In this document: positions 1 to 64,000 of the stretch, one piece after another | Layout of the letters: each line of letters begins with the position of its first letter | How positions within the stretch are numbered: the first letter of the stretch is position 1 | Origin: Patescibacteria group bacterium | GTDB taxonomy: Bacteria > Patescibacteriota > Minisyncoccia > Phycocordibacterales > Phycocordibacteraceae | DNA: 64,000 bases | Reading direction: 5' to 3' | Assembly: GCA_024653825.1 (NCBI GenBank) | Contig: JANLHF010000039.1 | Coordinates: 6,945-70,944, forward strand | Notes under the pieces: model-generated | What the model was told of the DNA's origin: nothing | Database searches by the model: none | The model's input: the letters and a program-made list of their open reading frames with translations, nothing else | Position numbers and translations under genes: made by a program

Positions 1-1617
1 CCGCACCTGCGCTTTCTTGAGAATCAGGTAAAGAAGTTGGAACGCGCTGATGCGTTGCGCACCGATCTCGTCGGCCTCGCGCAGACCTACTTCGCCATTG
101 AGGACGCGTATCTCGCGCAGGAAAAAGAAAGAGTCATCGGAGAGAAACGCGATGCAGCAGAACGGCTTGCGGTAGCGAGCGCCGAGCTCGATCGCATCGC
201 AGATCCGAAGTCCGCAGACCACGAGACTGTGAAGCGCACTGAGGCTTTGCGGAAGGCGGAGCGGGAAGTGAGCGAACTTTCTGCAGAGCGCGCCACACTC
301 TCACGCGACATAGGACGACTGGAAGGCGCTCTGACCGAAGTGAAGCGTCGGGCCACTTCAGCGGCGCACGAGCCATATGCGAAGGTGTCGCGCGAGGAGC
401 TTGAAGCACTACACAGTGAGGTTGTACGACAGGCTGAAAACGCCGGAAACAGTAGCGAATCTCTGCGCGCTGCGCTTGATGCGATTAAGCGTACGATACA
501 ATTCTTTTTTTCTCGCTATGGCTCCCCCAGCGATGAGAAGTTTTCTGAAGAGGAAAATACGGCGTTTCGACTGGAACAGGAGCGTACCGCGCTTGCGGAG
601 AAATACACAACGGTTTCCGCTGATCTTGAGAGGGCAGAAACTTCGCGCGCGCGTGCGCGCGAGGCGATGGTTGCTCTTGAAGAGACCGGTCGCGATATTC
701 GCCGCCATATTCTGGACTTCGCACAGGCGAAGGCACATGAAGAAGGCGAGGTGGCAAAGTATGAAGCACGCGAATACGAGCTCGGTGTTCTTACTGAAGA
801 ACTTGAACGAGATAAAAGGGAAGTTCTCGCGATTGGTGGGACCGCCGCCCTCTCTTATGCATCGCTCTCACAACTGCCGAGCGAAGATCGCAAGACACAA
901 GAAGAGCGCCAGCGTATTCTGGAGCGCACAAAGATCCGTTTAGAAGAAGCAGGTGGGACAGGCGAAGAGCTTCGACAGGAGCATAAAGAGGTGTCTGAGC
1001 GAGAAGCATTCCTCGCCACCGAACTCGACGATCTCGCGAAATCAGCGGCGGGTCTGCGCGAACTCATCCACGATTTAGATACGGAATTACAGAAGCATTT
1101 CTCCGAAGGGCTCGCCAAGGTCAACGCTTCGTTCGGTGAATATTTTGCACTTATGTTCGGCGGTGGTGGCGCACGGCTCACGCTTGAAGAGCCTGATGAA
1201 CCGGACGAAGACGACCTTGAGTCTGAAGAAGAAATGGATGAATTGCCGAAGGAGAAAGAACGTCAGGGTATAGAAATAGCGGTGAATCTGCCGAAGAAGA
1301 AGGTGCGCTCGCTGATGCAACTCTCGGGCGGGGAGCGCGCGCTCACCTCTATCGCGCTCATATTCGCGATGAGTCAGGTGAATCCGCCACCATTTTTGAT
1401 ACTGGACGAGACTGATGCCGCGCTCGACGAGGCGAACAGCCGTCGCTATGGGGACATGATAGAAAACCTCGCGAAGAAGAGTCAGCTCATCGTCATCACC
1501 CACAACCGCGAGACCATGAGCCGCACCGGCATCCTCTACGGCGTCACGATGGGCGGCGACGGAGTCTCCAAATTATTGTCAGTAAAATTCGAAGAAGCAG
1601 TACAAGTAGCGAAGTAG
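1..1617 (+). CDS. smc: Chromosome segregation protein SMC, C-terminal part (5' end outside the window)
   Basis: The frame is open from position 1. The product is a coiled-coil region followed by the C-terminal ABC signature and Walker B region (LSGGERALTSIALIFAM...LILDETDAALDE). Confidence 0.85.
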   Translation, partial: PHLRFLENQVKKLERADALRTDLVGLAQTYFAIEDAYLAQEKERVIGEKRDAAERLAVASAELDRIADPKSADHETVKRTEALRKAEREVSELSAERATLSRDIGRLEGALTEVKRRATSAAHEPYAKVSREELEALHSEVVRQAENAGNSSESLRAALDAIKRTIQFFFSRYGSPSDEKFSEEENTAFRLEQERTALAEKYTTVSADLERAETSRARAREAMVALEETGRDIRRHILDFAQAKAHEEGEVAKYEAREYELGVLTEELERDKREVLAIGGTAALSYASLSQLPSEDRKTQEERQRILERTKIRLEEAGGTGEELRQEHKEVSEREAFLATELDDLAKSAAGLRELIHDLDTELQKHFSEGLAKVNASFGEYFALMFGGGGARLTLEEPDEPDEDDLESEEEMDELPKEKERQGIEIAVNLPKKKVRSLMQLSGGERALTSIALIFAMSQVNPPPFLILDETDAALDEANSRRYGDMIENLAKKSQLIVITHNRETMSRTGILYGVTMGGDGVSKLLSVKFEEAVQVAK

Positions 1618-1708
1618 GAGTATACTAAACCCATTAAACCTAATTTACGAATATGTCATTTCTAGAACGTTTCGAGTTCTGTGGAGGTTAAACCTCCGCA
1701 GGAAATAA

Positions 1709-1735
1709 AAACGCAGGCGGTGAAGCCTGCGTGAA
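1709..1735 (-). terminator. Intrinsic terminator for the minus-strand gene ending at 1746
   Basis: There is an 8-bp GC stem (acgcaggc/gcctgcgt). It is preceded on the plus strand by an A-tract, which is a U-tract on the minus strand. Confidence 0.45.
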
Positions 1736-1745
1736 TTGTGTCGGT

Positions 1746-2843
1746 TCATTCCTCCGCCTTCTTGATCGCCTCTCGAGCGACAGATGCGTGGCGAGCGCCT
1801 TTGATATTTTCCACGATCTTCGGCGCAAGATCGTTCGCGAGGTGAAGCGTCCGCGCGATGGCGCTCACTGCCGAGCCGCTCGCCACCTTCGGCACATCAC
1901 CGCTTTCGTGCATTCGCGCGACGATGCGGAGATGCTCGTCGCCGGTCATCACCGCGCGTTCGAGACCTGTGCCGACCGACTTGCGAGCCCCATCGAGTGC
2001 GTCTTGGATGGAGAGCCCGAACATATCGCCCTGGCCTTGAAGCTGCTTGATCTGTTCGGAGACCCAGGCCGCAGCCGCTTTCGTGGTCTTCTGTTGGACG
2101 ACCAGCACGTACGCGAGATGAAGCAGTTCTTGTTCCGCGTACGGCTTATGCTTCAGCTGCCGCGCCTCCTGGAGGCGAGCGAGCTCGCAGAGAATGCCGA
2201 AGGCAATGCCCTTCTTATATTCCGGGCTCGGGAGCACCAGCCTCTGCACGCGTATCGGTAGTGAAGTGAAGCGGACCGAACGGCGCATGGCTTCAGGCGT
2301 CTTGCCCCTCTGACGGGCGAACCCGCCGAGGGTGAGCTTCGGATGTTTTGACTTTTCCTGCCGCCAGAGAAGCGTTAGGAACTTTGCTTCTTCATCCTGC
2401 CGCACTTCTTCGTGCTGATTTTCCTGGTACTGCATGGTGAGCGCTTCAGAGAAGCTGCATCCGACATGCAGATTGCAGAAAAAGGTCGTGATGCCGGCCT
2501 GCTCAACGGCGTCTCTTCGGCGATGGCCTGCTACTAGGAACAAATAGAAGTGGTCATTCAGTTCCTGTAGATATGCCGGTGTGAAGTCCCCGATAGCATA
2601 GGCGGTACCCCACATCTCATTGATCTGGCTCAAATACTTCACCGCATCTGCTCGCGTGAGCGCGACGACGATACCTGCCATCATTTGGCCGATCGCTTTG
2701 ATGCCCGCCGTCAGGTTCTCGATGCCTTCTTTGGAGACGGTTCCTCTCATCTGGACGAGCGTATGGATCATCTCGAGAGGGATCTTCACGGAGTAGACGC
2801 CCTTGGGCAATGTCGCAGCCGAGGCGGCTAAGCTAATTTCCAT
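1746..2843 (-). CDS. Hypothetical protein (365 aa) with weak, degenerate metallophosphoesterase-like motifs
   Basis: This is a long ORF with coding-like composition. No family could be assigned confidently. Confidence 0.5.
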   Translation of the reverse strand: MEISLAASAATLPKGVYSVKIPLEMIHTLVQMRGTVSKEGIENLTAGIKAIGQMMAGIVVALTRADAVKYLSQINEMWGTAYAIGDFTPAYLQELNDHFYLFLVAGHRRRDAVEQAGITTFFCNLHVGCSFSEALTMQYQENQHEEVRQDEEAKFLTLLWRQEKSKHPKLTLGGFARQRGKTPEAMRRSVRFTSLPIRVQRLVLPSPEYKKGIAFGILCELARLQEARQLKHKPYAEQELLHLAYVLVVQQKTTKAAAAWVSEQIKQLQGQGDMFGLSIQDALDGARKSVGTGLERAVMTGDEHLRIVARMHESGDVPKVASGSAVSAIARTLHLANDLAPKIVENIKGARHASVAREAIKKAEE

Positions 2844-2930
2844 TCAACCTCCACAGTGGGTGAGGGAAGTGCAAAAAAGTACTGTCTGCAGACACCGTAT
2901 CCCTCCTCGGAAGTAAAATCAATGAAACGG

Positions 2931-4904
2931 TTATGCCGGCACGAAGTCGAGTTCTTTTTCTGGAATACGCGCGGCGGTTAATTTAACCCGGATAGGGTCG
3001 CCGAGTTGGAAGGCTTTATGTGTGCGCTTGCCGACGAGGCGGTAGTGCTTCTCGTCATATTCAAAATAGTCGTCGCCGACGAGCCTGATATTTATCATCC
3101 CATCGGCATGCGTGGTTTGCTCTTCTACATAGAGTCCGCGCTCGGTCACGCCGGAAATGACGGCGTCAAATTCCTCGCCGATGCGTGGCGCGAGGAACTC
3201 CACCTGCTTCATTTTGATAGAGTCGCGCTCGGCGTCCGAAGCGCCGACTTCGCGCTCGGAGGCATGGATAGCGAGCTTGTCGAATGACTGCATCTCATTT
3301 GGCGTGATAGGGTCGCCACCGCTATGCGCCTTAATCAATCTGTGGATAACGAGGTCGGGGTAGCGGCGGATTGGGGAAGTGAAGTGTGTATAAAAGTCGA
3401 AGGCGAGACCGAAGTGGCCGATATTCTTTGTTGTATAGATAGCCTTGCTCATCGAGCGAAGCGTCGCCATCTTCACAAGATACTCCTCCGGCTTCCCTTT
3501 CACCGATTCCATAAGTTTGTTCAATTCGGCACCGGTCACTTGCCCACTGCCGCTCGTCTTCAGATGATAGCCCATAACGCGGAGAAGATTAGCAAGGTTT
3601 TCAATGCGGTCTGTGTCCGGCTCGTCGTGAACGCGATAGAGCGACTGGAAGTGCGAGCCGCCCTTGCTCGAGAGTTTAGAAAGGTGTTTCGCGACTGCTT
3701 CGTTCGCGAGGAGCATAAAGTCTTCGATCATCAGCATCGTATCCTTGCGCTCTTTGAGATGTATGGCGATCGGCTTGCCTTCAGCATCGAGTTCGATCTT
3801 GACCTCTGCTGTGTCGAATTCGACTGCGCCCTTGGCCTGGCGGCGCACGCGTATTTTCTTGGAGAGCGCGAGCAGAGTAGAAAGTTCTTCATACATCGTG
3901 CCGCTTCCCGCATCGAGCACCTCCTGCGCATTTTCATACGTAAAGCGCTTGTCGGAGTGGATAACCGTCTCGCCGAACCATTCGCTGACGATGTTCGCGT
4001 CGCTATCGAGCGTGAAAACTGCCGAAACGGCGAGACGATCTTCGTCCGGCTTAAGAGAACACAAATCATTCGACAAAACTTCGGGGAGCATCGGGATGGT
4101 GCGATCAACGAGGTACACACTTGTTGCGCGCGCCACCGCTTCTTTATCAAGCTCCGTGCCGGGCGAAACAAAGAACGAAACGTCAGCGATGTGTACACCG
4201 ACTTCAATGTTCCCATCGGGCAATTTCTGCACTGAGAGAGCATCGTCAAAGTCTTTTGCATCAAAGGGGTCGATAGTGCAGGTAGGGACTTTTCTAAAAT
4301 CTCTACGCTTCGGACTCCTCGCTTCCTCTGCGAGTATCGCCGCACCGTTTTTTTCGAGCTTTTCGGCATCCGCAACGACACCGGGAGGGAAGTCGCTTGA
4401 GAATCCTTGACCGAGCGCGAGTGCACGCATCTCGGTCTCGTGCATGCCGGCCTTGCCGATGTCTTCTTCAATCGTGCCGAGCGGGTAATCCTTGTCTGCG
4501 GCCCACTCGCCGAGCCGTACGAGGACCTTGTCGCCAAGCTGGGCGTCGCCCCGGTCAAGAATGACAATCGGCACGTACATCTTCTTGTAGTCGGGGGCAA
4601 GGAGGGTGAGACCGTTTTCTTCAACCAATGTTCCCACAAACGTTTCTCGAGCTCTAGAAACGATTTCAACCACCTTGCCCGAGGCGCGTGGCGGCATCCG
4701 GCCCATCGGGTCGCTATACATGCCTGCTGGGGCGACTTTAACAATGTCGCCCGCGAGCGCGTGGTTTGCCCATTCCTTAGGTATGAGCAGGTCTTCTTCC
4801 TGCTTGCCCTTCGTAGCCTTGGCGGAGGAGGGCCCTTCCACAGAGAAAAAGCCGATGCCTTTTCGGGTCATCGTTATAGGACCTTCGTAAATTGCCTGCG
4901 CCAT
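2931..4904 (-). CDS. rnr: Ribonuclease R (RNB family exoribonuclease with a C-terminal S1 domain)
   Basis: The RNB motif (CTIDPFDAKDFDDALS) is present, with a cold-shock-like N-terminus and an S1 domain at the C-terminus. The start is placed at an internal Met (4904, or 4871) because the longer ORF overlaps rpsP on the opposite strand. Confidence 0.85.
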   Translation of the reverse strand: MAQAIYEGPITMTRKGIGFFSVEGPSSAKATKGKQEEDLLIPKEWANHALAGDIVKVAPAGMYSDPMGRMPPRASGKVVEIVSRARETFVGTLVEENGLTLLAPDYKKMYVPIVILDRGDAQLGDKVLVRLGEWAADKDYPLGTIEEDIGKAGMHETEMRALALGQGFSSDFPPGVVADAEKLEKNGAAILAEEARSPKRRDFRKVPTCTIDPFDAKDFDDALSVQKLPDGNIEVGVHIADVSFFVSPGTELDKEAVARATSVYLVDRTIPMLPEVLSNDLCSLKPDEDRLAVSAVFTLDSDANIVSEWFGETVIHSDKRFTYENAQEVLDAGSGTMYEELSTLLALSKKIRVRRQAKGAVEFDTAEVKIELDAEGKPIAIHLKERKDTMLMIEDFMLLANEAVAKHLSKLSSKGGSHFQSLYRVHDEPDTDRIENLANLLRVMGYHLKTSGSGQVTGAELNKLMESVKGKPEEYLVKMATLRSMSKAIYTTKNIGHFGLAFDFYTHFTSPIRRYPDLVIHRLIKAHSGGDPITPNEMQSFDKLAIHASEREVGASDAERDSIKMKQVEFLAPRIGEEFDAVISGVTERGLYVEEQTTHADGMINIRLVGDDYFEYDEKHYRLVGKRTHKAFQLGDPIRVKLTAARIPEKELDFVPA

Positions 4905-4940
4905 TTGCCCTACTGTAACACTTCTGCTATAGTCGCTCCA

Positions 4941-5414
4941 ATGTTGATGATTCGCTTTCAGCGCATCGGCCGGACCAATGATCCGGCATTTCGCATTGTC
5001 GTCCTTGAGAAAGAGCGCGCAGCGAAGGCCGGCAATATCGTCGAACTCCTTGGGACCTACAATCCGCGTAGCAAGGCGCTTACGCTCAATGAGGAACAGG
5101 TGAAGCATTGGATAAGTATGGGCGCTCAGCCGACCGATTCCATCCACAACCTCCTTATCAACAAGGGCATCATCCAGGGTAAGAAGATAAACGTGCTTCA
5201 GAAGCACACGCCGCAGAAGAATGAGGCTGCGATAGCCGCAGCCCCGACGCAAGAAGTCGGGGCGCCGACCGCAAGCGTCGGCGAAGTAATCGTGGAAGCC
5301 CCAATGCCGACCGAAGCCGAAGTCGCAGCAGAAGCTGAGCCGGCTCCGGAGGTAACCCCGGCACCCGAAGTTCCCGCAGAAGAAGAGAAGCCGGCAGAAA
5401 CTCCTGCCGCATAA
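4941..5414 (+). CDS. rpsP: 30S ribosomal protein S16 with a low-complexity Ala/Glu/Pro-rich C-terminal extension
   Basis: The N-terminus MLMIRFQRIGRTNDPAFRIVV...LGTYNP...WISMGAQPTD matches S16. The true start is an internal ATG at 4941 within the longer ORF 4407..5414. Confidence 0.85.
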   Translation: MLMIRFQRIGRTNDPAFRIVVLEKERAAKAGNIVELLGTYNPRSKALTLNEEQVKHWISMGAQPTDSIHNLLINKGIIQGKKINVLQKHTPQKNEAAIAAAPTQEVGAPTASVGEVIVEAPMPTEAEVAAEAEPAPEVTPAPEVPAEEEKPAETPAA

Positions 5415-5451
5415 CTCGCTCCCGCTGAAAGCGGGATGCTAACATATCCCT

Positions 5452-5751
5452 ATGGAACCAGATCAAGCATTTCTTGAATACGCGGTGAAGGCGCTCGTCG
5501 ATCACCCTGAGGCGGTGGAGACTACTCGTGTTATTGATCAGATGGGAGTTCTTCTTACTCTCACGGTTCACCCTGAGGACATGGGCAAGGTAGTGGGTAA
5601 GCTCGGTAAAACGGCCGAGGCATTGCGAGTCTTATTGCGCATTGTCGGGATGAAGGGGAACGCACGCGTAAACCTGAAAATAAACGAGCCCGTTGGCGGT
5701 AAGCGGGAGCAAGAACTCAAGACCATAGACCAAGTGGTTGAAGAGCTATAA
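5452..5751 (+). CDS. KH-domain RNA-binding protein (YlqC/UPF0109 family)
   Basis: It carries the GKVVGKLGKTAEALR KH motif. Its position between rpsP and trmD is conserved in bacteria. Confidence 0.75.
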   Translation: MEPDQAFLEYAVKALVDHPEAVETTRVIDQMGVLLTLTVHPEDMGKVVGKLGKTAEALRVLLRIVGMKGNARVNLKINEPVGGKREQELKTIDQVVEEL

Positions 5752-5759
5752 AGACAAAA

Positions 5760-6155
5760 ATGAAAGCGAAAATAAGTATTATAACGCTTGGGGTAAAAAA
5801 TCTAGTGAAATCAAAGAAATTTTACGCGAAACTTGGATTCAAGGCGAATGATAAATATAAGGGAATAATATTTTTCAAACTTCAGAATCTGACCCTTGCG
5901 CTCTTCCCACAAAAAGAGCTCGCGGAAGATGCAACGGTATCTGTGAAGGGAAGCGGTTTCCGTAGTTTTACCCTCGCGCACAACGTATCCTCAAAGAAAA
6001 AAGTCGATGCTGTCCTTGCGGAGGCGAAAAAAGCCGGAGGACGAATTGTAAAATTTGGGCAAGACGTTTCTTGGGGCGGATACTCAGGATATTTTAAGGA
6101 TCCTGATGGATTTTTGTGGGAAGTGGCATGGAATCCTTTCATGGATCTTGTTTAA
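5760..6155 (+). CDS. Glyoxalase/bleomycin-resistance (VOC) family protein
   Basis: The VOC-fold signature includes the C-terminal DPDGFLWEVAWNP. The gene is markedly AT-rich relative to its flanks. Confidence 0.6.
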   Translation: MKAKISIITLGVKNLVKSKKFYAKLGFKANDKYKGIIFFKLQNLTLALFPQKELAEDATVSVKGSGFRSFTLAHNVSSKKKVDAVLAEAKKAGGRIVKFGQDVSWGGYSGYFKDPDGFLWEVAWNPFMDLV

Positions 6156-6158
6156 TAA

Positions 6159-6824
6159 ATGAAATTTCACTTAATCACACTTTTCCCCGAGGCCTGTGAC
6201 GCATATTTGAGCGCGTCCATCATCGGTCGCGCGCGGAAGGAAAAAAAGATTTCAATAAAATATCAGAACCCCCGCGACTTCGTCGCGGGGCCGGCGGGTA
6301 GCTATAAGAAGGTAGACGAGAAGCCGTATGGTGGTGGCCCCGGCATGGTAATGATGGCACTTCCAATCGTCAAAGCCGTCCAGAAATCACTTGGGGGTCG
6401 GACCCCCAAGTTGAAGAATCCTGTCATCGTCTGGTTTAAGCCGGGGGCGAAGCAGTTCACCAATAAAGATGCGGACGCGCTCGCGAAATATAGCGACGTG
6501 GTGCTCGTCTGTGGTCGCTACGAGGGCATAGATGAGCGCGCGAAGAAGATTTTAAAAACAATGGCGACAGTAAAAGAATTCGCCGTCGGCGAAGCGGTCT
6601 ACACCGGCGGGGAAGTCCCAGCGCTCGCGATAGTAGACGCCGTCACGCGTCGTCTGCCGGGCGTCCTCGGCAAGGACGCCTCCGTCGAGGAGCGCCGCAT
6701 CGCCTCCTCGGCCGTCTACACCCGTCCCGAAACGATTTCATACAAAGGCAAGAACTATAAAGTGCCAAAGGTCCTCAAAACCGGTCATCACACAAAGATT
6801 GACGCGTGGCGGAAGAAGAAATAA
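6159..6824 (+). CDS. trmD: tRNA (guanine37-N1)-methyltransferase TrmD
   Basis: The YGGGPGMVM motif and the SPOUT C-terminal region are present. The gene contains an in-frame 23-bp palindromic insertion (SLGGRTPKL). Confidence 0.85.
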   Translation: MKFHLITLFPEACDAYLSASIIGRARKEKKISIKYQNPRDFVAGPAGSYKKVDEKPYGGGPGMVMMALPIVKAVQKSLGGRTPKLKNPVIVWFKPGAKQFTNKDADALAKYSDVVLVCGRYEGIDERAKKILKTMATVKEFAVGEAVYTGGEVPALAIVDAVTRRLPGVLGKDASVEERRIASSAVYTRPETISYKGKNYKVPKVLKTGHHTKIDAWRKKK

Positions 6825-6870
6825 AGAAACCCTGCCGCGAGGCAGGGTTGATTGAGTGGAACTGAGCCCG

Positions 6871-7254
6871 TTAAGGGAGGGCGTATTGCTCGAGTATTTC
6901 GAGATAGCGAGTGCCGTCCGGGTCATGCGTCCGCTCGTCACGCGCCGATCGACGCACTTCGCTGATAGCGAAGATCTCGTCTGAGAAGACGCCGCCATAG
7001 TCTGTGTCCGTGCGCGGTTTCTCCATGAGCGGCAGATACACCCGGATGCCGTCGACCCACCGAGGTTCGGCGAGCGTGTCGACGAACGTGATGATGCGGC
7101 CGGCCTCGTCGGGATAGCAGACGAGCACCTTCATGCCCGCCTCCGCCTTACGTACAAAGCTGAGAACGTTCCTTCCGTTCTCCTTGGCATTCCGAACGAT
7201 CTTGCTCGGGGCCTCTGGCTTCGGGTGCAGTACTGCTTGGTTCTTGGACGACAT
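6871..7254 (-). CDS. Hypothetical protein (127 aa)
   Basis: ORF with coding-like composition and no recognisable motifs. Confidence 0.35.
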   Translation of the reverse strand: MSSKNQAVLHPKPEAPSKIVRNAKENGRNVLSFVRKAEAGMKVLVCYPDEAGRIITFVDTLAEPRWVDGIRVYLPLMEKPRTDTDYGGVFSDEIFAISEVRRSARDERTHDPDGTRYLEILEQYALP

Positions 7255-7424
7255 ACGTCCTCCTCAATATGGTTTCGCGGAAAGACCCGCCTGCCTTCGT
7301 TATACTCCTAATAATAAAAAAGTCAATAAACGTGTTATTTACATCTTTGACGATGTGTCGTACTCTCTGACCCAGAAAGATCTGTTCGGGGAAGCCCGAT
7401 AATCTGATACGAGAGGGGAAAGAA

Positions 7425-7907
7425 ATGGACACAAAACAGCTCAACGTACCCGAGAATTTCCACGAACTCTTGCAGCGGCCCGAGAAGAAAGACTTCGAAA
7501 TCACTGCCGTGTACTTCTTGGAACTCTCACACGCACACGGCCTCTGGGGATTCTTCCCGGCCGTGTTCGCCGCCGACACGAAGCGTATGGTTCTCACCCC
7601 GGATGTGTTGCTCCTGAAAGCAGTCTGGGAGACGCTTACGCCGCGTCGCTCACATATCGGCCAGGCGTATTTCTGCTTGAATCCTGCGCTGTCGATCGGT
7701 TACGAGGTCCGTGGCGATTCAGGGAGCGACGAGCAGAAACGGTCCAAGCCGATGCAGATCCTCACGCAAGAGGAATTCAATCGGCTCATCGCTGAAGGAG
7801 GACAACCCTTCCAATGGGCGCCCGGACTCGTCGGCGACGATATGAACGCCGATGAATTCCGCCAAACCATCGAGGCGGCCCAACAAACTCTGCGCGAGGC
7901 TTTCTGA
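7425..7907 (+). CDS. Hypothetical protein (160 aa)
   Basis: The ORF is preceded by a purine-rich SD-like sequence (GAGAGGGG). A terminator follows it. Confidence 0.45.
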   Translation: MDTKQLNVPENFHELLQRPEKKDFEITAVYFLELSHAHGLWGFFPAVFAADTKRMVLTPDVLLLKAVWETLTPRRSHIGQAYFCLNPALSIGYEVRGDSGSDEQKRSKPMQILTQEEFNRLIAEGGQPFQWAPGLVGDDMNADEFRQTIEAAQQTLREAF

Positions 7908-7916
7908 AGCACACGA

Positions 7917-7962
7917 CCCGCAACGGCGAGAAAGAGTCTCGCCGTCGCGGGCCTTTTTCTTA
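7917..7962 (+). terminator. Intrinsic terminator
   Basis: A ~15-bp stem (cccgcaacggcgaga / tctcgccgtcgcggg) is followed by CTTTTTCTT. Confidence 0.6.
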
Positions 7963-8171
7963 TCCCCAGTCCCGTTTAGGGGCTTGCGGAAAAAGAGGGG
8001 TACTGATACAGTACGGGCACAAGATACGAGTGAGTCACGGAGGGCGGGGAGTACAGATTCATACGGGAGCCGAAAGAAAACGCGATAGCGATAGCGGATT
8101 TATTTCCGTGCGTGCGCATTTATATATAGGGAAAAGTGCAGCCAACTTACTAAACCTTACGCTACCCTCAC

Positions 8172-11100
8172 ATGCTCAAGAAACTCGTCCAGAAGACCTT
8201 CGGTGCATATCGGGCCCCTTTCGTTCCGTTTCCCGACCTCGTCGGCCATCAGCGATCCTCGTTCGATTGGCTTCTTAAGGACGGATTTACTGAGCTCTTC
8301 AAGGAGTTCTCGCCGATCAGCGACTATTCGGGGAAGAAGTTCCAGCTCGAGTTTGAGAGTTTTGAAATTGGCGAACCGAAGTATGACGAGCAGTTCGCGC
8401 GCGAGAACGCGCGCACCTACGAAGCACCGGTGAAGGTAACGGTGAAGTTGGTGAATAAGACATTCGGTTCGGAGAAGAAGCAGGAAATCTTCCTCACCGA
8501 TATGCCGGTGATGACGCCGCATGGTTCCTTCATCGTTTCCGGTGTGGAGCGCGCCATCGTTCCTCAGCTCGCGCGTTCCTTCGGCGCATTCTTCGTTTCT
8601 GAACTCCTGCGCGGTAAGCCGTACTTTGGCGCGAAGATTATCCCGCTCCGCGGGGTCTGGATCGAGATCGACTCTGAAGCCGATGGCGCTATTTTCGTGA
8701 AGATAGATAGGAAGCGTAAGTTTCCGATTACTCAGCTCCTTACCGTCTTTGGCGGCGGTCTCGGTGAGGCAACAGCGAAACATTTCGCGAAGGATCCGCT
8801 CGCGCTCGCAGCTATCAAGGCGACCCTAGAGCACGACGAGGCGAAGTCTGTCGAAGAGGCCTATATCGAGATACACCGTCGCATGCGCGACGGCGATCTC
8901 GCGACACCAGAGAACGCTAAGAACTTCGTGCAGTCGCTCTTCTCCGTGGACCGTTACGACGTCGGCCGCGTCGGCCGCCACCGCTTGAATTCTCGCTTCG
9001 GCCTCTCGACCACTGAGAAGGCGCTCGAGAAGCGCACGCTCGTACTCGCGGACTTTGTCCGCATCATTTCTGAAATTACCAAGTTGAACGCCGACCCGTC
9101 GGCGCGCCCGGATGACATCGACCATCTCGGGTTCCGCCGCGTTCGTTTCGTCGGCGAGCTCCTCCAAGCGCGTATGCGCGTCGGCATGAGCCGCATGAAG
9201 CGCAACATCCAAGACCGTATGAGTACGATCGAAAGTGAGACGACGCTCCCGGCGGCGCTCGTGAACCCGCGTCCGTTCCACGCGTCTGTGCACGAATTCT
9301 TTACTGCGAACCAACTCTCGCAGTTCATGGATCAGCAGAACATTCTCGCAGAGCTTGAACACATGCGCCTCTTCTCGGCGCTCGGTCCCGGCGGCCTCAC
9401 TCGCGAACGCGCGGGCTTCGAGGTGCGCGACGTGCACCCTTCGCACTACGGCCGTCTCTGTCCTATCCATACGCCTGAAGGCCAGAACATCGGTCTCATT
9501 CTCCACATGGCGACGCACGCACGAACGAACGATTTTGGTGTTATCGAAACGCCGTATGTGAAGGTAAAGAAGGGCTCGGTGACCGAGGAGATTGTCTACC
9601 TCAATGCGCTCGATGAAGAGCTTGAATACATCGCGCACGGCGCGACCAAGCTTGACGATAAGGGACGTATCGCGCTTGAGTCGGTCGAAGCGCGCCATAA
9701 GGGCGATCCGATTATTGTTACGCGTGAGGCGATTACGCTCATGGACGCCTCTACCTATCAGATGCTCTCTATTGCGACGTCAATGATTCCATTCGTCGAC
9801 CACGATGACGCGAACCGCGCATTGATGGGTTCCAACATGCAGAAGCAGGCGACGCCAGTCCTCATTCCTGAAGCACCGCTCGTTTCCACCGGCATCGAAG
9901 CGCATGCCGCGAAGTCCACGGGACGCCTCGTGCTCGCGATCGAATCCGGCGAAGTCACTTCAGTCGACGCACGTCGCATTGTCGTTCAAAACAAAGAAGG
10001 GAAGAAGAAGGAGTATCACCTCCAGGGCCTTACCCAGACCAACCAGAACTCTGCGTTTATGCAGCGTCCATCGGTGCGTCTCGGCGATGCTGTGAAGAAG
10101 GGCGATGTCCTCGCAGATAACTCTTCGACCGATCAGGGCCAGCTTGCGCTCGGTCAGAACGTACGCGTCGCCTTCATGAGCTGGAACGGCGCCAACTACG
10201 AAGACGCCATCATCATTTCAGAACGTCTTGTTGAAGAGGCAAAGTTTACTACGGTCCATATCGAGGATTTCGATTGTGTCGTACGCGACACCAAGCTCGG
10301 TCCCGAGACCACGACCCACGACATCCCAAATGTCGGCGAACTTCGTTTGAAGAACCTTGATGAAGAGGGTGTCATCCGTATCGGTGCTGAAGTGCGTCCC
10401 GGCGACATTCTTGTCGGTAAGGTCACGCCGAAGGGCGAGACTCAGCTCACGCCAGAAGAGCGTCTCCTGCGTTCCATCTTCGGCGACAAGGCGAAGGACG
10501 TGAAGGACACATCGCTCCGCATGGAGGGAGGCAAGCGCGGCCGCGTTATTGGTGTGCGCGTCTTCTCTCGCGAGAAGGGCGACCAGCTCGAGACCGGCAT
10601 CATCAAGAAGATTGTCGTGACGGTCGCGCAGGTGCGTAACGTCTCTGTCGGCGACAAGCTCGCCGGACGCCACGGCAACAAGGGTGTTATCTCCCGTGTG
10701 CTTCCGGTTGAAGATATGCCGTACGACGATGATGGTAACCCAGTGGACGTCATCCTCACCCCCCTCGGCGTGCCAAGCCGTATGAACCTCGGACAGATTC
10801 TCGAGATGCACCTCGGGCTCGCCGCGCATACGCTCAACTACCAGGCCGTTGTTCCGCCCTTTGCCGGCGCGACTGCAGACGAGATTCGTGATGAGCTTGT
10901 TGCCGCAGGTTTCGACAAGTCAGGCAAGATGCAGCTCTACGATGGACGTTCGGGCGAAGCGTTCGGGCAGACCATCGCCGTCGGATATATGTATATTCTT
11001 AAACTGCATCACATGGTGGAGGACAAGATCCATATGCGCTCCATCGGTCCATACTCGCTCATCACCCAGCAACCGCTCGGTGGCAAGGCACAGAACGGAG

Positions 11101-11348
11101 GACAGCGCTTCGGCGAAATGGAAGTCTGGGCCTTGCTCGGCTACGGTGCTGCTTACACGCTACGCGAGATGCTCACCATCAAGTCGGACGACATCCAGGG
11201 TCGCTCGGCAGCCTTCGATGCAATCGTGAAGAGTGAGCCGATTAGTCACACAGGCACGCCCGCATCCTTTGCAGTCCTTACCAACCAGATTCGCGGCCTC
11301 GCTCTCGATGTCGATCCGTTGAATCTGCCGCCAGAACCGGAGGCGTAA
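8172..11348 (+). CDS. rpoB: DNA-directed RNA polymerase subunit beta (short form, 1058 aa)
   Basis: Conserved beta-subunit blocks are present, including GQRFGEMEVWALLGYGAAYTLREMLTIKSDD. Confidence 0.95.
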   Translation: MLKKLVQKTFGAYRAPFVPFPDLVGHQRSSFDWLLKDGFTELFKEFSPISDYSGKKFQLEFESFEIGEPKYDEQFARENARTYEAPVKVTVKLVNKTFGSEKKQEIFLTDMPVMTPHGSFIVSGVERAIVPQLARSFGAFFVSELLRGKPYFGAKIIPLRGVWIEIDSEADGAIFVKIDRKRKFPITQLLTVFGGGLGEATAKHFAKDPLALAAIKATLEHDEAKSVEEAYIEIHRRMRDGDLATPENAKNFVQSLFSVDRYDVGRVGRHRLNSRFGLSTTEKALEKRTLVLADFVRIISEITKLNADPSARPDDIDHLGFRRVRFVGELLQARMRVGMSRMKRNIQDRMSTIESETTLPAALVNPRPFHASVHEFFTANQLSQFMDQQNILAELEHMRLFSALGPGGLTRERAGFEVRDVHPSHYGRLCPIHTPEGQNIGLILHMATHARTNDFGVIETPYVKVKKGSVTEEIVYLNALDEELEYIAHGATKLDDKGRIALESVEARHKGDPIIVTREAITLMDASTYQMLSIATSMIPFVDHDDANRALMGSNMQKQATPVLIPEAPLVSTGIEAHAAKSTGRLVLAIESGEVTSVDARRIVVQNKEGKKKEYHLQGLTQTNQNSAFMQRPSVRLGDAVKKGDVLADNSSTDQGQLALGQNVRVAFMSWNGANYEDAIIISERLVEEAKFTTVHIEDFDCVVRDTKLGPETTTHDIPNVGELRLKNLDEEGVIRIGAEVRPGDILVGKVTPKGETQLTPEERLLRSIFGDKAKDVKDTSLRMEGGKRGRVIGVRVFSREKGDQLETGIIKKIVVTVAQVRNVSVGDKLAGRHGNKGVISRVLPVEDMPYDDDGNPVDVILTPLGVPSRMNLGQILEMHLGLAAHTLNYQAVVPPFAGATADEIRDELVAAGFDKSGKMQLYDGRSGEAFGQTIAVGYMYILKLHHMVEDKIHMRSIGPYSLITQQPLGGKAQNGGQRFGEMEVWALLGYGAAYTLREMLTIKSDDIQGRSAAFDAIVKSEPISHTGTPASFAVLTNQIRGLALDVDPLNLPPEPEA

Positions 11349-11370
11349 TTTATTAATCTCTGAAATTCTT

Positions 11371-14300
11371 ATGGCATTCACACCCCGCAAACTTCCACCG
11401 CGCGACACCTGGAATGGACTCCGGCTCACGCTCGCTTCACCAGAGAAGATTCTCTCTTGGTCTTCGGGCGAAGTAACCAAGCCTGAGACCATCAACTATC
11501 GCACCCAGCGCTCCGAGAAGCACGGCCTCTTCGACGAGAAAATCTTCGGTCCGGAAAAGGACTATGAGTGTTACTGCGGTAAGTACAAGGGCATTCGCTA
11601 CAAGGGAATTGTCTGCGATAAATGTGGGGTTGAGATTACGCGCTCCATTGTTCGCCGCGAACGTATGGGCCACATCGAGCTCTGCACGCCGGTCGCGCAC
11701 ATCTGGTTCCTTCGCTCCGTGCCGTCGCGCATGGCGCTCCTTTTGGGCGCCTCGGCCGCGGATATTGAAAAGGTCGTCTACTTCGCCGGCTATATCGTCT
11801 CCAAGATTGCCGAAGAAGAGAAGAAGCGTTTGCTCACCGAACTCGAGAGTGAATATAAGTCCAAGTACAAGTCGCTTAGCTCCGATAAGGATCGCGATAC
11901 ACTCAAGGAAAAGATGACACTCACGAAGGCGGAGATTGAGGGTGTCGTCGTCGGCAAGGTGCTTGACGAGCTCGAATATCACCGCTTCTCGGTGAAGTAC
12001 GGCGGTCTCTTTGAGGCACGCATTGGCGCTGAGGCTATTTATGATATTTTCCGCGCGGTTAACCTGAAGGATCTCGAGAAGACGCTCGCGGCTCGTTATG
12101 AGCATGCCGGCGCCGCTGAACGCGAGAAGCTCGCGAAGCGTCTCTCGCTTATTGCCGGCCTTATCGCTGCTGGTGTTCGTCCTGAATGGCTCTTCCTCAC
12201 GCGCATCCCAGTCATCCCGCCGGCGCTTCGCCCGATGGTCGCGCTTGAAGGTGGTCGCCATGCGACCAGCGACGTGAACGACCTCTATCGCCGCGTCATC
12301 AACCGTAACAATCGTTTGAAGAAGCTCATCGACATTCACGCGCCGGAAGTTATTCTGCGTAACGAAAAGCGTATTCTCCAAGAGGCTGTTGATGCACTTC
12401 TCGACAACTCTATCCGTAAGAGCGGCGCCTCAGCTGGCGCACTCACGATGGCACAGCGTCGTCCGCTGAAGAGCTTGGCCGACTATCTGAAGGGTAAGCA
12501 GGGATACTTCCGTCAGAACCTACTCGGTAAGCGCGTCGATTACTCCGGTCGCTCGGTTATTGTCGTCGGTCCGGACTTGGAACTCGACGAATGCGGTCTG
12601 CCAAAGCACATGGCCTTGGAACTCTTCCGTCCGTTCGTTATCGCCGGACTTCTCGAGCGCGAACTCGCGTTCAACATTCGCGGCGCAGGCCGTCTCGTTG
12701 AAGACGGTGTTGCCGAAGTGTGGGAAATCCTTGAGGAGGTCATCAAGGGTAAGTATGTGTTGCTTAACCGCGCACCGACGCTCCACCGCCAGGGCATCCA
12801 AGCATTCCAGCCGCGACTCATCGAGGGCGATGCTATCCAGCTCCACCCGCTCGTTTGTAGCGCATTCAATGCCGACTTCGACGGCGACCAGATGGCCGTT
12901 CACGTCCCTCTCTCCGAAGAGGCGCAGTGGGAGGCGGCGAACATTATGAGTGCCAACAAGAATATCCTCAAGCCGGGATCCGGCGACGTCACCGTACTTA
13001 TCGGTAAGCCGATGGACATCATCCTTGGCGTCTACTGGCTCACGAAGGCAGTGGAGGGGGCGAAGGGTGAAGGCGACCACTTCGCATCACCGAACGCGGC
13101 TATTCTCGCGTCCGAGTATGAAGCGATTGATGCTCGCGCCAAGATCAAGGTCTTGCCGGTTGAAGGTAAGGAGAAGTATGCGGCATTTGACGGACATCCG
13201 TTTGAGACGACTGTCGGACGTCTTCTCTTTAACACGGTGCTTCCCGCCGACTACCCGTTTATCAACGAGACAATCACGAAGAAGGTGCTCGCGCGCATTG
13301 TGAACCACTGCATCGCGAAGTACGGTCTCGACGCCGTGCCGGGCATTGTGAACAAGGTGAAGCGTTTCGGTTTTGATTATGCGACGCGCTCCGGTATCAG
13401 TTGGGCGATTGACGATGCGTCGGTGCCGAAGGAGAAGGAGCATATCATTGATGCCGCCGCGGCCAAGATTGCCTCTCTAGAAAAGGATTATCAGAACGGC
13501 CTTCTCGCTGAGGAAGAGAAGCGTCGTATGGCCATTGAGATCTGGCAGGGCACAAAGCAGGCGGTGGAAGAACAGGTCGCCAAAGAACTCAACCCAATGG
13601 GTTCAGTTTCCGACATGGTGAAGTCGGGCGCTCGCGGTACGATGGGCAACCTGACACAGATGTCAGGTATGAAGGGCCTTATTCAGGACACCTCCGGTAG
13701 AACCATCGAGGTGCCGATCATTTCCTCGATGATTGAGGGACTCAATCCGATTGAATACTTCATGTCGACGCACGGCGCGCGTAAGGGTCTCACCGACACC
13801 GCGCTCGGTACGGCAAAGGCCGGATACCTCACACGCCGCCTCTTTGACGTGGCACAGGACTCTATCGTGACCGAAAAGGATTGCGGCACGAAACGCGGCG
13901 TGAAGATTAATCGCGTGTCGGCCTCCGGAATCCAGACGAATTACGCTGAAGCACTTCGCGGACGCGTACTCGCCGAAGACGTGCAGGATAAAGACGGCGC
14001 TGTTCTCTTTAAGAAAGGACAGTATCTTTCGATTGCCGACGCTGAAACGTTGGCGGCAGCTACTTCAGTCGCGACGGTCGTGTCGCGTTCACCGATGTCC
14101 TGTGAGACGCGCTACGGCGTCTGTCAGACCTGCTACGGGATGGACCTCACGACACAGGAAATGGTTGACCTCGGAGAAGCAGTGGGCACAGTCGCGGCGC
14201 AGGCCATCGGCGAACCGGGCACTCAGCTCACGATGCGTACCTTCCACGCCGGTGGCGTGGCCTCGGTCGGTGGTGACATCACCTCGGGTCTCCCGCGTGT

Positions 14301-15093
14301 TGAAGAAGTATTCGAAAAGCGTTCGCCAAAGAATCCAGCAGTTATTTCCAAGACTGACGGCATCGTTTCTGAAATTAAAGAAGAGGGAAGGGAGAAAGTC
14401 CTCGTGGTTGTCCCGTCAGCAGGACAGGGCAAGAAGGATGGCTCTGCGTACGAATATCTCGCGCCATATCCACGCGTTCCGCTTGTGAAGGAGGGCGACA
14501 CGGTCGTGAAGGGTCAGATCCTCACCGACGGTTCCGCCGATCTCGACGATCTCTTCGAGTATTCCGGCCGTGCGACGGTACAGGAATATATCATCACTGA
14601 GGCATCCAAGATCTATGAGCTCCAGGGCGCGCCCGTTTCGCGTAAGCACTTGGAGGTTGTGGTGAAGCAGATGTTCTCGCGCGTGAAGATTACCGACGCG
14701 GGCGACACCGATTACTCGGTCGGCGACGTTGTGGAGGATTGGGAAATCGTGAAGTCGATGAAGGAGATGGAGGATGCGGGGAAGATCGTGCCGAAGTCGC
14801 GCGATATCGTTCTCGGCATCAAGGAGAGCGCTCTCTCTCGCCGTTCCTTCCTCTCGGCTGCTTCCTTCGAACAGACGACGAAGATTCTCATCAACGCCGC
14901 ACTCCGCGGCTCGGTGGACCGCCTACGCGGACTCAAAGAGAACGTCATCCTCGGCCGTCTTATCCCGTCAGGCACCGGATTCAAGGGGAGTAAGAAGTAC
15001 GAGCACATCGCGAAGTTGCAGGCCGAGCGCCCGGCGCCGACCTATGAGTCGCGCACGACCTCGTTCGCCCCCCGCACTCCGCGGGCGTTCTAG
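11371..15093 (+). CDS. rpoC: DNA-directed RNA polymerase subunit beta'
   Basis: The [16 protein letters not shown] catalytic motif and N-terminal zinc-binding cysteines are present. The gene lies 22 bp downstream of rpoB. Confidence 0.95.
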
Positions 15094-15116
15094 TTTTACA
15101 AAAAAAGAAAAACACA

Positions 15117-15147
15117 ACCGCCCTCACGGGCGGTTTCTGTTTCTGTA
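15117..15147 (+). terminator. Intrinsic terminator after rpoC
   Basis: A ccgccc-tcac-gggcgg hairpin is followed by TTTCTGTTTCTG. Confidence 0.6.
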
Positions 15148-15408
15148 ACGATATTGTTATCAGCATCCGGTCGGAAAAGATAACAATATTTGAATATAAA
15201 AATATAACGGCGCGGAACTTTTCAGTCCGCGCCGCTTTGGCGGAGTCACTGGCTCATTTTTCCAATGCCGCCGCGTCCATTCCACGCAAAAGGGCAGTGC
15301 CGACCGCGGCTGGTGCGTGGGACGAACACGCGAATTGGTCCATTTCGATGATAGCATGACTGGTTCATGTTGTCAAGCACGCGTAAAACGCGGTAGGATA
15401 GGGGAAAT

Positions 15409-17097
15409 ATGGCAAAGGATACGGTGGCAGAGATTAAGGAGAGACTGAGCATACAGGACATCATTGCGCCGTATGTGAAGCTGCGCCGAGCAGGGAGAAG
15501 TCTCGTCGGTCTCTGTCCATTTCATAAGGAGAAGACCGGTTCGTTCCACGTCAGCCTCGAGCGTGGGAGCTGGCACTGCTTCGGTTGTGGAGAGGGAGGC
15601 GACGGATTCTCTTTTATTGAAAAAGTTGAGGGAGTGGACTTCAAGGGTGCTTTGAAAATTCTCGCTGAGAAAGCGGGGGTCACGATTGAATATTCCGGCG
15701 GGGGGAACAAAGAAGACCAGTCAAAAAAAGAACGCCTACGTGCGCTGATGACGCGTGCGTGCGAGTGGTATGCAGGTAATTTAAAAGGTAGTCCGGCTGA
15801 AGCGTATGCCGCGTCACGCGGACTTTCTGTAGAGACGGTTATGGCGTGGCGCCTCGGCTATGCGCCCGACGAATGGAGGGTACTTCTAGAGGCTCTTACT
15901 GCCGAAGGGTTCACGATACAAGAACTGCTCGCCGCAGGATTGATTAAAGAGGCCGATGGCAAGCCGGGCACTTATTACGACCGCTTCCGTAATCGTCTTA
16001 TGTTTCCGATATGCGATGTCGCGGGCCATGTCGTCGCGTTTACCGGCCGAGCGCTTTCCGCGGATGATATGGCGAAATATCTTAATTCGCCTGAGACCGA
16101 GCTGTACCACAAGTCCGACATCCTCTTCGGTCTCAGTCGTGCGAAAGAGGCGATACGGGTGCGCAAGTTTACAATGCTGGTAGAAGGGCAGACGGATGTC
16201 ATCCTTGCGCATCAGGCGGGGTTTGAGAATGCGGTCGCACTTTCGGGCACGGCGCTCACCGAGAAGCACCTCAGCCTGATGAAGCGGTACAGCGAGAACC
16301 TAATGCTTGTGCTCGATGCCGACACGGCGGGATTGAAGGCGACGGCGCGCTCGGCGGCACTCGCGCTTTACAGCGGCTTACGCGTGAAGGCGGCTCGACT
16401 CCCGAAAGGAAAGGACCCTGCAGACCTCATCACCGAAGATGCCAAAGAATTTGCGAAGCGCATTACTGCGGCGAAGCCTATTGTTGAGTTTTTTCTCGCT
16501 GAAATCGCTCAGGAGGAGAGCGATCCACATCGGCTCCTGCGCGTGGCCGAAAGTGTTGTCCTCCCTCTTATCGCGGCTATGCCGAGCCCGATGGAGCGCG
16601 AACATTTTATACAATCCACCGCCCGTGCTCTCGGGCTTTCAGCCGAAGCCGTCAGGGAATCGGTCAAACGACTGCCGAAATATCCGGAGACAGCGGACAG
16701 CACTCCAAACGCACCGAAACCAACTCCGGCGTCCCTCCGTTTACCTTCAGAGATACGCAAAGAAATCATTATTGCCGTTGTCCACGCGTATCCCGCAACC
16801 CCCCTTGCCGAAAGAATGAAAACAGGGTATTGTCGAATTACTGAAGCTGAGCAGTTTCCCGAGGAGATTCCTTCAGAACCGGCTCTGTTCAAGGCGGAAC
16901 AGACGTTCGGCGAGGAGCCCAAAGAGGATGCTGCAGACGAGCTTCTCCGCGCCTTTGAAGAAGCGGTTATCCGCGAGGCGTATCAGGAGGCAGTGATGAA
17001 CTTACGGAAAGCCGAGGCAGCAGGGGATGCTGTCACGGTTACAAATGCACAAAATCGATGCGCGAAACTTTCTGCGCGTCTCGCAGTGTTTGGATAG
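15409..17097 (+). CDS. dnaG: DNA primase DnaG
   Basis: It has a CHC2 zinc finger (CPFHKEKTGSFHV...CFGCGEGGD) and a Toprim domain (EGQTDV). Confidence 0.9.
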   Translation: MAKDTVAEIKERLSIQDIIAPYVKLRRAGRSLVGLCPFHKEKTGSFHVSLERGSWHCFGCGEGGDGFSFIEKVEGVDFKGALKILAEKAGVTIEYSGGGNKEDQSKKERLRALMTRACEWYAGNLKGSPAEAYAASRGLSVETVMAWRLGYAPDEWRVLLEALTAEGFTIQELLAAGLIKEADGKPGTYYDRFRNRLMFPICDVAGHVVAFTGRALSADDMAKYLNSPETELYHKSDILFGLSRAKEAIRVRKFTMLVEGQTDVILAHQAGFENAVALSGTALTEKHLSLMKRYSENLMLVLDADTAGLKATARSAALALYSGLRVKAARLPKGKDPADLITEDAKEFAKRITAAKPIVEFFLAEIAQEESDPHRLLRVAESVVLPLIAAMPSPMEREHFIQSTARALGLSAEAVRESVKRLPKYPETADSTPNAPKPTPASLRLPSEIRKEIIIAVVHAYPATPLAERMKTGYCRITEAEQFPEEIPSEPALFKAEQTFGEEPKEDAADELLRAFEEAVIREAYQEAVMNLRKAEAAGDAVTVTNAQNRCAKLSARLAVFG

Positions 17098-17151
17098 GTA
17101 AGGAGCTCGTCGTTCCCATTTTTCAATTCATTTCTATTTAATCTTTTCTGC

Positions 17152-18390
17152 ATGGCGAAATCTATTACAAAGAAGAAAAAGACTTCCAAAAAAGTCGCCA
17201 AGAAGCGAGTGGTGAAGCGCGCACCCGCTAAGAAGAAAGGGAAGAAGGTTGCCTATAAGAAAGTGGCGCGTTCAAAGAAACGGGTCGTGCGCACCGCCAT
17301 CCGCGGCGCGAAGGCAAAGGCGAATTCGGCAAAAGCGCTTTCGGCGGAAACGCTTATCGAGAAAGGAAAGGAACGTGGCTATGTCACTTACAGCGAAATT
17401 CTTAAATCATTCCCGCATGTCGAAGACGACGTGAACTTCCTTGAGTCGCTGTACGAACGTTTCGCGATTGCGGGCGTTGACGTGCTTGAAGGCGGTATGC
17501 TCGAAGATGCGGCCGACGAATATCTCGCGACGCGCAATATTAAAGACCGCCACTCTACCGGCTACGACTCCATTCAGATTTATCTCCGCGAGATAGGGCA
17601 GTATCCGCTTCTGACCGCCGCCGAAGAGCGCGAGCTCGCGAAGCGTATCGAGAAGAGCGACGCCGAGGCTCGCAACATCCTCGCGCGTAGCAACCTGCGC
17701 CTCGTAGTCTCTATCGCGAAGAAGTATGTGGGGCGATCCCCTGACCTCACACTCCTTGATCTCATCCAGGAAGGAAATCTCGGCCTCTTCCGCGCCGTGG
17801 ATAAGTTTGATTGGAAGAAGGGGTACAAGTTTTCAACCTACGCGACCTGGTGGATCCGCCAGGCGATTACCCGCGCACTCGCTGACCAGTCGCGCACGAT
17901 CCGTATCCCTGTGCATATGGTGGAGACGATTGCGAAGTATAAGCAGGTCTCGCGCCGTCTCTCACAAGTCTTGGGTCGCGACCCTCAGGCAGAAGAAATA
18001 GCAGTGGAAATGGGCGTGGAGCCGGAGAAGATTTACCAAATAGAGAAGATTAATCAGGACACACTCTCACTCGAGAACCCAGTCGGAAGCGACGACGACG
18101 AGAAATCGACGCTCGGTGACTTCATCCCAGACGACAAAATTCCTTCGCCGGTGCAGGAATCTTCGGAGCGCATTCTCCAGGAGCAGGTGCGTGCCATCCT
18201 CAACGATCTCTCGCCGAAGGAGCGCAAGATTCTAGAAATGCGCCACGGACTTATGGACGGCATCTATCATACGCTTGAAGAAGTCGGCCGCGAATTCGGC
18301 GTCACCCGCGAACGCATCCGCCAGATTGAAGCAAAAGCACTCGAAAAGATTCGTACCCACGACAAAGCCCGCCACCTGAAGTCGTACTAA
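17152..18390 (+). CDS. rpoD: RNA polymerase sigma-70 factor RpoD with a Lys-rich N-terminal tail
   Basis: Sigma region 2 ([40 protein letters not shown]) and region 4 are present. Confidence 0.92.
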
Positions 18391-18451
18391 ACTATAAAAA
18401 GAAACAAGTCGTCCGAAAGGGCGGCTTGTGTTGTACTGTCCATCGTACCAG

Positions 18452-18691
18452 CTAGGTCGTCGATGATTCAACCAATTCCCTGGCGAAATGTTCGTCCCCG
18501 AGGGCTTTCTCGAGTAGAACCGCGGCAATTTGGCCGACAGTAGCGTTTCCGATTCTCGAATCCGCATGGTCTCGTGTCGCCAGCAGCATACAAACTCCAT
18601 CGTCGGCGACTTTTGTAGCAGCGTTGGCCAGTTCAACTGGGGAATATTTCGATGGAGGCCGTGGCTTTCGTGTGGCTAGCTCACTCTTCAT
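18452..18691 (-). pseudogene. Possible remnant of an NmrA/SDR-like NAD(P)-binding protein C-terminus (79-aa ORF)
   Basis: The peptide ...RIGNATVGQIAAVLLEKALGDEH... resembles the C-terminal region of NmrA-like proteins. There is no upstream Rossmann part, and it sits in a 466-bp mostly noncoding gap. Confidence 0.2.
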
Positions 18692-18805
18692 TGTATCTCC
18701 TTTTCATACATATGCCCGATGTATTCGGGTTGCAGGGAATCCTGCCAAGAACTTCAACCTGCCTCTCTTTATACACCATCTCCATAAATTATCAAGGTAT
18801 CCCCA

Positions 18806-18832
18806 AAGATTGTCCTATAGGACAGAGTTTGG
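18806..18832. repeat. 27-bp direct repeat, copy 1, containing the perfect 14-bp palindrome TGTCCTATAGGACA (putative operator)
   Basis: AAGATTGTCCTATAGGACAGAGTTTGG here and AAGATTGTCCTATAGGACGAAGTTTGG at 19462..19488 flank the wHTH gene. Confidence 0.7.
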
Positions 18833-18857
18833 GTAGGCGGTGAGGTAGCATGTATGC

Positions 18858-19445
18858 ATGGGAACACTAGAAAAAAGTGCTAAGAAGGAACGGCGATGGG
18901 GAGCGTTTCAACAGGCGATGCTCTACGCCGCACTCGGTGGCATCATGGTCGCTACAGGTGCGGTTCCGGACTTCCGCAAGATTTTGAAATACTATGCGGG
19001 AAGCAAAAAAGACTCTCGTTTCAACTACCGTGCGAAGACGGTACTTGGGCGCCTTGTCGCCAAAGGATTCATCAAGTTTGAAGAGCGTGACGGGAGACGC
19101 TATGCGCGCCTGACTGAAACTGGTAAACGAGTGCTGGACCTGGAGCTGTTGAAAGATGAAGGTGTGCGGAAACCAAAACGTTGGGATAATCGATGGAGAG
19201 TTGTTATTTTCGACATCCCGGAACGTAGACGGAAAGTACGTGTCAATCTGCGCTCTTTTATGGGGAAGTACGGATTTGTAAGATTGCAGGACAGCGTCTG
19301 GATATATCCATACGATTGTGAAGAGCTCATTGCCCTCGCGAAAGCACAGTTCCGTATCGGAGTGGATGTGCTCTATATGATCGTCGAGCGGCTCGAGAAT
19401 GACGCGCCTCTGCGAAAACAATTCGGCTTGCCAGCCGCAACCTGA
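18858..19445 (+). CDS. PaaX-like transcriptional regulator (N-terminal winged helix plus a C-terminal Cas2-like/ferredoxin-like domain)
   Basis: The wHTH region is RLVAKGFIKFEERDGRRYARLTETG. The C-terminal WRVVIFDIPERRRKVRVNLRSFMGKYGFVRLQDSVWIYP resembles Cas2/PaaX_C. Confidence 0.55.
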   Translation: MGTLEKSAKKERRWGAFQQAMLYAALGGIMVATGAVPDFRKILKYYAGSKKDSRFNYRAKTVLGRLVAKGFIKFEERDGRRYARLTETGKRVLDLELLKDEGVRKPKRWDNRWRVVIFDIPERRRKVRVNLRSFMGKYGFVRLQDSVWIYPYDCEELIALAKAQFRIGVDVLYMIVERLENDAPLRKQFGLPAAT

Positions 19446-19461
19446 ATATCAGGTATGACCT

Positions 19462-19488
19462 AAGATTGTCCTATAGGACGAAGTTTGG
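19462..19488. repeat. 27-bp direct repeat, copy 2 (same 14-bp palindrome), immediately after the wHTH gene stop
   Basis: 25 of 27 positions are identical to the copy at 18806..18832. Confidence 0.7.
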
Positions 19489-19508
19489 AGATATTGTATT
19501 GGAAAGAA

Positions 19509-19540
19509 GAAAACGCACGGGGGAACCCCGTGCGTTTTGG
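19509..19540. terminator. Bidirectional intrinsic terminator
   Basis: A 13-bp stem (aaaacgcacgggg/ccccgtgcgtttt) is flanked by an A-tract and a T-tract. Confidence 0.6.
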
Positions 19541-19562
19541 TAATGGTGGTGCGCGATGCCGA

Positions 19563-20096
19563 TCAAACGGCCGGGATCATCATCCCGCCCTGGTAAGAAT
19601 GCCAGCCCAGGACTTCTCCGGGTGCTCCCGAGAGTCCCTGCCCTTTTCTCTGGATCTTTTCGTATCCCCTGAAGAAATTCGAGCCCTGGAAGTCGGTACG
19701 GAATGCGGGCTCGACGTCGTTGTGGTAGACGAGGCCTTCGTGAACAAACCCGTCCTGTCCGCGGCCGCCGAAGAATTTCTTCTCGGCGTGAGCGGCACTG
19801 AGCGCCGCCTTGAGGCAGGGAAGGGCTTCCTCCTGGCAGTGGCCGAAGCATTGTAGCGTCCATATCGGTACGTCTTCGTGGGCCATCAGCAACATGCCGA
19901 TGCCACGCGGTCCGAGAGGAGTGAGGATAGAACCGCCCTCGACTGTCCAGGGTCCTTCGGCGAAGTAAGTCCGCGGCATGCCGGCGATGTCGGAATAATC
20001 CGTGTAATCGGGCCCCATCGCTTTGAAGAACATCTCCTCCATTTTGGCGAGGCAGGCAGGCGTCTTTACAAACTCCCCAAGCTCCTCAGTATTCAT
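19563..20096 (-). CDS. Hypothetical protein (177 aa)
   Basis: The ORF has coding-like composition and is followed by the bidirectional terminator. Confidence 0.45.
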   Translation of the reverse strand: MNTEELGEFVKTPACLAKMEEMFFKAMGPDYTDYSDIAGMPRTYFAEGPWTVEGGSILTPLGPRGIGMLLMAHEDVPIWTLQCFGHCQEEALPCLKAALSAAHAEKKFFGGRGQDGFVHEGLVYHNDVEPAFRTDFQGSNFFRGYEKIQRKGQGLSGAPGEVLGWHSYQGGMMIPAV

Positions 20097-20190
20097 TCAC
20101 AGCTCCTTTAGCGCAGTTGTAAGAACTTCGTTGCAGACTTCATTTATACACGATTTATTTGCATCGTCAAATGCCTGCTATACTGCCCAC

Positions 20191-21051
20191 ATGAAGCAGA
20201 AAAGGGCAGTGAGGAACCACGGGAAGAAAAAAAGAGTACCGATTAAGCACTGGAGCCATTCCAGCCTAATGTCCTTCCTAAGGAATCCGCTTGCTTGGTA
20301 CAAGCGCTATGTGGAGGAGATATACGATACGCCGACGACGCCGGCGGCGGTTATCGGCAGCGCGGGGCACCTCGCGCTGGAGCACTATTATTCGGGTGCG
20401 CCCAAGGATATCGCGATACAAAAAGGGTTGGAATACGTGCGCAGTATTGGCGACTTTGAAATTAATTTTGGTCAAGCGAAAAGCAAAGCGGCGCGGCGCG
20501 CGAAGCGCGCCGCGATGGAGGCCGACTATCTACGCGCCATCGGGTATTACCTCGCGCGTCCGCCGAAGCACAAAGTGCTCGGCGTGGAGGTACGGGGTGT
20601 GGTTGAGGTTGAAGGGCTGCCAATCCCCATCAAGGCGATTTCAGACTTGGTGGTGGAATCAAAAGTGGAGAAAGGAGCGGTGGACATTGTGGACCATAAA
20701 TTCGTCGCTTCTTTCAGCAAGGGAGGCGCGGCGAAATCGCTCTTCGTGATTCAGGCACTTTTTAATTACTACACCGTACGGGAGATGTTCGGGAAGCCGG
20801 TCCGGCGCTTTATCGTGTATGAGTGTAAGAAAACAAAGAACGCCGACGGATCCCCGCAGATGCGACGATACGAAATCGATTTCCAGAAGCACGCTCAAGA
20901 TTTCAAAGTCTTCCATCGGCTCATCAACGATGCGACCGAGGAGATTTCGCGCCGGCGCGTGTATCTACCAAACCCCTCCGATATGTTTGAAGGCGACAGT
21001 TCTTTTGATATTTATCGGTTGGAATTAGTTTCCGAGGGCCTGGTCGATTAA
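20191..21051 (+). CDS. PD-(D/E)XK nuclease superfamily protein (RecB/Cas4-like core without an Fe-S cluster)
   Basis: The N-terminal WSHSSLMSFLRNPLAWYKRY and the D...DIVDHK catalytic motifs are present. The start is an internal ATG at 20191, preceded by a TATACT box. Confidence 0.6.
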   Translation: MKQKRAVRNHGKKKRVPIKHWSHSSLMSFLRNPLAWYKRYVEEIYDTPTTPAAVIGSAGHLALEHYYSGAPKDIAIQKGLEYVRSIGDFEINFGQAKSKAARRAKRAAMEADYLRAIGYYLARPPKHKVLGVEVRGVVEVEGLPIPIKAISDLVVESKVEKGAVDIVDHKFVASFSKGGAAKSLFVIQALFNYYTVREMFGKPVRRFIVYECKKTKNADGSPQMRRYEIDFQKHAQDFKVFHRLINDATEEISRRRVYLPNPSDMFEGDSSFDIYRLELVSEGLVD

Positions 21052-21696
21052 CTGCTTCACCGCGTCGTAGGAGTATGATCCTTTCATCAAGACTGGGGGC
21101 TTCCCGGTGACGAGAATGAGAGAATACGGTGTGCCGAGCGCACCCATATCAAGTGCGTTCTGTCGGTCATCCATGATGCGTGTGTTGAGTGCCAGAGAGG
21201 CATTTGCATAACACGTTGCGAAAGCGTCTCCCGAGATGCCGACCGTTCTTGCGTATTCTCCGTAGCGCACAGGATCGGCCGGCTGGTTCTTAAAGAGGGT
21301 GTCTGCGAATTTCCAAAAACCATCGTTGCCGGCGACCTGTGCGGCACACTCGGCGGCGCGCGCGTGGGAGAGGGCATTCGGATGAATTTCAGAAAGTGGG
21401 AACTCGCGGAGGACCCAGGCGACCTGGCCATTCACTCCCGCGTTCGCGATGACCTGATGCAGTGTTTCGTGGAAGTCTTTGCAATATTCACAGTCGAAGT
21501 CAGAGTATTCCACAATCATCACCTTAGCGGTCGGATTTCCGAGAATGTGATCATCAGCGCCGACGGGCCGCACCAGGGCCGGATTGTCGGAACCGGTATC
21601 GGTTGAAGGATCTTTCGGCATCGAAAAATAAACCGCCCCCGCGACGATGACGCCGCCGACGATAATTGCGATGGGGACGGTGAGAGAGGTTTTCAT
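21025..21696 (-). CDS. DsbA-family thiol:disulfide oxidoreductase (membrane-anchored)
   Basis: It has an N-terminal transmembrane helix and a thioredoxin-fold CEYC active site. Confidence 0.75.
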   Translation of the reverse strand: MKTSLTVPIAIIVGGVIVAGAVYFSMPKDPSTDTGSDNPALVRPVGADDHILGNPTAKVMIVEYSDFDCEYCKDFHETLHQVIANAGVNGQVAWVLREFPLSEIHPNALSHARAAECAAQVAGNDGFWKFADTLFKNQPADPVRYGEYARTVGISGDAFATCYANASLALNTRIMDDRQNALDMGALGTPYSLILVTGKPPVLMKGSYSYDAVKQLIDQALGN

Positions 21697-22274
21697 AATG
21701 GCAGCGCGTGAGTCATCGAGGGGATAAGATGCGCATCGCTCTCCCAGAGGGACGTGTCGATCTTAATATCACGGATGTCGCGCAGGTCTTTGTATTTCAG
21801 TATACCGTGCTTGAGCGCGTAGTCGTAGAGTTCGCGCGTAAGGCGCACGTCCTCGATGCAGTATTCGGCAACCTTTTCTCGCTTGCCTTCCTTCCACCAT
21901 TCGCCGGCCTTGAGCCCATCGCCTTTTTTCCCTTTCCCGAGCGTCGCTTCGGCGAGCGACTGGAGGCGGATGCGCCGGCCGAGCACCTTCTGTACTTCGC
22001 TTAAGAGGTCCAGAGAGCGCAGACGGGAGAGATCTCCCGGGTAATAACGATTAAGAAGAGGGATATCAAAGGAGTCGGAATTAAAACCGATGAGCATATC
22101 CGTACGTTCGAGTATCGACCACAGCCTCGGTAGATCCTCTTTAAAATAGGAGGAGTAAGCGCCCGTCTCCGAATCGTGGATGGCGACGACAGTGAGTTCC
22201 TGCTCATCTACGTCCACACGACCACGCACGAGAGAATCGGATATGGATTCAATATCAAACGTGATGGCGCGCAT
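21693..22274 (-). CDS. DEDD-family 3'-5' exonuclease (DnaQ/RNase T-like)
   Basis: The Exo I (FDIES), Exo II (GFNSDSFDIP) and Exo III (YCIEDV) motifs are present. The gene is in an apparent operon with hisS and the dsbA-like gene. Confidence 0.65.
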   Translation of the reverse strand: MRAITFDIESISDSLVRGRVDVDEQELTVVAIHDSETGAYSSYFKEDLPRLWSILERTDMLIGFNSDSFDIPLLNRYYPGDLSRLRSLDLLSEVQKVLGRRIRLQSLAEATLGKGKKGDGLKAGEWWKEGKREKVAEYCIEDVRLTRELYDYALKHGILKYKDLRDIRDIKIDTSLWESDAHLIPSMTHALPL

Positions 22275-22277
22275 AAT

Positions 22278-23546
22278 CTATGAACCGGCGCGTACGCGCG
22301 CCGGTAGTTCCGAGACGGGCAGTCCGGCTTCTTCGCCGGTCGCGAGGATTTTCATGCGGACGGTGCCTTTTGCGACCTCGTCCGCGCCATAGGCGATGAA
22401 GAGGGGAATATCGCGCTTCACCGCGTCTTTGATCTGGTCGCCGAGTCCGCGAGTCGTGAGATTGACGAACACGCGCGATCCTTGCGCGCGGAGCGTATCG
22501 GCGAATGCTTGAGCAGCAGGGATGTCTCCCTCGGTCGGCGTGCCGAGATAGAGCTGTGGTTTCCCCTCGTTCCCGCTCGGAGCGAGTTGATGTGTTTCGA
22601 GAAAGTCGGCAAACGAGACATCCCCCATACCAAAGCCAATCGCAGGGACTGGGTCACCACCGAAGAGTGCCATTAATCCGTCATATCGCCCGCCGCCGAA
22701 GAGTGCGCGAGGGTTCGCGGGGTCGGTGTCGTACACCTCGAAGACTGTGCCGGTGTAATAGTCGAAGCCACGCGTGATGCCCACATCAAATACGATATTT
22801 TCGACGCCGCGCATTTTGAGTGTTTCGATGCGATCGAGGAGTTTCCGTTTCTCAAGAGCGACCTCTGGAGCTTCACTTGAATGTTCGATGAGCGAGAGAG
22901 GGTCCTTCGCAGCGATAGTTGCTGAGGCCGCGGCGAATGCTTCCGGGGCCATCTTCGCTTTTTTATCAAGAAGCCGAAGGTATTGACGGACCTGTTCGCC
23001 CTTGAGTCCGGCCGCTTCGCACGCAGCGTTTAGAAGGGCGCGTGAATTCATACGGATGACAAAGTCGCTCTCGGTGGCGCCAAACGCTTTTACTATCGCC
23101 GAGATGATTTGGATTGTTTCTATATCTGCTTCTCCCTCCGGAAGGCCGACAAGATCGACGTCAAGCTGATAGAACTCGCGCAGGCGACCCTTCTGCGGGC
23201 GTTCATAGCGGAAGCGGTTGCCGATAGAGAACCAGCGGAGCGGGAAGGCGAGCTCGCGGCGCTTATTCGCCACCATGCGTGCGAGGGTCGGAGTCATCTC
23301 CGGCCGGAGTGTTACGCGACGGTCTCCGCGGTCGGTGAAGGTGTAGGTTTGTTCGTTTACGATCTCTTCTGACGTTTTTGCCTCATATAATTCAGCGCGC
23401 TCCAAGGGGGAAGCGTTGTATTCTTCATAACCCCACTCCCGAAGCGTCTGTCGGATGCGCGCGAACATCACCTCCATCCTTACCCAGTCGGCAGGATAGA
23501 AGTCGCGAACGCCCTTATAGGATTCGGTTGAAAGCGTTTCAGACAT
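22278..23546 (-). CDS. hisS: Histidine--tRNA ligase
   Basis: The class II aaRS motifs RGFDYYTGTVFEV and GGGRYDGL are present, along with the anticodon-binding domain. Confidence 0.92.
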   Translation of the reverse strand: MSETLSTESYKGVRDFYPADWVRMEVMFARIRQTLREWGYEEYNASPLERAELYEAKTSEEIVNEQTYTFTDRGDRRVTLRPEMTPTLARMVANKRRELAFPLRWFSIGNRFRYERPQKGRLREFYQLDVDLVGLPEGEADIETIQIISAIVKAFGATESDFVIRMNSRALLNAACEAAGLKGEQVRQYLRLLDKKAKMAPEAFAAASATIAAKDPLSLIEHSSEAPEVALEKRKLLDRIETLKMRGVENIVFDVGITRGFDYYTGTVFEVYDTDPANPRALFGGGRYDGLMALFGGDPVPAIGFGMGDVSFADFLETHQLAPSGNEGKPQLYLGTPTEGDIPAAQAFADTLRAQGSRVFVNLTTRGLGDQIKDAVKRDIPLFIAYGADEVAKGTVRMKILATGEEAGLPVSELPARVRAGS

Positions 23547-23623
23547 AGAACGATTTTACCACGAGCAGCTTTTGAGTTATACTCGCCACCGGAATCGTCC
23601 ACCAACTCTTGGAGAGAGTCAAT

Positions 23624-23803
23624 ATGGAGCCGATATACAAACCGCCGTCTCCGCCAGCGAGAGTGGCAAGAAGATCCTTCAAACTCTGTAGCGAATGCTT
23701 CGCTTCGCTCGTTAAGATCAACAAGGGACATCCGCTGACGTGTTCGGTATCCTGTGAGCGTCAACGCCAGCGAAGGGAAAACGAGGATTTACTACGCACC
23801 TAA
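23624..23803 (+). CDS. Small basic zinc-ribbon protein (59 aa; CxxC...CxxxC)
   Basis: It has a GGAGAG SD-like sequence 7 nt upstream. The product is a cysteine pair-containing small ORF. Confidence 0.3.
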   Translation: MEPIYKPPSPPARVARRSFKLCSECFASLVKINKGHPLTCSVSCERQRQRRENEDLLRT

Positions 23804-23808
23804 CACGC

Positions 23809-23837
23809 TTGACAAACATTCTGTTGGGTACAATTAT
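23809..23837 (+). promoter_or_regulatory. Sigma-70-like promoter (perfect -35 TTGACA, 17-bp spacer, weak -10)
   Basis: The sequence is TTGACA-aacattctgttgggtac-AATTAT, upstream of a 31-codon ORF with an AAGGAG SD. Confidence 0.4.
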
Positions 23838-23867
23838 AGTACTTGGGTAACCAAGAAGGAGAATGTG

Positions 23868-23963
23868 ATGGATCCGCCGTTGATGAACTCTCTGCTGTTC
23901 CAGTCCCGGTCGTGCCTTGGGAGGCGCGCACACCAACCCCTTGGAGACGTCGGAAGGAGGTGA
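23868..23963 (+). CDS. 31-aa small ORF whose stop codon is embedded in GGAAGGAGGTGATCC
   Basis: An AAGGAG SD lies 6 nt upstream of the ATG. The ORF ends with TGA inside a 13-nt perfect complement of the 16S 3' tail. Confidence 0.3.
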   Translation: MDPPLMNSLLFQSRSCLGRRAHQPLGDVGRR

Positions 23964-24012
23964 TCCAGTCGCGGCGGGGCTAAACCCCCTGCCAACCTTG
24001 TTTCAGCAACAC

Positions 24013-24046
24013 AGAGGAGGGACATTGTTCCCTCCTTTTACTTTTC
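24013..24046 (+). terminator. Intrinsic terminator
   Basis: An aggaggga-cattgt-tccctcct hairpin is followed by TTTACTTTT. Confidence 0.5.
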
Positions 24047-24584
24047 AGAGCCCGTCGTTCTTCGATGGCTCTTCAGAAACGTATTTTAATATGAGGTCGC
24101 GCATTTGTTCCGGATGGGGAATGCCGCGCATAGTAAACTCAATTTCGGCGCCGGCGCTCTGGACCTTGATATTGCCGAGATTAAGAAGCGAAGAAACAAT
24201 CCCCGTCACATTGGTGGTCACGTCCTGCACGCGCGGTAAAAGGAGGCTTGATACTTCGCGAACGAAGAAACGGCGCTGTTTGATAGTCGCGATGCGCTGA
24301 TTGGTGAGGATCCATGCGTTGAGGAAATAGCGAGTGAAGGCGCCCCATGCGCTTGTCCAGGTGACGAGGAGCCACACGCCGAGCCCCGCGCGCCCGAGGA
24401 CCGTATGGTAGTCAAAGAGACTCGCGTACTTCGCAAGAGGCGGCACGAGTACCAAGAGTTTTGGGAGTGCGAAGGGGATAACCGCAAGGATAGCGAAGGG
24501 CAAGAGCTCTCCGAGGAAGAGGAACCAATGCTTACGTACCGTCTTCACAATATGTTCACCCGGACTTAGTTCAAATTCTTTCAT
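24045..24584 (-). CDS. Membrane-flanked bacterial PH-domain protein (YdbS/YdbT-like)
   Basis: Two N-terminal transmembrane helices are followed by a bPH_2-like domain. Confidence 0.6.
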   Translation of the reverse strand: MKEFELSPGEHIVKTVRKHWFLFLGELLPFAILAVIPFALPKLLVLVPPLAKYASLFDYHTVLGRAGLGVWLLVTWTSAWGAFTRYFLNAWILTNQRIATIKQRRFFVREVSSLLLPRVQDVTTNVTGIVSSLLNLGNIKVQSAGAEIEFTMRGIPHPEQMRDLILKYVSEEPSKNDGL

Positions 24585-24589
24585 ATAAT

Positions 24590-24877
24590 TTATGGCAGAT
24601 AGGAAGTGAAAAAGAAGGAGCTACCGGAGAGGGTATAAGAAATAAGCACGAACGATATGAGAAGGTGCACGGCCATCGCGGGGAAGGCGATCCACGACGC
24701 ATGAGAATATTTAAGCCAGTGATAGATAGCGACGAGCGTATAAATCGCCCAGAAGATGAAGACGGCGTAGAGCACCCACTCGACAGCAACGCCTAAGGAG
24801 CCCTTGAACTGGAACGGTAACCAATAATCAGAAACGAAATCAGGCGGAGAAAACGGCTGAAGCGGCTGGTCGAGCAT
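24590..24877 (-). CDS. Small hydrophobic membrane protein (95 aa)
   Basis: The ORF is hydrophobic with transmembrane-like segments and is coupled to its neighbours. Confidence 0.35.
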   Translation of the reverse strand: MLDQPLQPFSPPDFVSDYWLPFQFKGSLGVAVEWVLYAVFIFWAIYTLVAIYHWLKYSHASWIAFPAMAVHLLISFVLISYTLSGSSFFFTSYLP

Positions 24878-25671
24878 TACGTATAGGATACAACAATCAC
24901 ACGGGGCTTGCTGTACTGGTCAGTGCGTATCTCGGCCGTGAGGCCCTGTTCCACAAAAAGCGCGGCCGCAGCGGCCGCGTGTCCGCGGTCGCACTCGATC
25001 CACGCGACTCCGCCTTTGGCGAGATGCCTTGGGAGCGCGAGCGCGATGCGGCGGATATAATCGAGTCCGTCATCTCCGGCCATGAGTGCGAGAGAGGGTT
25101 CGTAGTCGGCGACGCTCGGCGGAAGCACATGGCTAGTGGGGACGTAGGGCGGGTTCGTAGCGATGACATCAAATTTCATATCCTCAAATGGTTCAAGGAG
25201 GTCGCCGATGCAAATGTGTGCGTGGCTCTCGTCCAGATTATTTTCTTGAATGTTTTTTAAAATAGTCGCCTTGTGTGCGGGATCGATCTCGCCGAAATAG
25301 ACTTGTGCATTGGGAATCTTCGCGAGCGCCGCACACCCGATGGCGCCGCTCCCTGCACATAAATCAAGGAATTTCAGTTGCTCGCCGGCAGGCCCAAAAG
25401 TGGGCGCGCTCCGGGCCGCTAGGCCAAGTCTTACCCCCACTTTTGGGCCTGCCGGTTCGCTTTTCAACAATTGCTCGGTCCACCACTCAGTCTCGGGGCG
25501 GGGGATGAGTGGCTTGGAATCTAGATAGATTTTCAGACCCAGAAAGGGTTGCCAGCCGATGACGTAGGCCAGCGGCTCGCCTCCGGCGAGCCGCTTCCTA
25601 TCTTCTTCAAAATGGGGGGTTCGTACCCCATCATATTTTTCTTCCAGAAGATGTTGTTCGTCTTTAGTCAT
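24877..25671 (-). CDS. prmC: Release factor glutamine methyltransferase PrmC/HemK
   Basis: It has the NPPY motif and an LDLCAGSGAIG SAM-binding site. It carries an in-frame 72-bp hairpin-element insertion. Confidence 0.85.
   Translation of the reverse strand: MTKDEQHLLEEKYDGVRTPHFEEDRKRLAGGEPLAYVIGWQPFLGLKIYLDSKPLIPRPETEWWTEQLLKSEPAGPKVGVRLGLAARSAPTFGPAGEQLKFLDLCAGSGAIGCAALAKIPNAQVYFGEIDPAHKATILKNIQENNLDESHAHICIGDLLEPFEDMKFDVIATNPPYVPTSHVLPPSVADYEPSLALMAGDDGLDYIRRIALALPRHLAKGGVAWIECDRGHAAAAAALFVEQGLTAEIRTDQYSKPRVIVVSYT
25384..25455. repeat. E2 hairpin element, copy 1, in-frame inside prmC: a 21-bp perfect inverted repeat around a 30-nt conserved core
   Basis: The sequence is gccggcaggcccaaaagtggg - CGCGCTCCGGGCCGCTAGGCCAAGTCTTAC - cccacttttgggcctgccgg. 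The core is shared with the copy at 63436..63466. Confidence 0.7.
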
Positions 25672-25742
25672 AATATAAAGAACGGTACCATATATAACAA
25701 AACGCCCCGAGAGGGGCGTTTTGTGCTGTGTAGCGTGGCTGA

Positions 25743-26117
25743 TTAATAGCCACCACGGCCATAACCGCCTTGGCCACCGTAGCCACCGCGATCACCACCG
25801 CCGAAACCGCCACCTCCGCCTTCACGGCGAGGAGGGCGATCACCCTGCGGGCGAGCAAAAGAAACGGAGAGCGTGCGCCCGTCCATCTCCTTGCCGTCCC
25901 ACTTGTCGATAGCCGCCTGAGCTTCCGCCTCGGTTGCCATCTCGACGAAGCCGAACCCGCGTGAGCGACCCGTCATACGATCAGAAATAATGCTCGCAGA
26001 AACGACATTGCCGGCCTCACCGAAGGCCTTCTTAAGATCGTCTTCTGTCGAGCGATAGGGGATACCACCCACGTAGAGCTTGTTTCCCTGAACTGAATCT
26101 GCTGATGCTGTGTCCAT
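25743..26117 (-). CDS. RRM-type RNA-binding protein with a Gly-rich C-terminal tail
   Basis: The RNP2/RNP1 motifs are KLYVGGIPY and RGFGFVEM. Confidence 0.85.
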   Translation of the reverse strand: MDTASADSVQGNKLYVGGIPYRSTEDDLKKAFGEAGNVVSASIISDRMTGRSRGFGFVEMATEAEAQAAIDKWDGKEMDGRTLSVSFARPQGDRPPRREGGGGGFGGGDRGGYGGQGGYGRGGY

Positions 26118-26409
26118 GTATTGGATTTAACTAAGTAACCTCGCCGAAACTGAACACTTGCGGTCTTACGACCGAGCGAAGCTCGAATACTCTGCGAGTT
26201 GCAGAAAGTATGCCAGAAATACTCATCAAACGCAAGGAGGTGTGGATAATCTCCCTTGCATTGACAGAAAAACGTGGGGGTGTACATTCGCGTTAGGAGG
26301 AGGTGCGAAATCAGCAGGCGACGGGCATGCCGCTTTCAAAGTGATTTTTTATACAGATTTTGCTTCATTTCTCCATTATTACAGGGCGGTTTCTTAAAAC
26401 ATACCATCT

Positions 26410-29400
26410 ATGAAAACGGCTTTGCGCGTTTCTTTGCCTGTATTTTTATCCATTCTCGCCTTCGGAGCCTCTGCTCCTCTCGCGTTTGCGGCAAACGAAC
26501 ATGTTGTGAATCTACAGATAGCTACCGTTCCGACACCGGATGCTGGGACCTCTGTAGCAGTTGACACGCCAATGGCTCTTGCGGTTCAGGCCTTTGACAG
26601 CGAAGGCGCTGCAACTAGCACAGATGGCACACTGGTGGTTGCTTTAACTGATGGGAACAACAACGGCGTGTTTACCACCGGTTCGACCGAAGGAGTCTGT
26701 AATGTAGATGTTTGGAACAACGCGACCAACGGGATAGTCACAAGTAAAACTCGAAAAGGCTTCTGCTACAAAAACTCCACCCCGGGCGCATATACGCTAA
26801 CCGCCACTGCGGGAGCACTCAGCACGACGTTTAACGTGACCGTTACCGGCGCAACAATCGTTGGTGGCAATACCTACCCCACAATTCAGGCGGCGATTAA
26901 CGCCGCTTCAACTACGGCACCAGACACAATTAACGTCGTGGCGGGGACGTATAACGAAAATCTAAATATAGATAGACCAGTAACACTCCAATCCGTTTCT
27001 GGTGCCGGTGCTACGACTATCTCAGGCGCAACAGGTATTGTGGTCACCATAAGCTCCAGTGATGTAACCGTGACTGGATTCACCATTACTAATGGAGGTG
27101 TACATGGTATAGGTATCTATTCTGCGGACAAAAGCAATCTGACAATCACGGACAACATCATTACAGGGATAGGTAATAGCAGTGCTGACGTGATGGGAAG
27201 AGGAGTTGTCATTGTCTCTTCGGCAAGTTCAATAGACGGCATAACTATCTCCAATAACCAGATAAACAACATCACTTCCGGCATGCGCACCGGTTCTGCC
27301 AGTGTCAGTGCATCCGGCGTCTCCGTCGGGTGGAGCACGGGAACGGAAGATATTACGAACCTTGTACTGGACGGGAATACCATATCCAACATTAGCGCGG
27401 ACACAAGTCCGTGGAACAGTCCAGGAACAAAAGGTCAGGGCGCTAACGGTATCATCATCAACCACGCCAGTGGCAAAAGTGGTAATACCGGTCGCACGGT
27501 TGCTCCTCAGATTACAAACAACAGCATCAGCAATCTAAGTGGGCTCTGGTCACACGCTATCGGTCTTGAAGGCAATACACCCGATACAGTCTTGAGCAAC
27601 AACACCATCAGCAACCTCTCCAGCACGAAAACACCGAGCGATGCCTTCGCAATCTTCTTTGAAGACAATGCGGGCAAGACCACGGTCTCAATTGACGGCG
27701 TTACTTACGACGCAACCACGACCGTTGCCGTTAATGCCGCATGGAACGGTTTGGGAGGTAATCCGCTCGTGTCGCTTAATGGCGAGTCGTACATCTTTGA
27801 TGTAAATGCATTCTCTACCATTCAAGAAGGCATTAATGCGGTCGCAGTAGGAGGTACGGTAAATGTTGTGGCAGGAACGTATGCCACGACAGGACAGGTT
27901 CTTATCGATAAGAATCTGAACATTGTTGGTGATGCTGCAAACAAGCCGACGATTAGTCCGGCGGCTGATTTCACTGCGACCAATAACGTCGCCGGGGCGT
28001 GGTTCTTGGTCAATGCGGGCGCGACATTCAACTTGAGCAACGTCGTTCTTGATGGCAATGGCAAGAAGTTACAGCAAGGTGTTCGATCACACGGCACGAC
28101 GTCAATTACTAACGTCGATTTCGCTAACATCATCAACAGCACGAGTCCGTATGTCGGGTTTGCAATCGCAAACTTTGGGGGAATGGTTCCCGGTGGAGCT
28201 GGGTCAGATACTCACAGCGCTGGCGGTGCGGCCAGTACGCTAACGGTGACGAACAGCACGTTTACTAACATCGGGCGCGTAGGAGTATTGACCAAGGGCA
28301 CTGGTTCGACCGTTACACTTACCGGGAATACCTACACAGGGAAAGGTGACGGCACATTCCTCGATTATGCTTTTGAGTTTGGTGCCGGAGGGTCTGGTAC
28401 TGCTAGTGGCAACACTATTAGCGACAACCGCGGTGTTGCTAGTGACACCTCAACCTCAGCCGGGATCTTGGTAACTGATTATTACGGAACAGGAACTTCA
28501 GCAACTATTGAGAACAACACGATAACCAACAATACAGATGGCATCGCGATTGGTTATGATGAGGCGGATAACAGCGTTGTCGTTGTTCATAGCAATGCAT
28601 TCGGCGGTAATGTGAATGCGATAAACACCACCCACCCGACTGTGAATGCCATCAACAACTGGTGGGGCAACTCGTCCGGTCCGACCGTTGCGTCTAATCC
28701 AACTGGAACGGGAGACACAATCGTTGAAGCAACACCAGGTACGGTCTCGTTCTTCCCGTGGTACATCAATCCGGGTATGACGATCCTCTCCGATGCAGTC
28801 AGTGACACTGGTGCGATAGATTCCTCCACGGACAACTTCGATGTGGCGGGTACGAATTCTGGGACGGCTGATATTCCGTCTGGAGTTACGAACATCACGC
28901 TAGGAGATAACACCGCACTCGACCTTTCAACCGGATTGAGCGGGGATACGGTTACGCTAAATTCCGGCACCACCGGCGAACCAGTTGTGTTGGCTAACTC
29001 AAACTCGAATGTCGCTGGTATCAGCGCAAGTATTCCTGACGGGACGACAATTACTGGTCCATCGGGATGGGACGGCAAAATAGCGCCTCCGGTCTCTGAT
29101 ACATCGGGCGGGGGAAGCACTCCGGCCGGGTTTAGTGTCGGCGGTACGGTTATCTCAATCGGTTCATCTGCCGGAACACTGACCTTCGATAAGGCGGTGA
29201 AAATTGTCCTGGCTGGTGTTACTGGGACAGTTGCTTACAAACCGGCCCTTTCTAACGACTGGACAACCATAACAACTCAATGTGCCGGTGCGGATGATCC
29301 AAGCAATATTTCTTCGGGCGAGTGTTACTTCACCGATGGGGCGAACACGAATATCTGGACTTATCACTTCACCGAGTTCGGCGGGATGACGCCGACGGCA

Positions 29401-30180
29401 CCGGTCATTACTCCGAGCGGTACGACCTTCCAGGGTTCAATTGATGTGGGGATTGGCCCGACGGTAGATGGTACGACCATTCGCTACACGACGAGTGGCG
29501 ACACTAGCGGTTCCGGTTCCACACCGACCTGCAGTTCCACAGAATACACCGGCGCTCTTACCTTCCACAGCCCGACCGTATTAAATGCGGTGCGTTGTGA
29601 TGGATCAAATAACGTCTCTCCAGTATCCACAGCAACGTTTATCCTCGTTGGTTCTGGTGGCGGTGGAGGTGGAGGTGGTGGAGGTGGTGGAGGTGGCAAC
29701 GTACCTGTTGTCCCAGCAACTCCCGCAACGCCTGCAACTCCGACCGTGACGTCAGCTACTCCCGCAACGCCTGCAACACCGGTGCAAGGACGTGTGCTCG
29801 GTGCAGCGACTTTCAACTTCGCCAACGACCTCCAGATGAACTCCTCGGGAACGGATGTGACCGAACTCCAGAAGAGTCTCATCGCCGAAGGGTTTGATAT
29901 CCCGGCAATAACGAAGGGAGGAGTGAACTACGGCTACTTCGGTGGCCAGACGCGCTCGGCAGTCGTTGCCTTCCAGAAGGCGCGCGGCATCTCGCCGGCG
30001 GTCGGCTACTTCGGCCCGCTCACGCGCGGTGAGCTCAACAAGGGCAGGGTGGTGTCGGCTGTAGCAGGAGGGAATACAAACCTCACGACCGAACAGGCAA
30101 ATGCGATACTCTCGATAATCGAGTCCTTCGGGGCCGATGCATCGGTTGTCGCAAACGTCAGAGCTTCTCTCGGTCTCTAA
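26410..30180 (+). CDS. Large secreted/cell-surface protein with right-handed beta-helix repeats, a poly-Gly and PATP-repeat linker, and a C-terminal peptidoglycan-binding domain
   Basis: It has a signal peptide (MKTALRVSLPVFLSILAFGASAPLAFA) and many NNxISN/ITNN beta-helix repeats. A G15 tract and PATPATP repeats are followed by a PG_binding_1-like C-terminus (YFGGQTRSAVVAFQKARGI). Confidence 0.8.
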   Translation: MKTALRVSLPVFLSILAFGASAPLAFAANEHVVNLQIATVPTPDAGTSVAVDTPMALAVQAFDSEGAATSTDGTLVVALTDGNNNGVFTTGSTEGVCNVDVWNNATNGIVTSKTRKGFCYKNSTPGAYTLTATAGALSTTFNVTVTGATIVGGNTYPTIQAAINAASTTAPDTINVVAGTYNENLNIDRPVTLQSVSGAGATTISGATGIVVTISSSDVTVTGFTITNGGVHGIGIYSADKSNLTITDNIITGIGNSSADVMGRGVVIVSSASSIDGITISNNQINNITSGMRTGSASVSASGVSVGWSTGTEDITNLVLDGNTISNISADTSPWNSPGTKGQGANGIIINHASGKSGNTGRTVAPQITNNSISNLSGLWSHAIGLEGNTPDTVLSNNTISNLSSTKTPSDAFAIFFEDNAGKTTVSIDGVTYDATTTVAVNAAWNGLGGNPLVSLNGESYIFDVNAFSTIQEGINAVAVGGTVNVVAGTYATTGQVLIDKNLNIVGDAANKPTISPAADFTATNNVAGAWFLVNAGATFNLSNVVLDGNGKKLQQGVRSHGTTSITNVDFANIINSTSPYVGFAIANFGGMVPGGAGSDTHSAGGAASTLTVTNSTFTNIGRVGVLTKGTGSTVTLTGNTYTGKGDGTFLDYAFEFGAGGSGTASGNTISDNRGVASDTSTSAGILVTDYYGTGTSATIENNTITNNTDGIAIGYDEADNSVVVVHSNAFGGNVNAINTTHPTVNAINNWWGNSSGPTVASNPTGTGDTIVEATPGTVSFFPWYINPGMTILSDAVSDTGAIDSSTDNFDVAGTNSGTADIPSGVTNITLGDNTALDLSTGLSGDTVTLNSGTTGEPVVLANSNSNVAGISASIPDGTTITGPSGWDGKIAPPVSDTSGGGSTPAGFSVGGTVISIGSSAGTLTFDKAVKIVLAGVTGTVAYKPALSNDWTTITTQCAGADDPSNISSGECYFTDGANTNIWTYHFTEFGGMTPTAPVITPSGTTFQGSIDVGIGPTVDGTTIRYTTSGDTSGSGSTPTCSSTEYTGALTFHSPTVLNAVRCDGSNNVSPVSTATFILVGSGGGGGGGGGGGGGGNVPVVPATPATPATPTVTSATPATPATPVQGRVLGAATFNFANDLQMNSSGTDVTELQKSLIAEGFDIPAITKGGVNYGYFGGQTRSAVVAFQKARGISPAVGYFGPLTRGELNKGRVVSAVAGGNTNLTTEQANAILSIIESFGADASVVANVRASLGL
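29656..29697 (+). repeat. Simple sequence repeat (GGT/GGA/GGC)n encoding poly-Gly
   Basis: This is a GGTGGCGGTGGAGGTGGAGGTGGTGGAGGTGGTGGAGGTGGC run inside the surface-protein gene. Confidence 0.8.
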
Positions 30181-30213
30181 TTCCACACTTCCGGAAGGTC
30201 AAACCTTCCGCAA

Positions 30214-30251
30214 ACACACAACCCCGCCTGTGGCGGGGTTGTGTGTTTTTA
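30214..30251 (+). terminator. Intrinsic terminator after the surface-protein gene
   Basis: A 15-bp stem (acacacaaccccgcc/ggcggggttgtgtgt) is followed by TTTTT. Confidence 0.65.
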
Positions 30252-30276
30252 TGATTCGTTGTATCGTTATCGGCAC

Positions 30277-31251
30277 ATGAAGAAGCCGCTTTTGCACCAT
30301 CTCCACGACTACTTCTTTCCGCACCCGCGCAACAACTATCGTCCGCATCTTTTCAGTGTCGTATCAGTTGCCGTGCTCGTATGTGCAGTCGTTATATTTG
30401 AAGCGGGGTATCTGGTGCAGACGAAGATTGTCTTCCTTAAGACCGACTTCCTCGCATCTGTTTTGCCGGGAGCGCTTGTCGTGCTTACCAACCAAGATCG
30501 CACGACGCTCGGCCTCGCCGGTGTTATTGAAGATCCCCTCCTGAATAAAGCGGCACAAGCAGCCGCAGAGGATATGGCCAACAAGGGCTATTTTGCTCAC
30601 GTATCGCCGGACGGGAAGGACCCGTGGTATTGGCTCAACCAAGTCGGCTACACTTATAGCTACGCAGGACAAAATCTGGCGGTAAATTTCACCGACTCGA
30701 CGAATGTTGAATCGGCATGGATGGAGTCACCGACGCACCGTGCAAACATTTTAAAACCACAATACACGCAGGTTGGCTTCGGTACGGCGAATGGTCTCTA
30801 TGAAGGGAAGGAGACGACCTTCGTTGTTGAGTTCTTTGCGACGCCGGCGTCGACTGTTGCTGAAAAGGTTGCTGTAGCGCCGGCGAAGTCAGCGCCACTT
30901 GAACAGGAGACCACAACAGCACCTGTTCGCGTTCTTGGCATTGAAACAAGTGGCGGAGTCGTAACCGTTGCTCCTGCCCCGACTGAACCGAACTGGTTCG
31001 TTCGTTTGCTTGCCTCACCGCTAAGTACCCTTGTGAGTGTGTTCACCGCCCTCCTCATCATCATCGCTGTGTCGTTTACGTTCGCTTTCTTTATGCGGGG
31101 GAAGATGCTTCATCCGCGCATCGCCATCAGTGGTGCTTTGTTACTCGTTTTCATTTCCGCTTTGATACTGGCAAGCGTAGCGTTCGCGGGTCCCACCCAA
31201 TTGTCTGTCAGTACTCAAACTGCGAGTATCGGCGGGGTGCTTTTGCCGTAA
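30277..31251 (+). CDS. CAP/SCP (cysteine-rich secretory protein, YkwD-like) domain protein with N- and C-terminal transmembrane segments
   Basis: The CAP motifs are GYFAHVSPDG...YAGQNLAV...AWMESPTHRANIL...VGFG. The start is an internal ATG at 30277. Confidence 0.7.
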   Translation: MKKPLLHHLHDYFFPHPRNNYRPHLFSVVSVAVLVCAVVIFEAGYLVQTKIVFLKTDFLASVLPGALVVLTNQDRTTLGLAGVIEDPLLNKAAQAAAEDMANKGYFAHVSPDGKDPWYWLNQVGYTYSYAGQNLAVNFTDSTNVESAWMESPTHRANILKPQYTQVGFGTANGLYEGKETTFVVEFFATPASTVAEKVAVAPAKSAPLEQETTTAPVRVLGIETSGGVVTVAPAPTEPNWFVRLLASPLSTLVSVFTALLIIIAVSFTFAFFMRGKMLHPRIAISGALLLVFISALILASVAFAGPTQLSVSTQTASIGGVLLP

Positions 31252-31258
31252 GGCAAGG

Positions 31259-31354
31259 CTAGCGCCCGATGGTGGATAGGGCGGGAAGGAACAGGGTGGC
31301 TACCATACCAATGGCGAGCAGGACGACTATGATGACGGCAAGGGCGCGTTTCAT
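31259..31354 (-). CDS. Possible 31-aa single-transmembrane peptide (MKRALAVIIVVLLAIGMVATLFLPALSTIGR)
   Basis: The small ORF lies 18 nt downstream of the FAD-oxidase stop. It is hydrophobic, with no clear SD. Confidence 0.2.
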   Translation of the reverse strand: MKRALAVIIVVLLAIGMVATLFLPALSTIGR

Positions 31355-31372
31355 CCTTCTACTATATCAAAA

Positions 31373-33076
31373 TTATGCCGAAGGTGCAGGGCGGATGAGG
31401 TCGTGCTTGATATCGGCAAACGTGCCGCCAACCTTCTTGCCGGGGTTGAAAATCCCTTGCGGGTCAAACATCTTTTTCGTTTTTTCAAAAAGTTCTATCA
31501 TTTCTGCACCGAAGAGCATCGGGAGATAGGGCGTGCGCACGATACCGTCATTGTGCTCGCCGGTCGTGGTGCCACCGGCCTCGATAACCATTTTATACAC
31601 CTTGGGCGCGAGGTCGAGAATGACTTGGCGATTCTCCTCCTTGGTGAGGTCCATCAGCGGAATGATGTGAATGTTACCGTCGCCAATGTGGCCCGCAACG
31701 GTATAAATCATATTGTCTTTGTATTCATCGAGAAGAGCATTCAGCTTCGGCAAGAATGTCGGATAACTTGAAGGCGGGACGACGAAGTCGTCGATGAAGG
31801 GCGAGGAGACGAGTCCGTGGAGATTCTTGCGCAAGAGGTTGAAGCTCTCGCGGCGCACTATCCAATACTTCTCTGACTCTTTTTCATTTTTTTCAATCTT
31901 CGTTTGTAAATGCAAGTCGGCCAAGGCCTCCTTGGCCGCCAGAGCTTTAGCGTCGGCGGCTTCGATAGTGTCTTCGGCAAATTCGGCCATTAATATCATC
32001 TTGGGCACACCGCCGGTCGCGACCATCGCCGCCTCGGGGATGAAGTCGATGCCGAGCCGCACCGCCTTTATAAGCCCCATTTGCGAGAGCATTTGGGGCA
32101 TAAACTTCACCGCGAGGGTGAAGGTGTGGTCGTCGTAGCTCTCAAACGATTCGGGCTTCTGGAGCAGAACGCGCCGGACAATCTCGGGAAGGATGTTGAG
32201 GTCGTAGAGGAAGCACACAAGCATCGCACGGTGCTCCTTGGGCTTCACCAACCCGAGCTTCGCCTGCGTCCAGAGCGCGAGCGTGCCTTGCGAGCCGCAG
32301 ACGAGCTTCGCAAGGTTGAAGCTGCCGGCGGTCGAATCTTTCACGCTCCAGAGCGCGTAGCCGGCAGAGTTTTTAGATACCTTCGGTCGGTGGCCTTCAA
32401 TGAGCCCGGCGTTCTCGGTGAGAAGCGCGTCCATCTCGCGATAAATCCCGCCTTCAAGCGTGTTCAACTTTTTCTTTTCTTCTAGTTCTGCGTATGACAG
32501 TGCCTTAAAGGTAGTTTGTGAGCCATCAGAGAGAACGACGTCGACTTCTTCGACATACTTTTCTGTCTTGCCGTACTTCAGTGTGCGCTCGCCGCCGGAA
32601 TTGTTTGCCACGATGCCGCCCATCGCGGCTATCTCGCGCGAGGCGGGGTAGGAGGGGAGTATTAAACCTTTTTCCAGTGTCGCCTTTTCAAAATCCCTAT
32701 AAAACACCCCTGGCTCCGTCACCGCGTACCCGTCAATTTCACTTGGGGGTCGGACCCCCAAGTCAGAAGTGACTTCGCCCATATGATTCATATGCTCGGT
32801 AAAAGAGACCACGACGCCGGTCGTGAGAGGGCCGCCCGACATGTCGGTACCGGCGGAGCGCGCCGCGAGCGAAATTTCAGTACCTCGACTTCGCTCGGCA
32901 CCTACGACGCGAACGAGTTCGGAAACATCGTTCGCGTCTACGGGATACACCACCAGCTCCGGCATCCGCGTAAACAGGGACGTGTCGCGACTAAGCTTCG
33001 CAAGCGTCGCGCCGTCATCACTCACCTCGCCCTTCATCACCCCCTTCAGCGCATTTTTCAAATCTTCTGTGGTCAT
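31373..33076 (-). CDS. FAD-linked oxidase (GlcD/D-lactate dehydrogenase family)
   Basis: It has the FAD_binding_4 N-domain (RSAGTDMSGGPLT) and a C-terminal GGTTTGEHNDGIVR region. The start is an internal ATG at 33076. An in-frame E1 palindrome encodes TSDLGVRPPSE. Confidence 0.8.
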   Translation of the reverse strand: MTTEDLKNALKGVMKGEVSDDGATLAKLSRDTSLFTRMPELVVYPVDANDVSELVRVVGAERSRGTEISLAARSAGTDMSGGPLTTGVVVSFTEHMNHMGEVTSDLGVRPPSEIDGYAVTEPGVFYRDFEKATLEKGLILPSYPASREIAAMGGIVANNSGGERTLKYGKTEKYVEEVDVVLSDGSQTTFKALSYAELEEKKKLNTLEGGIYREMDALLTENAGLIEGHRPKVSKNSAGYALWSVKDSTAGSFNLAKLVCGSQGTLALWTQAKLGLVKPKEHRAMLVCFLYDLNILPEIVRRVLLQKPESFESYDDHTFTLAVKFMPQMLSQMGLIKAVRLGIDFIPEAAMVATGGVPKMILMAEFAEDTIEAADAKALAAKEALADLHLQTKIEKNEKESEKYWIVRRESFNLLRKNLHGLVSSPFIDDFVVPPSSYPTFLPKLNALLDEYKDNMIYTVAGHIGDGNIHIIPLMDLTKEENRQVILDLAPKVYKMVIEAGGTTTGEHNDGIVRTPYLPMLFGAEMIELFEKTKKMFDPQGIFNPGKKVGGTFADIKHDLIRPAPSA

Positions 33077-33352
33077 ATGAGAACAGTATATACTAGGGGG
33101 ATGGAATGGTTCGAGTCCCGGTTCTGAGTCAATCAAGGCAACTAAAAGGCGAATTCTCGAAAAAGTACCATCAGCCAGTTTTAAGGTTGTAGACCAAGGA
33201 TTCACTGGTTTCATGGCGAGTCAGGCTCGTGACGATTTCTTTAAGTAATGAGTCTTTTTTGAGCAGTAATAAGATTCCAACACCGCCTCGCACAGCCAGC
33301 AGGCACCTTTCTTCCAACCCTCCCGAGTCCCGCTGCTCAAACGGAATTGAAA

Positions 33353-33379
33353 GTGCCCCACTACGAAGTAGCGGGGCAC
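33353..33379 (-). terminator. Intrinsic terminator after the HAD gene
   Basis: A gtgccccgctac/gtagtggggcac hairpin is followed by a moderate U-tract on the minus strand. Confidence 0.4.
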
Positions 33380-33392
33380 GGATTCTTGGATT

Positions 33393-34055
33393 TTATCCCA
33401 TCGAGTTAATCCAGTCGGGAAGATCTTTGATTGACGGAATGACGTGGTTCTCGGGCACCGGATGCGTCTTATCGTGCCCGTTGCGGTAGGGACCGGTCTC
33501 TACGATGACCGTCCTGATACCCGCATTCCGCCCTGCCTCAATATCGACAAAGGTATCGCCGACGAAGAGGCACTCCTCTCGGCGCACATTCTGCCGAGTG
33601 AGCATTTGCAGAGTGCCGGTAAAGGCGCGCCCATCGGGCTTACTGTAGGCTGAATCTTCGCGCGCGGTGATACGCGCGAAATAGTTCTGCAGCCCTTCGC
33701 GCGCGAGGATTGACATCACCGACTCGCGGTGGCGCGAGGTAAGGATACAGACCGTGAGACATTGTTCACGGAACCAGCCGAGTGTCTCCCGAACGCCCTT
33801 GACGAGGGGGATGGGATTTTCGTTGTCCAATTCCTCCCATTCTTGATACATGCGTTTTGCGCGTTCACGCTCAACGCCGAACGCATTCTGCAGGAACTCG
33901 ATGCCGGTATGGCCCCAGGTTTCCTCCATCTTCTGCCGTATCTCAGGCGTGATGGAGAGGCCGTTTCGTTTGGCGAGCCAATCCAGATGTTTGAAGGCAT
34001 CCTGGTATGAATCAAGGATCGTCCCGTCGAAATCGACGATAATTGCTTGGTACAT
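33393..34055 (-). CDS. HAD-superfamily hydrolase (phosphoglycolate phosphatase-like)
   Basis: HAD motif I is present at the N-terminus (MYQAIIVDFDGTILDS). Confidence 0.75.
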   Translation of the reverse strand: MYQAIIVDFDGTILDSYQDAFKHLDWLAKRNGLSITPEIRQKMEETWGHTGIEFLQNAFGVERERAKRMYQEWEELDNENPIPLVKGVRETLGWFREQCLTVCILTSRHRESVMSILAREGLQNYFARITAREDSAYSKPDGRAFTGTLQMLTRQNVRREECLFVGDTFVDIEAGRNAGIRTVIVETGPYRNGHDKTHPVPENHVIPSIKDLPDWINSMG

Positions 34056-34302
34056 GACAATGTCCTCCCAAAGAAAATCTGTCCAGGGTCATAGTAGAGA
34101 ATCGGATGCAACAAGTCAAAGTGAAGAACAGCCGAAAGACACCTTTCTTCCCACCCTCCAGGGCACGAGTAATTCTTTGAACGGCTCAGACCGTCTGAGG
34201 CGTTTGGCGCCATTATGATACTCTTGCAAAAAATTGGGACTTTGGTACTATCTTAAACGGCTGCATTTTTGGCCGCACTTCAACCAAAGAAGGAGAAGTC
34301 TA

Positions 34303-34746
34303 GTGAAAACCACAAGCCGTTTGAGAGTGTTGATCGCCGCCGCTGTCCTTTCAATTTCATCCGCAAGCATCGCCTTCGCCGCCGCTGACACGCTGACGCC
34401 GCCTGACCAAATCGCAGTCACGGGCATGGCCACCGGCATTGAGCAGCAAGCACCCAACCTGGTCCTGGCCACCGACGCCACTGAAGCGCCCATGCTGGTC
34501 GCTGCCGCCGGCACGAACGAGTCGTACCAGATCCAGCTCGCCGCGGCGCCCACAGGCGTCAGTTCCGCTGGCTCGTCAGCGTCCGGACCGTCTCTGGCGC
34601 AGAAAGTCGGCTGGGGCCTCGTCGGCGCGACCGCGGTGAATCTCGCCACTGGCAACGTCGTCGGCATGGCCTGGACCTGGCACGCGGTTTTGACCGGCGC
34701 CGGTGGGTACGTCGGTGCTACAACCGTCGCCGACAAGATGAAGTAA
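34303..34746 (+). CDS. Small secreted Ala/Thr/Gly-rich protein
   Basis: An AAGGAG SD lies 7 nt before a GTG start. The product has a signal peptide (LRVLIAAAVLSISSASIAFAA). Confidence 0.45.
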   Translation: MKTTSRLRVLIAAAVLSISSASIAFAAADTLTPPDQIAVTGMATGIEQQAPNLVLATDATEAPMLVAAAGTNESYQIQLAAAPTGVSSAGSSASGPSLAQKVGWGLVGATAVNLATGNVVGMAWTWHAVLTGAGGYVGATTVADKMK

Positions 34747-34827
34747 GCTGCCGCGGGCACGTGAACAAAGCCGGAGGATTCGTCCTCCGGTTTTTCTTTT
34801 TGACTCCCATACTGTTAGAGTGTCTGC

Positions 34828-36528
34828 ATGACTCAAGGCGAGGCGCTTACGATTTTAAAAACGGGCGCGAATGTGTATCTCACCGGCGAGCCGGGGAGCG
34901 GGAAGACGTACACCATAAATGAATTCGTCGCGTGGCTGCGCGCCTCGGGCATCGAGCCGTCAGTAACCGCGGCGACCGGTATCGCGGCGACGCACGTCGC
35001 GGGGATGACGCTCCACTCCTGGAGCGGTATCGGTATTAACGAATCGCTCTCCCGCGCCGACGTCGACCGCATCGCGACCAAGGAGCACATCGCGAAACGT
35101 ATTACGAAAGCGAGGGTGCTCATTATTGAGGAAATTTCAATGCTTTCTTCTGCGACATTCGAGATGGCGGACGCTGTTTGCCGCGAGGTGCGTAGAGTCG
35201 ACAAGCCCTTCGGCGGGCTCACAGTCATCTTGGTGGGCGACTTTTTCCAGTTACCACCCGTCTCGCGTAATAGAGAAGTCGCTTTCGCCTATACGTCGCC
35301 GGCCTGGCGCGAATTAAATCTCATCACCTGCTATCTCACCGAGCAGTATCGCCAAGACGACAGTGAATTCCTCAGCGTGCTCTCCGCTATTCGCTCGGGA
35401 GAAGTGGAAGAGATGCACTACGAGCAACTTAGGACACGGCGTGTCCTAAATAAGGAAGAGGAGCCGGCGGATGCGCCAAAACTGTTTTCGCATAATGCCG
35501 ATGTCGATCGCATCAATGCGGCAGAACTTGCAAAACTAAAAGGAACATCGAAGAAATTCAGCATGAGCTCAAAAGGAAAGGATAGTTTCGTGGAGGGACT
35601 GAAGCGCGGCTGTCTCTCGCCTGAGGTGTTGGAGCTGAAGGAGGGCGCGGCGGTGATGTTCACCAAGAACTCGCCCCAAGGGAGATTTGTGAACGGTACG
35701 CTCGGCGTGGTGAGCGGATGGGGTGCTGATGGGGCGCCGATTGTGAAGACAAAAGAGGGGCTACGTATCACGACCGAGCCGATGGAGTGGCAACTTGAAG
35801 AGCAGGGGAAGGTGAAGGCGAGCGTCTCGCAGATACCGCTTCGGCTCGCCTACGCGATGACCGTGCATAAGAGCCAGGGGATGAGTATGGACGCGGCGAT
35901 TATGGATCTCTCGAGAGCCTTTGAATACGGACAGGGTTATGTCGCGCTCTCGCGGGTGCGCCGCCTGAGCGGGGTGTATCTCACGGGGCTCAATCAACGC
36001 GCGCTTGAAGTGCATCCGGAGATTCTTGAAAAAGATAAAGACTTCCGTGCCGCCTCAGAGGCGGCACGCGATGCGTTCGCCCCTCGACCAGACTCGGGGC
36101 AGGCGGGAATGTCTGAAACCGAGAAAATAGCGATGCAGAAGAAATTCGTCAAAGCGATGGGAGGAGCCTGGATGGAAAACACAGGGAGTAGCAAGCAAGG
36201 GGTAGGGAGTAGGAAAAAAGATTCGGCAGGGCTGCCGGGGAGACTGGCAGAGACGTTACAGACCGTGCGCGACGCGAAGAGTTTAAAAGAAGTCGTGAAG
36301 TCGCGCGGGCTCGTCGCCTCGACAATCGTGAAGCATCTGGAGGAGCTCGCAGAGATAGGGAAGCTCGCTCGTTCTGACTTCGCGCATCTCGTCCCCATAG
36401 ACATTGTTGATGAAATCCATGAAGCGCTCAAAGATGAAGACACGGATCGTCTTTCACCGGTATTCCATTCTCTCCACGGCCGGCACTCCTTCGAGACTAT
36501 CCGTCTCGTCCGCCTGATGCGGGATTGA
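34828..36528 (+). CDS. Pif1/RecD-family (AAA_30) DNA helicase
   Basis: It has a Walker A (GEPGSGKT), a TVHKSQGMSMD motif and a C-terminal extension. Confidence 0.8.
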   Translation: MTQGEALTILKTGANVYLTGEPGSGKTYTINEFVAWLRASGIEPSVTAATGIAATHVAGMTLHSWSGIGINESLSRADVDRIATKEHIAKRITKARVLIIEEISMLSSATFEMADAVCREVRRVDKPFGGLTVILVGDFFQLPPVSRNREVAFAYTSPAWRELNLITCYLTEQYRQDDSEFLSVLSAIRSGEVEEMHYEQLRTRRVLNKEEEPADAPKLFSHNADVDRINAAELAKLKGTSKKFSMSSKGKDSFVEGLKRGCLSPEVLELKEGAAVMFTKNSPQGRFVNGTLGVVSGWGADGAPIVKTKEGLRITTEPMEWQLEEQGKVKASVSQIPLRLAYAMTVHKSQGMSMDAAIMDLSRAFEYGQGYVALSRVRRLSGVYLTGLNQRALEVHPEILEKDKDFRAASEAARDAFAPRPDSGQAGMSETEKIAMQKKFVKAMGGAWMENTGSSKQGVGSRKKDSAGLPGRLAETLQTVRDAKSLKEVVKSRGLVASTIVKHLEELAEIGKLARSDFAHLVPIDIVDEIHEALKDEDTDRLSPVFHSLHGRHSFETIRLVRLMRD

Positions 36529-36619
36529 CAAAATAATCCGAGTGTGCTAAGGTTATCTCGGACCTCATATGAGGGATTGTCACGCGGGCCTCGGCCTGCT
36601 TTGAAGGGGGAAATACATC

Positions 36620-37186
36620 ATGCAGACGCAAACATCGCAATTTCCGCGACGCGGCATCCTGACTCTGAAAGGGGTCATCTCGCGCGAACCGGCGAAGCAG
36701 CCGACTGCAGTACCCGCAGCGGAGTCGGCGAAGACTTCGTCGAGACCCGTCGTCGAGTTCAAAGACGGCGTGCAGTTCGTTTTGATTTTCAGCTGCCCGC
36801 GCACGTTCGTGCCGGAGGGTATTCAAACCCCTCCGGCGGACGGCGGCAACGGAGTAACGGCAGGCTCGGCCGAGGAAGGCCTTCGCTTCAGCAAGGCGAA
36901 AGTCGACCTGGGCGGGCTGCTAGCTCGCTGCACCGTGGACAGCATCAACGTCCGTGAGCAGAAGGGGTATTGCAGGGTGTACGTCAACTGCACCATTGCG
37001 GCAAACGGTGACGGTTTTGGTCCCTGGAAGGGCTCGTACGAACGCTTCGTGCGCCGGGAACTGGCGCGAGTTTGGAAGCGCGCCGTGGCGAAGCTGCACC
37101 CGGACGGGAAGACCTCGCTCGAGCTGCGCGACATCTGCAAGGACGCCGTCGCGGGCGTCACCATCAGGTTCGCGATCAAGGGTTGA
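36620..37186 (+). CDS. Hypothetical protein (188 aa)
   Basis: The ORF is preceded by a promoter-like TTGACA-17-TAAGGT that overlaps the helicase stop. Confidence 0.4.
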   Translation: MQTQTSQFPRRGILTLKGVISREPAKQPTAVPAAESAKTSSRPVVEFKDGVQFVLIFSCPRTFVPEGIQTPPADGGNGVTAGSAEEGLRFSKAKVDLGGLLARCTVDSINVREQKGYCRVYVNCTIAANGDGFGPWKGSYERFVRRELARVWKRAVAKLHPDGKTSLELRDICKDAVAGVTIRFAIKG

Positions 37187-37226
37187 TCACGGATGTTTCA
37201 GAAGGGGGGCCACCAGCCTCCCTTTT

Positions 37227-37991
37227 TTATTTTCCTGCAAGAAGCGATTTAATGAGATGTTCAGTGTCGGACGGATCTTTGACTGCCTTTGTCTGTGCCT
37301 CTGTTTTATACACCGCTTCATCGTTACCGCCCGACCCGAGCTCATCGCCGACATAGAGGGCCTCGGATTCTTTAATACCGAGCCGTTCACAGAGTTGATG
37401 GATGCCGTACGCTTTGTCGATGCCGTGTTTCGTCACGTCGATGCTTGTGGCGCCGCCGATGCTGGCAGAAAACTGGGGCAGTCGCTTTGCGATTGCCGTT
37501 TGGAGGGCGTGTCGTTTTTTATGATTAGGGTCCCATTCTTTTTTGAGTGCGATAGGTGCCTGTTGACCGAGAGCGGAGAAGGTGACCTGACCTCCGCGAT
37601 ATTCGATACGTTCGCCGTGCGTGGGTTCTGAGAGATCGACGAGACCGGTCTCCTTCACCGCGGCACCGATAGCTACTTCGATAGTGTCTTTTTCTTTTTC
37701 TGAAAGGCGTTCCTCGTAAATTTTTTTCCAACTTGCTCCGAGCAAAGTCGAGGAGTCGTCGTATTCGTAGAGTGCGGCGCCGCTCGTCGGGAGGATGTAA
37801 AGATGTGCGAGATTTGCTGCGACCGGCAGTCGCGAGACGACCTGTTTAAGAAATTGTGAAAGCGCGCCGCCGGAGATGACGGCAACGCGCGTGGTCGCGA
37901 GAAGTTTCGCGACGAGTGCAGCCATCTCGTCGGTAAGGGGCTGCTTACTCTCCGCGAGCGTGCCGTCCAAATCAAAGAAGATGAGCTTCAT
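37227..37991 (-). CDS. HAD-IIB family phosphatase (Cof / mannosyl-3-phosphoglycerate phosphatase-like)
   Basis: It has the FFDLDGTL motif and a cap domain. Its start overlaps the upstream GH130 gene stop. Confidence 0.75.
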   Translation of the reverse strand: MKLIFFDLDGTLAESKQPLTDEMAALVAKLLATTRVAVISGGALSQFLKQVVSRLPVAANLAHLYILPTSGAALYEYDDSSTLLGASWKKIYEERLSEKEKDTIEVAIGAAVKETGLVDLSEPTHGERIEYRGGQVTFSALGQQAPIALKKEWDPNHKKRHALQTAIAKRLPQFSASIGGATSIDVTKHGIDKAYGIHQLCERLGIKESEALYVGDELGSGGNDEAVYKTEAQTKAVKDPSDTEHLIKSLLAGK

Positions 37992-40102
37992 GAAAGCGAA
38001 TCGAGAATGTGCGCGAGCGACGCCGTCGCGACGCCGGTGACTTTGTCGGCTGCGCCGTAGTAGAGGAAGATGGTATCGCCGCGCACGGCGGCACCGCAGG
38101 AGAAGACGACGTTATCGCGTTCGCCGTGCTTTTCGTACAGCGTCTGGGGCATAAGGACAGGAGCATCAAGGCGCGCTTGGACCTGCAGGCCGGACGGGTC
38201 AAGAAATGCGGCTCCGAGTCCGTAGACGCCATTCTCCCCAATGCCGTGATAGAACATAAGCCATCCATCTTGCGTTTTGATCGGTGGTCCCGCGACCCCA
38301 ACTTTTTTACTATCCCATGCCCCGGCGCGGGGATGAAGTATTTCAATACAGCGAGAGATACGTTTCGTAAATGAGAGATCGCCAACGAGCGCCGCACATA
38401 TTCGGTCGCCGATGCGGTGGTACAACATATATTCTCCGCGCACTTTTTCCGGAAGAAGACAGAGGTCCTTGTCGTCAATGTTTTCAGTTGTGACGGGAGT
38501 CGGCATACTCCAGCGGTCGAAGCGTTTTGCGAGGAAGTCGTCACAGGAAATCGAAGTGATAACCCCTTTCGCCTTTCCTGTATCGCCGGCGGCGACATAG
38601 GTCATATATAATCGCCCATCGATGATGACCGCGCGCGGGTCTTCGCATCCGGAGTTCAGGTGGGAATATTTCTGCTCAAACTCAGCGCGCGGGCGATAAG
38701 CGGGTTCGGTGAGGCGTTCATCCAAGTGGATGCCATCTTTTGAACGAGCATAACCGATTGTGGAGATATGATCTGTGCTCATCGCCCGATAGAGTATATG
38801 AATAGAGCCGTCCATATCGATAGCGGCGGCATTAAAGGTTGCACGACTCTCAAAACCGGTTCCGCGCGGATTGAGAATCGGGTTCTCTGGTGCGCGAACG
38901 AACAATGATTTTAATGGGAAGGCGTCTGATTTCAGGAGGTGAGGGGAGTTCTGCTCGCTTGATACGAGTTTTGGCTTCGACACTGCTCGGAGTTCCCCGC
39001 GCGAAAGTGCTTGTACGAATGCCCGAAATGGAACGGACGCCGTGGAAACAGTCATTTCTCCGCTTCCGTAATATAGGGAAAGCGTATCACCAGTAACGGC
39101 TGCTCCACAGGCATACGCGATGCCCGGCTTCCACTCATTTTCATAAGGAGCGTCCGGTTCGAATACCGGCACCGCTGCGCGCGCGACGATCTTTGTTGGG
39201 TCGGCGAGGTCAAGGAGCAATGCTCCCCATTTGTAGCGCGTCGGCTCTGCCGCATCGTGTGCGTGATAGAAAACGAGCCACCCGAGTTCGGTTTTAATCG
39301 GTGGCGGCCCGGCGCCCTGCGCGTGGGTATGCCACGCAACGAGCATACTCGGAACCTTCATCGGGTCGGGACTTACGAACGTCCTCTTGGAGAGGTCTGC
39401 GAGATCATCGGTGTACTCAATGCGCACTCGGTTGTTGTCGTCACCGATGATGCTGTGCAGAACAGCGAATTTCCCACCAATCTTTTCTGGAAATAAGACC
39501 CAGTTTTTATGTATGTGACCCGGCGGGGAAATGAACACTGGTGGACTCCAACGGTCAAAGCGATGAGCGATGAAATCATCGGGAGCGATTGAAGCGACGG
39601 TTACTCGAATTATATCTTTTTCATCAAATGCGTAGAATACAAGATAGACTCGATTTTCTACAAGGACGAGACGTGCATCTTCGCACCCGCCCCAACTCCC
39701 ACCAGAAGCGTAGATTGTTGGCGCGTATCGCGCAACGGTGGGTGCGCCGGCGATGCGCGGGTACCGAATTGTGTACACCGGACTCGACAAGCGTTCGTCA
39801 AAAACGACGCCGTCCTTCGACGATGCGTAGCCGAAGCGCGAGACGCCGTCCTCTCCAATCGCCCGATAAAAAAGATGCGTTCGTCCGCCAAGGACGAGAG
39901 CCCCGGGGTTGAAGACCGCTTTATTTTCCCATTCGTTTTTCGTCGGCTTCAAGATCGGGTTCTGGGATGCGCGAGTAAGCCGGGGGCTGTTGTGGTGAGA
40001 AGGAGAATTGCGAAACGCGCGGAAAAAAACGCCGAAAAGAGTTCCCACAATGAAGAAGGAAAAGAGCAGTGCAATTAGATTCGCTGCAAAGGGAAAGCTC
40101 AT
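37988..40102 (-). CDS. Tandem GH130-family glycoside phosphorylase (two beta-propeller domains) with an N-terminal transmembrane anchor
   Basis: Two copies of the GH130 signature are present (NPGA...LFYRAIGEDGVSRFGYASSKDG and NAAAIDMDGSIHILYRAMSTDHISTIGYARSKDG). Confidence 0.7.
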   Translation of the reverse strand: MSFPFAANLIALLFSFFIVGTLFGVFFRAFRNSPSHHNSPRLTRASQNPILKPTKNEWENKAVFNPGALVLGGRTHLFYRAIGEDGVSRFGYASSKDGVVFDERLSSPVYTIRYPRIAGAPTVARYAPTIYASGGSWGGCEDARLVLVENRVYLVFYAFDEKDIIRVTVASIAPDDFIAHRFDRWSPPVFISPPGHIHKNWVLFPEKIGGKFAVLHSIIGDDNNRVRIEYTDDLADLSKRTFVSPDPMKVPSMLVAWHTHAQGAGPPPIKTELGWLVFYHAHDAAEPTRYKWGALLLDLADPTKIVARAAVPVFEPDAPYENEWKPGIAYACGAAVTGDTLSLYYGSGEMTVSTASVPFRAFVQALSRGELRAVSKPKLVSSEQNSPHLLKSDAFPLKSLFVRAPENPILNPRGTGFESRATFNAAAIDMDGSIHILYRAMSTDHISTIGYARSKDGIHLDERLTEPAYRPRAEFEQKYSHLNSGCEDPRAVIIDGRLYMTYVAAGDTGKAKGVITSISCDDFLAKRFDRWSMPTPVTTENIDDKDLCLLPEKVRGEYMLYHRIGDRICAALVGDLSFTKRISRCIEILHPRAGAWDSKKVGVAGPPIKTQDGWLMFYHGIGENGVYGLGAAFLDPSGLQVQARLDAPVLMPQTLYEKHGERDNVVFSCGAAVRGDTIFLYYGAADKVTGVATASLAHILDSLS

Positions 40103-40171
40103 AGCAAATGAACTTCTTTACCATACCATCTAAAGGGCACGTAACGGCGCACCAATACACAGTTTTATATG

Positions 40172-41875
40172 TTATGCGCGCGGTTTGAATGCGGCACGCA
40201 ATGCATTCAGAATGACAGTGACATCGATGCCTTCTTGAATGACGGCGCCTTCGACCGGAACGATGAAGCCGAATGCGGCGAAGAGCATCCCGACCGTCGA
40301 GAGGCCGATACCGGCGTAGACACTCTGTCCCGCGATATGCACCGAACGTTTTGAAAGGGCGAACAGTTCGCGGATAAGCATCACGTCGCGCCCGAGTATC
40401 GCGACGCCGGCTGCTTCAATGGATGCGCTATTTTCGGTTCCGGAAAAGACAATGCCGATATCCGCCTTCGCCAGAGCCGGCGCGTCATTGAGTCCGTCGC
40501 CGACCATCGCGACCTTCTCGCCACGTCTTTTTGCCTCTTCAACAAGACGGTATTTTTCCTCCGGTGTGCAGTCAGCGCAGATATCAAGCGAGAGACCGGC
40601 AAAGACGGCATCTGCATGATCCTTGCGGTCGCCGGTCAGTACCGCGACCTTGTAACCGGCTCCCGAGAGTTCCGTGAGAAATGTTTTTGCATTCTCTTTC
40701 AGCACATCAGCGAAGTGAAAAACTGCGAGAGGATTCCCGTCGCCGGTAAGAAGAAGCGAGATGCCGCCCTCCTTATGATCGCCTTCGGGGGCCTGTTCGA
40801 GCGTGAGATAGCTCCCCGCGACGGTTCCGGCGATGCCGGTGCCAAGTATCTCGCTCGCATCGGTCGCCGGAACAGGCGAGAGTCCGCGTGCCTTCGTCTC
40901 GGATATGACGGTTCGCGCGAGCGGATGGATGGAGTGATATTCAAGCGCAGCGGCGAGAGAGAGAGCCGCATCTTCGGTAAGTTCGCTTGTCTTGAGCGTT
41001 ATCGCCGTGAGTTGAGGTTCTCCGAGCGTGAGTGTGCCCGTTTTATCAAAAAAGATGGTCGTGATGCCGCTGATCGATTCAAGTGTTGCAGGCGTCTTCA
41101 CGATAATATTCCTGCTCGCGGCGCGCGAGAGACCGCCGATGAACGCGACTGGCGCCGCGATAATAAGCGGGCAGGGAGTCGCGATAACAAGGACCGCGAG
41201 CACGCGAAGGATGTCGCCGGTCAGGAGATAAGCACCGCTTGAGATAAGCAGGGTGAGAAGAGTGAACGGGAGGTTCGCCCGCGTGGTGAGTCGTACGAAG
41301 GGCGCCTGATGCTGTTGGGCATCCTTCACGAGGTCGACGATTTTTGCATACGTCGACGTCGCGAGCGTGCCGGAGACGGTGAGTTCGAAGGCTTCGCCCA
41401 CGTTCACACTACCGCTCTTGATAACCGCCCCCTGCGCAAGCGTTTCGGGCAAAGGTTCGCCCGTTAGGTTCGCGAGCGAGAGTACGGCGCGCGGCGACGA
41501 GAGGAGACCATCGAGCGGGACGAGCTCGTTGCCGCGCACGACGATGGTCGCGCCGGTAAGCACCTCGGCGAGCGGCACCTCGGCGAGCGTGTTGTCGGGG
41601 CTCTTCACGAGCGCTGTCTTCGGGATGCGAGCGAGGAGGGCGGCGAGCGAGGCTCGCGCGCGCCGGCCCGCATAGGCTTCGAGCGCCTCTCCTCCCGTAT
41701 ACATGACGGCGATGACCGCGCCCGCGAGATACTGTTGCGTGTAGAGTGCTAATGCCATCGCGAGAAATGCGATGAAGTCTATAGACTTGCTTCCTGCACG
41801 GATTTCGCGATAGGCGACAACGAAGAGGTATGCGATGCCGATACAGATAATAACGAGGTAGATGGTGGACAGCAT
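40172..41875 (-). CDS. P-type cation/heavy-metal ATPase (P1B-like, lacking an N-terminal metal-binding domain)
   Basis: It has the DKTGTLT phosphorylation site, the GDGLNDAPAL hinge and a transmembrane PCP motif. The start is set at an internal Met to avoid overlapping the divergent gene. Confidence 0.8.
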   Translation of the reverse strand: MLSTIYLVIICIGIAYLFVVAYREIRAGSKSIDFIAFLAMALALYTQQYLAGAVIAVMYTGGEALEAYAGRRARASLAALLARIPKTALVKSPDNTLAEVPLAEVLTGATIVVRGNELVPLDGLLSSPRAVLSLANLTGEPLPETLAQGAVIKSGSVNVGEAFELTVSGTLATSTYAKIVDLVKDAQQHQAPFVRLTTRANLPFTLLTLLISSGAYLLTGDILRVLAVLVIATPCPLIIAAPVAFIGGLSRAASRNIIVKTPATLESISGITTIFFDKTGTLTLGEPQLTAITLKTSELTEDAALSLAAALEYHSIHPLARTVISETKARGLSPVPATDASEILGTGIAGTVAGSYLTLEQAPEGDHKEGGISLLLTGDGNPLAVFHFADVLKENAKTFLTELSGAGYKVAVLTGDRKDHADAVFAGLSLDICADCTPEEKYRLVEEAKRRGEKVAMVGDGLNDAPALAKADIGIVFSGTENSASIEAAGVAILGRDVMLIRELFALSKRSVHIAGQSVYAGIGLSTVGMLFAAFGFIVPVEGAVIQEGIDVTVILNALRAAFKPRA

Positions 41876-41904
41876 ACGAGTATCAATAGTATATAGTATG
41901 CGGT

Positions 41905-42459
41905 ATGGCACTCGACATTCAGCTTTTCCATCTCCTCAATAACCTCGCGGGGCAGTCGCCCTTTTTTGACAACATCATCGTATTTTTTGCTGAGTATCTG
42001 GCGTACCTTCTCATCGCTCTTTTCCTCGCTCTTCTCTTCTTCTCGCTCTATCCCAAAAGGGAGAAGCTGGAAATACTGCTCGTGACCGGCAGTTCAGCCT
42101 TCATTGCCCGTTTTGGCGTTGCTGAGGTTATTCGGCTGTTTATTCATCGTCCGCGTCCATTCTTGGCGATGCCGGTTCATCAGCTCATCACCGACAGCGC
42201 ATGGTCGTTCCCCTCGGGGCATGCGACGTTCTTCTTCGCGATGGCGACGGCGGTCTATCTTTATCACAAGAAGTGGGGGGCCTTCTTTTTTGTCGCGGCG
42301 ATATTCGTGACCGCGGGCCGTGTGATGGCCGGCGTCCACTATCCGTCCGACATTATAGGCGGGGCGCTGATAGGAATCCTCACAGCCTACGCTGTCTTCG
42401 CCGTTACCCGCAAACTTTTCCCTCCACGGGGTCTGCAAAACACTATTTCAACCTATTGA
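41905..42459 (+). CDS. PAP2-family phosphatase (undecaprenyl-diphosphatase/BcrC-like)
   Basis: It has the SFPSGHA and GVHYPSD motifs and transmembrane segments. Confidence 0.75.
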   Translation: MALDIQLFHLLNNLAGQSPFFDNIIVFFAEYLAYLLIALFLALLFFSLYPKREKLEILLVTGSSAFIARFGVAEVIRLFIHRPRPFLAMPVHQLITDSAWSFPSGHATFFFAMATAVYLYHKKWGAFFFVAAIFVTAGRVMAGVHYPSDIIGGALIGILTAYAVFAVTRKLFPPRGLQNTISTY

Positions 42460-42529
42460 CAGAAACTTGTCAATATGTTATCATCTAAATAACGAGGTAG
42501 CTATTGGCTATTTCGGTAACTAAATTCCA

Positions 42530-43069
42530 ATGTTATCACTTACAGCCCTTATGGGGTTTTTCCTTTTCTCGGGTATGCCGGCGCCGGCGATAGTGCCGGA
42601 GGCGTCGTTGCCGAGCTACGCCGTAACGCTTACGGCGTATAATGCCGTTCCGGCCCAGACCGACGGCAATCCTCTCGAGACCGCCTCGGGTGCCTTTTCC
42701 AATCCTGAAGTTGTCGCTGCGCGTTCTCGAGATCTTGCTGACACACTACCGTTCGGTACCATCATCGAACTTGATGGCTCGGACGCTTTGAATGCTTCGT
42801 GCGGATATAGTGTCGTGCATCCGGTCATCGGTTATCGCGTCATCGCGGATACGATGAATGCGCGCTTTACCAAGCGTGTCGACGTGCTTCTCACGACGAA
42901 GGCAGACTATACTACGACCGATAAAGGAATGAAGAACGCTGCGCAGGTGCTCGGCATCTGTAATGGCGTCACCATTCGCGTTGTTGGCCACATTGATATC
43001 AAGCATATGCCGAAAACACAGGCCGAACTCTCGAGAATCGTTCGAGGAGTTGAGCTCGCTCTCAAGTGA
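42530..43069 (+). CDS. 3D-domain (MltA-like) cell-wall-associated protein
   Basis: The TLTAYNAVPAQTDGNPLETASG 3D motif is present, with an N-terminal transmembrane/signal segment. Confidence 0.65.
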   Translation: MLSLTALMGFFLFSGMPAPAIVPEASLPSYAVTLTAYNAVPAQTDGNPLETASGAFSNPEVVAARSRDLADTLPFGTIIELDGSDALNASCGYSVVHPVIGYRVIADTMNARFTKRVDVLLTTKADYTTTDKGMKNAAQVLGICNGVTIRVVGHIDIKHMPKTQAELSRIVRGVELALK

Positions 43070-43081
43070 TACTCTTAGCGC

Positions 43082-43735
43082 ATGGGGAAACTCACGCGCG
43101 CACAATCAGGATTCACCGCGAGCGAATATAAAACGCTCGTGGGGCTCACGACACCCATCAAGATACAAGACTTCCTTGACTCACTCCCGATGAATTGGGA
43201 GAAGAAGGGAGATACTCATATGTCACCGCGCCGCGTGCTGAAAGAAAAGAAGGCGCACTGCATCGAGGGTGCGATGCTCGCTGCCGCCGCACTCTGGATA
43301 ACAGGCGAACGGCCCCTCATCATGAACATCTCGCCAAGGATGGGAAAGGGCGACGACGACCATGTCGTCGCGCTCTATAAGCGCGGCGGACGTTGGGGCG
43401 CCATCAGTAAGACGAATCATGCTACCATACGATTCCGCGATCCGATCTACCGCACGCTCCGCGAGCTCGTGCTCTCCTATTTCCACGAATGGTTCCTGAA
43501 CTCGACCGGCGAAAAATTGTTGGAGTGCTACAGTCGACCGCTTGACATGCGACGCTTCGGCACCGACTGGCTCACGTCAGAAAAAGATTTGTGGGAAGTC
43601 GCCGATGCTCTTAGCGAACTGCCACACGATTATCTCGTCCCAAAAGGGAATTGGCGCTTTGTCCGCAAGGCCGACCCGATGGAGCGCAAAGCCGGAAAAC
43701 TTATCGAGTGGGAGAAGTCAGATTCTCGAACATAG
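43082..43735 (+). CDS. Transglutaminase-like/papain-fold putative cysteine peptidase
   Basis: A Cys-His arrangement (KAHCIEGAMLAAAAL ... DDDHVVALYKRGGRWGAIS) is present. The gene lies 13 bp after the 3D gene. Confidence 0.35.
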   Translation: MGKLTRAQSGFTASEYKTLVGLTTPIKIQDFLDSLPMNWEKKGDTHMSPRRVLKEKKAHCIEGAMLAAAALWITGERPLIMNISPRMGKGDDDHVVALYKRGGRWGAISKTNHATIRFRDPIYRTLRELVLSYFHEWFLNSTGEKLLECYSRPLDMRRFGTDWLTSEKDLWEVADALSELPHDYLVPKGNWRFVRKADPMERKAGKLIEWEKSDSRT

Positions 43736-43749
43736 TGTAGGATGCCGTT

Positions 43750-44190
43750 ATGGCAAAAAAGAAACCAACATATCCCGCCGCCGCGAGGCCGGAGCCCGCT
43801 TTGGCGAGGAAAAGGCCCGAGGGAGTTCGAGTCGGGAGAGCGAGCGCCGGGCTCGGGCTCTTCGCGACACGACCCTACAAGAAAGGCGAACGTGTCATCG
43901 AGTACGTTGGCCGGACGCTCACGAATGCCGAAGAATATTCAAGCCGCAGTAAGTATCTCTTTGAGGTGAATAAGAGGAAGACCATTGACGGCTCGATGCG
44001 CTCTAACATTGCGCGCTATATCAACCATTCCTGTAAGCCCAATTGTGAGCCGGAAATAGAGAGGGGACGTATTTTTATCGATGCGATTAGGAACATCAAA
44101 GAAGGAGAGGAGTTCGTCTACGACTATGGTGAAGAGTATTTTAATGAACATATCAAGCCCTATGGCTGTCGCTGTGCGAAGCATACGTAA
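43750..44190 (+). CDS. SET-domain protein lysine methyltransferase with a post-SET Cys cluster
   Basis: It has the NHSCKPNC and EEFVYDYG motifs and a C-terminal CRCAKH. Confidence 0.8.
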   Translation: MAKKKPTYPAAARPEPALARKRPEGVRVGRASAGLGLFATRPYKKGERVIEYVGRTLTNAEEYSSRSKYLFEVNKRKTIDGSMRSNIARYINHSCKPNCEPEIERGRIFIDAIRNIKEGEEFVYDYGEEYFNEHIKPYGCRCAKHT

Positions 44191-44195
44191 AAAGA

Positions 44196-44226
44196 AAACG
44201 CCCCGCTTCGCGGGGCGTTTTCTTTA
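44196..44226. terminator. Bidirectional intrinsic terminator
   Basis: The sequence is aaaacgccccg-cttcg-cggggcgtttt. Confidence 0.7.
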
Positions 44227-44236
44227 GCTCGATTGT

Positions 44237-44306
44237 TACTACCAAGCGAGCCGAGTGACGAACAAGTTCTTACTTGATTCGTCCGAGGCAAGCTTAGGGA
44301 GCAAGC
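44237..44306. repeat. E3 repeat, copy A: conserved 5' and 3' boxes flanking a variable hairpin
   Basis: The sequence is TACTACCAAGCGAGCCGAG-tga-[hairpin]-TCCGAGGCAAGC..AGGGAG.AAGC. The same boxes occur at 60657..60728 with a different but still paired stem. Confidence 0.6.
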
Positions 44307-44320
44307 TCGGCTTTGCGAGC

Positions 44321-44530
44321 TTAGATCGTGCTGACGTTGAGGGCGTTCGGGCCTTTCGGGCTGTCGCCGATCTCAAACGAAACCTTTGCTCCCTCCTGGA
44401 GCTCGTCGAACGAAATGTTCCGGAGCTCGTTGGAATGGAAGAACAGGTCCTTAGAACCTTCCGGTGCTCCGTCGACTTTAATGAAGCCGAAGCCCTTCTC
44501 GTTCTTCTTGATTACTGTACCATTTTGCAT
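44321..44530 (-). CDS. cspA: Cold-shock protein
   Basis: It has an RNP1-like KGFGFI motif within a canonical CSD. Confidence 0.9.
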
Positions 44531-44651
44531 ACTGCAGATTGATAGATTGTGTGACTAAGATATCAAATCAGTAGCTGAAGATAGAAGCTCGATCCCACTT
44601 CTCTGGATCCCGCTCTGGTTGATATGCACAGGATAGCAGACACACTCTTTT

Positions 44652-45383
44652 TTGTCAACACCCCACCCATACGGCTCCTTTTTATGGTATACACTAGGCG
44701 ATATGAAAGAGGAACCGCGCTCTCTTCGAGACCTATTTGGGTCGGAGTATAGATATTCGCTTCTAGGAGCATTTGCACTGCTTGTGGCGGCATATGTGGC
44801 CGAACACTTTGCAAACATCTACGCCTTTGACTATATGGCGCGCCCGACTTCAAACCATGTCGGAGATCTCTTCCTCGACAATCTGCCGATCGTTGATCTG
44901 AACTTCATCATCATTGAGGGGGCATTTTTTTCTATCGTCCTCGGCACGCTCTACGTGTTGTCAAAACCGCGCTCAGTGCTCTTCACGCTCAAGGCCTTAT
45001 CAATCTTCATTATCATACGAGCCCTTTTTATCTCTCTTACCCACGTCGGTTTTTATCCGATCCATCTTGATCCAGGAGTCGGGTTCTTCGCCGACTTATA
45101 CTCATATCTTAATTTTCAGCTCGGGTTCTTCTTCTCTGGACACACCGGCCTACCATTCCTCATCGCACTCATTTTCTGGGGGAATCGACAGGCGCGTCTC
45201 GTTTTTATCTCGCTGTCCGCGGTGTTCGGCGCTGCTGTTCTTCTCGCGCATATTCATTACTCTATTGATGTGCTCGCGGCACCTTTTATGGCCTATGGAA
45301 TATTCACTATCGCTAAGTATCTCTTCCCACGCGACTACGCGCTCATCGCGACGGCTCCCCCAGTTGTCGAAGATGCGTCTTGA
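44652..45383 (+). CDS. PAP2_C/sphingomyelin-synthase-like integral membrane protein
   Basis: There are multiple transmembrane helices with SGHT ... HYSIDV motifs. Its GC content is lower than in neighbouring genes. Confidence 0.5.
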   Translation: MSTPHPYGSFLWYTLGDMKEEPRSLRDLFGSEYRYSLLGAFALLVAAYVAEHFANIYAFDYMARPTSNHVGDLFLDNLPIVDLNFIIIEGAFFSIVLGTLYVLSKPRSVLFTLKALSIFIIIRALFISLTHVGFYPIHLDPGVGFFADLYSYLNFQLGFFFSGHTGLPFLIALIFWGNRQARLVFISLSAVFGAAVLLAHIHYSIDVLAAPFMAYGIFTIAKYLFPRDYALIATAPPVVEDAS

Positions 45384-45407
45384 CAAATAAGACGCGAGGA
45401 ATATAAT
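45380..45407 (+). promoter_or_regulatory. Consensus sigma-70 promoter (TTGACA-16 bp-TATAAT)
   Basis: It has perfect -35 and -10 hexamers. No protein-coding ORF lies downstream; only a hairpin-rich noncoding region follows. Confidence 0.55.
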
Positions 45408-45413
45408 TAGTCC

Positions 45414-45620
45414 TGTTGTGGGCGCCTCCCTCTCCCCGTTCTGTTTCAGTAAGAGCGCTCTTATTCTGGGGCGCTTTTTTATTTGTATTCATTATAAAGA
45501 TAAAGAGTGAGCCCACTCGGGGAGTGGGCTCAGGGGGTGGTTTTTCGCCGCCGCCAACGCGGACGTGTAGGAATGTACGACTTACTGCACCGACCACAAA
45601 GCTCGTGGTCGTTTTTTGAG
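45414..45620 (+). ncRNA. Candidate small RNA (about 60-200 nt) with three hairpins, the last a strong intrinsic terminator
   Basis: The region lies downstream of the consensus promoter. The hairpins are gagcccact/agtgggctc and cgaccac/gtggtcg, followed by TTTTTT at about 45588..45618. No credible ORF is present. Confidence 0.35.
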
Positions 45621-45775
45621 GGCCCAGTCCATTTCTTCTTCCCTTTTCTTTTCCGAGGATACCGGACCCTTGTCTGGCATTCACAATAACTTATGGTCAT
45701 AGGAGTACCCCTTTCTTTCGAGAGCTAGCTCGCGATATCGTACCACGAGGAAATATAAAAGTAAAGTTTGAAAAA

Positions 45776-46009
45776 TTAGGATTCCTGACTGCGGGGAGGC
45801 ATCCAATCGATAATCTTTTTCCGGTGTTCGTCGAGCGACCAGAGGTCGCCATGCTTGAAGAAGAGGGGGTGTGTCAATTTAAACTCTCGCAAGAGTGCAA
45901 GGGAGGCTTTCGGAAATCCATGAGGCAAATTTTTGTTATACGACTTCAGGAAATCGCCGAGCGATATGCGGAGCTCGCTTATCTTCAGTTCTTCGCCGTA
46001 TTTCTTCAT
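45776..46009 (-). CDS. Hypothetical small protein (about 77 aa)
   Basis: The ORF has an internal Met start (MKKYGEEL...). Confidence 0.3.
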   Translation of the reverse strand: MKKYGEELKISELRISLGDFLKSYNKNLPHGFPKASLALLREFKLTHPLFFKHGDLWSLDEHRKKIIDWMPPRSQES

Positions 46010-46116
46010 TGAGACCACAATACCACGAATTATTGAAAAAATCAACGTATTGCTGTATTGAGATTAAAAAAGAAACGGCACCCTTGGAGGGTGCCGATGC
46101 CGTACTGAACCGAGGC

Positions 46117-46587
46117 TCAGAAAGCCTTGAAGTGATACGTGGCGGAAAAGAGCAGTATCGCCTTTCGTCTACCGTTCGGCGGTATGAGTGCGACGTTGCC
46201 ACCGAGCGCATCCTTCCTGACCGACAGGAAAGGGATGATGAGAGTACCGTGTGCTGTTCCGCGCCCAGGGAACTCGTAATTCACTCGCGCGACTTCAGCG
46301 GCGACGGAGAACACATAACCTCGAACGTTGGCGAAGGGATATTCATACCCCACGCCGAAGGCCGTTGTTTGCCCGCGCGAACTGTTCTTCATCCTGTCGG
46401 CGGCGACGAACCACTTGCCGTGGTAGGCGCGGAGGCCGAGGCCCCAGTTCTGCTCGTTGTAGTTGCGATCGCGATTGCCGTGGTAGCTGAGCCCCCAGAA
46501 GTCGACCGCGATGTGATTGTCCGCTGCGAAGGCAGGAACGAGCCCGGAAACAGCAAAGAACAACAGCACCCTCCATACATTTCGCAT
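46117..46587 (-). CDS. Secreted small beta-barrel protein, PagL/OMP-like (C-terminal aromatic residue)
   Basis: It has a signal peptide (MRNVWRVLLFFAVSGLVPAFA) and alternating hydrophobic strands, and it ends in ...YHFKAF. Confidence 0.35.
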   Translation of the reverse strand: MRNVWRVLLFFAVSGLVPAFAADNHIAVDFWGLSYHGNRDRNYNEQNWGLGLRAYHGKWFVAADRMKNSSRGQTTAFGVGYEYPFANVRGYVFSVAAEVARVNYEFPGRGTAHGTLIIPFLSVRKDALGGNVALIPPNGRRKAILLFSATYHFKAF

Positions 46588-46647
46588 TTTTCGCTCCTTC
46601 CTCGGTTGATGTAGCCCACCTCCTTTTACGCTTTTCAAGCCACTTCG

Positions 46648-47061
46648 TCAAGGTAGATCAATTTCCTCGCTGTAGGTCGTATAGTCGACGGTCAGCTCCT
46701 CGCCGACCTCGATGTCCTCGATGGCGATGAAATCCTCACGGATCACTCGCATATTCGGACTCGAAGAATGATTCATATGCCACGATTTGGTTGCTTCCTC
46801 GAGACCGTTGTCAGGTATCCAGTAGTATCCCTTCTGGAACGCGCACATATCGTGCACCAGTTTTTTGACCGCTTCCGGCACCCCCCGCAGATCCTCATCC
46901 GATACTCGGATAGAACGAGCGAACGTGCTATCTCCCCTGAAGGGGCTTGTTCCTTCGGGGATCGGCCGTATAGCGAATACGCCGATGCCGTGGATAGGTG
47001 AGGGAGCGAGCCGGGTGAAGACATCGTCCCGCAACTGCTTCAGCAATTTCGTCTTGTTCAT
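46648..47061 (-). CDS. Second SET-domain protein (no post-SET)
   Basis: It has the MNHSSSPNM and GEELTVDY motifs. An AAAGGAG SD lies 8 nt upstream of the ATG at 47061. Confidence 0.7.
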   Translation of the reverse strand: MNKTKLLKQLRDDVFTRLAPSPIHGIGVFAIRPIPEGTSPFRGDSTFARSIRVSDEDLRGVPEAVKKLVHDMCAFQKGYYWIPDNGLEEATKSWHMNHSSSPNMRVIREDFIAIEDIEVGEELTVDYTTYSEEIDLP

Positions 47062-47164
47062 GTCTGCACTCCTTTCTTGTCCGCCTGTCACCATACCACT
47101 TTTCTATAAAAAAGAAATCGCCCCAAGCGCGTGAGCGCAAGGGGCGATGAGGTAACACGAAAGA

Positions 47165-48838
47165 TCAGCGAGCGAATTGCTCCACGAACCGCCAGAGATA
47201 GCGGACGCCGAAGCCCGGTCCCGCACCATAGTTGTCCGCGTCGGTTTCGAATACCGCTGCGACATCCAGATACAGCCACGGCGTTGAAGGATCCCACTGC
47301 AGGAACCGCGAGAGGAAAATCATCCCCGCATGGTAGTGGTAGCCGCAGTCATTCACGAGGTCGCTCTCCGTGCCAGTGAATAAATCGCTCACGTTGTCGA
47401 AATGGTCGAGAGGCGGGAAGTGCAGCATCTTCTCGTGCGAATGGCTTTCGGCGACTCTCATCTTCCGTAGAAGTCTGTAGTCATTCGTCATGACCTTGAT
47501 AAAGTCAGGTCCGAAATCGGCCATATCGCAGAGCGTTGCCACTGTGACGACCGCGTCTGGCCTCACATGCTTCTCCGAATAAGCGAGCGCATCCGCGAGG
47601 ATGAGCCGGCCTTCGGCGTCCGTATTGGTGATTTCCACCGTCTGGCCATCGTACGCGGTAATGACGTCGTTCAGACGGACTGCGTTTGGGCCGATCGCAT
47701 TTTCGACGATAGGCAAGAGTGTAACGATCTCAACGGCGAGATTTGTCTCTACTGCAAGACGAAACACTCCTGCCACTGTTGCTGCGCCGGCCATATCGTA
47801 ATGCATACGATCCATCGTTTGGTCCGTCTTGAGATTGAGACCGCCGGTATCGAGGATGACGCCCTTTCCGATGAGCGAAACTTTCTTCATCCCCTCCGGT
47901 TTGTTTTTCGGTCGGTAATGAATCTTTAGCACACACGGTTCGTCACGGCTTCCTTGGCCGACGGCCGCAATGAGCCCAAAACCGGCCCTGCGTAGGGTCT
48001 CGACCCCGCTGATTATCTGGACCTGTACCCCCGGGCCGTATTGATGTCTTTTCACCGTGCGCCACGCGGACCCCTTGGAAGGGGCACGCAGGGCAAGCTT
48101 TGCTCCGAGCATACGTTCGACAAGAAGAAGGGGGGTTTTTTCGCTCGGCGGTAACTTAGTCAGTCCTCGGGCCTCGCTCACGGCTGTACCGATCTCGACA
48201 CCCGCTTCGACCGTACGCCTGAAGAAGTGCGTCGCGGTCTGCTGATGTTCGCCAAAATGGGTAAAGCACACGTTGGCGATCCGCGGCCGCGGTGACGCTT
48301 GATGAGTGTCAGGCGAGTTTGCCGTAACGATTGATTCCGTAAGCGTTTGCACGAAGGTTTCTTCCTCGCGCTCGCCTCGGGGGTCCTTTTTCAGATGCTT
48401 CGGATGGAAGCGTCCCGGGAGCACGATTGTGAATTCGGTATGTCCCATGTCCCGAAGCTTCTTCACCGCCTTATACATCTGGGCGCTGAGGGTCCGGTAG
48501 AAATAGATGCTGCCGAATCGGAAATGCGTTTTTCGGCTCTTCTCCGCACGCCACCTGCGACCGATGTAGACCAGGATCGCGGGGAAACGCGCCTCTCCTC
48601 GTGCGAGCGGGAAAAGGTGCGTCATATCGTCGACGATCTCGCGGTTTTTCTCGATACCAAGGCGCATCTCTTCGACTTCGGGGAATCGGGTGCTGATAAC
48701 CGTGTCAGGCTGTTCCTCGAATGCGAAGAATATGACGGGATGCCCGGGCGTAAATTCCATAGCGTCGTAAGTCTGGAATTCGAACTCAATCGGTGGTGGT
48801 GTCGGCGCCGGAGGCGCTTCGGGAGCACGGGTAGACAT
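47165..48838 (-). CDS. pepA: M17-family leucyl aminopeptidase with a long N-terminal domain
   Basis: The NTDAEGRLILADAL signature is present. An AAGGAGG SD lies 7 nt upstream of the ATG at 48838. Confidence 0.85.
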   Translation of the reverse strand: MSTRAPEAPPAPTPPPIEFEFQTYDAMEFTPGHPVIFFAFEEQPDTVISTRFPEVEEMRLGIEKNREIVDDMTHLFPLARGEARFPAILVYIGRRWRAEKSRKTHFRFGSIYFYRTLSAQMYKAVKKLRDMGHTEFTIVLPGRFHPKHLKKDPRGEREEETFVQTLTESIVTANSPDTHQASPRPRIANVCFTHFGEHQQTATHFFRRTVEAGVEIGTAVSEARGLTKLPPSEKTPLLLVERMLGAKLALRAPSKGSAWRTVKRHQYGPGVQVQIISGVETLRRAGFGLIAAVGQGSRDEPCVLKIHYRPKNKPEGMKKVSLIGKGVILDTGGLNLKTDQTMDRMHYDMAGAATVAGVFRLAVETNLAVEIVTLLPIVENAIGPNAVRLNDVITAYDGQTVEITNTDAEGRLILADALAYSEKHVRPDAVVTVATLCDMADFGPDFIKVMTNDYRLLRKMRVAESHSHEKMLHFPPLDHFDNVSDLFTGTESDLVNDCGYHYHAGMIFLSRFLQWDPSTPWLYLDVAAVFETDADNYGAGPGFGVRYLWRFVEQFAR

Positions 48839-48905
48839 AGCGGAACCTCCTTGACCTTTCGTGAATGGAATGAGCTTGTATCCGTCGCGAGCATACCACA
48901 TTACG

Positions 48906-48935
48906 AAAAGAAAAACCGCCTCTCGTTGAGGCGGC
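48906..48935 (-). terminator. Intrinsic terminator for the gene at 48947..49465
   Basis: A ccgcctc/gaggcgg hairpin carries a U-tract on the minus strand. Confidence 0.5.
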
Positions 48936-48946
48936 GCGAAGGCATG

Positions 48947-49465
48947 TTACTGAATCGGCTGTTTGTCGAGAAGAGGGTAGTACTCGGGGCACTCTTTGTG
49001 CGGGATCACCATCAGTGGATCGTTCGCCATGACGAGCGACCTTTCCTCTTCGGTCATCTGCCGTAGATAGAAGAGTGTACAGCGGGGGTTTGTCTCGAAA
49101 CGTTGCAGAGAGACGGGAGTGACTTCTCCTGCCGTGTTAATGACAAAGGTCGGAAGACCCTCTCTGATGAACCATTGTGCGCTGTCGGCCACGTCGATAC
49201 CCATACGCCCATCGAGGAAGGGGAGCGCGACTACGCCGTCGCATTCGGGGAACACGACTTCATGGAAGTAGTTCATGAGGCCGGCGTCTGCGGAGTGTGC
49301 CCAGTGTCGGTACCCTTCTTCGTGTTCTGGCTCGTTCGGATTTTCGACCCGTTTTCTGGATATGTCGAAGTGTTTTGCGACTAGTGCGATAAGCGCCACT
49401 TCGAGCCGTGAACCATACACACTGACTGGGAGGGCAAGAAATGGGAAGAACAGGCGATGATCCAT
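48947..49465 (-). CDS. Uncharacterized protein, paralog A (172 aa) of a tandem pair
   Basis: It shares the ENPN.P.H.EGY, NYF.EV.P.CD..VA.PFLDGR.G and TEEE..LVMA.DP blocks with 49610..50212. Confidence 0.55.
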   Translation of the reverse strand: MDHRLFFPFLALPVSVYGSRLEVALIALVAKHFDISRKRVENPNEPEHEEGYRHWAHSADAGLMNYFHEVVFPECDGVVALPFLDGRMGIDVADSAQWFIREGLPTFVINTAGEVTPVSLQRFETNPRCTLFYLRQMTEEERSLVMANDPLMVIPHKECPEYYPLLDKQPIQ

Positions 49466-49545
49466 TGCGATACCTCCACACTAGTAAGAGAACGACGAAG
49501 CGTTGATTCCGCGGACATACTAGCGCAGCGTTTTGATAAACACAA

Positions 49546-49592
49546 TAAAAAACCGCCCGCCAACATTTACGAAGTTGTGGCGGGCGGCGTGC
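49546..49592 (-). terminator. Intrinsic terminator for the gene at 49610..50212
   Basis: A 10-bp GC stem (ccgcccgcca/tggcgggcgg) carries a U-tract on the minus strand. Confidence 0.55.
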
Positions 49593-49609
49593 GCACATGC
49601 CGAATGCAG

Positions 49610-50212
49610 TTACTTTTTGTCGGGATAAAACCCTGGCGGAACGGGTAGGGAAACCAGGTGCGCCGTCTCGAAAGGGCGCTTCTCTTTGCCGTAGACGAGG
49701 AATGTTCGAAGGCGCGTTTCGATGTGAGGGACAACGAGCCGAGGATCGTCTGCCATGACGAGGATCTTTTCTTCTTCGGTCAGCGGTCGCGGTTTGAAAA
49801 GTCCGCTTTGGTGATTTTCCTCGAAGGCTCGCAGGGAGTCGGGAGTAATCGCATCTTTGTCGAAGTCCATCACGAAGACCGGCAGGCCCTCCGTAATGAA
49901 CCATTTCATTTCGCCTGCAACGCCGAGCCCCACGCGGCCGTCGAGAAATGGCATTGCCACGCAGCTGTCGCATTTAGGCAACACTTCGTCGTAGAAGTAG
50001 TTCATGCCCTTATGATTCGTGGCCGCTAGGCTGGCGCGTTTGGCGTACAGTGTGTAGCCCTCTTGATGGTGCGGCTGATTCGGATTCTCGACACTTTCCT
50101 CGCAGATCTTGAACTGGTCGGTGAGGGCCTTTACCCAGGAGACTTCAAGTCGAGTGTCGTACGAGTTTACTGCGTGCGCGAAGTACGGTCGCATAAGTCT
50201 TTTTTCCATCAC
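49610..50212 (-). CDS. Uncharacterized protein, paralog B (about 195 aa) of a tandem pair
   Basis: It is clearly paralogous to 48947..49465, with about 45% identity over conserved blocks. Confidence 0.55.
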   Translation of the reverse strand: MMEKRLMRPYFAHAVNSYDTRLEVSWVKALTDQFKICEESVENPNQPHHQEGYTLYAKRASLAATNHKGMNYFYDEVLPKCDSCVAMPFLDGRVGLGVAGEMKWFITEGLPVFVMDFDKDAITPDSLRAFEENHQSGLFKPRPLTEEEKILVMADDPRLVVPHIETRLRTFLVYGKEKRPFETAHLVSLPVPPGFYPDKK

Positions 50213-50260
50213 TACTCCTTATCGGTTGTTTGACGAAAGACTGCTCATTCCGCGGGCACT

Positions 50261-50890
50261 CTAGCGCGCCCGTTTAACCCTGTCGAGTGCGACCGCGACC
50301 TCGTACGCCTTTCGCGCGCCATTGATCGCAGTGTGCACCGCCGGTTCCGGTTCGATGTTGAGCGTCCGTAGCAGATGGCTATTCCGCATGCTGTAGTCCG
50401 CAGGTTCGAAGGGCTCATTCGGAACGAGGAGTTCCTGAACTGCCATCGAACGATTGTCGAGTCGAGCGTAGTGGAAGTACTTTGTCTGCAATTCTTCTTG
50501 CGAGATGTTGTTCCACGCGAAGGCGGTCGACAAGAAATTCCAATCGAAGAAAAAATTCTGCCCACGCAGTACCGCAACACCCGGCGCCACATACCACGTG
50601 ACGAAGTTAAGGAACATCCGGAGGCCGTCAGTAAGAGACACGGCGGTGTTCCATTCTCCGCGCGCGGCGCGTGCCGGATAGTGGTTGATGAGATCGGGCA
50701 GACAACGCTCAGGATGTTCGGAGCGTATTTTAATCTCGCCTTCCTCGATGCACTGCAAGGTTTTCGAATCAGCGAGTACCCATCCCATGTCGATAATCTC
50801 GTGCCAAGGAATGAGTGTGTCGTCGACGCGTTTCAATGGGTCGTGCCCGGTTGTTTCCAGATCAAGAAACAGAAAAGGATATGTACGCAT
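50261..50890 (-). CDS. DEDD-family 3'-5' exonuclease (DnaQ-like fold)
   Basis: The Exo I (FLDLETTGHD), Exo II (NFFFDWNFL) and Exo III-like (HTAINGARKAYEV) motifs are present. Confidence 0.6.
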   Translation of the reverse strand: MRTYPFLFLDLETTGHDPLKRVDDTLIPWHEIIDMGWVLADSKTLQCIEEGEIKIRSEHPERCLPDLINHYPARAARGEWNTAVSLTDGLRMFLNFVTWYVAPGVAVLRGQNFFFDWNFLSTAFAWNNISQEELQTKYFHYARLDNRSMAVQELLVPNEPFEPADYSMRNSHLLRTLNIEPEPAVHTAINGARKAYEVAVALDRVKRAR

Positions 50891-50902
50891 TTTGGGACCT
50901 CT

Positions 50903-51436
50903 CTAATTGGTCAGACAGAGGGCTGCGATGAAGACATTCATCACTATTGCACCCCAAGGAACGAAGGTATTCGCGAAGTCGCGTTTCTCCGCTCCGAGAA
51001 TTGCGAGCAGACACGCGACGACCATGAGAAGCCAGAGCCACAGCGTGTCTGGCTGTGGCTTGTCCCAGTACTGCGCCATGAGCGGTACAAAGGCGACATA
51101 ACGAGCAGTCATGTATGCCCAGAGTGCCCGACGCGCGGTCTGAGAGATCCAGAGCCAGACCGTAACCCCGAAGAACAGAACCGATAGTGTTTCGGTCAGC
51201 CCCCAGCCGATCTGGTTGTCGTTCATCAGTACCGCAGAGAGGACGAAGAGGCCCGCTGCCGCCCACCCGAGTTGCAGGAACGGCTTTGTATTGCCGTCCT
51301 TAATAACAAGTATCAGCCCCAGGGTGTCCAGAGCCATACTCATTCCCCACGTGGCTGCGCTCTGCGGGACGTGGTGTACGTAGAGCATCCAGGCGAAGAG
51401 CACACAGATGCCGAAACTCAGTAAACCGCTTGCCAT
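50903..51436 (-). CDS. Integral membrane protein (5-6 transmembrane helices), hypothetical
   Basis: The ORF is hydrophobic. The start is uncertain; the longer ORF runs to 51595. Confidence 0.4.
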   Translation of the reverse strand: MASGLLSFGICVLFAWMLYVHHVPQSAATWGMSMALDTLGLILVIKDGNTKPFLQLGWAAAGLFVLSAVLMNDNQIGWGLTETLSVLFFGVTVWLWISQTARRALWAYMTARYVAFVPLMAQYWDKPQPDTLWLWLLMVVACLLAILGAEKRDFANTFVPWGAIVMNVFIAALCLTN

Positions 51437-51583
51437 GACTGCGCAAGTCTTCCATATCCTTTTCACCTTGTACCTCCTCGGTTCTCGTCTATAAAATGAA
51501 CTGTAACCCGCCGGGAGCTTACCACAAAAAAATGGAAACGTGATAGCATCCGTCCGGACAGAACCATCAAAAAGGAGCAGCGA

Positions 51584-52540
51584 ATGAATCCCCATATCGA
51601 AGACATCCTGAACGCAGGAGCATACGGACGCGATGTGTGTGTGAACGGTAGGAAACTTACTGAATACGCGCGACGGTGGTTGGGAGAAGAACTACGAATT
51701 CCCGAATGGCGTGAACCCGTGTTTCCGGAAGATGACGAGACGTTCGTACAACTCATCGGCGTCGCTAATGCAATTAACTTCTGCTTTCGCGATCCGGTGA
51801 CCAAACGGCTGTATGAGACGGAGTATCGCGGAGTGAAATGGCGCGGCGCCTTCGGCATGTTCGCGGCGCTAAAACGCGCCCATGAATCGGGCCTCGCCAT
51901 TCTCGACCCACATTATCTGTTGCAGGTGAGTGGCGTCGGTCTGGAACGAATATTCGGCACCAATCCTTCGATGCCGCTTCTTCATGAAAGGGTGCGGTGC
52001 TTATTGTCTGCCGGCCATATGCTGCATCTGTATGCGGGCGGAAAATATAAGGAATTTTTCCAGAGATGTCAGTACCTTGCATTCAACAAAGGCAAGGGCA
52101 TCGTCGAGAGGCTTTCTAAATATGATCCGCGTTACCGGGATGTTTCCTTCTATGCTCCTACCTCACGACGGCTCGTGTTCAACAAACGGGCGAACTTGTT
52201 CCTGATGATGTATCAGGGGAGGGCGCTTGCTTCGGGTGGAAAGTTGCCACTAATCGAGGATGCCGACGACTTCACCCCTCCGGCTGATTATCATGTGCCG
52301 CGCGTGCTTCGACACCTCGGCATACTTGAATATTCGGCTGAGCTCTCGCACGCGGTGGACGAGGGTCTCGAGATCCCTGCGGGCAGTCAGTGGGAACAGG
52401 AGATTCGTATACAAACAGTGGTTGCGATGAGCAAATTGTGTGAGCAGAGCGGGAAGTCGATCGTCGCGATGGATGCGAAGGTCTGGAGCCATCACGGCTT
52501 CGCACGGCCCCAACACATCACAACGACATCCGCGTATTGA
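51584..52540 (+). CDS. DUF2419-like protein, possible queuosine salvage enzyme (Qng1-like)
   Basis: The overall size and several blocks (FNKRANLFLMM, DYHVPRVLRHLGILEYS) recall DUF2419/Qng1. This rests on recalled family features only. Confidence 0.35.
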   Translation: MNPHIEDILNAGAYGRDVCVNGRKLTEYARRWLGEELRIPEWREPVFPEDDETFVQLIGVANAINFCFRDPVTKRLYETEYRGVKWRGAFGMFAALKRAHESGLAILDPHYLLQVSGVGLERIFGTNPSMPLLHERVRCLLSAGHMLHLYAGGKYKEFFQRCQYLAFNKGKGIVERLSKYDPRYRDVSFYAPTSRRLVFNKRANLFLMMYQGRALASGGKLPLIEDADDFTPPADYHVPRVLRHLGILEYSAELSHAVDEGLEIPAGSQWEQEIRIQTVVAMSKLCEQSGKSIVAMDAKVWSHHGFARPQHITTTSAY

Positions 52541-52565
52541 AACTACCCACGAGGTGTCACCTCGG

Positions 52566-52608
52566 GAAAAAGAAAGGGCTCGCTTCTCCCGGAGGAGGAA
52601 GCGAGCCC
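52566..52608. terminator. Bidirectional intrinsic terminator
   Basis: An 11-bp stem (gggctcgcttc/gaagcgagccc) carries a T-tract on the minus strand. Confidence 0.55.
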
Positions 52609-52624
52609 AATTTGTTCAAGGAGC

Positions 52625-55426
52625 TCAGACCGAGTCGGGCAGGAACTCATCCCACGGGAACGGTTCCCCGGACGTGAGATATTTCTGCACCGTCGTCGGA
52701 GTCAGATGCACGACGCTAATCTCGCCGGCATCGGGGCCTTCAGCAGGCAATCCGATGAAGGCAACGCCCGCATTGTTCTCGGCAAGGCCGCCGGCGATTT
52801 CTGCAAAGCCGTCCGTATGGGTCGACGACGGTCCCATCACATAGACATCACCTCCCGCGAACGCTCCCGCGAAGAAGTGCTTGTCGCCCGTGATGTGAAC
52901 AATCGACTTCTCGTCGAGGACGGACGAAGGATTCCCGCGTGCGCGGTTCACCGCCACCCAGCCATGCAGGACGTCTTTCCAGCTGTCGCGTTTCGGCGGG
53001 GTGCCACTTATGTGGAGTCCCCACTCGTAGCCGTCGCCGACCTTCAGCGTGCCGTAGGCAATCCCCAGGTCCTGGAAGAGTGGCCAACGGATGAGGCGGT
53101 CGAGATCGAGACCGGCAAGGTCCGGATCGCCCGCGAGCCTCATACGCAAGATTTCCGCAACGATCGCGCCCTCGTGGAGCATACCGTCGGTCGTCTTGGT
53201 TGCGTGATTGCCGGAGCCGAAATTGATGACCCCGACGTCGCGCATATCGTTCGGTACGTTCGAGAAGTCGCTGACGCCTCTCACCACAACTTTCGCCCGT
53301 TTGGCCGCAAGGAGAATTCCCTTGAAGATATCGGGGTACGGCCGGATGAGCCCGTGGAAGAGCTCCTGGAACTGTCCGGTCAGATAATCCGGCGGACGGC
53401 TCTTCACTTGGTCCATTAGTTCGCGATACAGTTTCCTTTCTTCTCCCTCGCGCACCTTCAGATCACGAATCGTACGGATACGTCTGAGCTTCTGCTCGTT
53501 GTCCGCAAGAATTTCCGCGAACGATCGCCAGTGATAATGCGGGCGCATATGCGTGCCGAAGTGGTTGCCGTGCAGGATGTCGTCGCAGACAAAGAGTCCT
53601 GCGACCGGCGTTGCACCACCTCTGCTTAAGCCCGACTTCTGCATCAGCTCAAAGACCGCCTCAGTGAGGCCGATTGGCATACCGGAGGGGCGATGCAAGA
53701 ATACCCGCATCGATCCGCCGAAGTGCATATCGGTCGCCACCATTAGCCACAGCTTGTCTGCTGGAGCCGGAGAAGGCCCGCGTCGTGGCGCGCTTATTTT
53801 GCGTACCGCTTCTGCCGAGATGAAGTCAGGCGTGATGCCGAGGTCTGAATCAATCTTGATGACGAGCATCCCCCCGTTGAACATGGGGTCAGCCACCGCC
53901 TTCACGACGGGAAGCTTTATGCGAGTGCCACGTGTCCTGTCGAGGATAGGACCCTTATCGATGAGCATCGGCGCTTCGACGAAACCGACCGTGCCGAGCA
54001 TCGAACCACTCAGGTAATTCTCCCGGGAAGTCTTCCGCATGTAGACGGAACGCGGATGCGATACCACGGTCAGGGAGGGCAGGTTGCCTTTCCGTTGCGC
54101 GGGGCCGTAGCTGCCGAGTTCATCGTAGTACGGATTGTTGCTGTCACCGCCGGAGACGAACTTGATGATACTCGCGTTCTTGCCGAAGATGACATGCGCC
54201 GAGTTCTGATCGATGACCTTCGTATTCGGCATATGCTTCTCGATCTCGTGGATCAGGTACGAAAGCGCCTGGTCGTAGACGCGTCTGTTTTGCGTCGGGT
54301 CGAGGTTCGTCATCCGCATACGGCTCACGAGCCGGGACGCATCGCGCGACTCACCTTCGACTTCTTCGTACGCTCTTTGGGCCTCATTCATGGCGGTCTT
54401 GGAGCCACTGTGTCGAGTGTCAGTCAGGTAGACGTGCGCTTCGGCCGCAAGCTTTGCTCGTACATTTGCTTCGGCTTCAGCCTCACGCAGCTCCTGATTC
54501 TGCAGGTAGAGCAGTTCGAAGTACGCCATACGTCGTACCAGCCCGAGTTCATCGGGACTAAGTACGATATACACCGGACCATCGAATTCAGGTCTCCCAT
54601 CAGGGCGAACCATAATCTTGTACCATCCCCGCAGAAGGTCTTTGAACCGTTCGTAGGCGGTGGTGAAGATCGGTCCGAACTCGCCCTTTTTGAGGATTTC
54701 GGCTACGCGGTCGCGATAGTTTGCTGCCATTGACTCGATGTCAATCTCAGTACCGGTCACGAGGTCGTCGAGAAGCCGGTTCGGACCAGTCGTCTTCTGC
54801 CAGGTGAGGCGGAAGAGGCCCCCGCTAATGACGAGTGCATCGCACCGCATCTTCCGTGCTGCCGAAATGCCGGAGCGCGTGAGATTACGTACGATGTCGG
54901 GGTCATACGCGAGGCCGAGCTGAGGCGCCGAGATGAGTGCGATGCGGAACCGATCCGATTTGTTCTTAGGGAGCGCATGGAAGGGTTTGCTATGACTCGT
55001 TTCTTCGAGCGAGTACGGCGGTGCGTCGGTGAACGGCACGCGGAGAATGCCCGGCAAATTTACCGTCTCTTCGCGCGGTGCCGAAGTGCGCCCCTTCATG
55101 TCTTGAAACTTCGCTTCCACGACCCACTCTGGCGGTACGGTACGATTACCTAATTGCTTTTTGAGCACCATATGGAGTTTGGCCGAGGAGTACTTGGCCT
55201 TTACTGCGTGCACCAGAAGATCCTTCCGGTCTTCCCAGAAGATGGCGTCGAGCTCCGCATAAAGACGGGTCTTCGTGATTTCATCCCTATGGGTAGATAG
55301 CGCAGCAGGCAGTTCCTTGATGAGCGTCTTGCGCAGAATATCGAGACTTACCGGAGGACGCTTGAGTCGCATCTTCGCTTCGATCTTGTCCGTAATCCAG
55401 CTGTTGAATGCTTTTATCGTAGACAT
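52625..55426 (-). CDS. Large (933 aa) uncharacterized protein with a C-terminal Mre11/SbcD-like metallophosphoesterase domain and an N-terminal half of unknown function containing coiled-coil
   Basis: The MPE motifs are I LWLMVATDMHFGG, II VCDDILHG, III FGSGNHA and V/VI ITGDKHFF. The N-terminus contains degenerate MPE-like blocks (RIALISAPQLG, CDALVISGG). The gene is monocistronic, with its own SD (AAAGGAG) and terminators. Confidence 0.55.
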   Translation of the reverse strand: MSTIKAFNSWITDKIEAKMRLKRPPVSLDILRKTLIKELPAALSTHRDEITKTRLYAELDAIFWEDRKDLLVHAVKAKYSSAKLHMVLKKQLGNRTVPPEWVVEAKFQDMKGRTSAPREETVNLPGILRVPFTDAPPYSLEETSHSKPFHALPKNKSDRFRIALISAPQLGLAYDPDIVRNLTRSGISAARKMRCDALVISGGLFRLTWQKTTGPNRLLDDLVTGTEIDIESMAANYRDRVAEILKKGEFGPIFTTAYERFKDLLRGWYKIMVRPDGRPEFDGPVYIVLSPDELGLVRRMAYFELLYLQNQELREAEAEANVRAKLAAEAHVYLTDTRHSGSKTAMNEAQRAYEEVEGESRDASRLVSRMRMTNLDPTQNRRVYDQALSYLIHEIEKHMPNTKVIDQNSAHVIFGKNASIIKFVSGGDSNNPYYDELGSYGPAQRKGNLPSLTVVSHPRSVYMRKTSRENYLSGSMLGTVGFVEAPMLIDKGPILDRTRGTRIKLPVVKAVADPMFNGGMLVIKIDSDLGITPDFISAEAVRKISAPRRGPSPAPADKLWLMVATDMHFGGSMRVFLHRPSGMPIGLTEAVFELMQKSGLSRGGATPVAGLFVCDDILHGNHFGTHMRPHYHWRSFAEILADNEQKLRRIRTIRDLKVREGEERKLYRELMDQVKSRPPDYLTGQFQELFHGLIRPYPDIFKGILLAAKRAKVVVRGVSDFSNVPNDMRDVGVINFGSGNHATKTTDGMLHEGAIVAEILRMRLAGDPDLAGLDLDRLIRWPLFQDLGIAYGTLKVGDGYEWGLHISGTPPKRDSWKDVLHGWVAVNRARGNPSSVLDEKSIVHITGDKHFFAGAFAGGDVYVMGPSSTHTDGFAEIAGGLAENNAGVAFIGLPAEGPDAGEISVVHLTPTTVQKYLTSGEPFPWDEFLPDSV

Positions 55427-55487
55427 CTGATTCTCCTTTCAAGTCAAGGATCAAATTTCACCCTGCGAGCAGGATACTCCGCGTATA

Positions 55488-55532
55488 TAAATAAAGAAAG
55501 CGGTGTTTCGTCCTCTTGACGAAACACCGCTT
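55488..55532 (-). terminator. Intrinsic terminator after the small gene at 55550..55831
   Basis: A 15-bp perfect stem (aagcggtgtttcgtc/gacgaaacaccgctt) is followed by a U-tract on the minus strand. Confidence 0.65.
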
Positions 55533-55549
55533 CGATAGCAAAAAATTCG

Positions 55550-55831
55550 TTACTCGAGCCCGATGACGGACAGCCCGTCGAATTGATTCTTTTCCATCAC
55601 GAGTCCTGCGAACTTCTGGAGTTCTGTTTCGGCGGCCCCCCAACACTGGACGACTACTGAGACCGTGGGGGATATCATCCCCGCGGGGTCTCTCATCACC
55701 TCGCCGATGAAAAGACCGTTTTTGACGAGGACGTCTGCCTTCCCGAGCAATGCCTGGAGTTCCGTGCGGAATTCCTCCAGCATCCTTTCATTGTCGGTAG
55801 AACTTGGCGCACTAAACACGATACTTGCCAT
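55550..55831 (-). CDS. Hypothetical small protein (93 aa)
   Basis: The ORF has its own terminator. Confidence 0.4.
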   Translation of the reverse strand: MASIVFSAPSSTDNERMLEEFRTELQALLGKADVLVKNGLFIGEVMRDPAGMISPTVSVVVQCWGAAETELQKFAGLVMEKNQFDGLSVIGLE

Positions 55832-55955
55832 AACGCTTCTCCTTGGGTAAGTCCAGAGTGAAAATACCTCTCAACAGGGGTGGAGTCAAGGAATTCGGCA
55901 TTAATCAAACTAAGGACAGTTTACAAGTCATAGTGGGGGTATATTATCCACCTGA

Positions 55956-56678
55956 ATGTTCAACCTGAGGGAGGTTGTCGTTATGGATGAGACAAGAGAA
56001 ATATTGGTGGTTCCCGCTAAACCGAAAGACGTGAAAGAAGAAGCGCGTTTCCAGAACTTGAACGGCAGGGGATTCGTGCGCGCCGAGACGGCGGGGTATC
56101 AGTGGTACCTGCTCGTGAATGAAGCCTGCGAGAAGTCGAAATTGCCGGTCGATAATTTGGTGCGGGAATATCTCGGCGCGATGCTTCATCGTTTTATGAC
56201 GCGCGCGGGGCTGTTCAAGGATCTGTCTTCCTTCAACTTCTATCAGCACATGCTCGGGATACCGAAGACCGTTCCGGTTTGTCTTCAGGAAGTTGCCGAT
56301 ATCTGTCTCCAGTACGTCGCCTTCTTCCCAGAGCAGAGCGGGTATCGACACCAACCGCGAACTGTTGAGCATGTCGCGAATATGGGGACGAGTCTGTATT
56401 ACGAGCTCGCGAGAGCGTCGATGGGGAAGGACGACTTTTTCAGTCGCGCGCTTCAGCTGATGCCCAAATCATTCGGTCGCTCAGTCATGGTGCTCCGATC
56501 TGTGTGTCCGAGGTTCGCACATCGCAGAACCATTGCCGCGGAATGGGAACGTCGGCGTCAAGCGACATGCGTCCCGAGCGTTGCTGGGAAGCAATTGAGT
56601 TTCCCGGGCCAGGTGATGAATTACGTGCATCTCCAATCTGACGATACCCCGATGGTTTCAGGCAGTTTGAAGAACTAA
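55956..56678 (+). CDS. Hypothetical protein (about 230 aa)
   Basis: ORF with coding-like composition. Confidence 0.4.
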   Translation: MFNLREVVVMDETREILVVPAKPKDVKEEARFQNLNGRGFVRAETAGYQWYLLVNEACEKSKLPVDNLVREYLGAMLHRFMTRAGLFKDLSSFNFYQHMLGIPKTVPVCLQEVADICLQYVAFFPEQSGYRHQPRTVEHVANMGTSLYYELARASMGKDDFFSRALQLMPKSFGRSVMVLRSVCPRFAHRRTIAAEWERRRQATCVPSVAGKQLSFPGQVMNYVHLQSDDTPMVSGSLKN

Positions 56679-56783
56679 TAAGGAGTTTCAATAGGCGCTT
56701 ACTTCGGCGCCTATTTTCTTTGATATGAAAAAACCACACCTGGCGGGGCATGGCTTTGAGGAACAGGGTGGCTTGCGCTGTAC

Positions 56784-57080
56784 TCAGCGGCTAGATCGGT
56801 TTTGGACTCCGACCGCGGCGTTTATCAGGCGCTCGGTCTCCGGCTCGTTGAGCGGTACGACATACTGCGGGTCGTGTCCGAGGGGGCCATCGGGCTCCCA
56901 CTCGCTGTCCTTCTGGAATTGGTACTCCTGGAGGACCTCTCCTATGTCGTCGTTTGGCCAGACGCCGAGGTCGAATCCGTCGATAGTGCCGACCGTGTAC
57001 TTTTGGGTCGCGGTGGCTTCGTTCACGAGATCGCGGATTTTTTCGGCCACGGTCTTTCCTACGGGAGTGTATCGGCGCAT
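56784..57080 (-). CDS. Hypothetical protein (99 aa)
   Basis: An AAGGAG SD lies 7 nt upstream of the ATG at 57080. Confidence 0.45.
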   Translation of the reverse strand: MRRYTPVGKTVAEKIRDLVNEATATQKYTVGTIDGFDLGVWPNDDIGEVLQEYQFQKDSEWEPDGPLGHDPQYVVPLNEPETERLINAAVGVQNRSSR

Positions 57081-57227
57081 GAGTGCTCTCCTTGGTTGGG
57101 TCTGTTTCTTATATATCACGACAAGACTATACTGTCAACCACCCCCCACGACCACATTCATTGACAGGAGCCCAGAAATCAATTTTACTCACCATGGATA
57201 TAGTTCAATGACAAAGGGGAGTTCGCT

Positions 57228-58790
57228 ATGGCACGTATCATCATTATCGGTGCAGGACATAATGGCCTTGTGTGCGCGGATTATCTCGCGCGCGCGGGGC
57301 ATCAGGTCACCGTATTTGAACAAAGCAATTTTCTCGGCGGTGCGGCGAGATCAGACAGCGCCACCTTCCCCGGATACACGCTGTCGACGTATTCGTACGT
57401 CTGCAGTTTGTTCCTCTCGAAGATTGTCGAAGATCTTGGTCTCGCGCGTCATGGGTATGAAATCCTTGAACGCGACCCGTCCTTCTTCAAGCCTCTTCTG
57501 GACGGGCGATTCCTATCGCTCGGGAAAGATGGTACGGAAAATGCACGACAGATTGCAAAGTTCTCCGAACAGGACGCTGAAGCCTTCAGGCGCTATGGAG
57601 AGGCATATGGCGTGCTCGGCGGATTCTTTGAGCAGTTCTTGCTCGAGACGCCACCATCTATGCCGCCTCGAAATATACGCGACGTTCTCACCTGCCTAAG
57701 GGCGGCTGGTCGTACACTGCGACTCGGGCCGTGCGCTGACGCGCGTCTGCTTGAGATCATTGTGCGCGATGCGCGGGCGATTCTCGCTGACTGGTTTGAA
57801 AGCGATGTAATCCGCAGCGCCCTGCTCCCCGACAGTTCCATCGGTTCCCTAGACACTAGCGGGCTTCTTCTCATCCTGCACCAATTCATGGGTGCGGCGG
57901 GCGGTGCCCGCGGGATGTGGGGGTATCACCGTGGCGGTATGGGTGGTATAGCGAAGGCACTCGCGAGTGCGGGTAGGGAGTTCGGCGTTGAGATCGTCTG
58001 CAATGAGCCGGTTAAATCTATCCTCATTAGCAAGAGCGGCGTCGCATACGGCGTGTGGCTCAAGAGCGGGGAAGTCGTTCCGGCGGATATCGTCGTGTCG
58101 AATGCAACGCCGCACGAAACATTCCTGCGCTTAGTGTCGAGCGAAGCGTGCCCGCCGGCGTATGCTCGACGGGTGCGTAACGATGACTATTCAAGCGGTG
58201 CAATGAAGGTGAACGCCATTCTTTCCGGCTTGCCGGAGTTCAACTCGCTCGATGGCTGTGGTGACCCCGCACACTATCTTAAGGGGACGATCCACCTCTC
58301 GCCGACGACGGCGTATATCGAGCGCGCGCTTTCTGATGTGCTGATACACGGCATACCGTCGGAGTTACCAATGGTTGAGATGACCATCCCGAGCATCGTG
58401 GATAACATGCTCGCTCCACAAGGACATCACGTGATGAACTTGTTCGTTCAGTATGTGCCGGATCATCCCCGAAGGGGAGGCGAGTGGACTGCCAAACGAA
58501 AGGATAGGTATTTCAGGGAAAACATTCTGAGTGTCGTTCGTCCGTTCGTGAGAAACATCGATGATATCCTTATCGGCGCGCAAGTACTCTCTCCTCAGGA
58601 TATGTATCGGGACCTGCGCCTTACGGGAGGGAACATCTTTCATGGGGCGTTCAAAATCGGTCTTCGGCATCCGTACCGCACGCCGATACCGGAACTGTGG
58701 CTCTGTGGTGCCGGTACGCACCCGGGTGGCGGGGTGATGGGCGCTTGTGGCCATAACGCCGCACGTGACATTGCCCAGTCGCTCGTCTAA
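57228..58790 (+). CDS. Phytoene desaturase-family FAD/NAD(P)-dependent oxidoreductase (CrtI-like, COG1233)
   Basis: The N-terminal dinucleotide-binding motif is MARIIIIGAGHNGLVCADYLARAG. A C-terminal GAGTHPGGGVMG region is also present. Confidence 0.8.
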   Translation: MARIIIIGAGHNGLVCADYLARAGHQVTVFEQSNFLGGAARSDSATFPGYTLSTYSYVCSLFLSKIVEDLGLARHGYEILERDPSFFKPLLDGRFLSLGKDGTENARQIAKFSEQDAEAFRRYGEAYGVLGGFFEQFLLETPPSMPPRNIRDVLTCLRAAGRTLRLGPCADARLLEIIVRDARAILADWFESDVIRSALLPDSSIGSLDTSGLLLILHQFMGAAGGARGMWGYHRGGMGGIAKALASAGREFGVEIVCNEPVKSILISKSGVAYGVWLKSGEVVPADIVVSNATPHETFLRLVSSEACPPAYARRVRNDDYSSGAMKVNAILSGLPEFNSLDGCGDPAHYLKGTIHLSPTTAYIERALSDVLIHGIPSELPMVEMTIPSIVDNMLAPQGHHVMNLFVQYVPDHPRRGGEWTAKRKDRYFRENILSVVRPFVRNIDDILIGAQVLSPQDMYRDLRLTGGNIFHGAFKIGLRHPYRTPIPELWLCGAGTHPGGGVMGACGHNAARDIAQSLV

Positions 58791-58888
58791 GCACCACCCT
58801 TACATCCCTCGCAGTTGCGGGGGATTTTCGTTTAACGTGTATGAAAATAGAAACCCGCCGAGGCGAGTTCCCTCGTCGGCGGGCTGAT

Positions 58889-59203
58889 TCAAAAAAGATC
58901 CACGAATTTCTCCAGCCAGAACGAATTCTTGGAGTACAGGACGGTCGTCCTTGTCGTTTCCTTTTTGGCGACGACCAATGTCTCTGATGCGCCGCCCAGT
59001 TTCGGACTGGGGACACACAGCACGACCAGCGTGTCCCCGACGTTCACGTCTCCTTTGAGACGCCGGGGGATCCATACGGAGAACCCGGCGGTGTCACTTC
59101 TAGGGATCTCGGTCGCGCAGAGGTCCCTTCCTTCAGGTCGTATCGCGTTCACGAGCATTTCTGCCCGGACGATTGTGACGGCGTCGCATCCGAGAATTTT
59201 CAT
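58889..59203 (-). CDS. Hypothetical small protein (about 104 aa)
   Basis: An AAAGGAG SD lies upstream of a tandem ATG ATG start. Confidence 0.35.
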   Translation of the reverse strand: MKILGCDAVTIVRAEMLVNAIRPEGRDLCATEIPRSDTAGFSVWIPRRLKGDVNVGDTLVVLCVPSPKLGGASETLVVAKKETTRTTVLYSKNSFWLEKFVDLF

Positions 59204-59383
59204 CATCACTCCTTTGAGGACTGTCCTTCGTATGTAGGGTAGCTTTTTTGTTCCTAAAATAAGATAGCACGAGCTTACCATAGTGTCAATCTTTTGCCGA
59301 GGTTCAGACGATTACGAAATATAAAGAAAGACCGCCCGTGCATCGTATGGGCGGTCAAGACGAGATCTGCGCCGATAGCTCGA

Positions 59384-59791
59384 CTAGGGAGTGGAAGGAG
59401 CGGGGTGCAGCTCCATCAATTTCTCGACACATGCGTTGGCGACGTCTCTGTCCGGCTCTTTCCCACCGGGGAACGTTACCCATCCGGCTTTCATGAGATT
59501 GTCCTCCCGATTCCAGGAGTCGGCCTTCTGCAGCGCAACAATCAGGCCCTTGTCTGTGCTGGCCGCTTTCTGGAAGTTGGCGACACAAATGGGCGCCAAG
59601 GTGGCAACTCGTTCTTGTTGCCTGGCTTCGTTCGCCATTTTTTCAGTGGTACTTCCGAGATTCCATCCGCCGTAATGGAAGCCGAGAATCATCGTAACGA
59701 CTACGCCAACGACAAGGCCTTGCGTTAGACGAATCGGATTATCTCCCTCGACATAAGGAGACAGAAAGGAAAGGGACTGAGGAACTTTCAC
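59384..59791 (-). CDS. Membrane-anchored hypothetical protein (135 aa)
   Basis: The ORF has one transmembrane segment. Confidence 0.35.
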   Translation of the reverse strand: MKVPQSLSFLSPYVEGDNPIRLTQGLVVGVVVTMILGFHYGGWNLGSTTEKMANEARQQERVATLAPICVANFQKAASTDKGLIVALQKADSWNREDNLMKAGWVTFPGGKEPDRDVANACVEKLMELHPAPSTP

Positions 59792-59931
59792 AAGATTTAC
59801 TCCTTCATTTTGAGGATGGACGATTCCATCCCACCGCCGTCAGTCTAGCATGCAAATTAGGACATCGCCCAAGGACCACCGGGGTAGGGGATAAGAAAAA
59901 GCCCCACCATGACGATAGGGCCACAGCGGGG

Positions 59932-60441
59932 TCAGTACATCTTTCGGGCATACGATACCCTCCGGACGTAGTAGTGGGAACTCGGGTCCCTCTCTTTGAG
60001 TATCCCTCGGACACTCCCCGGCCCGACTCCATAAGCGAGAATCAGTTCCTTTCCCTTGAAGCCGTACCTTTCGCGAAGGTGCTCCAGGTACCGTATCCCG
60101 AGAGAGATGTTCACAACCGGATTAAGGAGATTACATCTCGGCAGCTTGAACTCCTCGCAAACGATCGGGCTAATCCCAAGAAGTCCTGAGGCGCCCGAAG
60201 CGTTCTTGGCCGATGGTTTTCCCATTGACTCTGTCAGCATGATACCGACGATGAGATCAATGGGCAGATTAGAATCGCGAAGCGACTCCTCTATTACTCG
60301 TCGCCAACGTGCAATTACGGACGGGCCGTCTTTCAAAACTGAGCGTTGCCACCCGCTGGGTGCCATCGGCAAGAGGGGGCTCTCTCGCGCAAGCAAAGTC
60401 TTGCTGAAAAAGAACAACAAACAACACAAAAGAAATCGCAT
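59932..60441 (-). CDS. Lytic transglycosylase (SLT domain) with a signal peptide
   Basis: The SLT catalytic motif is MLTESMGKPSAKNASGASGLLGI. Confidence 0.75.
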   Translation of the reverse strand: MRFLLCCLLFFFSKTLLARESPLLPMAPSGWQRSVLKDGPSVIARWRRVIEESLRDSNLPIDLIVGIMLTESMGKPSAKNASGASGLLGISPIVCEEFKLPRCNLLNPVVNISLGIRYLEHLRERYGFKGKELILAYGVGPGSVRGILKERDPSSHYYVRRVSYARKMY

Positions 60442-60536
60442 GCGACTCTCCCAATAATGAATGTACTTTTACTATATATTCATATATATATGTTGTCAAT
60501 TCGGAGCTTCCGGCGGAAAAGAAAAAGTGCGAAGTG

Positions 60537-60608
60537 CTCCGGGAGCAGGACTCGAACCTGCAACCAACGCCTTAACAGGGCGCTGCTCTACCATTGAGCT
60601 ATCCCGGA
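60537..60608 (-). tRNA. tRNA-Asn (anticodon GUU); no encoded CCA
   Basis: A cloverleaf was folded manually. The acceptor stem is TCCGGGA/TCCCGGA, the D-arm is GCTCAATGGTAGAGC, the anticodon loop is CUGUUAA and the T-arm is GCAGGTTCGAGTCCTGC. Confidence 0.85.
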
Positions 60609-60656
60609 ATATTATTTACGAACGTTCCTAACTATGCAGTCCATTCCAGCGCTGCT

Positions 60657-60728
60657 CTACTACCAAGCGAGCCGAGCGAAAAGTGAATGTCTTCATGCAC
60701 TTTTCCGAGGCAAGCGCAGGGAGGAAGC
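60657..60728. repeat. E3 repeat, copy B (same conserved boxes as 44237..44306 with a covarying hairpin), about 45 nt upstream of tRNA-Asn
   Basis: The sequence is CTACTACCAAGCGAGCCGAG-cga-[gaaaagtg..cacttttc hairpin]-CGAGGCAAGCGCAGGGAGGAAGC. Confidence 0.6.
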
Positions 60729-60854
60729 CGTTCTTATGGCTTACTGCGGAATGTTTGAACGCGCGCCGCGAAGCGGCGCGTGAGTGTATTCTAGCGTAAA
60801 ATCGTTATGTCGCAATGTTCTACCTACGTGCCTCCGAAGTGCTACCATACCTGT

Positions 60855-61067
60855 ATGAAGGACTCACTGATTGTCGGAGTAATCCTGATAATCATCGGGG
60901 GTATAGAGACTCTGAGAACAGTCTGGTTTATTCGTTTCCAAATCTGGGTACAGAAGACTCTTATGGGCGCCGACTATGTCCCGAGCGCACGTACCTACAC
61001 CGTCGTCCGGATAGTAGGCGCGTTCATCATGGTCCTAGGATTTTCTGTGTTGCTGTGGGGTGAATGA
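60855..61067 (+). CDS. Small two-transmembrane membrane protein (70 aa)
   Basis: A hydrophobic ORF starting at MKDSLIVGVILIIIGG. Confidence 0.35.
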   Translation: MKDSLIVGVILIIIGGIETLRTVWFIRFQIWVQKTLMGADYVPSARTYTVVRIVGAFIMVLGFSVLLWGE

Positions 61068-61089
61068 GGCAGTTTCGCGTATAGAAGGT

Positions 61090-61116
61090 GAACGGCTCAG
61101 ACGGTCTGAGCCGTTC
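61090..61116. repeat. E4 27-bp perfect palindrome, GAACGGCTCAGAC-G-GTCTGAGCCGTTC
   Basis: A second copy (GAACGGCTCAGAC-C-GTCTGAGGCGTT) is at 34179..34204. Confidence 0.65.
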
Positions 61117-61135
61117 CAGAATGGGTTATACTGTT

Positions 61136-61378
61136 TCTATGCTGACGTTGTATGTAAAAACTGGCTGTCCCTTTTGTCATAAAGTACTCGCCACGGGAGA
61201 AGAGCTCGGTATTTCGTTTGAAGAGAAGAACATAGCAGATGACGCGGTGGCGGCCGAGCTTGTCGCCCGAGGAGGGAAGCGGCAGGTGCCGTATCTCATC
61301 GACAGCGAACGCGGTGTAGAGATGTATGAGTCGGGCGATATAGACGCGTATCTGCAAACGACATATCCAAAACAATAA
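61136..61378 (+). CDS. Glutaredoxin-like protein (CPFC active site)
   Basis: The thioredoxin fold and active site appear as MLTLYVKTGCPFCHK. Confidence 0.75.
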   Translation, partial: SMLTLYVKTGCPFCHKVLATGEELGISFEEKNIADDAVAAELVARGGKRQVPYLIDSERGVEMYESGDIDAYLQTTYPKQ

Positions 61379-61606
61379 ATGTTTATAAAAGTATTCGTTA
61401 CGCCGAGTGCGAAGCGCGAAAGAATAGACGAAAAGGGCGATGCGTTGCTCGTGGCAGTAAAAGAGCCAGCAATGGGGAATCGCGCGAATACGCGCGTGCG
61501 CGAGATTGTCGCCGCACGGGAAGGTGTGCCGGTGGGGAAGGTGCGCATACTGACAGGACACCGTTCTCGGGTTAAAATGGTAAGTGTTACTAGCCCCGAC
61601 GCTTAG
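61379..61606 (+). CDS. DUF167/YggU-family protein
   Basis: The DUF167 pattern is VKVTPSAKRERI...LLVAVKEPAMGNRAN... Confidence 0.65.
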   Translation: MFIKVFVTPSAKRERIDEKGDALLVAVKEPAMGNRANTRVREIVAAREGVPVGKVRILTGHRSRVKMVSVTSPDA

Positions 61607-61645
61607 TCGGGGCCCCGACTAAGCGTCGGGGCTGATTTTTCCACT
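61596..61645 (+). terminator. 40-bp perfect palindrome (two inverted 20-nt units) followed by a T-tract; strong terminator or cruciform
   Basis: The sequence is gccccgacgcttagtcgggg|ccccgactaagcgtcggggc, then TGATTTTTCC. It overlaps the yggU stop codon. Confidence 0.65.
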
Positions 61646-62008
61646 ATGCATATCACCATCAAGACGACAAAGCTTAAATTAGATCCAGAGACTGAAGCGA
61701 TGGTAGAAGAGAAGCTCGCGGCGCCCCTGCGTCTGCTTGGAGAAGACGGCGATAACGCTCTACTAGAAATAGATGTGGAAGAAGCGCCGCCGGAGGGCCG
61801 CTCGTCAGAGCCGTACCATCTGGTCGCTCGGCTTATCGTAAATGGCGAGGTGTACCACGCCGAAGCAGTGAAGCCGACGCCGGAGAGCGCAGCCGACAGA
61901 GTACGCAGTGAACTAGAGGCAGAAATACGACGCTCGCGCGGGCGCGCACGCAAACTCTGGAAGCGCGGTAGCTCGGCGGTTAAGAATATGTTGCGCTTCG
62001 GCCGTTAG
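61646..62008 (+). CDS. hpf: Ribosome hibernation promoting factor / RaiA family (short form with a basic tail)
   Basis: The N-terminus MHITIKTTKLKLDPETEAMVEEKL is typical of the S30AE family. Confidence 0.8.
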   Translation: MHITIKTTKLKLDPETEAMVEEKLAAPLRLLGEDGDNALLEIDVEEAPPEGRSSEPYHLVARLIVNGEVYHAEAVKPTPESAADRVRSELEAEIRRSRGRARKLWKRGSSAVKNMLRFGR

Positions 62009-62856
62009 CCTTTGTATTCCGTTTCGCGTTTGCCTTCGGGAATGACGCGCAGGACACGGAAAACGCCCGCGGCGTTTTCCGCGGAGATGATTTTCATACG
62101 CTTTCCGTTTTCAAAGAAATACGTGCCGATGCTGTCAGCGTAGGCACGATACTTGTTCCAGTTTTCTTGTGCGGGCGCAGTGAGGTCGAGAAGACCGTCT
62201 TCTTTTGCGAGTTTACGCGCGCGCGAAGCGCGCGCGGCGTCCTGGGCGACTGGCGTAATCTCATCGCGTTCAAATACAGGGAGTGTAGTGGTGAGAAGCG
62301 TTGCGCCCATCTCGATGAGTCGCGGGCGCAGTTCACGCGCAGTCTCGTCAGGCACTATCGTCGTTTTTTCTTGTGCGAGGATGTCGCCCGCATCAAGCTC
62401 GCGCACCATTTTCTGTATCGTCACACCGGTCTCAGCTTCGCCCATGAGAAGCGCGGTCTCGAGCGGCGTTGCGCCACGATACTTCGGTAGGAGCGAGTAG
62501 TGCACATTTAAAACGCCTTTCGGGAATGTGGCGATAAGCGCCTCGGGAAATATTTTTCCGTAGGCGACGACGACGGCGTAGTCAGTGTGCTGCGACGCGA
62601 TTGCCGCAATCGCGACGTCATCCAATTTTTCTGGCGTGAGGACTGGAATAGTGTGCGCGAGCGCGAGCTCCTTGGTGAGCGAAGGGGTGAGCGCGAGGCC
62701 ACGTCCTTTTGGCGCGTCCGGAGACGTCACGACAAGTGTCGGTATAAAACCGTGTTCGATTAGAAGCGCGAGCGTGTCGCTTGCGACCTTCGGCGTGCCA
62801 AAATAGACGAAGCGAAGCGAGCCCCTTTGTTGGGCGAACTTATGCGACTGCGGCAT
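62005..62856 (-). CDS. fmt: Methionyl-tRNA formyltransferase
   Basis: The HYSLLPKYRGATP motif is present. The gene overlaps the def stop, giving a def-fmt operon. Confidence 0.85.
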   Translation of the reverse strand: MPQSHKFAQQRGSLRFVYFGTPKVASDTLALLIEHGFIPTLVVTSPDAPKGRGLALTPSLTKELALAHTIPVLTPEKLDDVAIAAIASQHTDYAVVVAYGKIFPEALIATFPKGVLNVHYSLLPKYRGATPLETALLMGEAETGVTIQKMVRELDAGDILAQEKTTIVPDETARELRPRLIEMGATLLTTTLPVFERDEITPVAQDAARASRARKLAKEDGLLDLTAPAQENWNKYRAYADSIGTYFFENGKRMKIISAENAAGVFRVLRVIPEGKRETEYKG

Positions 62857-63409
62857 GGTGGATGTGGATAAGATTCTCCGCGTGGTCGACGAAGAGGACG
62901 CCGTTGAGATGATCGATTTCGTGCTCGAATATCTGCGCTATGAGCCCGCCGCCCCCGCGCTCAAACTTTGTGCCGTCGACGCGACGCGCGCAGACGGTCA
63001 CGCGCTCGTGCCTATTGGTTGTGCCGTACACGCCGCGGACGGAAAGACACCCCTCATCCGCCTTCGCGCGTTTGCGGGAGGTCTTCACAATCTCCGGATT
63101 GATATACACTTCAACCTCAGCACTTGGGGGTCCGACCCCCAAGTCTGACTTGGGGGTCGGACCCCCAAGTGGAGCTTCGGGAAGAGGTGGTAGGGTGCGA
63201 TCTTTCCGCACGATGAAGATGCGATAGGGAATGCCGATCTGTGGTGCGGCGAGCGCGACACCCTCGAGTTCAGGATCGAGCGCTTCGGTCATATCGTCAA
63301 TAATCTTTGCGAGCTTTGGCGTATCGAAAAACTCCTCGGGCACCGGCTCGGCCGTCCCGCGGAGCACCTCGGCACCGTCTTGCACGATTTCTTTCATGTC
63401 GTTTAGCAT
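62840..63409 (-). CDS. def: Peptide deformylase
   Basis: It has the three deformylase motifs GVALAAPQIG, EGCLS and HEIDHLNG. A tandem in-frame E1 palindrome pair encodes LGGPTPKSDLGVGPPS in a surface loop. Confidence 0.85.
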   Translation of the reverse strand: MLNDMKEIVQDGAEVLRGTAEPVPEEFFDTPKLAKIIDDMTEALDPELEGVALAAPQIGIPYRIFIVRKDRTLPPLPEAPLGGPTPKSDLGVGPPSAEVEVYINPEIVKTSRKRAKADEGCLSVRGVYGTTNRHERVTVCARRVDGTKFERGGGGLIAQIFEHEIDHLNGVLFVDHAENLIHIHHAAVA

Positions 63410-63416
63410 AGCTCGT

Positions 63417-63487
63417 CGGCAAAGCAAAATAAAGGCCGCGCTCCGGGCCACTAGGTCAAGTCTTACTACCTTTATTTTACTTTGCCG
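63417..63487. repeat. E2 hairpin element, copy 2 (intergenic, immediately upstream of def): a 19-bp inverted repeat around the conserved core
   Basis: The sequence is cggcaaagcaaaataaagg - CCGCGCTCCGGGCCACTAGGTCAAGTCTTAC - ta - cctttattttactttgccg. Confidence 0.7.
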
Positions 63488-63491
63488 CTCA

Positions 63492-63776
63492 CTAATGTTT
63501 CGTCGGGTCGAGCTCCCACCAGAATTTTTTGCCAAAGTTTTTTGCCTGACTGCAGACACTCTTTAAATAATACAAATCTTGGGTCGGGATTTTCTCCAGC
63601 ACCGTGCCGAGGTGTGCCATCGTCATCGGCGCGAGGCCGTCATTTGCACGAGAGTGATTCAAATGGCGGAGAAAGAATCGCATCATCTCGCCACGTTCGG
63701 TCTGGCGCTTCCTCCCCTTGGGCGCTTCCGCCCGTTTCTTTTCAAACTCGGGGAGTATGTCGCCGATGGATTTCAT
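63492..63776 (-). CDS. Hypothetical small protein (94 aa)
   Basis: ORF between murA and def. Confidence 0.35.
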   Translation of the reverse strand: MKSIGDILPEFEKKRAEAPKGRKRQTERGEMMRFFLRHLNHSRANDGLAPMTMAHLGTVLEKIPTQDLYYLKSVCSQAKNFGKKFWWELDPTKH

Positions 63777-63780
63777 TCTG

Positions 63781-64000
63781 TTAGGCCGCCTCGATGGAGG
63801 CGCCCAATTGTTGGAGGCGATTCACAATATCTTCGTAGCCACGGTTGATTGAGTAGACATTGCGGAGTGTGGAGCGACCTTTTGCGGCAAGCATGCCGAC
63901 GAGGATGATGGTCGCGGGTCGGAGCGCGGGCGGACAGACCACTTCGGCGGCCTTAAGCTTGGTCGGGCCTTCGATCGAGATGCGGTGCGGGTCATGAAGG
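63781..64000 (-). CDS. murA: UDP-N-acetylglucosamine 1-carboxyvinyltransferase MurA, C-terminal part (5' end outside the window)
   Basis: The C-terminal peptide ...LRNVYSINRGYEDIVNRLQQLGASIEAA* matches the MurA C-terminus. Confidence 0.7.
   Translation of the reverse strand, partial: LHDPHRISIEGPTKLKAAEVVCPPALRPATIILVGMLAAKGRSTLRNVYSINRGYEDIVNRLQQLGASIEAA

Follow-up and report, generated by a model that had tools for sequence, protein, structure and literature searches.

What does a perfect consensus promoter transcribe when it is followed by hairpins and not by an open reading frame? The question is raised by a locus in a Patescibacteria MAG, where a sigma-70-type promoter lies at the 3' end of a gene for a PAP2-like membrane protein. 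The original prediction, which was made from the nucleotide sequence, took the promoter to be dedicated to a candidate small RNA (sRNA) of about 200 nt. We have compared the locus with 123 related loci in all. The region 45380-45620 of the window (the whole 64-kb stretch of DNA that was analysed) very probably consists of parts of two convergent transcription units together with the scar of a lost gene, and is not one sRNA gene.

Results

The locus and its relatives

The region is situated between convergent genes: the plus strand carries the PAP2-like gene, and the minus strand a 56-codon ORF and a gene for an 89-aa conserved hypothetical protein (Table 1). An NCBI product of 226 aa (P0004, named 'hypothetical protein NUV60_03505 [Patescibacteria group bacterium]' and derived from a Patescibacteria MAG) is 100% identical to the PAP2-like protein and implies an ATG start at 44703. 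By the relatives of its PAP2 protein, the window belongs to the Parcubacteria (Kaiserbacteria/Paceibacterota-like Patescibacteria). Neither Pfam nor NCBIfam gave a match above threshold for the 89-aa protein, a homologue of which is encoded directly abutting the PAP2 gene in L002, L006 and L008.

Table 1. Features of the region and of its flanks, in window coordinates.
Feature	Position	Strand	Details
PAP2-like membrane protein gene (PF14360 PAP2_C)	44652-45383	+	longest ORF from TTG 44652; stop TGA 45381-45383
Sigma-70-type promoter, TTGACA-N16-TATAAT	45380-45407	+	12/12 consensus; overlaps the PAP2 stop (TGA 45381-45383)
Putative relic 5'UTR	45408-45450	+	expected transcription start ~45414-45415; alignments A3, A5
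Intrinsic terminator T1 (hairpin 1)	45451-45484	+	hairpin 45451-45478; stem 45454-45461/45468-45475, then U-tract
Intrinsic terminator T2 (hairpin 2) of the 56-aa gene	45508-45532	-	11-bp stem, includes the stop TGA
56-aa gene, very basic Cys-rich protein	45530-45700	-	ATG 45700-45698, stop 45532-45530
Hairpin 3 and TTTTTT	45591-45617	+	stem-loop 45591-45611; 7-bp stem inside the 56-aa coding sequence
Shine-Dalgarno site of the 56-aa gene, AAAGGGG	45708-45714	-	7 nt upstream of the ATG
Probable promoter of the 56-aa gene, TTACTT-N16-TACGAT	45737-45764	-	predicted; TG(G) directly before the -10
89-aa conserved hypothetical gene	45776-46045	-	upstream of the 56-aa gene, co-oriented

Downstream of the PAP2 gene the region differs between lineages. 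The closest contig by PAP2 identity (L122, 87%) is rearranged and has another downstream neighbour. Contig L121 shows synteny with the window, with a DNA identity of about 72%, and the two have in common the order SET gene, cold-shock gene, PAP2, small Cys-rich gene, homologue of the 89-aa gene and aminopeptidase. A blastn search with the intergenic region found no significant match in the first 41 related loci, and Rfam 15 at the gathering threshold assigned 45380-45620 to no family, with only chance-level matches (E ≥ 1) in a permissive scan. Conservation in the intergenic region is confined to short blocks, which become visible once syntenic contigs are read.

A conserved promoter that precedes a protein gene in relatives

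The promoter had been described as perfect and as overlapping the stop codon of the upstream membrane-protein gene, and it is both. It is the sole TTGACA-N16-TATAAT site in the 64-kb window, and a 12/12 promoter appeared in none of 100 dinucleotide-preserving shuffles. At least six contigs or lineages of related Parcubacteria have a homologous promoter in this position. The form TTGACA-16-TATA(A/C)(T/G/C) overlaps the 3' end of the PAP2 gene in L123, the PAP2 protein of which is 82% identical to that of the window, and in L056, L054, L075 and L049. The L121 promoter has been moved away from PAP2 by an insertion of three genes, and the L001 version has a 17-nt spacer and a different, apparently unrelated gene behind it. 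The consensus is matched at all 12 positions in the window and in L056, and at 10-11 of the 12 in most homologues.

Across six lineages including the window, the -35 hexamer TTGACA and the TATA of the -10 are invariant and the spacer diverges (alignments A3 and A5). The hexamer falls in three registers with respect to the PAP2 reading frame, T-TGA-CA, TTG-ACA-TAA and GTT-GAC-AAG-TAG, and must therefore have been conserved as a DNA signal and not as codons. Sigma-70-like sites matching at least 10 of the 12 positions also stand upstream of a Shine-Dalgarno site and ATG at several other genes of the window, which indicates that this consensus has meaning in the organism. We regard the promoter as almost certainly genuine, and presumably active.

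Behind the promoter in all of these relatives except L001 there is a leader of 65-75 nt, a Shine-Dalgarno site and a gene for a small acidic protein. The protein is 66-192 aa in length and has SWAG and DADE motifs after a basic N-terminus; its homologues from L121, L075, L049 and L056 are aligned in A4, and the family has no Pfam or NCBIfam match above threshold. The gene is fast-evolving and ends in an intrinsic terminator, which in L121, where the gene encodes 88 aa, stands back-to-back with the terminator of the small Cys-rich gene. The sequence in L121 before the 88-aa gene is TTGACAAAGAAATGGCGAGGAGTATACT, and its counterpart in the window is TTGACAAATAAGACGCGAGGAATATAAT. Judged by these alignments, the window promoter is homologous to the promoter of the small acidic protein gene. 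It had been proposed that the promoter is dedicated to a small RNA; in the relatives what it drives is a gene for a small protein, and this gene appears to have been deleted here. Conservation in relatives had itself been put forward as a check on the sRNA, and what the relatives contain between promoter and terminator is a protein gene and not a conserved non-coding unit.

A putative leader remnant next to a terminator

In the window the -10 hexamer is followed by a terminator after only about 43 nt, with neither the Shine-Dalgarno site nor any of the coding sequence in between. No homologue of the small acidic protein was found anywhere in the 64-kb window, and the plus strand behind the promoter holds no credible ORF. 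The absence of a plausible ORF, as originally stated, is thus true of the plus strand; it does not extend to the minus strand, where the 56-codon gene covers 45530-45620. Three plus-strand ORFs were considered and rejected: those at 45416-45619 (67 aa) and 45418-45510 (30 aa) have no Shine-Dalgarno site and run through terminator T1, and that at 45507-45689 (60 aa) begins after T1 and is the antisense shadow of the minus-strand gene.

The 43-nt remnant of the 5'UTR retains the CTGTTG block and the invariant GTTCTGT block of the 5'UTRs of the relatives, and its assignment as homologous depends on these short blocks. It is without the 5'UTR hairpin of the relatives, for which RNAalifold gave only a weak consensus (-1.4 kcal/mol), and without their Shine-Dalgarno site and coding sequence. 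The remnant contains a CU-rich stretch, CCTCCCTCTCCCC, that had been suggested as a seed able to bind Shine-Dalgarno-like sequences; it is specific to the window and is not conserved in the relatives (A5). A GT(T/C)TCA(G/A)-like motif occurs in both the 5' and the 3' UTRs of the relatives, at the position where the window passes from leader to terminator.

That terminator, T1, has its homologue at the end of the small acidic protein gene of L075, L049 and L121 (alignment A2). Its stem of 8 bp (four G-C, one A-U and three G-U pairs) is followed by a U6 tract, and it has the attributes of an intrinsic terminator: a GC-rich stem-loop with a U-tract, a position at the end of a gene, and conservation with compensatory changes. 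T1 is also the first terminator after PAP2 and serves here as the terminator of the PAP2 mRNA as well. It lies only about 45 nt past the expected transcription start, and a leader of about 43 nt that runs straight into it would allow an RNA of at most about 70 nt (~45414-45484). The original prediction of about 200 nt with three stem-loops is therefore correct in that all three stem-loops exist, and incorrect in that they do not belong to one transcript. The 73-nt RNA from promoter to T1 folds no better than shuffles (z = -1.5).

The small acidic protein gene is present both in the close relative L123 and in distant ones with 66-70% PAP2 identity, which favours loss here over gain elsewhere, a polarity judged from this distribution of the gene; the nearest genomes for dating the deletion stand at 82-87% PAP2 identity. 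The 12/12 match of the promoter is unlike that of a relic that has long been decaying, and suggests either that the deletion is recent or that the promoter is still under selection. The window holds no second copy of the promoter-leader-terminator unit, and since there is only this one copy a repeated or mobile element was ruled out.

A conserved Cys-rich protein gene on the opposite strand

The minus-strand ORF encodes a protein of 56 aa (MTISYCECQ...KNDHELCGRC...RPRWRRRK) in which C6, C8, C35 and C38 are putative metal ligands. A jackhmmer search of the six-frame ORFs of the window and of 120 loci gave about 15 homologues, most of them encoded just downstream of the PAP2 gene and convergent to it. 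A phmmer search of 1.8 billion representatives found P0001, which is the protein encoded on contig L121 (67 aa, 65% identity, E = 2.7e-14), and P0003. The family is very rich in Arg and Lys and has the signature YCEC-x(20-25)-KNDHxLCxRC (alignment A7). Positions C6, E7, C8 and C35 do not vary, and H32, L34 and C38 are conserved to at least 90%, the C38 position being occupied by His in P0001, L096 and L093.

When five members were aligned by codon, differences at third positions were about twice as frequent as those at first or second positions, and pN was 0.22-0.32 against a pS of 0.70-0.92. The low pN relative to pS in the minus frame points to purifying selection, and by this evidence the 56-codon ORF is a real conserved protein gene. 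Its homologues have AAGGAGG at the place of its Shine-Dalgarno site. A probable promoter was located further upstream (Table 1), at positions equivalent to which L028, L096, L066 and L075 have TTGACA/TTGCTT ... TGGTAT(A/T)GT, with a TGn-extended -10. The exact 56-aa sequence is absent from a collection of 15 billion proteins, so that this copy has probably never been called as a gene, a judgement drawn from the protein collection.

The 56-aa protein has no Pfam, NCBIfam or PDB match at threshold, the PDB profile search returning chance matches, and a word-indexed protein search gave no candidates. An AlphaFold2 model built on an alignment of three sequences had a pLDDT of 48.8 and is uninterpretable.

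Two convergent terminators and an incidental hairpin

Hairpin 2 folds at -20.2 kcal/mol (z = -6.9). There is no T-run adjacent to it on the plus strand; on the minus strand its stem is followed by CTCTTTATCTTTAT. A comparable minimum free energy (MFE) hairpin, of -14.6 to -24.7 kcal/mol, lies at the stop codon or a few bases after it in 11 of the 12 homologues folded. The twelfth, L024, has its hairpin about 33 nt past the stop, outside the 48 nt folded, and the MFE in the folded stretch is -5.1 kcal/mol. The hairpins of the homologues have a T-rich tail on the coding strand, and their stems vary by lineage with complementarity kept. The retention of a hairpin with compensated stems after the stop codon identifies hairpin 2 as the intrinsic terminator of the minus-strand gene, T2, and it has the full set of attributes that was described for T1.

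Hairpin 3 does not have the full set. It had been taken for a strong terminator with TTTTTT, but it lies inside the 56-aa coding sequence, and its stem is found in none of nine homologues although the peptide is conserved in all nine. Its arms are the antisense of AAC-GAC-CAC and TGT-GGT-CGG (N-D-H...C-G-R), within the codons for KNDHELCGR, and the TTTTTT is the antisense of AAA-AAC (Lys-Asn). Judged against its homologues, hairpin 3 with its T-run is an incidental product of these codons and not the terminator of a conserved transcript.

Discussion

We propose that in the ancestral state the promoter at the 3' end of PAP2 would have transcribed a 5'UTR, a Shine-Dalgarno site, the small acidic protein gene and its terminator. 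The Shine-Dalgarno site and the entire coding sequence would then have been deleted in this genome, if the direction of change has been judged correctly, and about 43 nt of the 5'UTR would have been fused to the terminator of the small acidic protein gene. The junction may lie at the short GTTTCAG-like repeat of both UTRs, in which case the deletion could have been mediated by microhomology. The remaining product would be an RNA of at most about 70 nt with the same sequence as the 3' end of the mRNA of PAP2, and it is most likely a non-functional relic.

It is in our judgement unlikely that the 70-nt RNA is a functional sRNA, a relic that was retained or exapted with an architecture of the 3'UTR type, in which CCUCC might pair with Shine-Dalgarno-like sequences. 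Such a role would be in keeping with a perfect promoter that is undecayed relative to its homologues, with a strong terminator, and with nothing coding between them, and sRNAs are known to have arisen from pieces of the mRNAs of protein genes while retaining the promoter of the parent gene (PMC8825220). However, the short form is present in no relative, and where the sequence downstream of the promoter can be read it leads to a protein gene; the CU-rich stretch with its CCUCC is peculiar to the window, and neither the fold of the 73-nt RNA nor Rfam gives the unit any distinction. The more specific proposal that the unit is a newly born regulatory RNA, with the deletion having joined a strong promoter and leader to a terminator and so exposed an anti-Shine-Dalgarno-like CCUCC stretch, we regard as quite unlikely. 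If it were true, the origin of an sRNA from a protein gene would have been caught in the act in a CPR (Patescibacteria) bacterium, and to our knowledge no sRNAs have been characterised in that lineage.

Returning to the arrangement of convergent units, the promoter points towards the 56-aa gene, whose 3' end is 150 nt away. Read-through past T1 could thereby lower expression of that gene, by transcriptional interference or through an RNA duplex, and hairpin 3 with its T6 would stop the antisense RNA within the coding sequence. We consider such antisense regulation very unlikely. T1 is a canonical terminator and hairpin 3 is not conserved, and in the relatives the promoter is separated from the small gene by an entire gene together with this terminator, so that there is no conserved antisense arrangement.

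The absence of the coding sequence could also be an artefact of assembly, the true genome still carrying the small acidic protein gene. The source is indeed a MAG, and a short similar motif is common to the 5' and 3' UTRs of the relatives; but this motif is about 7 nt long, far below the k-mer sizes of assemblers, the flanks are collinear with those of the relatives, and the variation downstream of PAP2 between lineages is genuine. An artefact is accordingly highly improbable.

A single sRNA of about 200 nt, from 45414 to about 45617, with three functional stem-loops and the TTTTTT terminator, can be given extremely little weight. The 207-nt stretch does fold better than shuffles (z = -3.5), and hairpin 3 with its T6 fits the pattern of a terminator. 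However, the low folding energy is due to the two convergent terminators, and transcription would meet a strong terminator about 45 nt after its start. Purifying selection acts on the coding sequence that the opposite strand carries at 45530-45620, the stem of hairpin 3 is absent from all nine homologues compared, and the covariation in hairpin 2 is that of a terminator belonging to the minus-strand gene. That the promoter match is a functionless coincidence deserves almost no credence, for although the screening of many windows will yield rare chance matches, this one did not arise in the shuffles and is kept at a homologous position in at least six lineages and in three frames of the overlapping gene.

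The value of the analysis is mainly corrective, in that hairpins behind a textbook promoter, with no ORF on the same strand, are insufficient for calling an sRNA. The comparative data account for each element as an orphaned promoter, two convergent terminators and a hairpin within a coding region. They also document a conserved family of small Cys-rich basic proteins in the Parcubacteria, typically encoded convergent to a PAP2-like gene. The locus itself would be a clear natural case of a promoter, leader and terminator that stayed behind as a unit when a gene was deleted, and such units are the proposed raw material of sRNAs.

Comparison with known systems

The 56-aa protein resembles small zinc-ribbon or Cys4 basic proteins in the spacing CxC...(H)xLCxxC and in its very basic composition, and two pairs of metal-ligand residues (CxC and CxxC) are conserved in the family. 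It is unlike them in that searches for curated family membership or a fold found neither, and in that the last Cys is replaced by His in some members. The Cys spacing and the basic composition suggest that the protein binds metal and nucleic acid.

T1 and T2 correspond to the back-to-back terminators of convergent genes, being GC-rich, with U-tracts on their own strands, and 30 nt apart. Terminator pairs of this type are also found in L075, L049, L056, L066 and L121, and the arrangement is nothing unusual.

Compared with trans-acting sRNAs, only the unit of about 70 nt has the general form, in that the promoter and T1 flank about 43 nt of non-coding sequence; the unit is not conserved in the related genomes and belongs to no Rfam family. 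The 3'UTR-derived sRNAs of the DapZ/MicL type in Salmonella and E. coli have their own promoter in or at the end of the upstream coding sequence and have its terminator in common, and they are characterized by a conserved seed and by dependence on a chaperone. The window is similar in that the -35 overlaps the PAP2 stop codon and the putative RNA would be co-terminal with the PAP2 mRNA at T1. It differs in that the arrangement would have come about by deletion of an intervening gene, and in that the candidate seed is not conserved: the only conserved block is GTTCTGT, which in the relatives is part of an mRNA leader.

The closest likeness in origin is to OxyS, an sRNA derived from a peroxidase mRNA, and to gene fragments that have kept their parental promoter (Krieger et al. 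2022, PMC8825220). Here too a promoter and untranslated parts would have outlasted the coding sequence, as a short terminated unit at the ancestral locus. OxyS is, however, expressed, conserved and regulatory, whereas the transcript of the unit in the window is a predicted one, and its short form is not conserved in relatives. Set against OxyS, the default reading of the unit is a neutral relic of gene loss, in which regulatory elements homologous to those of the intact gene in relatives persist and the coding sequence is gone (A2, A3 and A5).

Small protein genes around the conserved promoter

In related Parcubacteria, the conserved promoter whose window copy overlaps the stop of the PAP2-like membrane protein gene is followed by a gene for a small acidic protein. 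In every case this gene lies behind the promoter next to the PAP2 gene. The proteins, 66 to 192 aa long, evolve fast. Their N-terminus is basic, they carry SWAG and DADE motifs, and the middle of some members is rich in Cys; the family has no match to a known family. Comparison with these relatives suggests that the window has lost the acidic protein gene, although the direction of change is inferred.

The mRNA leader of the acidic protein contains a GTTCTGT block that is invariant in the related loci L123, L056, L054, L075 and L049 and has a copy in the window at 45438-45444. The block lies approximately 15 to 30 nt 5' of the SD and may be a regulatory site. In the relatives, it is preceded on the 5' side by a hairpin whose sequence varies among lineages, and RNAalifold support for this leader hairpin is weak.

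Convergent to the PAP2-like gene, the window encodes a conserved 56-aa basic Cys-rich protein without a Pfam or NCBIfam family. Approximately 15 homologs are found in related Parcubacteria, usually in the same convergent position. Because its exact sequence is absent from a collection of 15 billion proteins, the ORF was probably missed by gene calling.

Small protein and SET-domain protein genes in the window and in related loci
Gene	Locus	Position	Strand	Features
Cys-rich protein	window	45530-45700	-	CxC...HxLCxxC motif; own SD and terminator
Acidic protein	L075	3766-4260		
Acidic protein	L049	975-1550		
Acidic protein	L056	3749-3946		
Acidic protein	L121	4140-4403	-	
Acidic protein	L123	1024-1114		
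SET-domain protein	window	43750-44190	+	Pfam PF00856, E = 1.7e-24
SET-domain protein	window	46648-47094	-	Pfam PF00856, E = 2.8e-9

Gene organization in the window and in relatives

For the PAP2-like gene, the longest ORF begins with TTG at 44652 (243 aa); the NCBI product of 226 aa implies a start at ATG 44703. A minus-strand 10/12 promoter-like site (44658-44630) lies 5' of the cold-shock gene and overlaps the 243-aa form. This CPR bacterium encodes two SET-domain (lysine methyltransferase-like) proteins in a stretch of less than 3.5 kb. Elsewhere in the window, a near-perfect 42-nt palindrome, each arm of which forms a small hairpin by itself, lies at 61591-61634 (+; AGCCCCGACGCTTAGTCGGGGC/CCCGACTAAGCGTCGGGGCT) and is followed by GATTTTT. 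A 10/12 promoter-like site (61550-61578) directly precedes it, and an ATG follows at approximately 61648.

In the related loci L003 (approximately 4756-4860) and L013 (approximately 1501-1640), the PAP2 gene is followed by a promoter-like site and then by a hairpin that, with its U-run, resembles a terminator; next come an SD and a very short ORF of 25 to 57 aa. This arrangement represents either a leader of the attenuator type or the terminator of an upstream gene that lies within the 5'UTR of the next gene.

The PAP2 gene neighborhood is a rearrangement hotspot. Compared with the window, L121, an ENA Hain_H14 contig, carries an insertion of three additional genes that separates PAP2 from the conserved promoter and comprises a membrane protein of 159 aa and a YkuD L,D-transpeptidase with their spacer; the same contig encodes an IS200/IS605-type Y1 transposase (7093-7758) between the cold-shock and SET genes.

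Follow-up and report, generated by a model that had tools for sequence, protein, structure and literature searches.

Gene organization and domain layout

The minus strand of the window (the whole stretch of 64,000 nucleotides analysed) carries a monocistronic gene for a 933-aa protein (Table 1), the product of which is identical to NUV60_03555, a protein from an NCBI MAG (Patescibacteria group bacterium). The open reading frame, which starts with ATG, and its monocistronic organization had been called from the DNA alone in the original prediction and are confirmed here. The gene had also been credited with its own Shine-Dalgarno sequence, promoter region and terminators. The Shine-Dalgarno sequence and the terminator hairpins are present, but a sigma-70 scan of the 70-nt gap from the upstream terminator to the Shine-Dalgarno sequence returned no promoter site, its consensus being one that may not suit CPR promoters. 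The upstream hairpin isolates the gene transcriptionally from the upstream 93-aa gene, and the hairpin behind the gene itself has a folding energy of -28.2 kcal/mol (z = -5.6). No Rfam or tRNA match can be found near the gene.

Table 1. Features of the gene and of the encoded protein, in window coordinates.
Feature	Position	Strand	Remarks
Whole gene, 933 aa + stop	52625..55426	minus	ATG start
Shine-Dalgarno AAGGAG	55433..55438	minus	6 nt before ATG of 933-aa ORF
Upstream terminator hairpin, 16 bp, T-rich tail	55497..55533	minus	ends upstream 93-aa gene
Intrinsic terminator of 933-aa gene, 14-pair GC-rich hairpin	52567..52608	minus	stem 52576-52608 + UUUCUUUUU
N-terminal bundle, seven helices, residues 1-111	55094..55426	minus	net charge +8; W64 94% conserved
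Non-helical linker, residues 112-148	54983..55093	minus	conserved; G126-I-L-R, P148 invariant
Pseudo-MPE part 1, residues 149-290	54557..54982	minus	degenerate motif equivalents
Antiparallel coiled-coil hairpin, residues 291-398	54233..54556	minus	inserted after third motif strand of pseudo-MPE
Pseudo-MPE part 2 (beta-rich) + Pro-rich linker to C-terminal domain, residues 399-556	53759..54232	minus	D490 96% conserved
Catalytic MPE part 1, residues 557-635	53522..53758	minus	motifs I + II
Motif I, T-D566-M-H568-F-G570	53717-53734	minus	within residues 557-635
Motif II, C-D615-D616-I-L-H-G-N-H622	53561-53587	minus	within residues 557-635
Four-helix insert between motifs II and III, residues 636-710	53297..53521	minus	conserved
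Catalytic MPE part 2, residues 711-933	52628..53296	minus	motifs III + V, E752, D872
Motif III, S-G739-N740-H741-A	53201-53215	minus	within residues 711-933
Motif V, G847-D848-K-H850-F	52874-52888	minus	within residues 711-933

One apparently intact and one ligand-less metallophosphoesterase domain

The C-terminal half has the four-layer α/β-β/α fold of the metallophosphoesterases (MPEs), and its motifs I to III, which read D-x-H, (G)D and GNH, follow one another after successive β-strands. The four motifs that had been picked out earlier (DMHFG, CDDILHG, GNHA and GDKHF) are all found, ordered and where expected, as TDMHFG (residues 565-570), CDDILHGNH (614-622), SGNHA (738-742) and GDKHF (847-851), far more than chance would produce. 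No substitution of D566, H568, D616, G739, H741 or H850 occurs among 52 homologues, 21-83% identical, and conservation reaches 90% for N740 and D848; the metal-ligand residues, the loss of which would have spoken against the original prediction, are thus kept. Motif II reads DD in 42 of the 52 sequences and GD in nine, and divergent relatives with canonical GD/GNH/GHxH motifs can be found; motif V, which is G-D848-x-H850 in the clade of the query, is canonical GHxH in divergent members. No His is conserved in the interval between motifs III and V, where E752 (98%) or D872 (92%) may stand in for the motif-IV His. Regarding the charged insert of the original prediction, residues 636-710 do split motif II from motif III; 37% of them are K, R, D or E, they form four helices, and Q685 is invariant, with Q673 at 96% and R677 at 77%. 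The insert presumably sits above the active site, as a lid or as an element that binds substrate.

The N-terminal half, for which degenerate MPE-like blocks and a heptad-rich segment had been proposed, indeed contains a degenerate MPE fold and a long coiled-coil hairpin. The helical bundle at its start is extended in relatives by HTH-like or W-rich helical repeats. In the MPE fold that follows, every ligand position is lost: the equivalents of motifs I, II and III are LISAPQLG (family consensus I-N-G-x-x-x-G), VISGG (TGG/TGN) and VLSPDE (LGxxEE), respectively. N181 is invariant and R184 is conserved at 96%, both lying in an Mre11-like 'N-x-L-R ... D-A-V-V-I-T-G' segment. The hairpin comprises a 50-residue outgoing helix (H291-340) followed by H343-369 and H377-398, with a conserved R369...T-N374 motif in the return arm and no Cys hook. 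A marginal local match of this half to Pfu Mre11 (E 0.04) is the sole sequence match obtained. Since hhalign of the N-terminal against the C-terminal half gives a probability of only 1.2%, the internal duplication that had been suggested is supported by fold alone, and not by sequence similarity between the halves.

Distribution of the family and comparison with known phosphoesterases

An exhaustive homology search yielded 135 clusters of mostly full-length relatives, and all named relatives belong to the Patescibacteria/Parcubacteria. A locus search with a close alignment returned loci from seven GTDB species, all Patescibacteria, while a word-indexed search with a diverse alignment found no relatives beyond the same 20 close ones. 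The query is without a match, even at E<=10, in Pfam, NCBIfam, PADLOC, PHROGs and, by phmmer, the PDB; neither did the profile of the 52-sequence family match any PDB entry at E<=10. In particular, no Metallophos-type model of Pfam or NCBIfam matches the query at E<=10 or any of the 52+18 relatives. Long relatives (1150-1270 aa) have no fused Pfam domains, only sub-threshold HTH matches being seen in P0012 and P0013, and the most divergent ones lack Pfam matches and are never named beyond 'hypothetical protein' in their sources. No characterised housekeeping family was matched, and the literature searched holds no description of such a tandem/degenerate MPE protein or of a bacterial DP1 homologue.

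The closest solved structures are PolD DP1 and the polymerase B-subunits, and it is to this family that the phosphodiesterase domain is structurally nearest. Mre11 and SbcD are found among the structural neighbours of the C-terminal half, behind DP1 and the B-subunits. The Mre11/SbcD-like label first given to the protein holds for the MPE fold of the C-terminal half, its conserved ligands and its structural neighbourhood, but DP1 and the B-subunits are nearer and no Pfam or NCBIfam model of Mre11 or SbcD matches. Unlike Mre11 and SbcD, the 933-aa protein has one dead MPE unit out of two, carries a coiled coil inside the MPE protein itself, without ATPase or zinc hook, displays a GDxH motif V with no conserved motif-IV His, and ends with its MPE domain; nor is a Rad50/SbcC partner encoded at the loci examined.

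The small subunit of PolD, DP1, is the archaeal 3'-5' proofreading exonuclease (PDB 5IHE); in its family an OB-fold precedes the phosphodiesterase domain, and the C-terminal Zn-finger module of a catalytic subunit (DP2 or PolB) is bound. In contrast to DP1 and the B-subunits of Pol α/δ/ε, with which it shares 13% identity, the present protein is bacterial (CPR), has no Pfam DNA_pol_E_B match and no recognised OB-fold, the region before each MPE being helical or MPE, and combines two MPE domains in one chain with a coiled-coil hairpin and a four-helix insert. Generic calcineurin-like phosphodiesterases are single-domain proteins of 160-320 aa with small substrates. None of their HMMs detects the 933-aa protein, which differs from MJ0936, Rv0805/CpdA, YfcE, LpxH and Spr1479 by its two MPEs and large helical additions. 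In a divergent subclade (P0133, P0134, P0136, P0142, P0144 and P0149), Cys replaces the motif-I Asp ('GCxH'), as in the lariat-debranching enzyme Dbr1, of which this replacement is typical, being otherwise nearly absent from the MPE superfamily (PMC4176325). The query itself, however, has the normal motif-I Asp, and neither the lariat-recognition loop, the C-terminal domain (CTD) nor a sequence match to Dbr1. The architecture is a new arrangement within the known MPE superfamily.

Genomic context and candidate functions

With moderate confidence, we regard the protein as a single-chain, pseudo-dimeric Mre11/DP1-like phosphodiesterase of Patescibacteria with a likely nucleic-acid substrate and a housekeeping role. 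By its structural kinship it is probably a nuclease, and the role in repair that had been offered as one option is plausible. The other option, an anti-phage or anti-mobile-element effector, draws on the large stand-alone, nuclease-like character of the protein with its own expression signals, and many such effectors are without annotation. It appears highly improbable in view of the genomic context. PADLOC has no match, and no relative of the family exists in the phage, plasmid and viral (IMG/VR) collections. Instead of the defence islands that had been envisaged, the neighbourhoods are variable and housekeeping in content (rpoBC-type chromosome, M17 peptidase, ClpP, IMPDH, ribosomal proteins), with no known defence gene among the neighbours at the loci examined. 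Remnants of a shared gene order (M17 peptidase, the h200 family, amine oxidase) are kept down to 24-27% identity, which indicates vertical inheritance, and the GC content around the gene (0.54-0.58) is the same as that of the window. One neighbour family of 172/200 aa is recurrent. No gene is constant across loci: a 459-aa convergent gene (L001-L005), as well as DUF6899 and a nucleoside deoxyribosyltransferase gene (L001/L002), were considered as conserved partners and rejected, having no relatives in the window. The noted absence of an adjacent SbcC/Rad50 gene is borne out in the window and at loci L001-L019, the only SMC_N fragment of the window (37-1617) lying 50 kb from the 933-aa gene.

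A small-molecule or nucleotide phosphodiesterase, acting on cyclic nucleotides, dinucleoside polyphosphates, cyclic oligonucleotides or nucleotide-salvage intermediates and using its non-catalytic parts for regulation or localisation, is conceivable though rather unlikely: 933 aa, two MPEs and a coiled coil are atypical of such enzymes, nucleases account for both the top structural matches and the sole sequence match, some relatives have HTH-like N-terminal repeats, and the inconstant neighbour genes lie mostly beyond terminators or on the opposite strand. A further reading, which we consider improbable, is a polymerase-associated module, either proofreading exonuclease or scaffold, docked on a replicative or repair polymerase, its N-terminal MPE corresponding to eukaryotic B-subunits and its C-terminal one to DP1. 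The neighbourhoods examined contain no DP2, PolB or polymerase partner gene. The lack of a conserved motif-IV His, the non-canonical GDxH motif V and the presence of non-enzymatic MPE folds (B-subunits, Vps29, GAP50) among the fold matches would suit a purely structural protein, both MPEs being silent and the conserved 'ligands' binding a structural metal or a partner. Known silent MPEs nevertheless lose DxH/GD/GNH, as the N-terminal half has, whereas the C-terminal half keeps five residues invariant and two at 90% in a family with identities as low as 21%, and divergent members again show canonical GHxH, which makes such a role quite improbable.

In the favoured reading, the protein is cytoplasmic, inherited chromosomally and specific to Patescibacteria (Parcubacteria/Paceibacteria-type CPR bacteria). 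Its chain runs from a basic helical N-terminal domain through a ligand-less MPE with a coiled-coil hairpin of ~100 residues to an intact two-metal MPE with a four-helix insert. D566, H568, D616 and H850 are the predicted ligands of one metal and D616, N740 and D848 those of the other, with H741 as predicted catalytic His; the C-terminal domain would hydrolyse phosphodiester bonds with Mn2+/Fe2+-type metals. Nucleic acid is the most likely substrate because the nearest structural relatives, PolD DP1 and Mre11/SbcD, are DNA-end nucleases, and the predicted activity is the processing of DNA or RNA ends by exo- or endonucleolytic cleavage. In substrate positioning and architecture, the dead MPE may do what the other protomer does in a dimer of the Mre11 type; partners or nucleic acid may be bound by the coiled coil and by the helical modules at the N-terminus. 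The role would be a housekeeping one, whether in repair, in recombination or in the turnover of nucleic acids, within a reduced-genome lineage. More tentatively, the family could be a Rad50-independent, single-chain Mre11/DP1-type DNA-end nuclease, in which internal duplication put a dead/active pseudo-dimer in place of the obligatory MPE homodimer and the coiled coil, otherwise contributed by Rad50/SbcC, became part of the nuclease. Parcubacteria-type CPR bacteria would then rely on it as their main exonuclease for DNA-end processing or of the proofreading type.

CPR bacteria (Patescibacteria) have very small genomes, in which at least a third of the proteins lack an assigned function. A 933-aa protein retained while diverging to ~21% identity is unlikely to be dispensable, and fold, active site and architecture are now assigned to a protein that curated family models do not see. 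Were it only a small-molecule phosphodiesterase, a very large superfamily would have gained another divergent member. A Rad50-independent Mre11/DP1-like nuclease would be relevant to DNA repair and recycling in reduced-genome symbionts, and the DP1/B-subunit-like branch of the MPEs would not be limited to archaea and eukaryotes.

A patescibacterial gene and its family

The gene coding for the 933-aa protein (MPE gene, after its calcineurin-like metallophosphoesterase, or MPE, domains) is Patescibacteria-specific, chromosomal and monocistronic. Its product is identical to 'hypothetical protein NUV60_03555' of a Patescibacteria-group MAG, the sole annotation there. In agreement with the original prediction, an AAGGAG, flanking hairpins and a convergent next gene give it its own Shine-Dalgarno sequence and terminators and leave it transcriptionally isolated; the 3' hairpin reaches -28.2 kcal/mol (z -5.6; none of 200 shuffles equally stable). 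An own promoter could not be confirmed because the 70-nt gap lacks a sigma-70-like site. GC content around the gene equals that of the remaining window, an ordinary chromosome with rpoB, rpoC, dnaG, RNase R, a Pif1-type helicase and a P-type ATPase.

A word-indexed search found 20 relatives (48-100% identity), all without annotation. In an exhaustive phmmer scan covering 1.84 billion cluster representatives, 135 clusters reached E<=1e-3, including 92 at E<=1e-30; the majority are 900-1270 aa long and align end to end with the query. Where a source is named, it is Candidatus Kaiserbacteria, Niyogibacteria, the 'Parcubacteria group' or a MAG labelled Saccharibacteria or Patescibacteria. N-terminal extensions vary, with about 110 extra residues in P0012 and P0013 and 250-390 in P0026, P0032, P0043, P0045 and P0057. 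The former, 62-64% identical to the query, carry two HTH-like repeats 'LGVSTRTIDTIKSTLRGG' with sub-threshold Pfam matches (HTH_11, HTH_28, HTH_23, HTH_3); the latter carry repeated Trp-rich helical modules 'KWTSERIADLREHRNDSWQDL...IRRDR', Myb/SANT-like by eye and without Pfam match. In one metagenomic contig the family gene is broken into 704-aa and 248-aa ORFs, the second 65% identical to the C-terminus of the query; the cause is a frameshift, a stop codon or misassembly.

Feature coordinates (window positions, loci of relatives L001-L019, or residues of the 933-aa protein)
Feature	Location	Remark
526-aa ORF	window 37-1617 (+)	matches C-terminal part of SMC_N domain (RecN/SMC-type)
1256-aa protein	window 26410-30180 (+)	beta-helix, chitobiase/Fn3-associated, peptidoglycan-binding domains
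Two paralogous ORFs, 172 and 200 aa	window 48947-49465 (-), 49610-50212 (-)	without assignment
DEDD-type exonuclease-like ORF (RNase T/oligoribonuclease-like), 209 aa	window 50261-50890 (-)	1.7 kb downstream of MPE gene
Queuosine-salvage family gene	window 51584-52540	next gene, convergent with MPE gene
GC-rich hairpin, then UUUCUUUUU	window 52567-52608	3' of MPE gene stop codon
MPE gene, 933 aa	window 52625..55426 (-)	ATG-initiated
AAGGAG		6 nt 5' of ATG
Hairpin, 16 bp, T-rich tail	window 55533->55497	terminates upstream 93-aa gene
M17 aminopeptidase		flank in window
Probable membrane protein gene		flank in window
93-aa and 240-aa ORFs, unassigned		flank in window
Amine-oxidase/phytoene-desaturase-like flavoprotein		flank in window
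172/200-aa family members	L007:4812-5174, L010:11223-11804, L013:11826-12509, L019:4751-5338
459-aa protein	L001:13257-14636, L003:13248-14627, L004:13624-15003, L005:10551-11930	minus strand
Same protein, called as 426 aa	L002:13248-14528 (-)
Broken family gene	L006:140-3148
Seven-helix bundle	residues 1-111	AlphaFold2
Conserved linker	residues 112-148
Alpha/beta	residues 149-290	AlphaFold2
Long antiparallel coiled-coil hairpin	residues 291-398	AlphaFold2
Beta-rich segment	residues 402-537	AlphaFold2
Alpha/beta domain	residues 558-933	AlphaFold2; four helices intervene at 636-710
TDMHFG	residues 565-570
CDDILHGNH	residues 614-622
SGNHA	residues 738-742
GDKHF	residues 847-851

Two metallophosphoesterase folds and one metal site

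Zero matches to the query were obtained at E<=10 in Pfam, NCBIfam, PADLOC and PDB (phmmer), or at E<=1 in PHROGs. PDB was also searched with the profile of alignment A2, which comprises 52 diverse family members sharing 21-83% identity with the query, and returned only noise; none of about 70 relatives, each scanned singly, matched Metallophos-type or DNA_pol_E_B Pfam models. The sole sequence match to a solved protein, found with the profile of a divergent clade, is marginal (P. furiosus Mre11, E 0.04); Mre11 residues 22-52 align to the N-half segment fkNaLrlaeakkvDaVviTGnl, with Asn in place of the motif-II Asp.

The AlphaFold2 model built with A2 is excellent (mean pLDDT 91.9, pTM 0.89). 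From the N-terminus, the protein consists of a helical domain, an MPE that has lost its ligands and bears a coiled-coil hairpin, and a second MPE whose metal site and four-helix insert are both conserved. With the full-length model, Foldseek against PDB ranked PolD DP1 exonuclease at the top (E 7e-5), then purple acid phosphatase, Rv0805 and Mre11; further fold-search figures were 13.4/13.3 for Pol delta B-subunits, 13.1 for MJ0936, 12.7 for Mre11 and 12.4 for the Pol epsilon B-subunit. Both halves are thus MPE folds, and the duplication suspected earlier proves correct at fold level. Sequence similarity between the halves is undetectable (hhalign probability 1.2%), and the helical insertions differ in place: that of the N-half follows the motif-III strand, that of the C-half lies between motifs II and III.

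All four motifs proposed for the C-half are present in the expected order, each immediately behind a predicted beta-strand, the arrangement of canonical MPEs. Their key residues stand up to the conservation check: D566, H568, D616, G739, H741 and H850 are invariant in A2, and G847 (98%), N740 (90%) and D848 (90%) nearly so. When the remotest relatives (E 1e-17 to 1e-4 in the exhaustive scan) were added, profile-profile comparison showed them to be homologous (796 columns, E 2e-109), with textbook D-x-H, G-D, G-N-H and G-H-x-H in the same columns; D848 therefore occupies the first motif-V histidine position. No conserved motif-IV histidine was found in A2, and, judged from conservation, E752 (98%) and D872 (92%) are candidates for completing the second metal site. 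In a subclade outside the window (P0133, P0134, P0136, P0142, P0144, P0149), the motif-I Asp is replaced by Cys ('G-C-x-H'), a hallmark of the Dbr1 debranching enzyme otherwise almost absent from MPEs (PMC4176325).

In the N-half, the family consensus reads I-N/S-G-x-x-x-G for motif I (D-x-H), T-G-G or T-G-N for motif II (G-D) and L-G-x-x-E-E for motif III (G-N-H). As the ligand positions are missing in all members, the N-half is a pseudo-enzyme domain; it retains conserved residues of its own (N181 invariant, R184 96%). We hold this architecture, with one active and one dead MPE, with high confidence.

Genomic neighbourhood

No constant neighbour was found across the loci examined, where ClpP, DUF6899, nucleoside deoxyribosyltransferase, IMPDH, PCMT, Lon, ribosomal proteins, SecE/NusG and DsbA-type proteins occur. 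Recurring neighbours, at differing distances and even beside 24-27%-identical relatives, are the M17 peptidase, the amine oxidase and the 172/200-aa family; their recurrence is read as residual synteny from vertical descent. The window members of the 172/200-aa family lack Pfam, NCBIfam or PDB matches. In four loci besides the window, one of them with an MPE protein only 27% identical, the family lies 0.5-2.5 kb from the MPE gene; residual synteny could explain this, or a loose functional link. The 209-aa ORF falls short of cut-off with RNase_T (Pfam, E 0.0026) and oligoribonuclease (NCBIfam, E 7e-4), and L013 too has a relative of it close to the MPE gene. Beside 50-64%-identical relatives, a hydrophobic-looking 459-aa protein without Pfam match or relative in the window is encoded downstream and convergently. 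Elsewhere in the window, the 1256-aa protein may be a surface protein of this CPR bacterium or take part in host interaction.

Proposed function and rival readings

The 933-aa protein most resembles DP1 and Mre11 and is predicted to work like an MPE phosphodiesterase, the C-domain being the putative metal-dependent catalyst. Since the nearest structures and the sole sequence match are DNA-end nucleases (DP1, Mre11/SbcD), and the working form of Mre11 is an MPE-domain dimer, a single-chain pseudo-dimeric nuclease is the most economical reading, and a nuclease function seems an even prospect. The C-domain would cut, and the dead N-half MPE would take the second protomer's role in architecture and DNA positioning; the basic N-terminal bundle (net +8), the HTH-like repeats and the coiled coil may bind nucleic acid or partners.

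A phosphodiesterase of small molecules or nucleotides is a doubtful possibility. A polymerase-associated DP1/B-subunit-like module is unlikely. The 933-aa protein has no recognised OB-fold and its loci no DP2/PolB partner. Unlike Mre11/SbcD, it also lacks a Rad50/SbcC partner; as originally noted, none is adjacent, and neither Rad50/SbcC nor polymerase or defence genes lie near the MPE gene in the window or the other loci examined. Within the window, SMC-like sequence is confined to the 526-aa ORF, which is 50 kb away and hence not a neighbour. With no HMM match to either, the protein belongs to neither the DP1 nor the Mre11 family by their defining features. A fully non-catalytic scaffold appears quite improbable, given the conserved ligands of the C-half. 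The anti-mobile-element effector first envisaged is very improbable, given no PADLOC match, no defence gene in the neighbourhoods and no relatives among 50,697 phage records, 72,556 plasmids and IMG/VR viral contigs.

A chain with tandem dead and active MPEs and an embedded coiled coil is undescribed in the searchable literature and captured by no curated model. The pseudo-dimeric nuclease hypothesis is directly testable by point mutants of the 933-aa protein. Neither the fold nor the chemistry is unfamiliar, and unannotated families abound in CPR genomes; it is the architecture that is unusual.

Follow-up and report, generated by a model that had tools for sequence, protein, structure and literature searches.

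An inverted pair of 23-nt palindromic repeats in the peptide deformylase gene of a Patescibacteria group bacterium

The gene def, encoding peptide deformylase, contains an inverted pair of a short palindromic unit, designated E1, in the analysed window, a stretch of 64,000 nucleotides of DNA from a Patescibacteria group bacterium. E1 probably belongs, as a family, to a clade-restricted superfamily of REP-like or RPE-like hairpin repeats in Paceibacteria-type Patescibacteria; these very short repeats would be tolerated in permissive loops and kept symmetrical by template switching. E1 forms a repeat family with in-frame sites in protein loops, a filled/empty pair of alleles and a distribution restricted to the clade. 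Conservation at the DNA level exceeds the needs of the protein, the arms co-vary by Watson–Crick pairing, and the same gene loops are reused across lineages. Selection appears not to act on the peptide: E1 DNA is translated in either of two frames, and amino acids vary while pairing is kept.

The inverted E1 pair in the deformylase gene

The product of def is 100% identical to the peptide deformylase of the NCBI entry 'MAG: Patescibacteria group bacterium' and belongs to the family Pfam PF01327; comparison with solved deformylases gave E-values down to 2e-22. Deformylases are characterized by the motif patterns G[IV]GLAAxQ, EGC[LM]S and HExxH-type. The corresponding sequences GVALAAPQ, EGCLS and HEIDH are invariant in the Def alignment A1, and all three catalytic motifs are thus present. 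The end of def overlaps the start of the gene fmt (62005-62856, minus strand) by 17 nt. The E1 unit, ACTTGGGGGTC[C/G]GACCCCCAAGT, is 23 nt long. The gene and the elements of the pair are located as follows:

62840..63397, minus strand: def (peptide deformylase) coding sequence, with ATG at 63397 and the stop codon ending at 62840; 185 aa plus stop.
63122..63144: E1 copy, second in the coding direction, ACTTGGGGGTCCGACCCCCAAGT, with centre C on the plus strand; its 21-nt core corresponds to def nt 255-275.
63145..63147: spacer, CTG on the plus strand (coding strand CAG); together with the adjoining bases it makes up the doublet centre GTC-A-GAC, encoding S84-D85.
63148..63170: E1 copy, first in the coding direction, ACTTGGGGGTCGGACCCCCAAGT, with centre G on the plus strand and C on the coding strand; its 21-nt core corresponds to def nt 229-249.
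63121..63171: composite perfect palindrome 25-1-25 of 51 nt, centred on T63146 and made by the inverted E1 pair.

Each of the two copies is a perfect 11-1-11 palindrome. They had been described in a preliminary description as a tandem pair; two copies separated by CTG are indeed present, but the pair is inverted, and its centre bases (C and G) are complementary. Because the period is 26 nt, the copies are read in different frames: the first is translated as L77-GGPTP-K83 and the second as (D85)L-G-V-G-P-P-S92. The coding strand across the pair reads CCA CTT GGG GGT CCG ACC CCC AAG TCA GAC TTG GGG GTC GGA CCC CCA AGT GCT. The pair is located in frame, as P76-LGGPTPKSDLGVGPPS-A93, in the variable loop between motif 1 (GVALAAPQ) and motif 2 (EGCLS), where it had been placed originally, and E1 contains no stop codon in any of six frames. 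The tryptic peptide that would mark translation at this site is SDLGVGPPSAEVEVYINPEIVK.

One long hairpin is predicted for the 51-mer, with a folding energy of -52.1 kcal/mol as RNA (z = -10 versus shuffles) and -32.3 kcal/mol as DNA, while a single 23-nt E1 unit with 11-bp arms folds at -16.3 kcal/mol. A search of Rfam with the palindrome revealed no family; only sub-threshold matches to eukaryotic miRNA precursors and hairpins were obtained, as expected of any long hairpin.

According to alignment to structures, the turn between motifs 1 and 2 comprises only 7-10 residues in solved deformylases. The loop of the clade, measured from the residue after RKDRT up to YINP, is 20-23 aa in basal members and 29 aa in the window, and its lengths are bimodal (20-23 aa versus 27-34 aa). 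Alignment with Def orthologs, proposed earlier as a check, showed that the loop is variable and far longer than in solved deformylases, but the native loop of the clade is already long and rich in Pro and Gly. Hence the net gain in the window is about 6-7 residues over the basal loop, not the 16 residues considered to have been added. Among the matches listed for metagenome def loci, the segment is not conserved in distant Def proteins, in line with the preliminary description. An AlphaFold2 model of Def, built on a 34-sequence alignment, had a mean pLDDT of 60 and was too poor to use; residues 75-89 were predicted with low confidence and are likely a flexible loop.

Copies of E1 in other genes and genomes

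The view of E1 as a genuine dispersed repeat was borne out by the four occurrences of its 21-nt core in the 64-kb window, versus 0.00 in 100 shuffles. All four copies are located within long ORFs of recognised families (trmD, FAD oxidase and def), which stay open across E1, and no degenerate or decayed copies were revealed by a skeleton search of the window. Two of the copies are singlets:

6389..6411: E1 singlet in trmD (coding sequence 6159-6824, plus strand), translated as S-LGGRTPK-L and common to trmD of the MAG H41-bin079 (L007).
32738..32770: 33-nt in-frame block in the gene of FAD-linked oxidase (coding sequence 31373-33214, minus strand), with the E1 singlet at 32741-32763, translated as TSDLGVRPPSE.

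The trmD copy with its flanks (36 nt) is 100% identical between the window and H41-bin079, while third codon positions are 56% identical overall. Among trmD homologs, 218-aa empty alleles are present alongside many filled and variant alleles, and E1 replaces a loop sequence of near-equal length, with little added. The 33-nt block of the FAD-linked oxidase (Pfam PF01565 and PF02913) is missing from the H41-bin079 ortholog in the filled/empty alignment. The net gains for one 23-nt unit are +3, about +7 and +11 codons, that is, the length of the insert is not fixed. The DNA of E1 is read in two frames, as LGG[RP]TPK and LGV[RG]PPS.

Exact E1 copies were found in three other MAGs, including six in the representative MAG H41-bin079. 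In total, identical 23-mers occur in three unrelated genes of the window and in at least seven further loci in other MAGs, where about half of the copies are in long ORFs and the others in probable intergenic DNA. The trinucleotide NCA (CCA, TCA or GCA) is often located immediately 5' of E1-type cores, and no consistent direct duplication indicative of a target site was found in the flanks of 14 E1 copies. The viral contigs searched contained no match to the E1 family. In the Pfam scan of 40 ORFs of the window, which is a fraction of the genome, genes for transposase, recombinase, RAYT or a matching restriction-modification system were not detected.

Insertion into coding sequence, as originally claimed, is demonstrated directly by the filled/empty pair of the FAD oxidase, and empty alleles exist for trmD as well. 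It does not extend to def: no empty def allele of the window's lineage was found, so a recent insertion there is unsupported.

Co-varying palindromes and the origin of the def pair

At the very def codons occupied by the E1 pair, seven related lineages have a 49-nt doublet whose arms differ and co-vary. This distribution is more consistent with a long-occupied site, or with a hot spot used again, than with a fresh insertion of a tandem pair. The related def doublets share the centre GTCAGAC, and in L088, L089 and L098 the half-loops of the doublet are reverse complements of each other. In the seven doublets, 95.7% of cells are paired, 13 of the 23 pairs have changed on both sides, and 26 double-change cells were counted versus one G-U cell. 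The observed pairing was reached by none of 500 shuffles, and slid controls were 24-45% paired. Strict Watson–Crick double changes with almost no G-U point to a process at the level of DNA. Amino acids change freely across the variants of trmD and def while base pairing stays.

Similar palindromes are present at other loci of the clade. An unrelated trmD doublet of L095 has the same CAG spacer and the centre ATC-A-GAT, and its core recurs about 250 nt upstream; the def variant of L097 recurs 5 kb away on the same contig. Besides def, the recurrent hosts are the trmD loop and the gene of DNA polymerase III delta'. The window itself contains a palindrome of another sequence:

36046..36068: perfect 11-1-11 palindrome sharing the TC-N-GA apex of E1, CGTGCCGCCTCAGAGGCGGCACG, in the gene of a Pif1-like helicase (Pfam PF05970), translated as RAASEAAR.

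Its ortholog departs from it only in the centre and in two mirror-image pairs of synonymous sites. The TC-N-GA apex is present in 36 of 54 perfect N-1-N palindromes in close relatives (339 kb) and, among the matches listed, in 2 of 18 in distant loci (647 kb); such palindromes are about 34-fold denser in close relatives than in the distant set, again among the matches listed. Several stem families coexist under this common apex. On the loop-free Def core, the tree of which is too weak to separate vertical descent of the def loop families from recurrent insertion, nearest neighbours were of the same family in 55 cases versus 42 under permutation (maximum 64).

According to the favoured explanation, the repeats would be DNA-level elements copied to new places of the genome. 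Copies landing in or overwriting permissive surface loops, with the frame kept and no stop introduced, would be tolerated and translated as loop filler rich in Gly, Pro, Ser and Thr, the peptide itself presumably being neutral. Once established, they may persist for a long time, the complementarity of the arms being kept by replication template switching within the hairpin (quasipalindrome correction), while copies of the same genome would stay alike through continued copying from a common source, by transposition-like spread or ectopic conversion. The spread could be driven by an enzyme recognising the hairpin and the TC-N-GA apex, for example of the HUH/Y1 type or another structure-specific enzyme. 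Of the original proposal that the element tolerates, or is selected for, insertion into coding sequences, tolerance is borne out by these data and selection is not. Several observations fit a mobile repeat less well. Copies are few, with 4 in the 64-kb window and 6 exact ones in H41-bin079. No transposase or recombinase was detected among the 40 ORFs of the 64-kb window, and CGTC-type REPs also do without a dedicated transposase; a target-site duplication and a fixed length of the insert are missing, and in trmD the element takes the place of existing sequence. Several lineages have the def doublet at the same nucleotide coordinates, a pattern resembling a single old event or a functional site more than random insertion repeated many times. 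Purely selfish DNA would usually leave decayed copies, and their absence from the window calls for either active homogenisation or selection.

The same facts, namely the shared def coordinates, the long maintenance of pairing with many compensatory changes, the lack of decayed copies in the window and conservation in excess of protein need, together with the very stable predicted stem (-52 kcal/mol), are those that favour functional cis-elements under selection at particular sites. DNA cruciforms or RNA stems would then influence transcription, pausing of translation, processing of mRNA or replication of housekeeping operons, def-fmt among them, and dispersed copies would be binding or processing sites of one host factor. 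This is doubtful: the corresponding sites are without the element in many lineages, as in the basal def loops, the empty FAD-oxidase site and the empty alleles of trmD, the hosts are unrelated genes with some copies intergenic, no Rfam family was found, and the near absence of G-U pairs argues against selection on RNA folding. Moreover, template switching can conserve perfect repeats without function (PMC5941160).

It is unlikely that the palindromes are non-transposing recognition sequences, either accumulated by molecular drive, like DNA uptake sequences, or serving as sites of a restriction-modification or other DNA-binding system recognising TC-N-GA. The apex is conserved across otherwise unrelated stems, and uptake sequences of other bacteria also occur in tolerant coding regions; their frequency, however, is roughly 1 per kb, and 4 copies per 64 kb is far too low a density. 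Among the 16 XYNY'X' pentamers, TCNGA shows the strongest depletion in the window (observed/expected 0.70), but it is no outlier, the values for CCNGG and AGNCT being 0.73 and 0.75. The coexistence of several different stem families and the lack of a restriction-modification gene of that specificity among the 40 ORFs of the window (Pfam) speak against such a system, and a site bound as double-stranded DNA would conserve the sequence of the arms, not their pairing alone.

An origin in place, in which short seeds within variable loops were lengthened to perfect palindromes through template switching in replication and no copy moved from locus to locus, is quite improbable. Template switching is an established mechanism (PMC7202029), the apex is short and common to stems that otherwise vary with locus and lineage, and net length changes much smaller than the palindromes suggest replacement. 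However, identical 23-mers at three genes of the window and at least seven other loci cannot arise independently, which largely refutes this origin for E1, and the FAD-oxidase block is a clean 33-nt addition. A P-nucleotide-like local origin, considered because the net gain in trmD and def is about half the palindrome length, was rejected for E1 on account of the identical copies at unrelated loci. Retention of the segment as a useful protein module, or its production as an artefact of metagenome binning and assembly, is very improbable. The segment is Gly/Pro-rich, like the native loop of the clade, and AlphaFold2 places it in the low-confidence stretch, likely a flexible loop; nevertheless, the same DNA lies in different frames in different genes, its residues vary freely while pairing is preserved, and the same layout was found in independent NCBI, JGI, ENA and Logan assemblies, with the related allele P0006 on 23 contigs.

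Mobile hairpin repeats tolerated in loops remain the preferred explanation. As a more tentative extension, which we regard as possible, the palindromes might represent an undescribed class of perfect hairpin elements of 21-27 nt, defined by structure and the TC-N-GA apex rather than by stem sequence, propagated and homogenised by a putative structure-specific enzyme and directed preferentially to the same surface loops of the essential genes def, trmD and DNA polymerase III delta' across the clade of Patescibacteria. If so, this would be a type of mobile element specialised for coding sequence in streamlined genomes with almost no intergenic space.

The genomes of Patescibacteria are tiny and packed with genes and offer selfish DNA little space. 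In them, 23-nt hairpins occupy the same loops of essential genes in many lineages, with a perfect symmetry outlasting synonymous sites. These hairpins provide a natural system for studying the influence of replication template switching on coding sequence, the gain of residues by protein loops and the tolerance of a stem of -52 kcal/mol halfway along an essential mRNA and gene. The repeats also inflate loop lengths in marker proteins and can mislead alignments, phylogenies and gene calling in these organisms.

Comparison with known repeat systems

Small dispersed repeats (SDR) of Nostoc, reportedly described by Elhai et al. in 2008, are said to be cyanobacterial, 21-27 nt long, hairpin-capable, mostly intergenic and sometimes nested or adjacent, and have reportedly been proposed to be mobile. 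By this description, they are similar to E1 in length and hairpin capacity and differ in their cyanobacterial host and mostly intergenic placement.

MITEs measure 70-300 bp and have a non-palindromic body flanked by terminal inverted repeats, along with target-site duplications (PMC3733652), while E1 is 23 nt long, palindromic throughout and without a consistent duplication in the flanks of 14 copies. PARCELs are coding DNA with dyad symmetry spreading within and between genomes, but they consist of a 25-residue amphipathic protein motif repeated in long tandem arrays, occur in accessory membrane proteins and are selected as protein domains (PMC2996958); E1 is present as a single hairpin within the loops of housekeeping enzymes. 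Short inverted repeats that are perfect occur more often than expected and keep their perfection in orthologs, a pattern ascribed to the preferential correction of imperfect ones in replication (PMC5941160, PMC7202029). Such quasipalindrome template switching fits the strict Watson–Crick double changes and accounts for maintenance in place, but it explains neither the presence of the same repeat at unrelated loci nor the filled/empty polymorphism.

Intragenic REPs and REP dimers of the GTAG/CGTC-tagged superfamilies (Di Nocera et al. 2013) are hairpins of 20-40 bp, often arranged as close inverted dimers folding into one larger stem; some are located entirely within ORFs, and more than half of those are dimers or groups encoding 20-30 aa (PMC3733652). 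The E1 pair is likewise an inverted dimer forming a larger stem, and the 5' flank NCA weakly recalls the CCA tail of REPs. Unlike tagged REPs, E1 has no unpaired terminal GTAG or CGTC/TGTC/CCTC tag in the unit, nor a consistent one in the flanks of 14 copies. The E1 stem measures 10-11 bp and its loop 1-3 nt, compared with 8-9 bp and 4-5 nt in tagged REPs, and the stem does not start with two A/T pairs. In E1, GTC occupies the paired apex and the middle of the dimer, reading GTC-N-GAC, whereas a head-to-head CGTC-tagged dimer would have GACG...CGTC. All four E1 copies of the window are intragenic, while REPs are predominantly extragenic. REPs number tens to thousands per genome; for E1, the counts are 4 in the 64-kb window and 6 exact copies in the representative MAG H41-bin079. 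The short RPE-4 and RPE-6 belong to the CGTC group, and CGTC-type REPs have no dedicated transposase (PMC3733652). The centre CGTC-A-GACG of L089 and L098 made membership in the CGTC-tagged superfamily a promising candidate, which was rejected since tag order, pairing state and the sizes of stem and loop do not fit the published definition.

In REPINs, an inverted doublet of a short palindrome folding into a long hairpin is the replicative unit, and the families are genome-specific and persist for a long time (PMC3116915). E1 similarly forms an inverted doublet with one hairpin, the pairing of the long hairpin co-varies in E1-type doublets, and the families are genome-specific: the def copies of the window are the same as its trmD and FAD-oxidase copies. 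REP and REPIN cores are hairpin-forming palindromes of about 20-60 bp, a size range that includes the 23-nt E1 unit. REPINs differ in being extragenic, with hundreds of copies per genome, spacers of tens of bases (doublet spacings of 71 or 110 bp), typically imperfect cores and a RAYT gene (PMC3116915). E1 has a spacer of 3 nt, few intragenic copies and a perfect core, with no RAYT seen among the 40 ORFs of the window.

Rickettsia palindromic elements (RPEs) are palindromic repeats present in frame in many unrelated functional genes, where they add a peptide and are seen as selfish DNA tolerated where the protein permits (PMC10969869, PMC3733652). Classic RPEs are about 100-150 bp long and encode one conserved peptide in an alpha-proteobacterial intracellular parasite (PMC10969869). 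Compared by description, E1 differs in its length of 23 nt, perfect palindromy, reading in two frames, occurrence in Patescibacteria and same-site occupancy with co-varying arms. Like RPEs, E1 is palindromic and lies in frame in unrelated ORFs that stay open, with a filled/empty pair, so that the picture of protein-coding palindromes known from Rickettsia is extended to a new phylum and to much smaller elements.

The peptide deformylase element and its loop

Gene def, encoding peptide deformylase, contains two copies of E1, a 23-nt palindromic repeat, with the sequence reported in the preliminary description:

62840 (stop end) to 63397 (ATG), minus strand: def, 185 aa
63122-63144: E1 copy, ACTTGGGGGTCCGACCCCCAAGT
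63145-63147: CTG
63148-63170: E1 copy, ACTTGGGGGTCGGACCCCCAAGT

Both copies are perfectly palindromic, with a single centre base between two 11-nt arms. Because the two centres, C and G, are complementary, positions 63121-63171 form one perfect 51-nt palindrome with two 25-nt arms about T63146. The observation of the preliminary description is thus confirmed, and its interpretation is supported in part: a dispersed palindromic repeat does occur as an in-frame pair within a variable loop of deformylase, but the pair is inverted, making a single palindrome, and not a plain tandem. The 51-mer folds at -52.1 kcal/mol as single-stranded RNA (z = -10) and at -32.3 kcal/mol as DNA. The 21-nt core of E1 occurs four times in the window and never in dinucleotide-preserving shuffles; neither further core matches in the window at up to 3 mismatches nor degenerate window copies in a search with a looser skeleton were found.

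The Def protein is 100% identical to the peptide deformylase of NCBI 'MAG: Patescibacteria group bacterium' (88-kb contig) and contains the motifs GVALAAPQ, EGCLS and HEIDH; the gene fmt is located downstream of def with a 17-nt overlap. The coding strand across the element, CCA CTT GGG GGT CCG ACC CCC AAG TCA GAC TTG GGG GTC GGA CCC CCA AGT GCT, is translated at residues 77-92 as LGGPTPKSDLGVGPPS, and the period of 26 nt puts the two copies into different reading frames. Residues ~64-96 align with a 7-10-residue turn between two strands in solved deformylases. The AlphaFold2 model (mean pLDDT 60) is too poor for use, the loop being among its lowest-confidence stretches.

A long loop at this site is present in 120/120 close Def homologs (69-78% identity), and its length is bimodal, with a basal class of 20-23 aa (...PEG[AT]PLPPPPP...) and a long class of 27-34 aa, which sorts into recognisable peptide families:

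Family A: E1-like, LGGxTxKSDLxVxPPS
Family B: QGSTLxxNSQGRTL
Family C: SGELPAKQEVLAP

At the DNA level, seven family A alleles carry, at the same codons, a 49-nt doublet of adjacent hairpin units; in the window and the related loci L089 and L092, the cores lie at exactly def nt 229-249 and 255-275. Four doublets are inverted (window, L088, L089, L098), those of L088 and L089 having mutually reverse complementary half-loops of 5-7 nt, and three are direct (L097, L099, L092). The family C allele (L100) consists of two different single units side by side and the family B allele (L090) of an inverted pair that is imperfect and has a longer spacer; no strong palindrome was found in the basal def loops of L008 and L009. 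The proposed addition of 16 residues is not borne out, the gain being about 7 residues in a loop already long in the clade; recent insertion into this def gene is likewise unsupported, because related lineages have co-varying doublets at the same position. More distant Defs contain unrelated fillers or a short turn at the loop site, and because the segment is not conserved there, the preliminary description is not overturned on this point. One old insertion and repeated use of a hot spot could not be told apart by nearest neighbours on the Def core with the loop removed.

Distribution of E1 and related palindromes

Two other window genes contain single E1 units:

6389-6411: E1 in trmD, in frame, SLGGRTPKL
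32741-32763: E1 in the FAD-linked oxidase gene, in frame, DLGVRPPS

In an exact 23-mer scan of one genome per species, E1 was limited, outside the window, to three MAGs, each of them from Patescibacteria, namely, H41-bin079 (6 copies), Modern_marine.mb.145 (1) and one Kaiserbacteria MAG (1). Some of these copies are located within long ORFs and others in short, probably intergenic open frames, where flanks of some lengthen the palindrome. E1 is stop-free in all six frames (TWGSDPQ, LGG[RP]TPK, LGV[RG]PPS), and the long-ORF copies are read only as LGG[RP]TPK or LGV[RG]PPS. An intergenic region of H41-bin079 (L003, 4067-4174) contains several hairpins together, including extended E1 (TCAAGC-E1-GCTTGA), AAGTCTGACTT and TGTGAAGGTCTGACCTTCACA, which suggests that elements cluster or nest outside genes too.

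The trmD copy is common to the window and H41-bin079, and the FAD oxidase gene of the window contains a clean 33-nt in-frame block (TSDLGVRPPSE), absent from the H41-bin079 ortholog (L005). Among 120 TrmD homologs, many are 'empty' 218-aa alleles (KALK-GKKGKP), and many same-length LGGxTxKL variants, unrelated inserts and double inserts are also represented. DNA of four homologs confirmed the protein-level alleles: an empty allele (L093), a different single unit, TGTGTAGGACGTC-G-GACGTCCTACATA (L094), a different inverted doublet with the def-like layout hairpin(C)-CAG-hairpin(G) (L095) and an imperfect pair (L096). Net gains amount to +3 codons for trmD, +6 to +7 for def and +11 for the FAD oxidase gene, the trmD element being roughly equal in length to the loop of solved TrmD proteins; because these changes are small, the element often replaces loop sequence rather than purely adding to it.

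When arms of 11 nt or more and loops of 0-5 nt are required, the window contains 16 perfect palindromes, versus 0.13 in shuffles. In the set of close relatives (window, L001-L009 and L088-L100; 339 kb in total), 54 perfect palindromes of the N-1-N type have arms of 9 nt or longer, and 36 of these show TC-N-GA around the central nucleotide, mostly as GTC-N-GAC or ATC-N-GAT. Distant Def loci (647 kb) contain 18 such palindromes, two with this apex, a ~34-fold lower density of TC-N-GA palindromes. The pentamer TCNGA itself is depleted window-wide (211 observed versus 354 +/- 17 in dinucleotide shuffles; Markov observed/expected 0.70, the lowest of 16 XYNY'X' pentamers, with CCNGG at 0.73 and AGNCT at 0.75 close), yet most hairpin repeats have TC-N-GA at the apex; a link of the depletion to a restriction-modification system is possible.

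The gene of DNA polymerase III delta' (Pfam PF13177) is a further hot-spot alongside def and trmD, with different perfect in-frame palindromes of 21-37 nt at two recurrent positions in four related genomes, L091 being listed as a host together with L090:

L089, 5217-5239: delta' palindrome
L090, 6686-6710: delta' palindrome
L092, 4728-4764: delta' palindrome
L098, 6726-6746 and 6884-6918: delta' palindromes

Palindrome families tend toward genome specificity: the def, trmD and FAD oxidase copies of the window are identical, the L097 def variant ACTTGGCGGTC-S-GACCGCCAAGT has a second copy 5 kb away on the same contig, and the L095 trmD doublet core has another copy just upstream of trmD. Against this, no second copy was found within 8-20 kb in L089, L092, L098 and L099, and L002 carries two variants.

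A doublet layout as in def, with a different stem family, was observed at 61592-61633, a perfect 42-nt palindrome, AGCCCCGACGCTTAGTCGGGGCCCCGACTAAGCGTCGGGGCT, made of an inverted hairpin pair with arms CCCCGAC/GTCGGGG and mutually reverse complementary loops GCTTA and TAAGC. This intergenic palindrome has its end 13 nt upstream of a 120-aa ORF (61646-62008), orthologs of which include one in L090 with a weak ribosomal S30AE/hibernation-factor Pfam match; in Rfam, the palindrome matched nothing but an miRNA, below threshold.

Single hairpins of the same style with a GGTC-N-GACC apex occur in L029 (~4709, def loop) and L017 (6695-6715), loci of more distant Patescibacteria whose Def identity is 44%, GC being 0.41 in one locus; one of these hairpins is a family-B-like unit within the def loop. 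Because of them, the phenomenon may reach past the close clade at low density.

Elsewhere in the window, ORFs without a Pfam match (52625-55426, 933 aa; 49260-49973, 50375-51187 and 55956-56678, 237-270 aa) follow a 44-48 kb block of the lowest window GC (0.517), and two SET-domain proteins are encoded nearby (43750-44190 and 46648-47094). The gene of a PaaX/Cas2-like protein (18858-19445) is close to that of a PD-(D/E)XK nuclease-superfamily protein (20023-21051), and a 3'-5' exonuclease-like gene (21693-22274) adjoins the pair.

DNA-level constraint and possible origin

Alignment of the seven def doublets was scored with a 23-pair long-hairpin model, which was 95.7% paired, 13 of the pairs having changed on both sides; there were 26 double-change cells versus one G-U cell. 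None of 500 shuffles matched these co-variation values, and slid controls were 24-45% paired. A two-hairpin model likewise fits the seven doublets, but half-loop co-variation is explained by the long-hairpin model only.

Between the window and H41-bin079, trmD identity is 80% over the whole gene and 56% for third codon positions; nevertheless, a 36-nt block spanning E1 is 100% identical, the chance of twelve consecutive identical third positions being roughly estimated at ~1e-3. In the same gene, a palindrome at 6270-6290, CCCCGCGACTTCGTCGCGGGG, encodes NPRDFVAG, and the nine codons around it are also 100% identical in DNA to H41-bin079, despite the 56% gene-wide value. Another palindrome is found in a helicase gene:

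34828-36528: Pif1-like helicase gene
36046-36068: 23-nt palindrome in this gene, TC-A-GA apex, peptide RAASEAAR

Differences from the H41-bin079 ortholog occur only at palindrome positions 3, 9, 12, 15 and 21, i.e., the centre and two mirror pairs; all are synonymous, and the ortholog palindrome is still perfect. A second palindrome of the helicase gene (35429-35449, TTAGGACACGGCGTGTCCTAA) is located in a variable stretch containing an indel.

Quasipalindrome template switching in replication turns imperfect inverted repeats perfect (PMC7202029) and was proposed as the cause of perfect inverted repeat conservation in proteobacterial orthologs (PMC5941160); it is the simplest known process fitting the perfect arms.

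The def segment is most likely a dispersed hairpin repeat resembling REPs or RPEs. Copies would survive where the frame is kept and the site is a permissive loop, template switching would hold the arms perfect, and continued copying would keep copies within a genome alike. The main alternative, a hairpin serving as a functional cis-element, agrees with the def coordinates shared across lineages, the absence of decayed copies and maintenance over a long time, but is opposed by the existence of empty alleles, by the unrelated host genes and by the lack of wobble pairing; the near absence of G-U argues against selection for RNA folding and favours a DNA-templated process. Unlike the repeat, the loop sites and the co-variation, the mode of spread of a dispersed repeat and any responsible enzyme are what we infer. 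No transposase or recombinase gene was detected among the 40 window ORFs, no phage copy of E1 was found, and no target-site duplication is evident at the E1 copies.

Comparison with known repeats

The in-frame palindromic repeats known from Rickettsia have a length of ~150 bp, and R. conorii has 44 such insertions (PMC10969869). In several species, Di Nocera et al. described REPs of 20-40 bp lying wholly inside ORFs; over half of these formed dimers or groups that encode 20-30 aa, with many located in replication/repair genes; the CGTC-tagged REP group contains the short RPE-4 and RPE-6 and is without a dedicated transposase (PMC3733652). REPINs are hairpin-forming inverted REP doublets (PMC3116915). 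E1 works like RPEs, intragenic REPs and REPINs, yet fails several of their defining features. Unlike REPs, it lacks both the GTAG and the CGTC tag, differs in the size of stem and loop and, in the window, is placed inside genes rather than extragenically; copies are few compared with REPs and REPINs, and no RAYT, as in REPINs, was seen among the 40 window ORFs. No literature link between Patescibacteria and in-frame palindromes was found. The novel points are the occurrence in this phylum, repeats that are extremely short and perfect, the TC-N-GA apex they have in common and the reuse of the same essential-gene loops across lineages.
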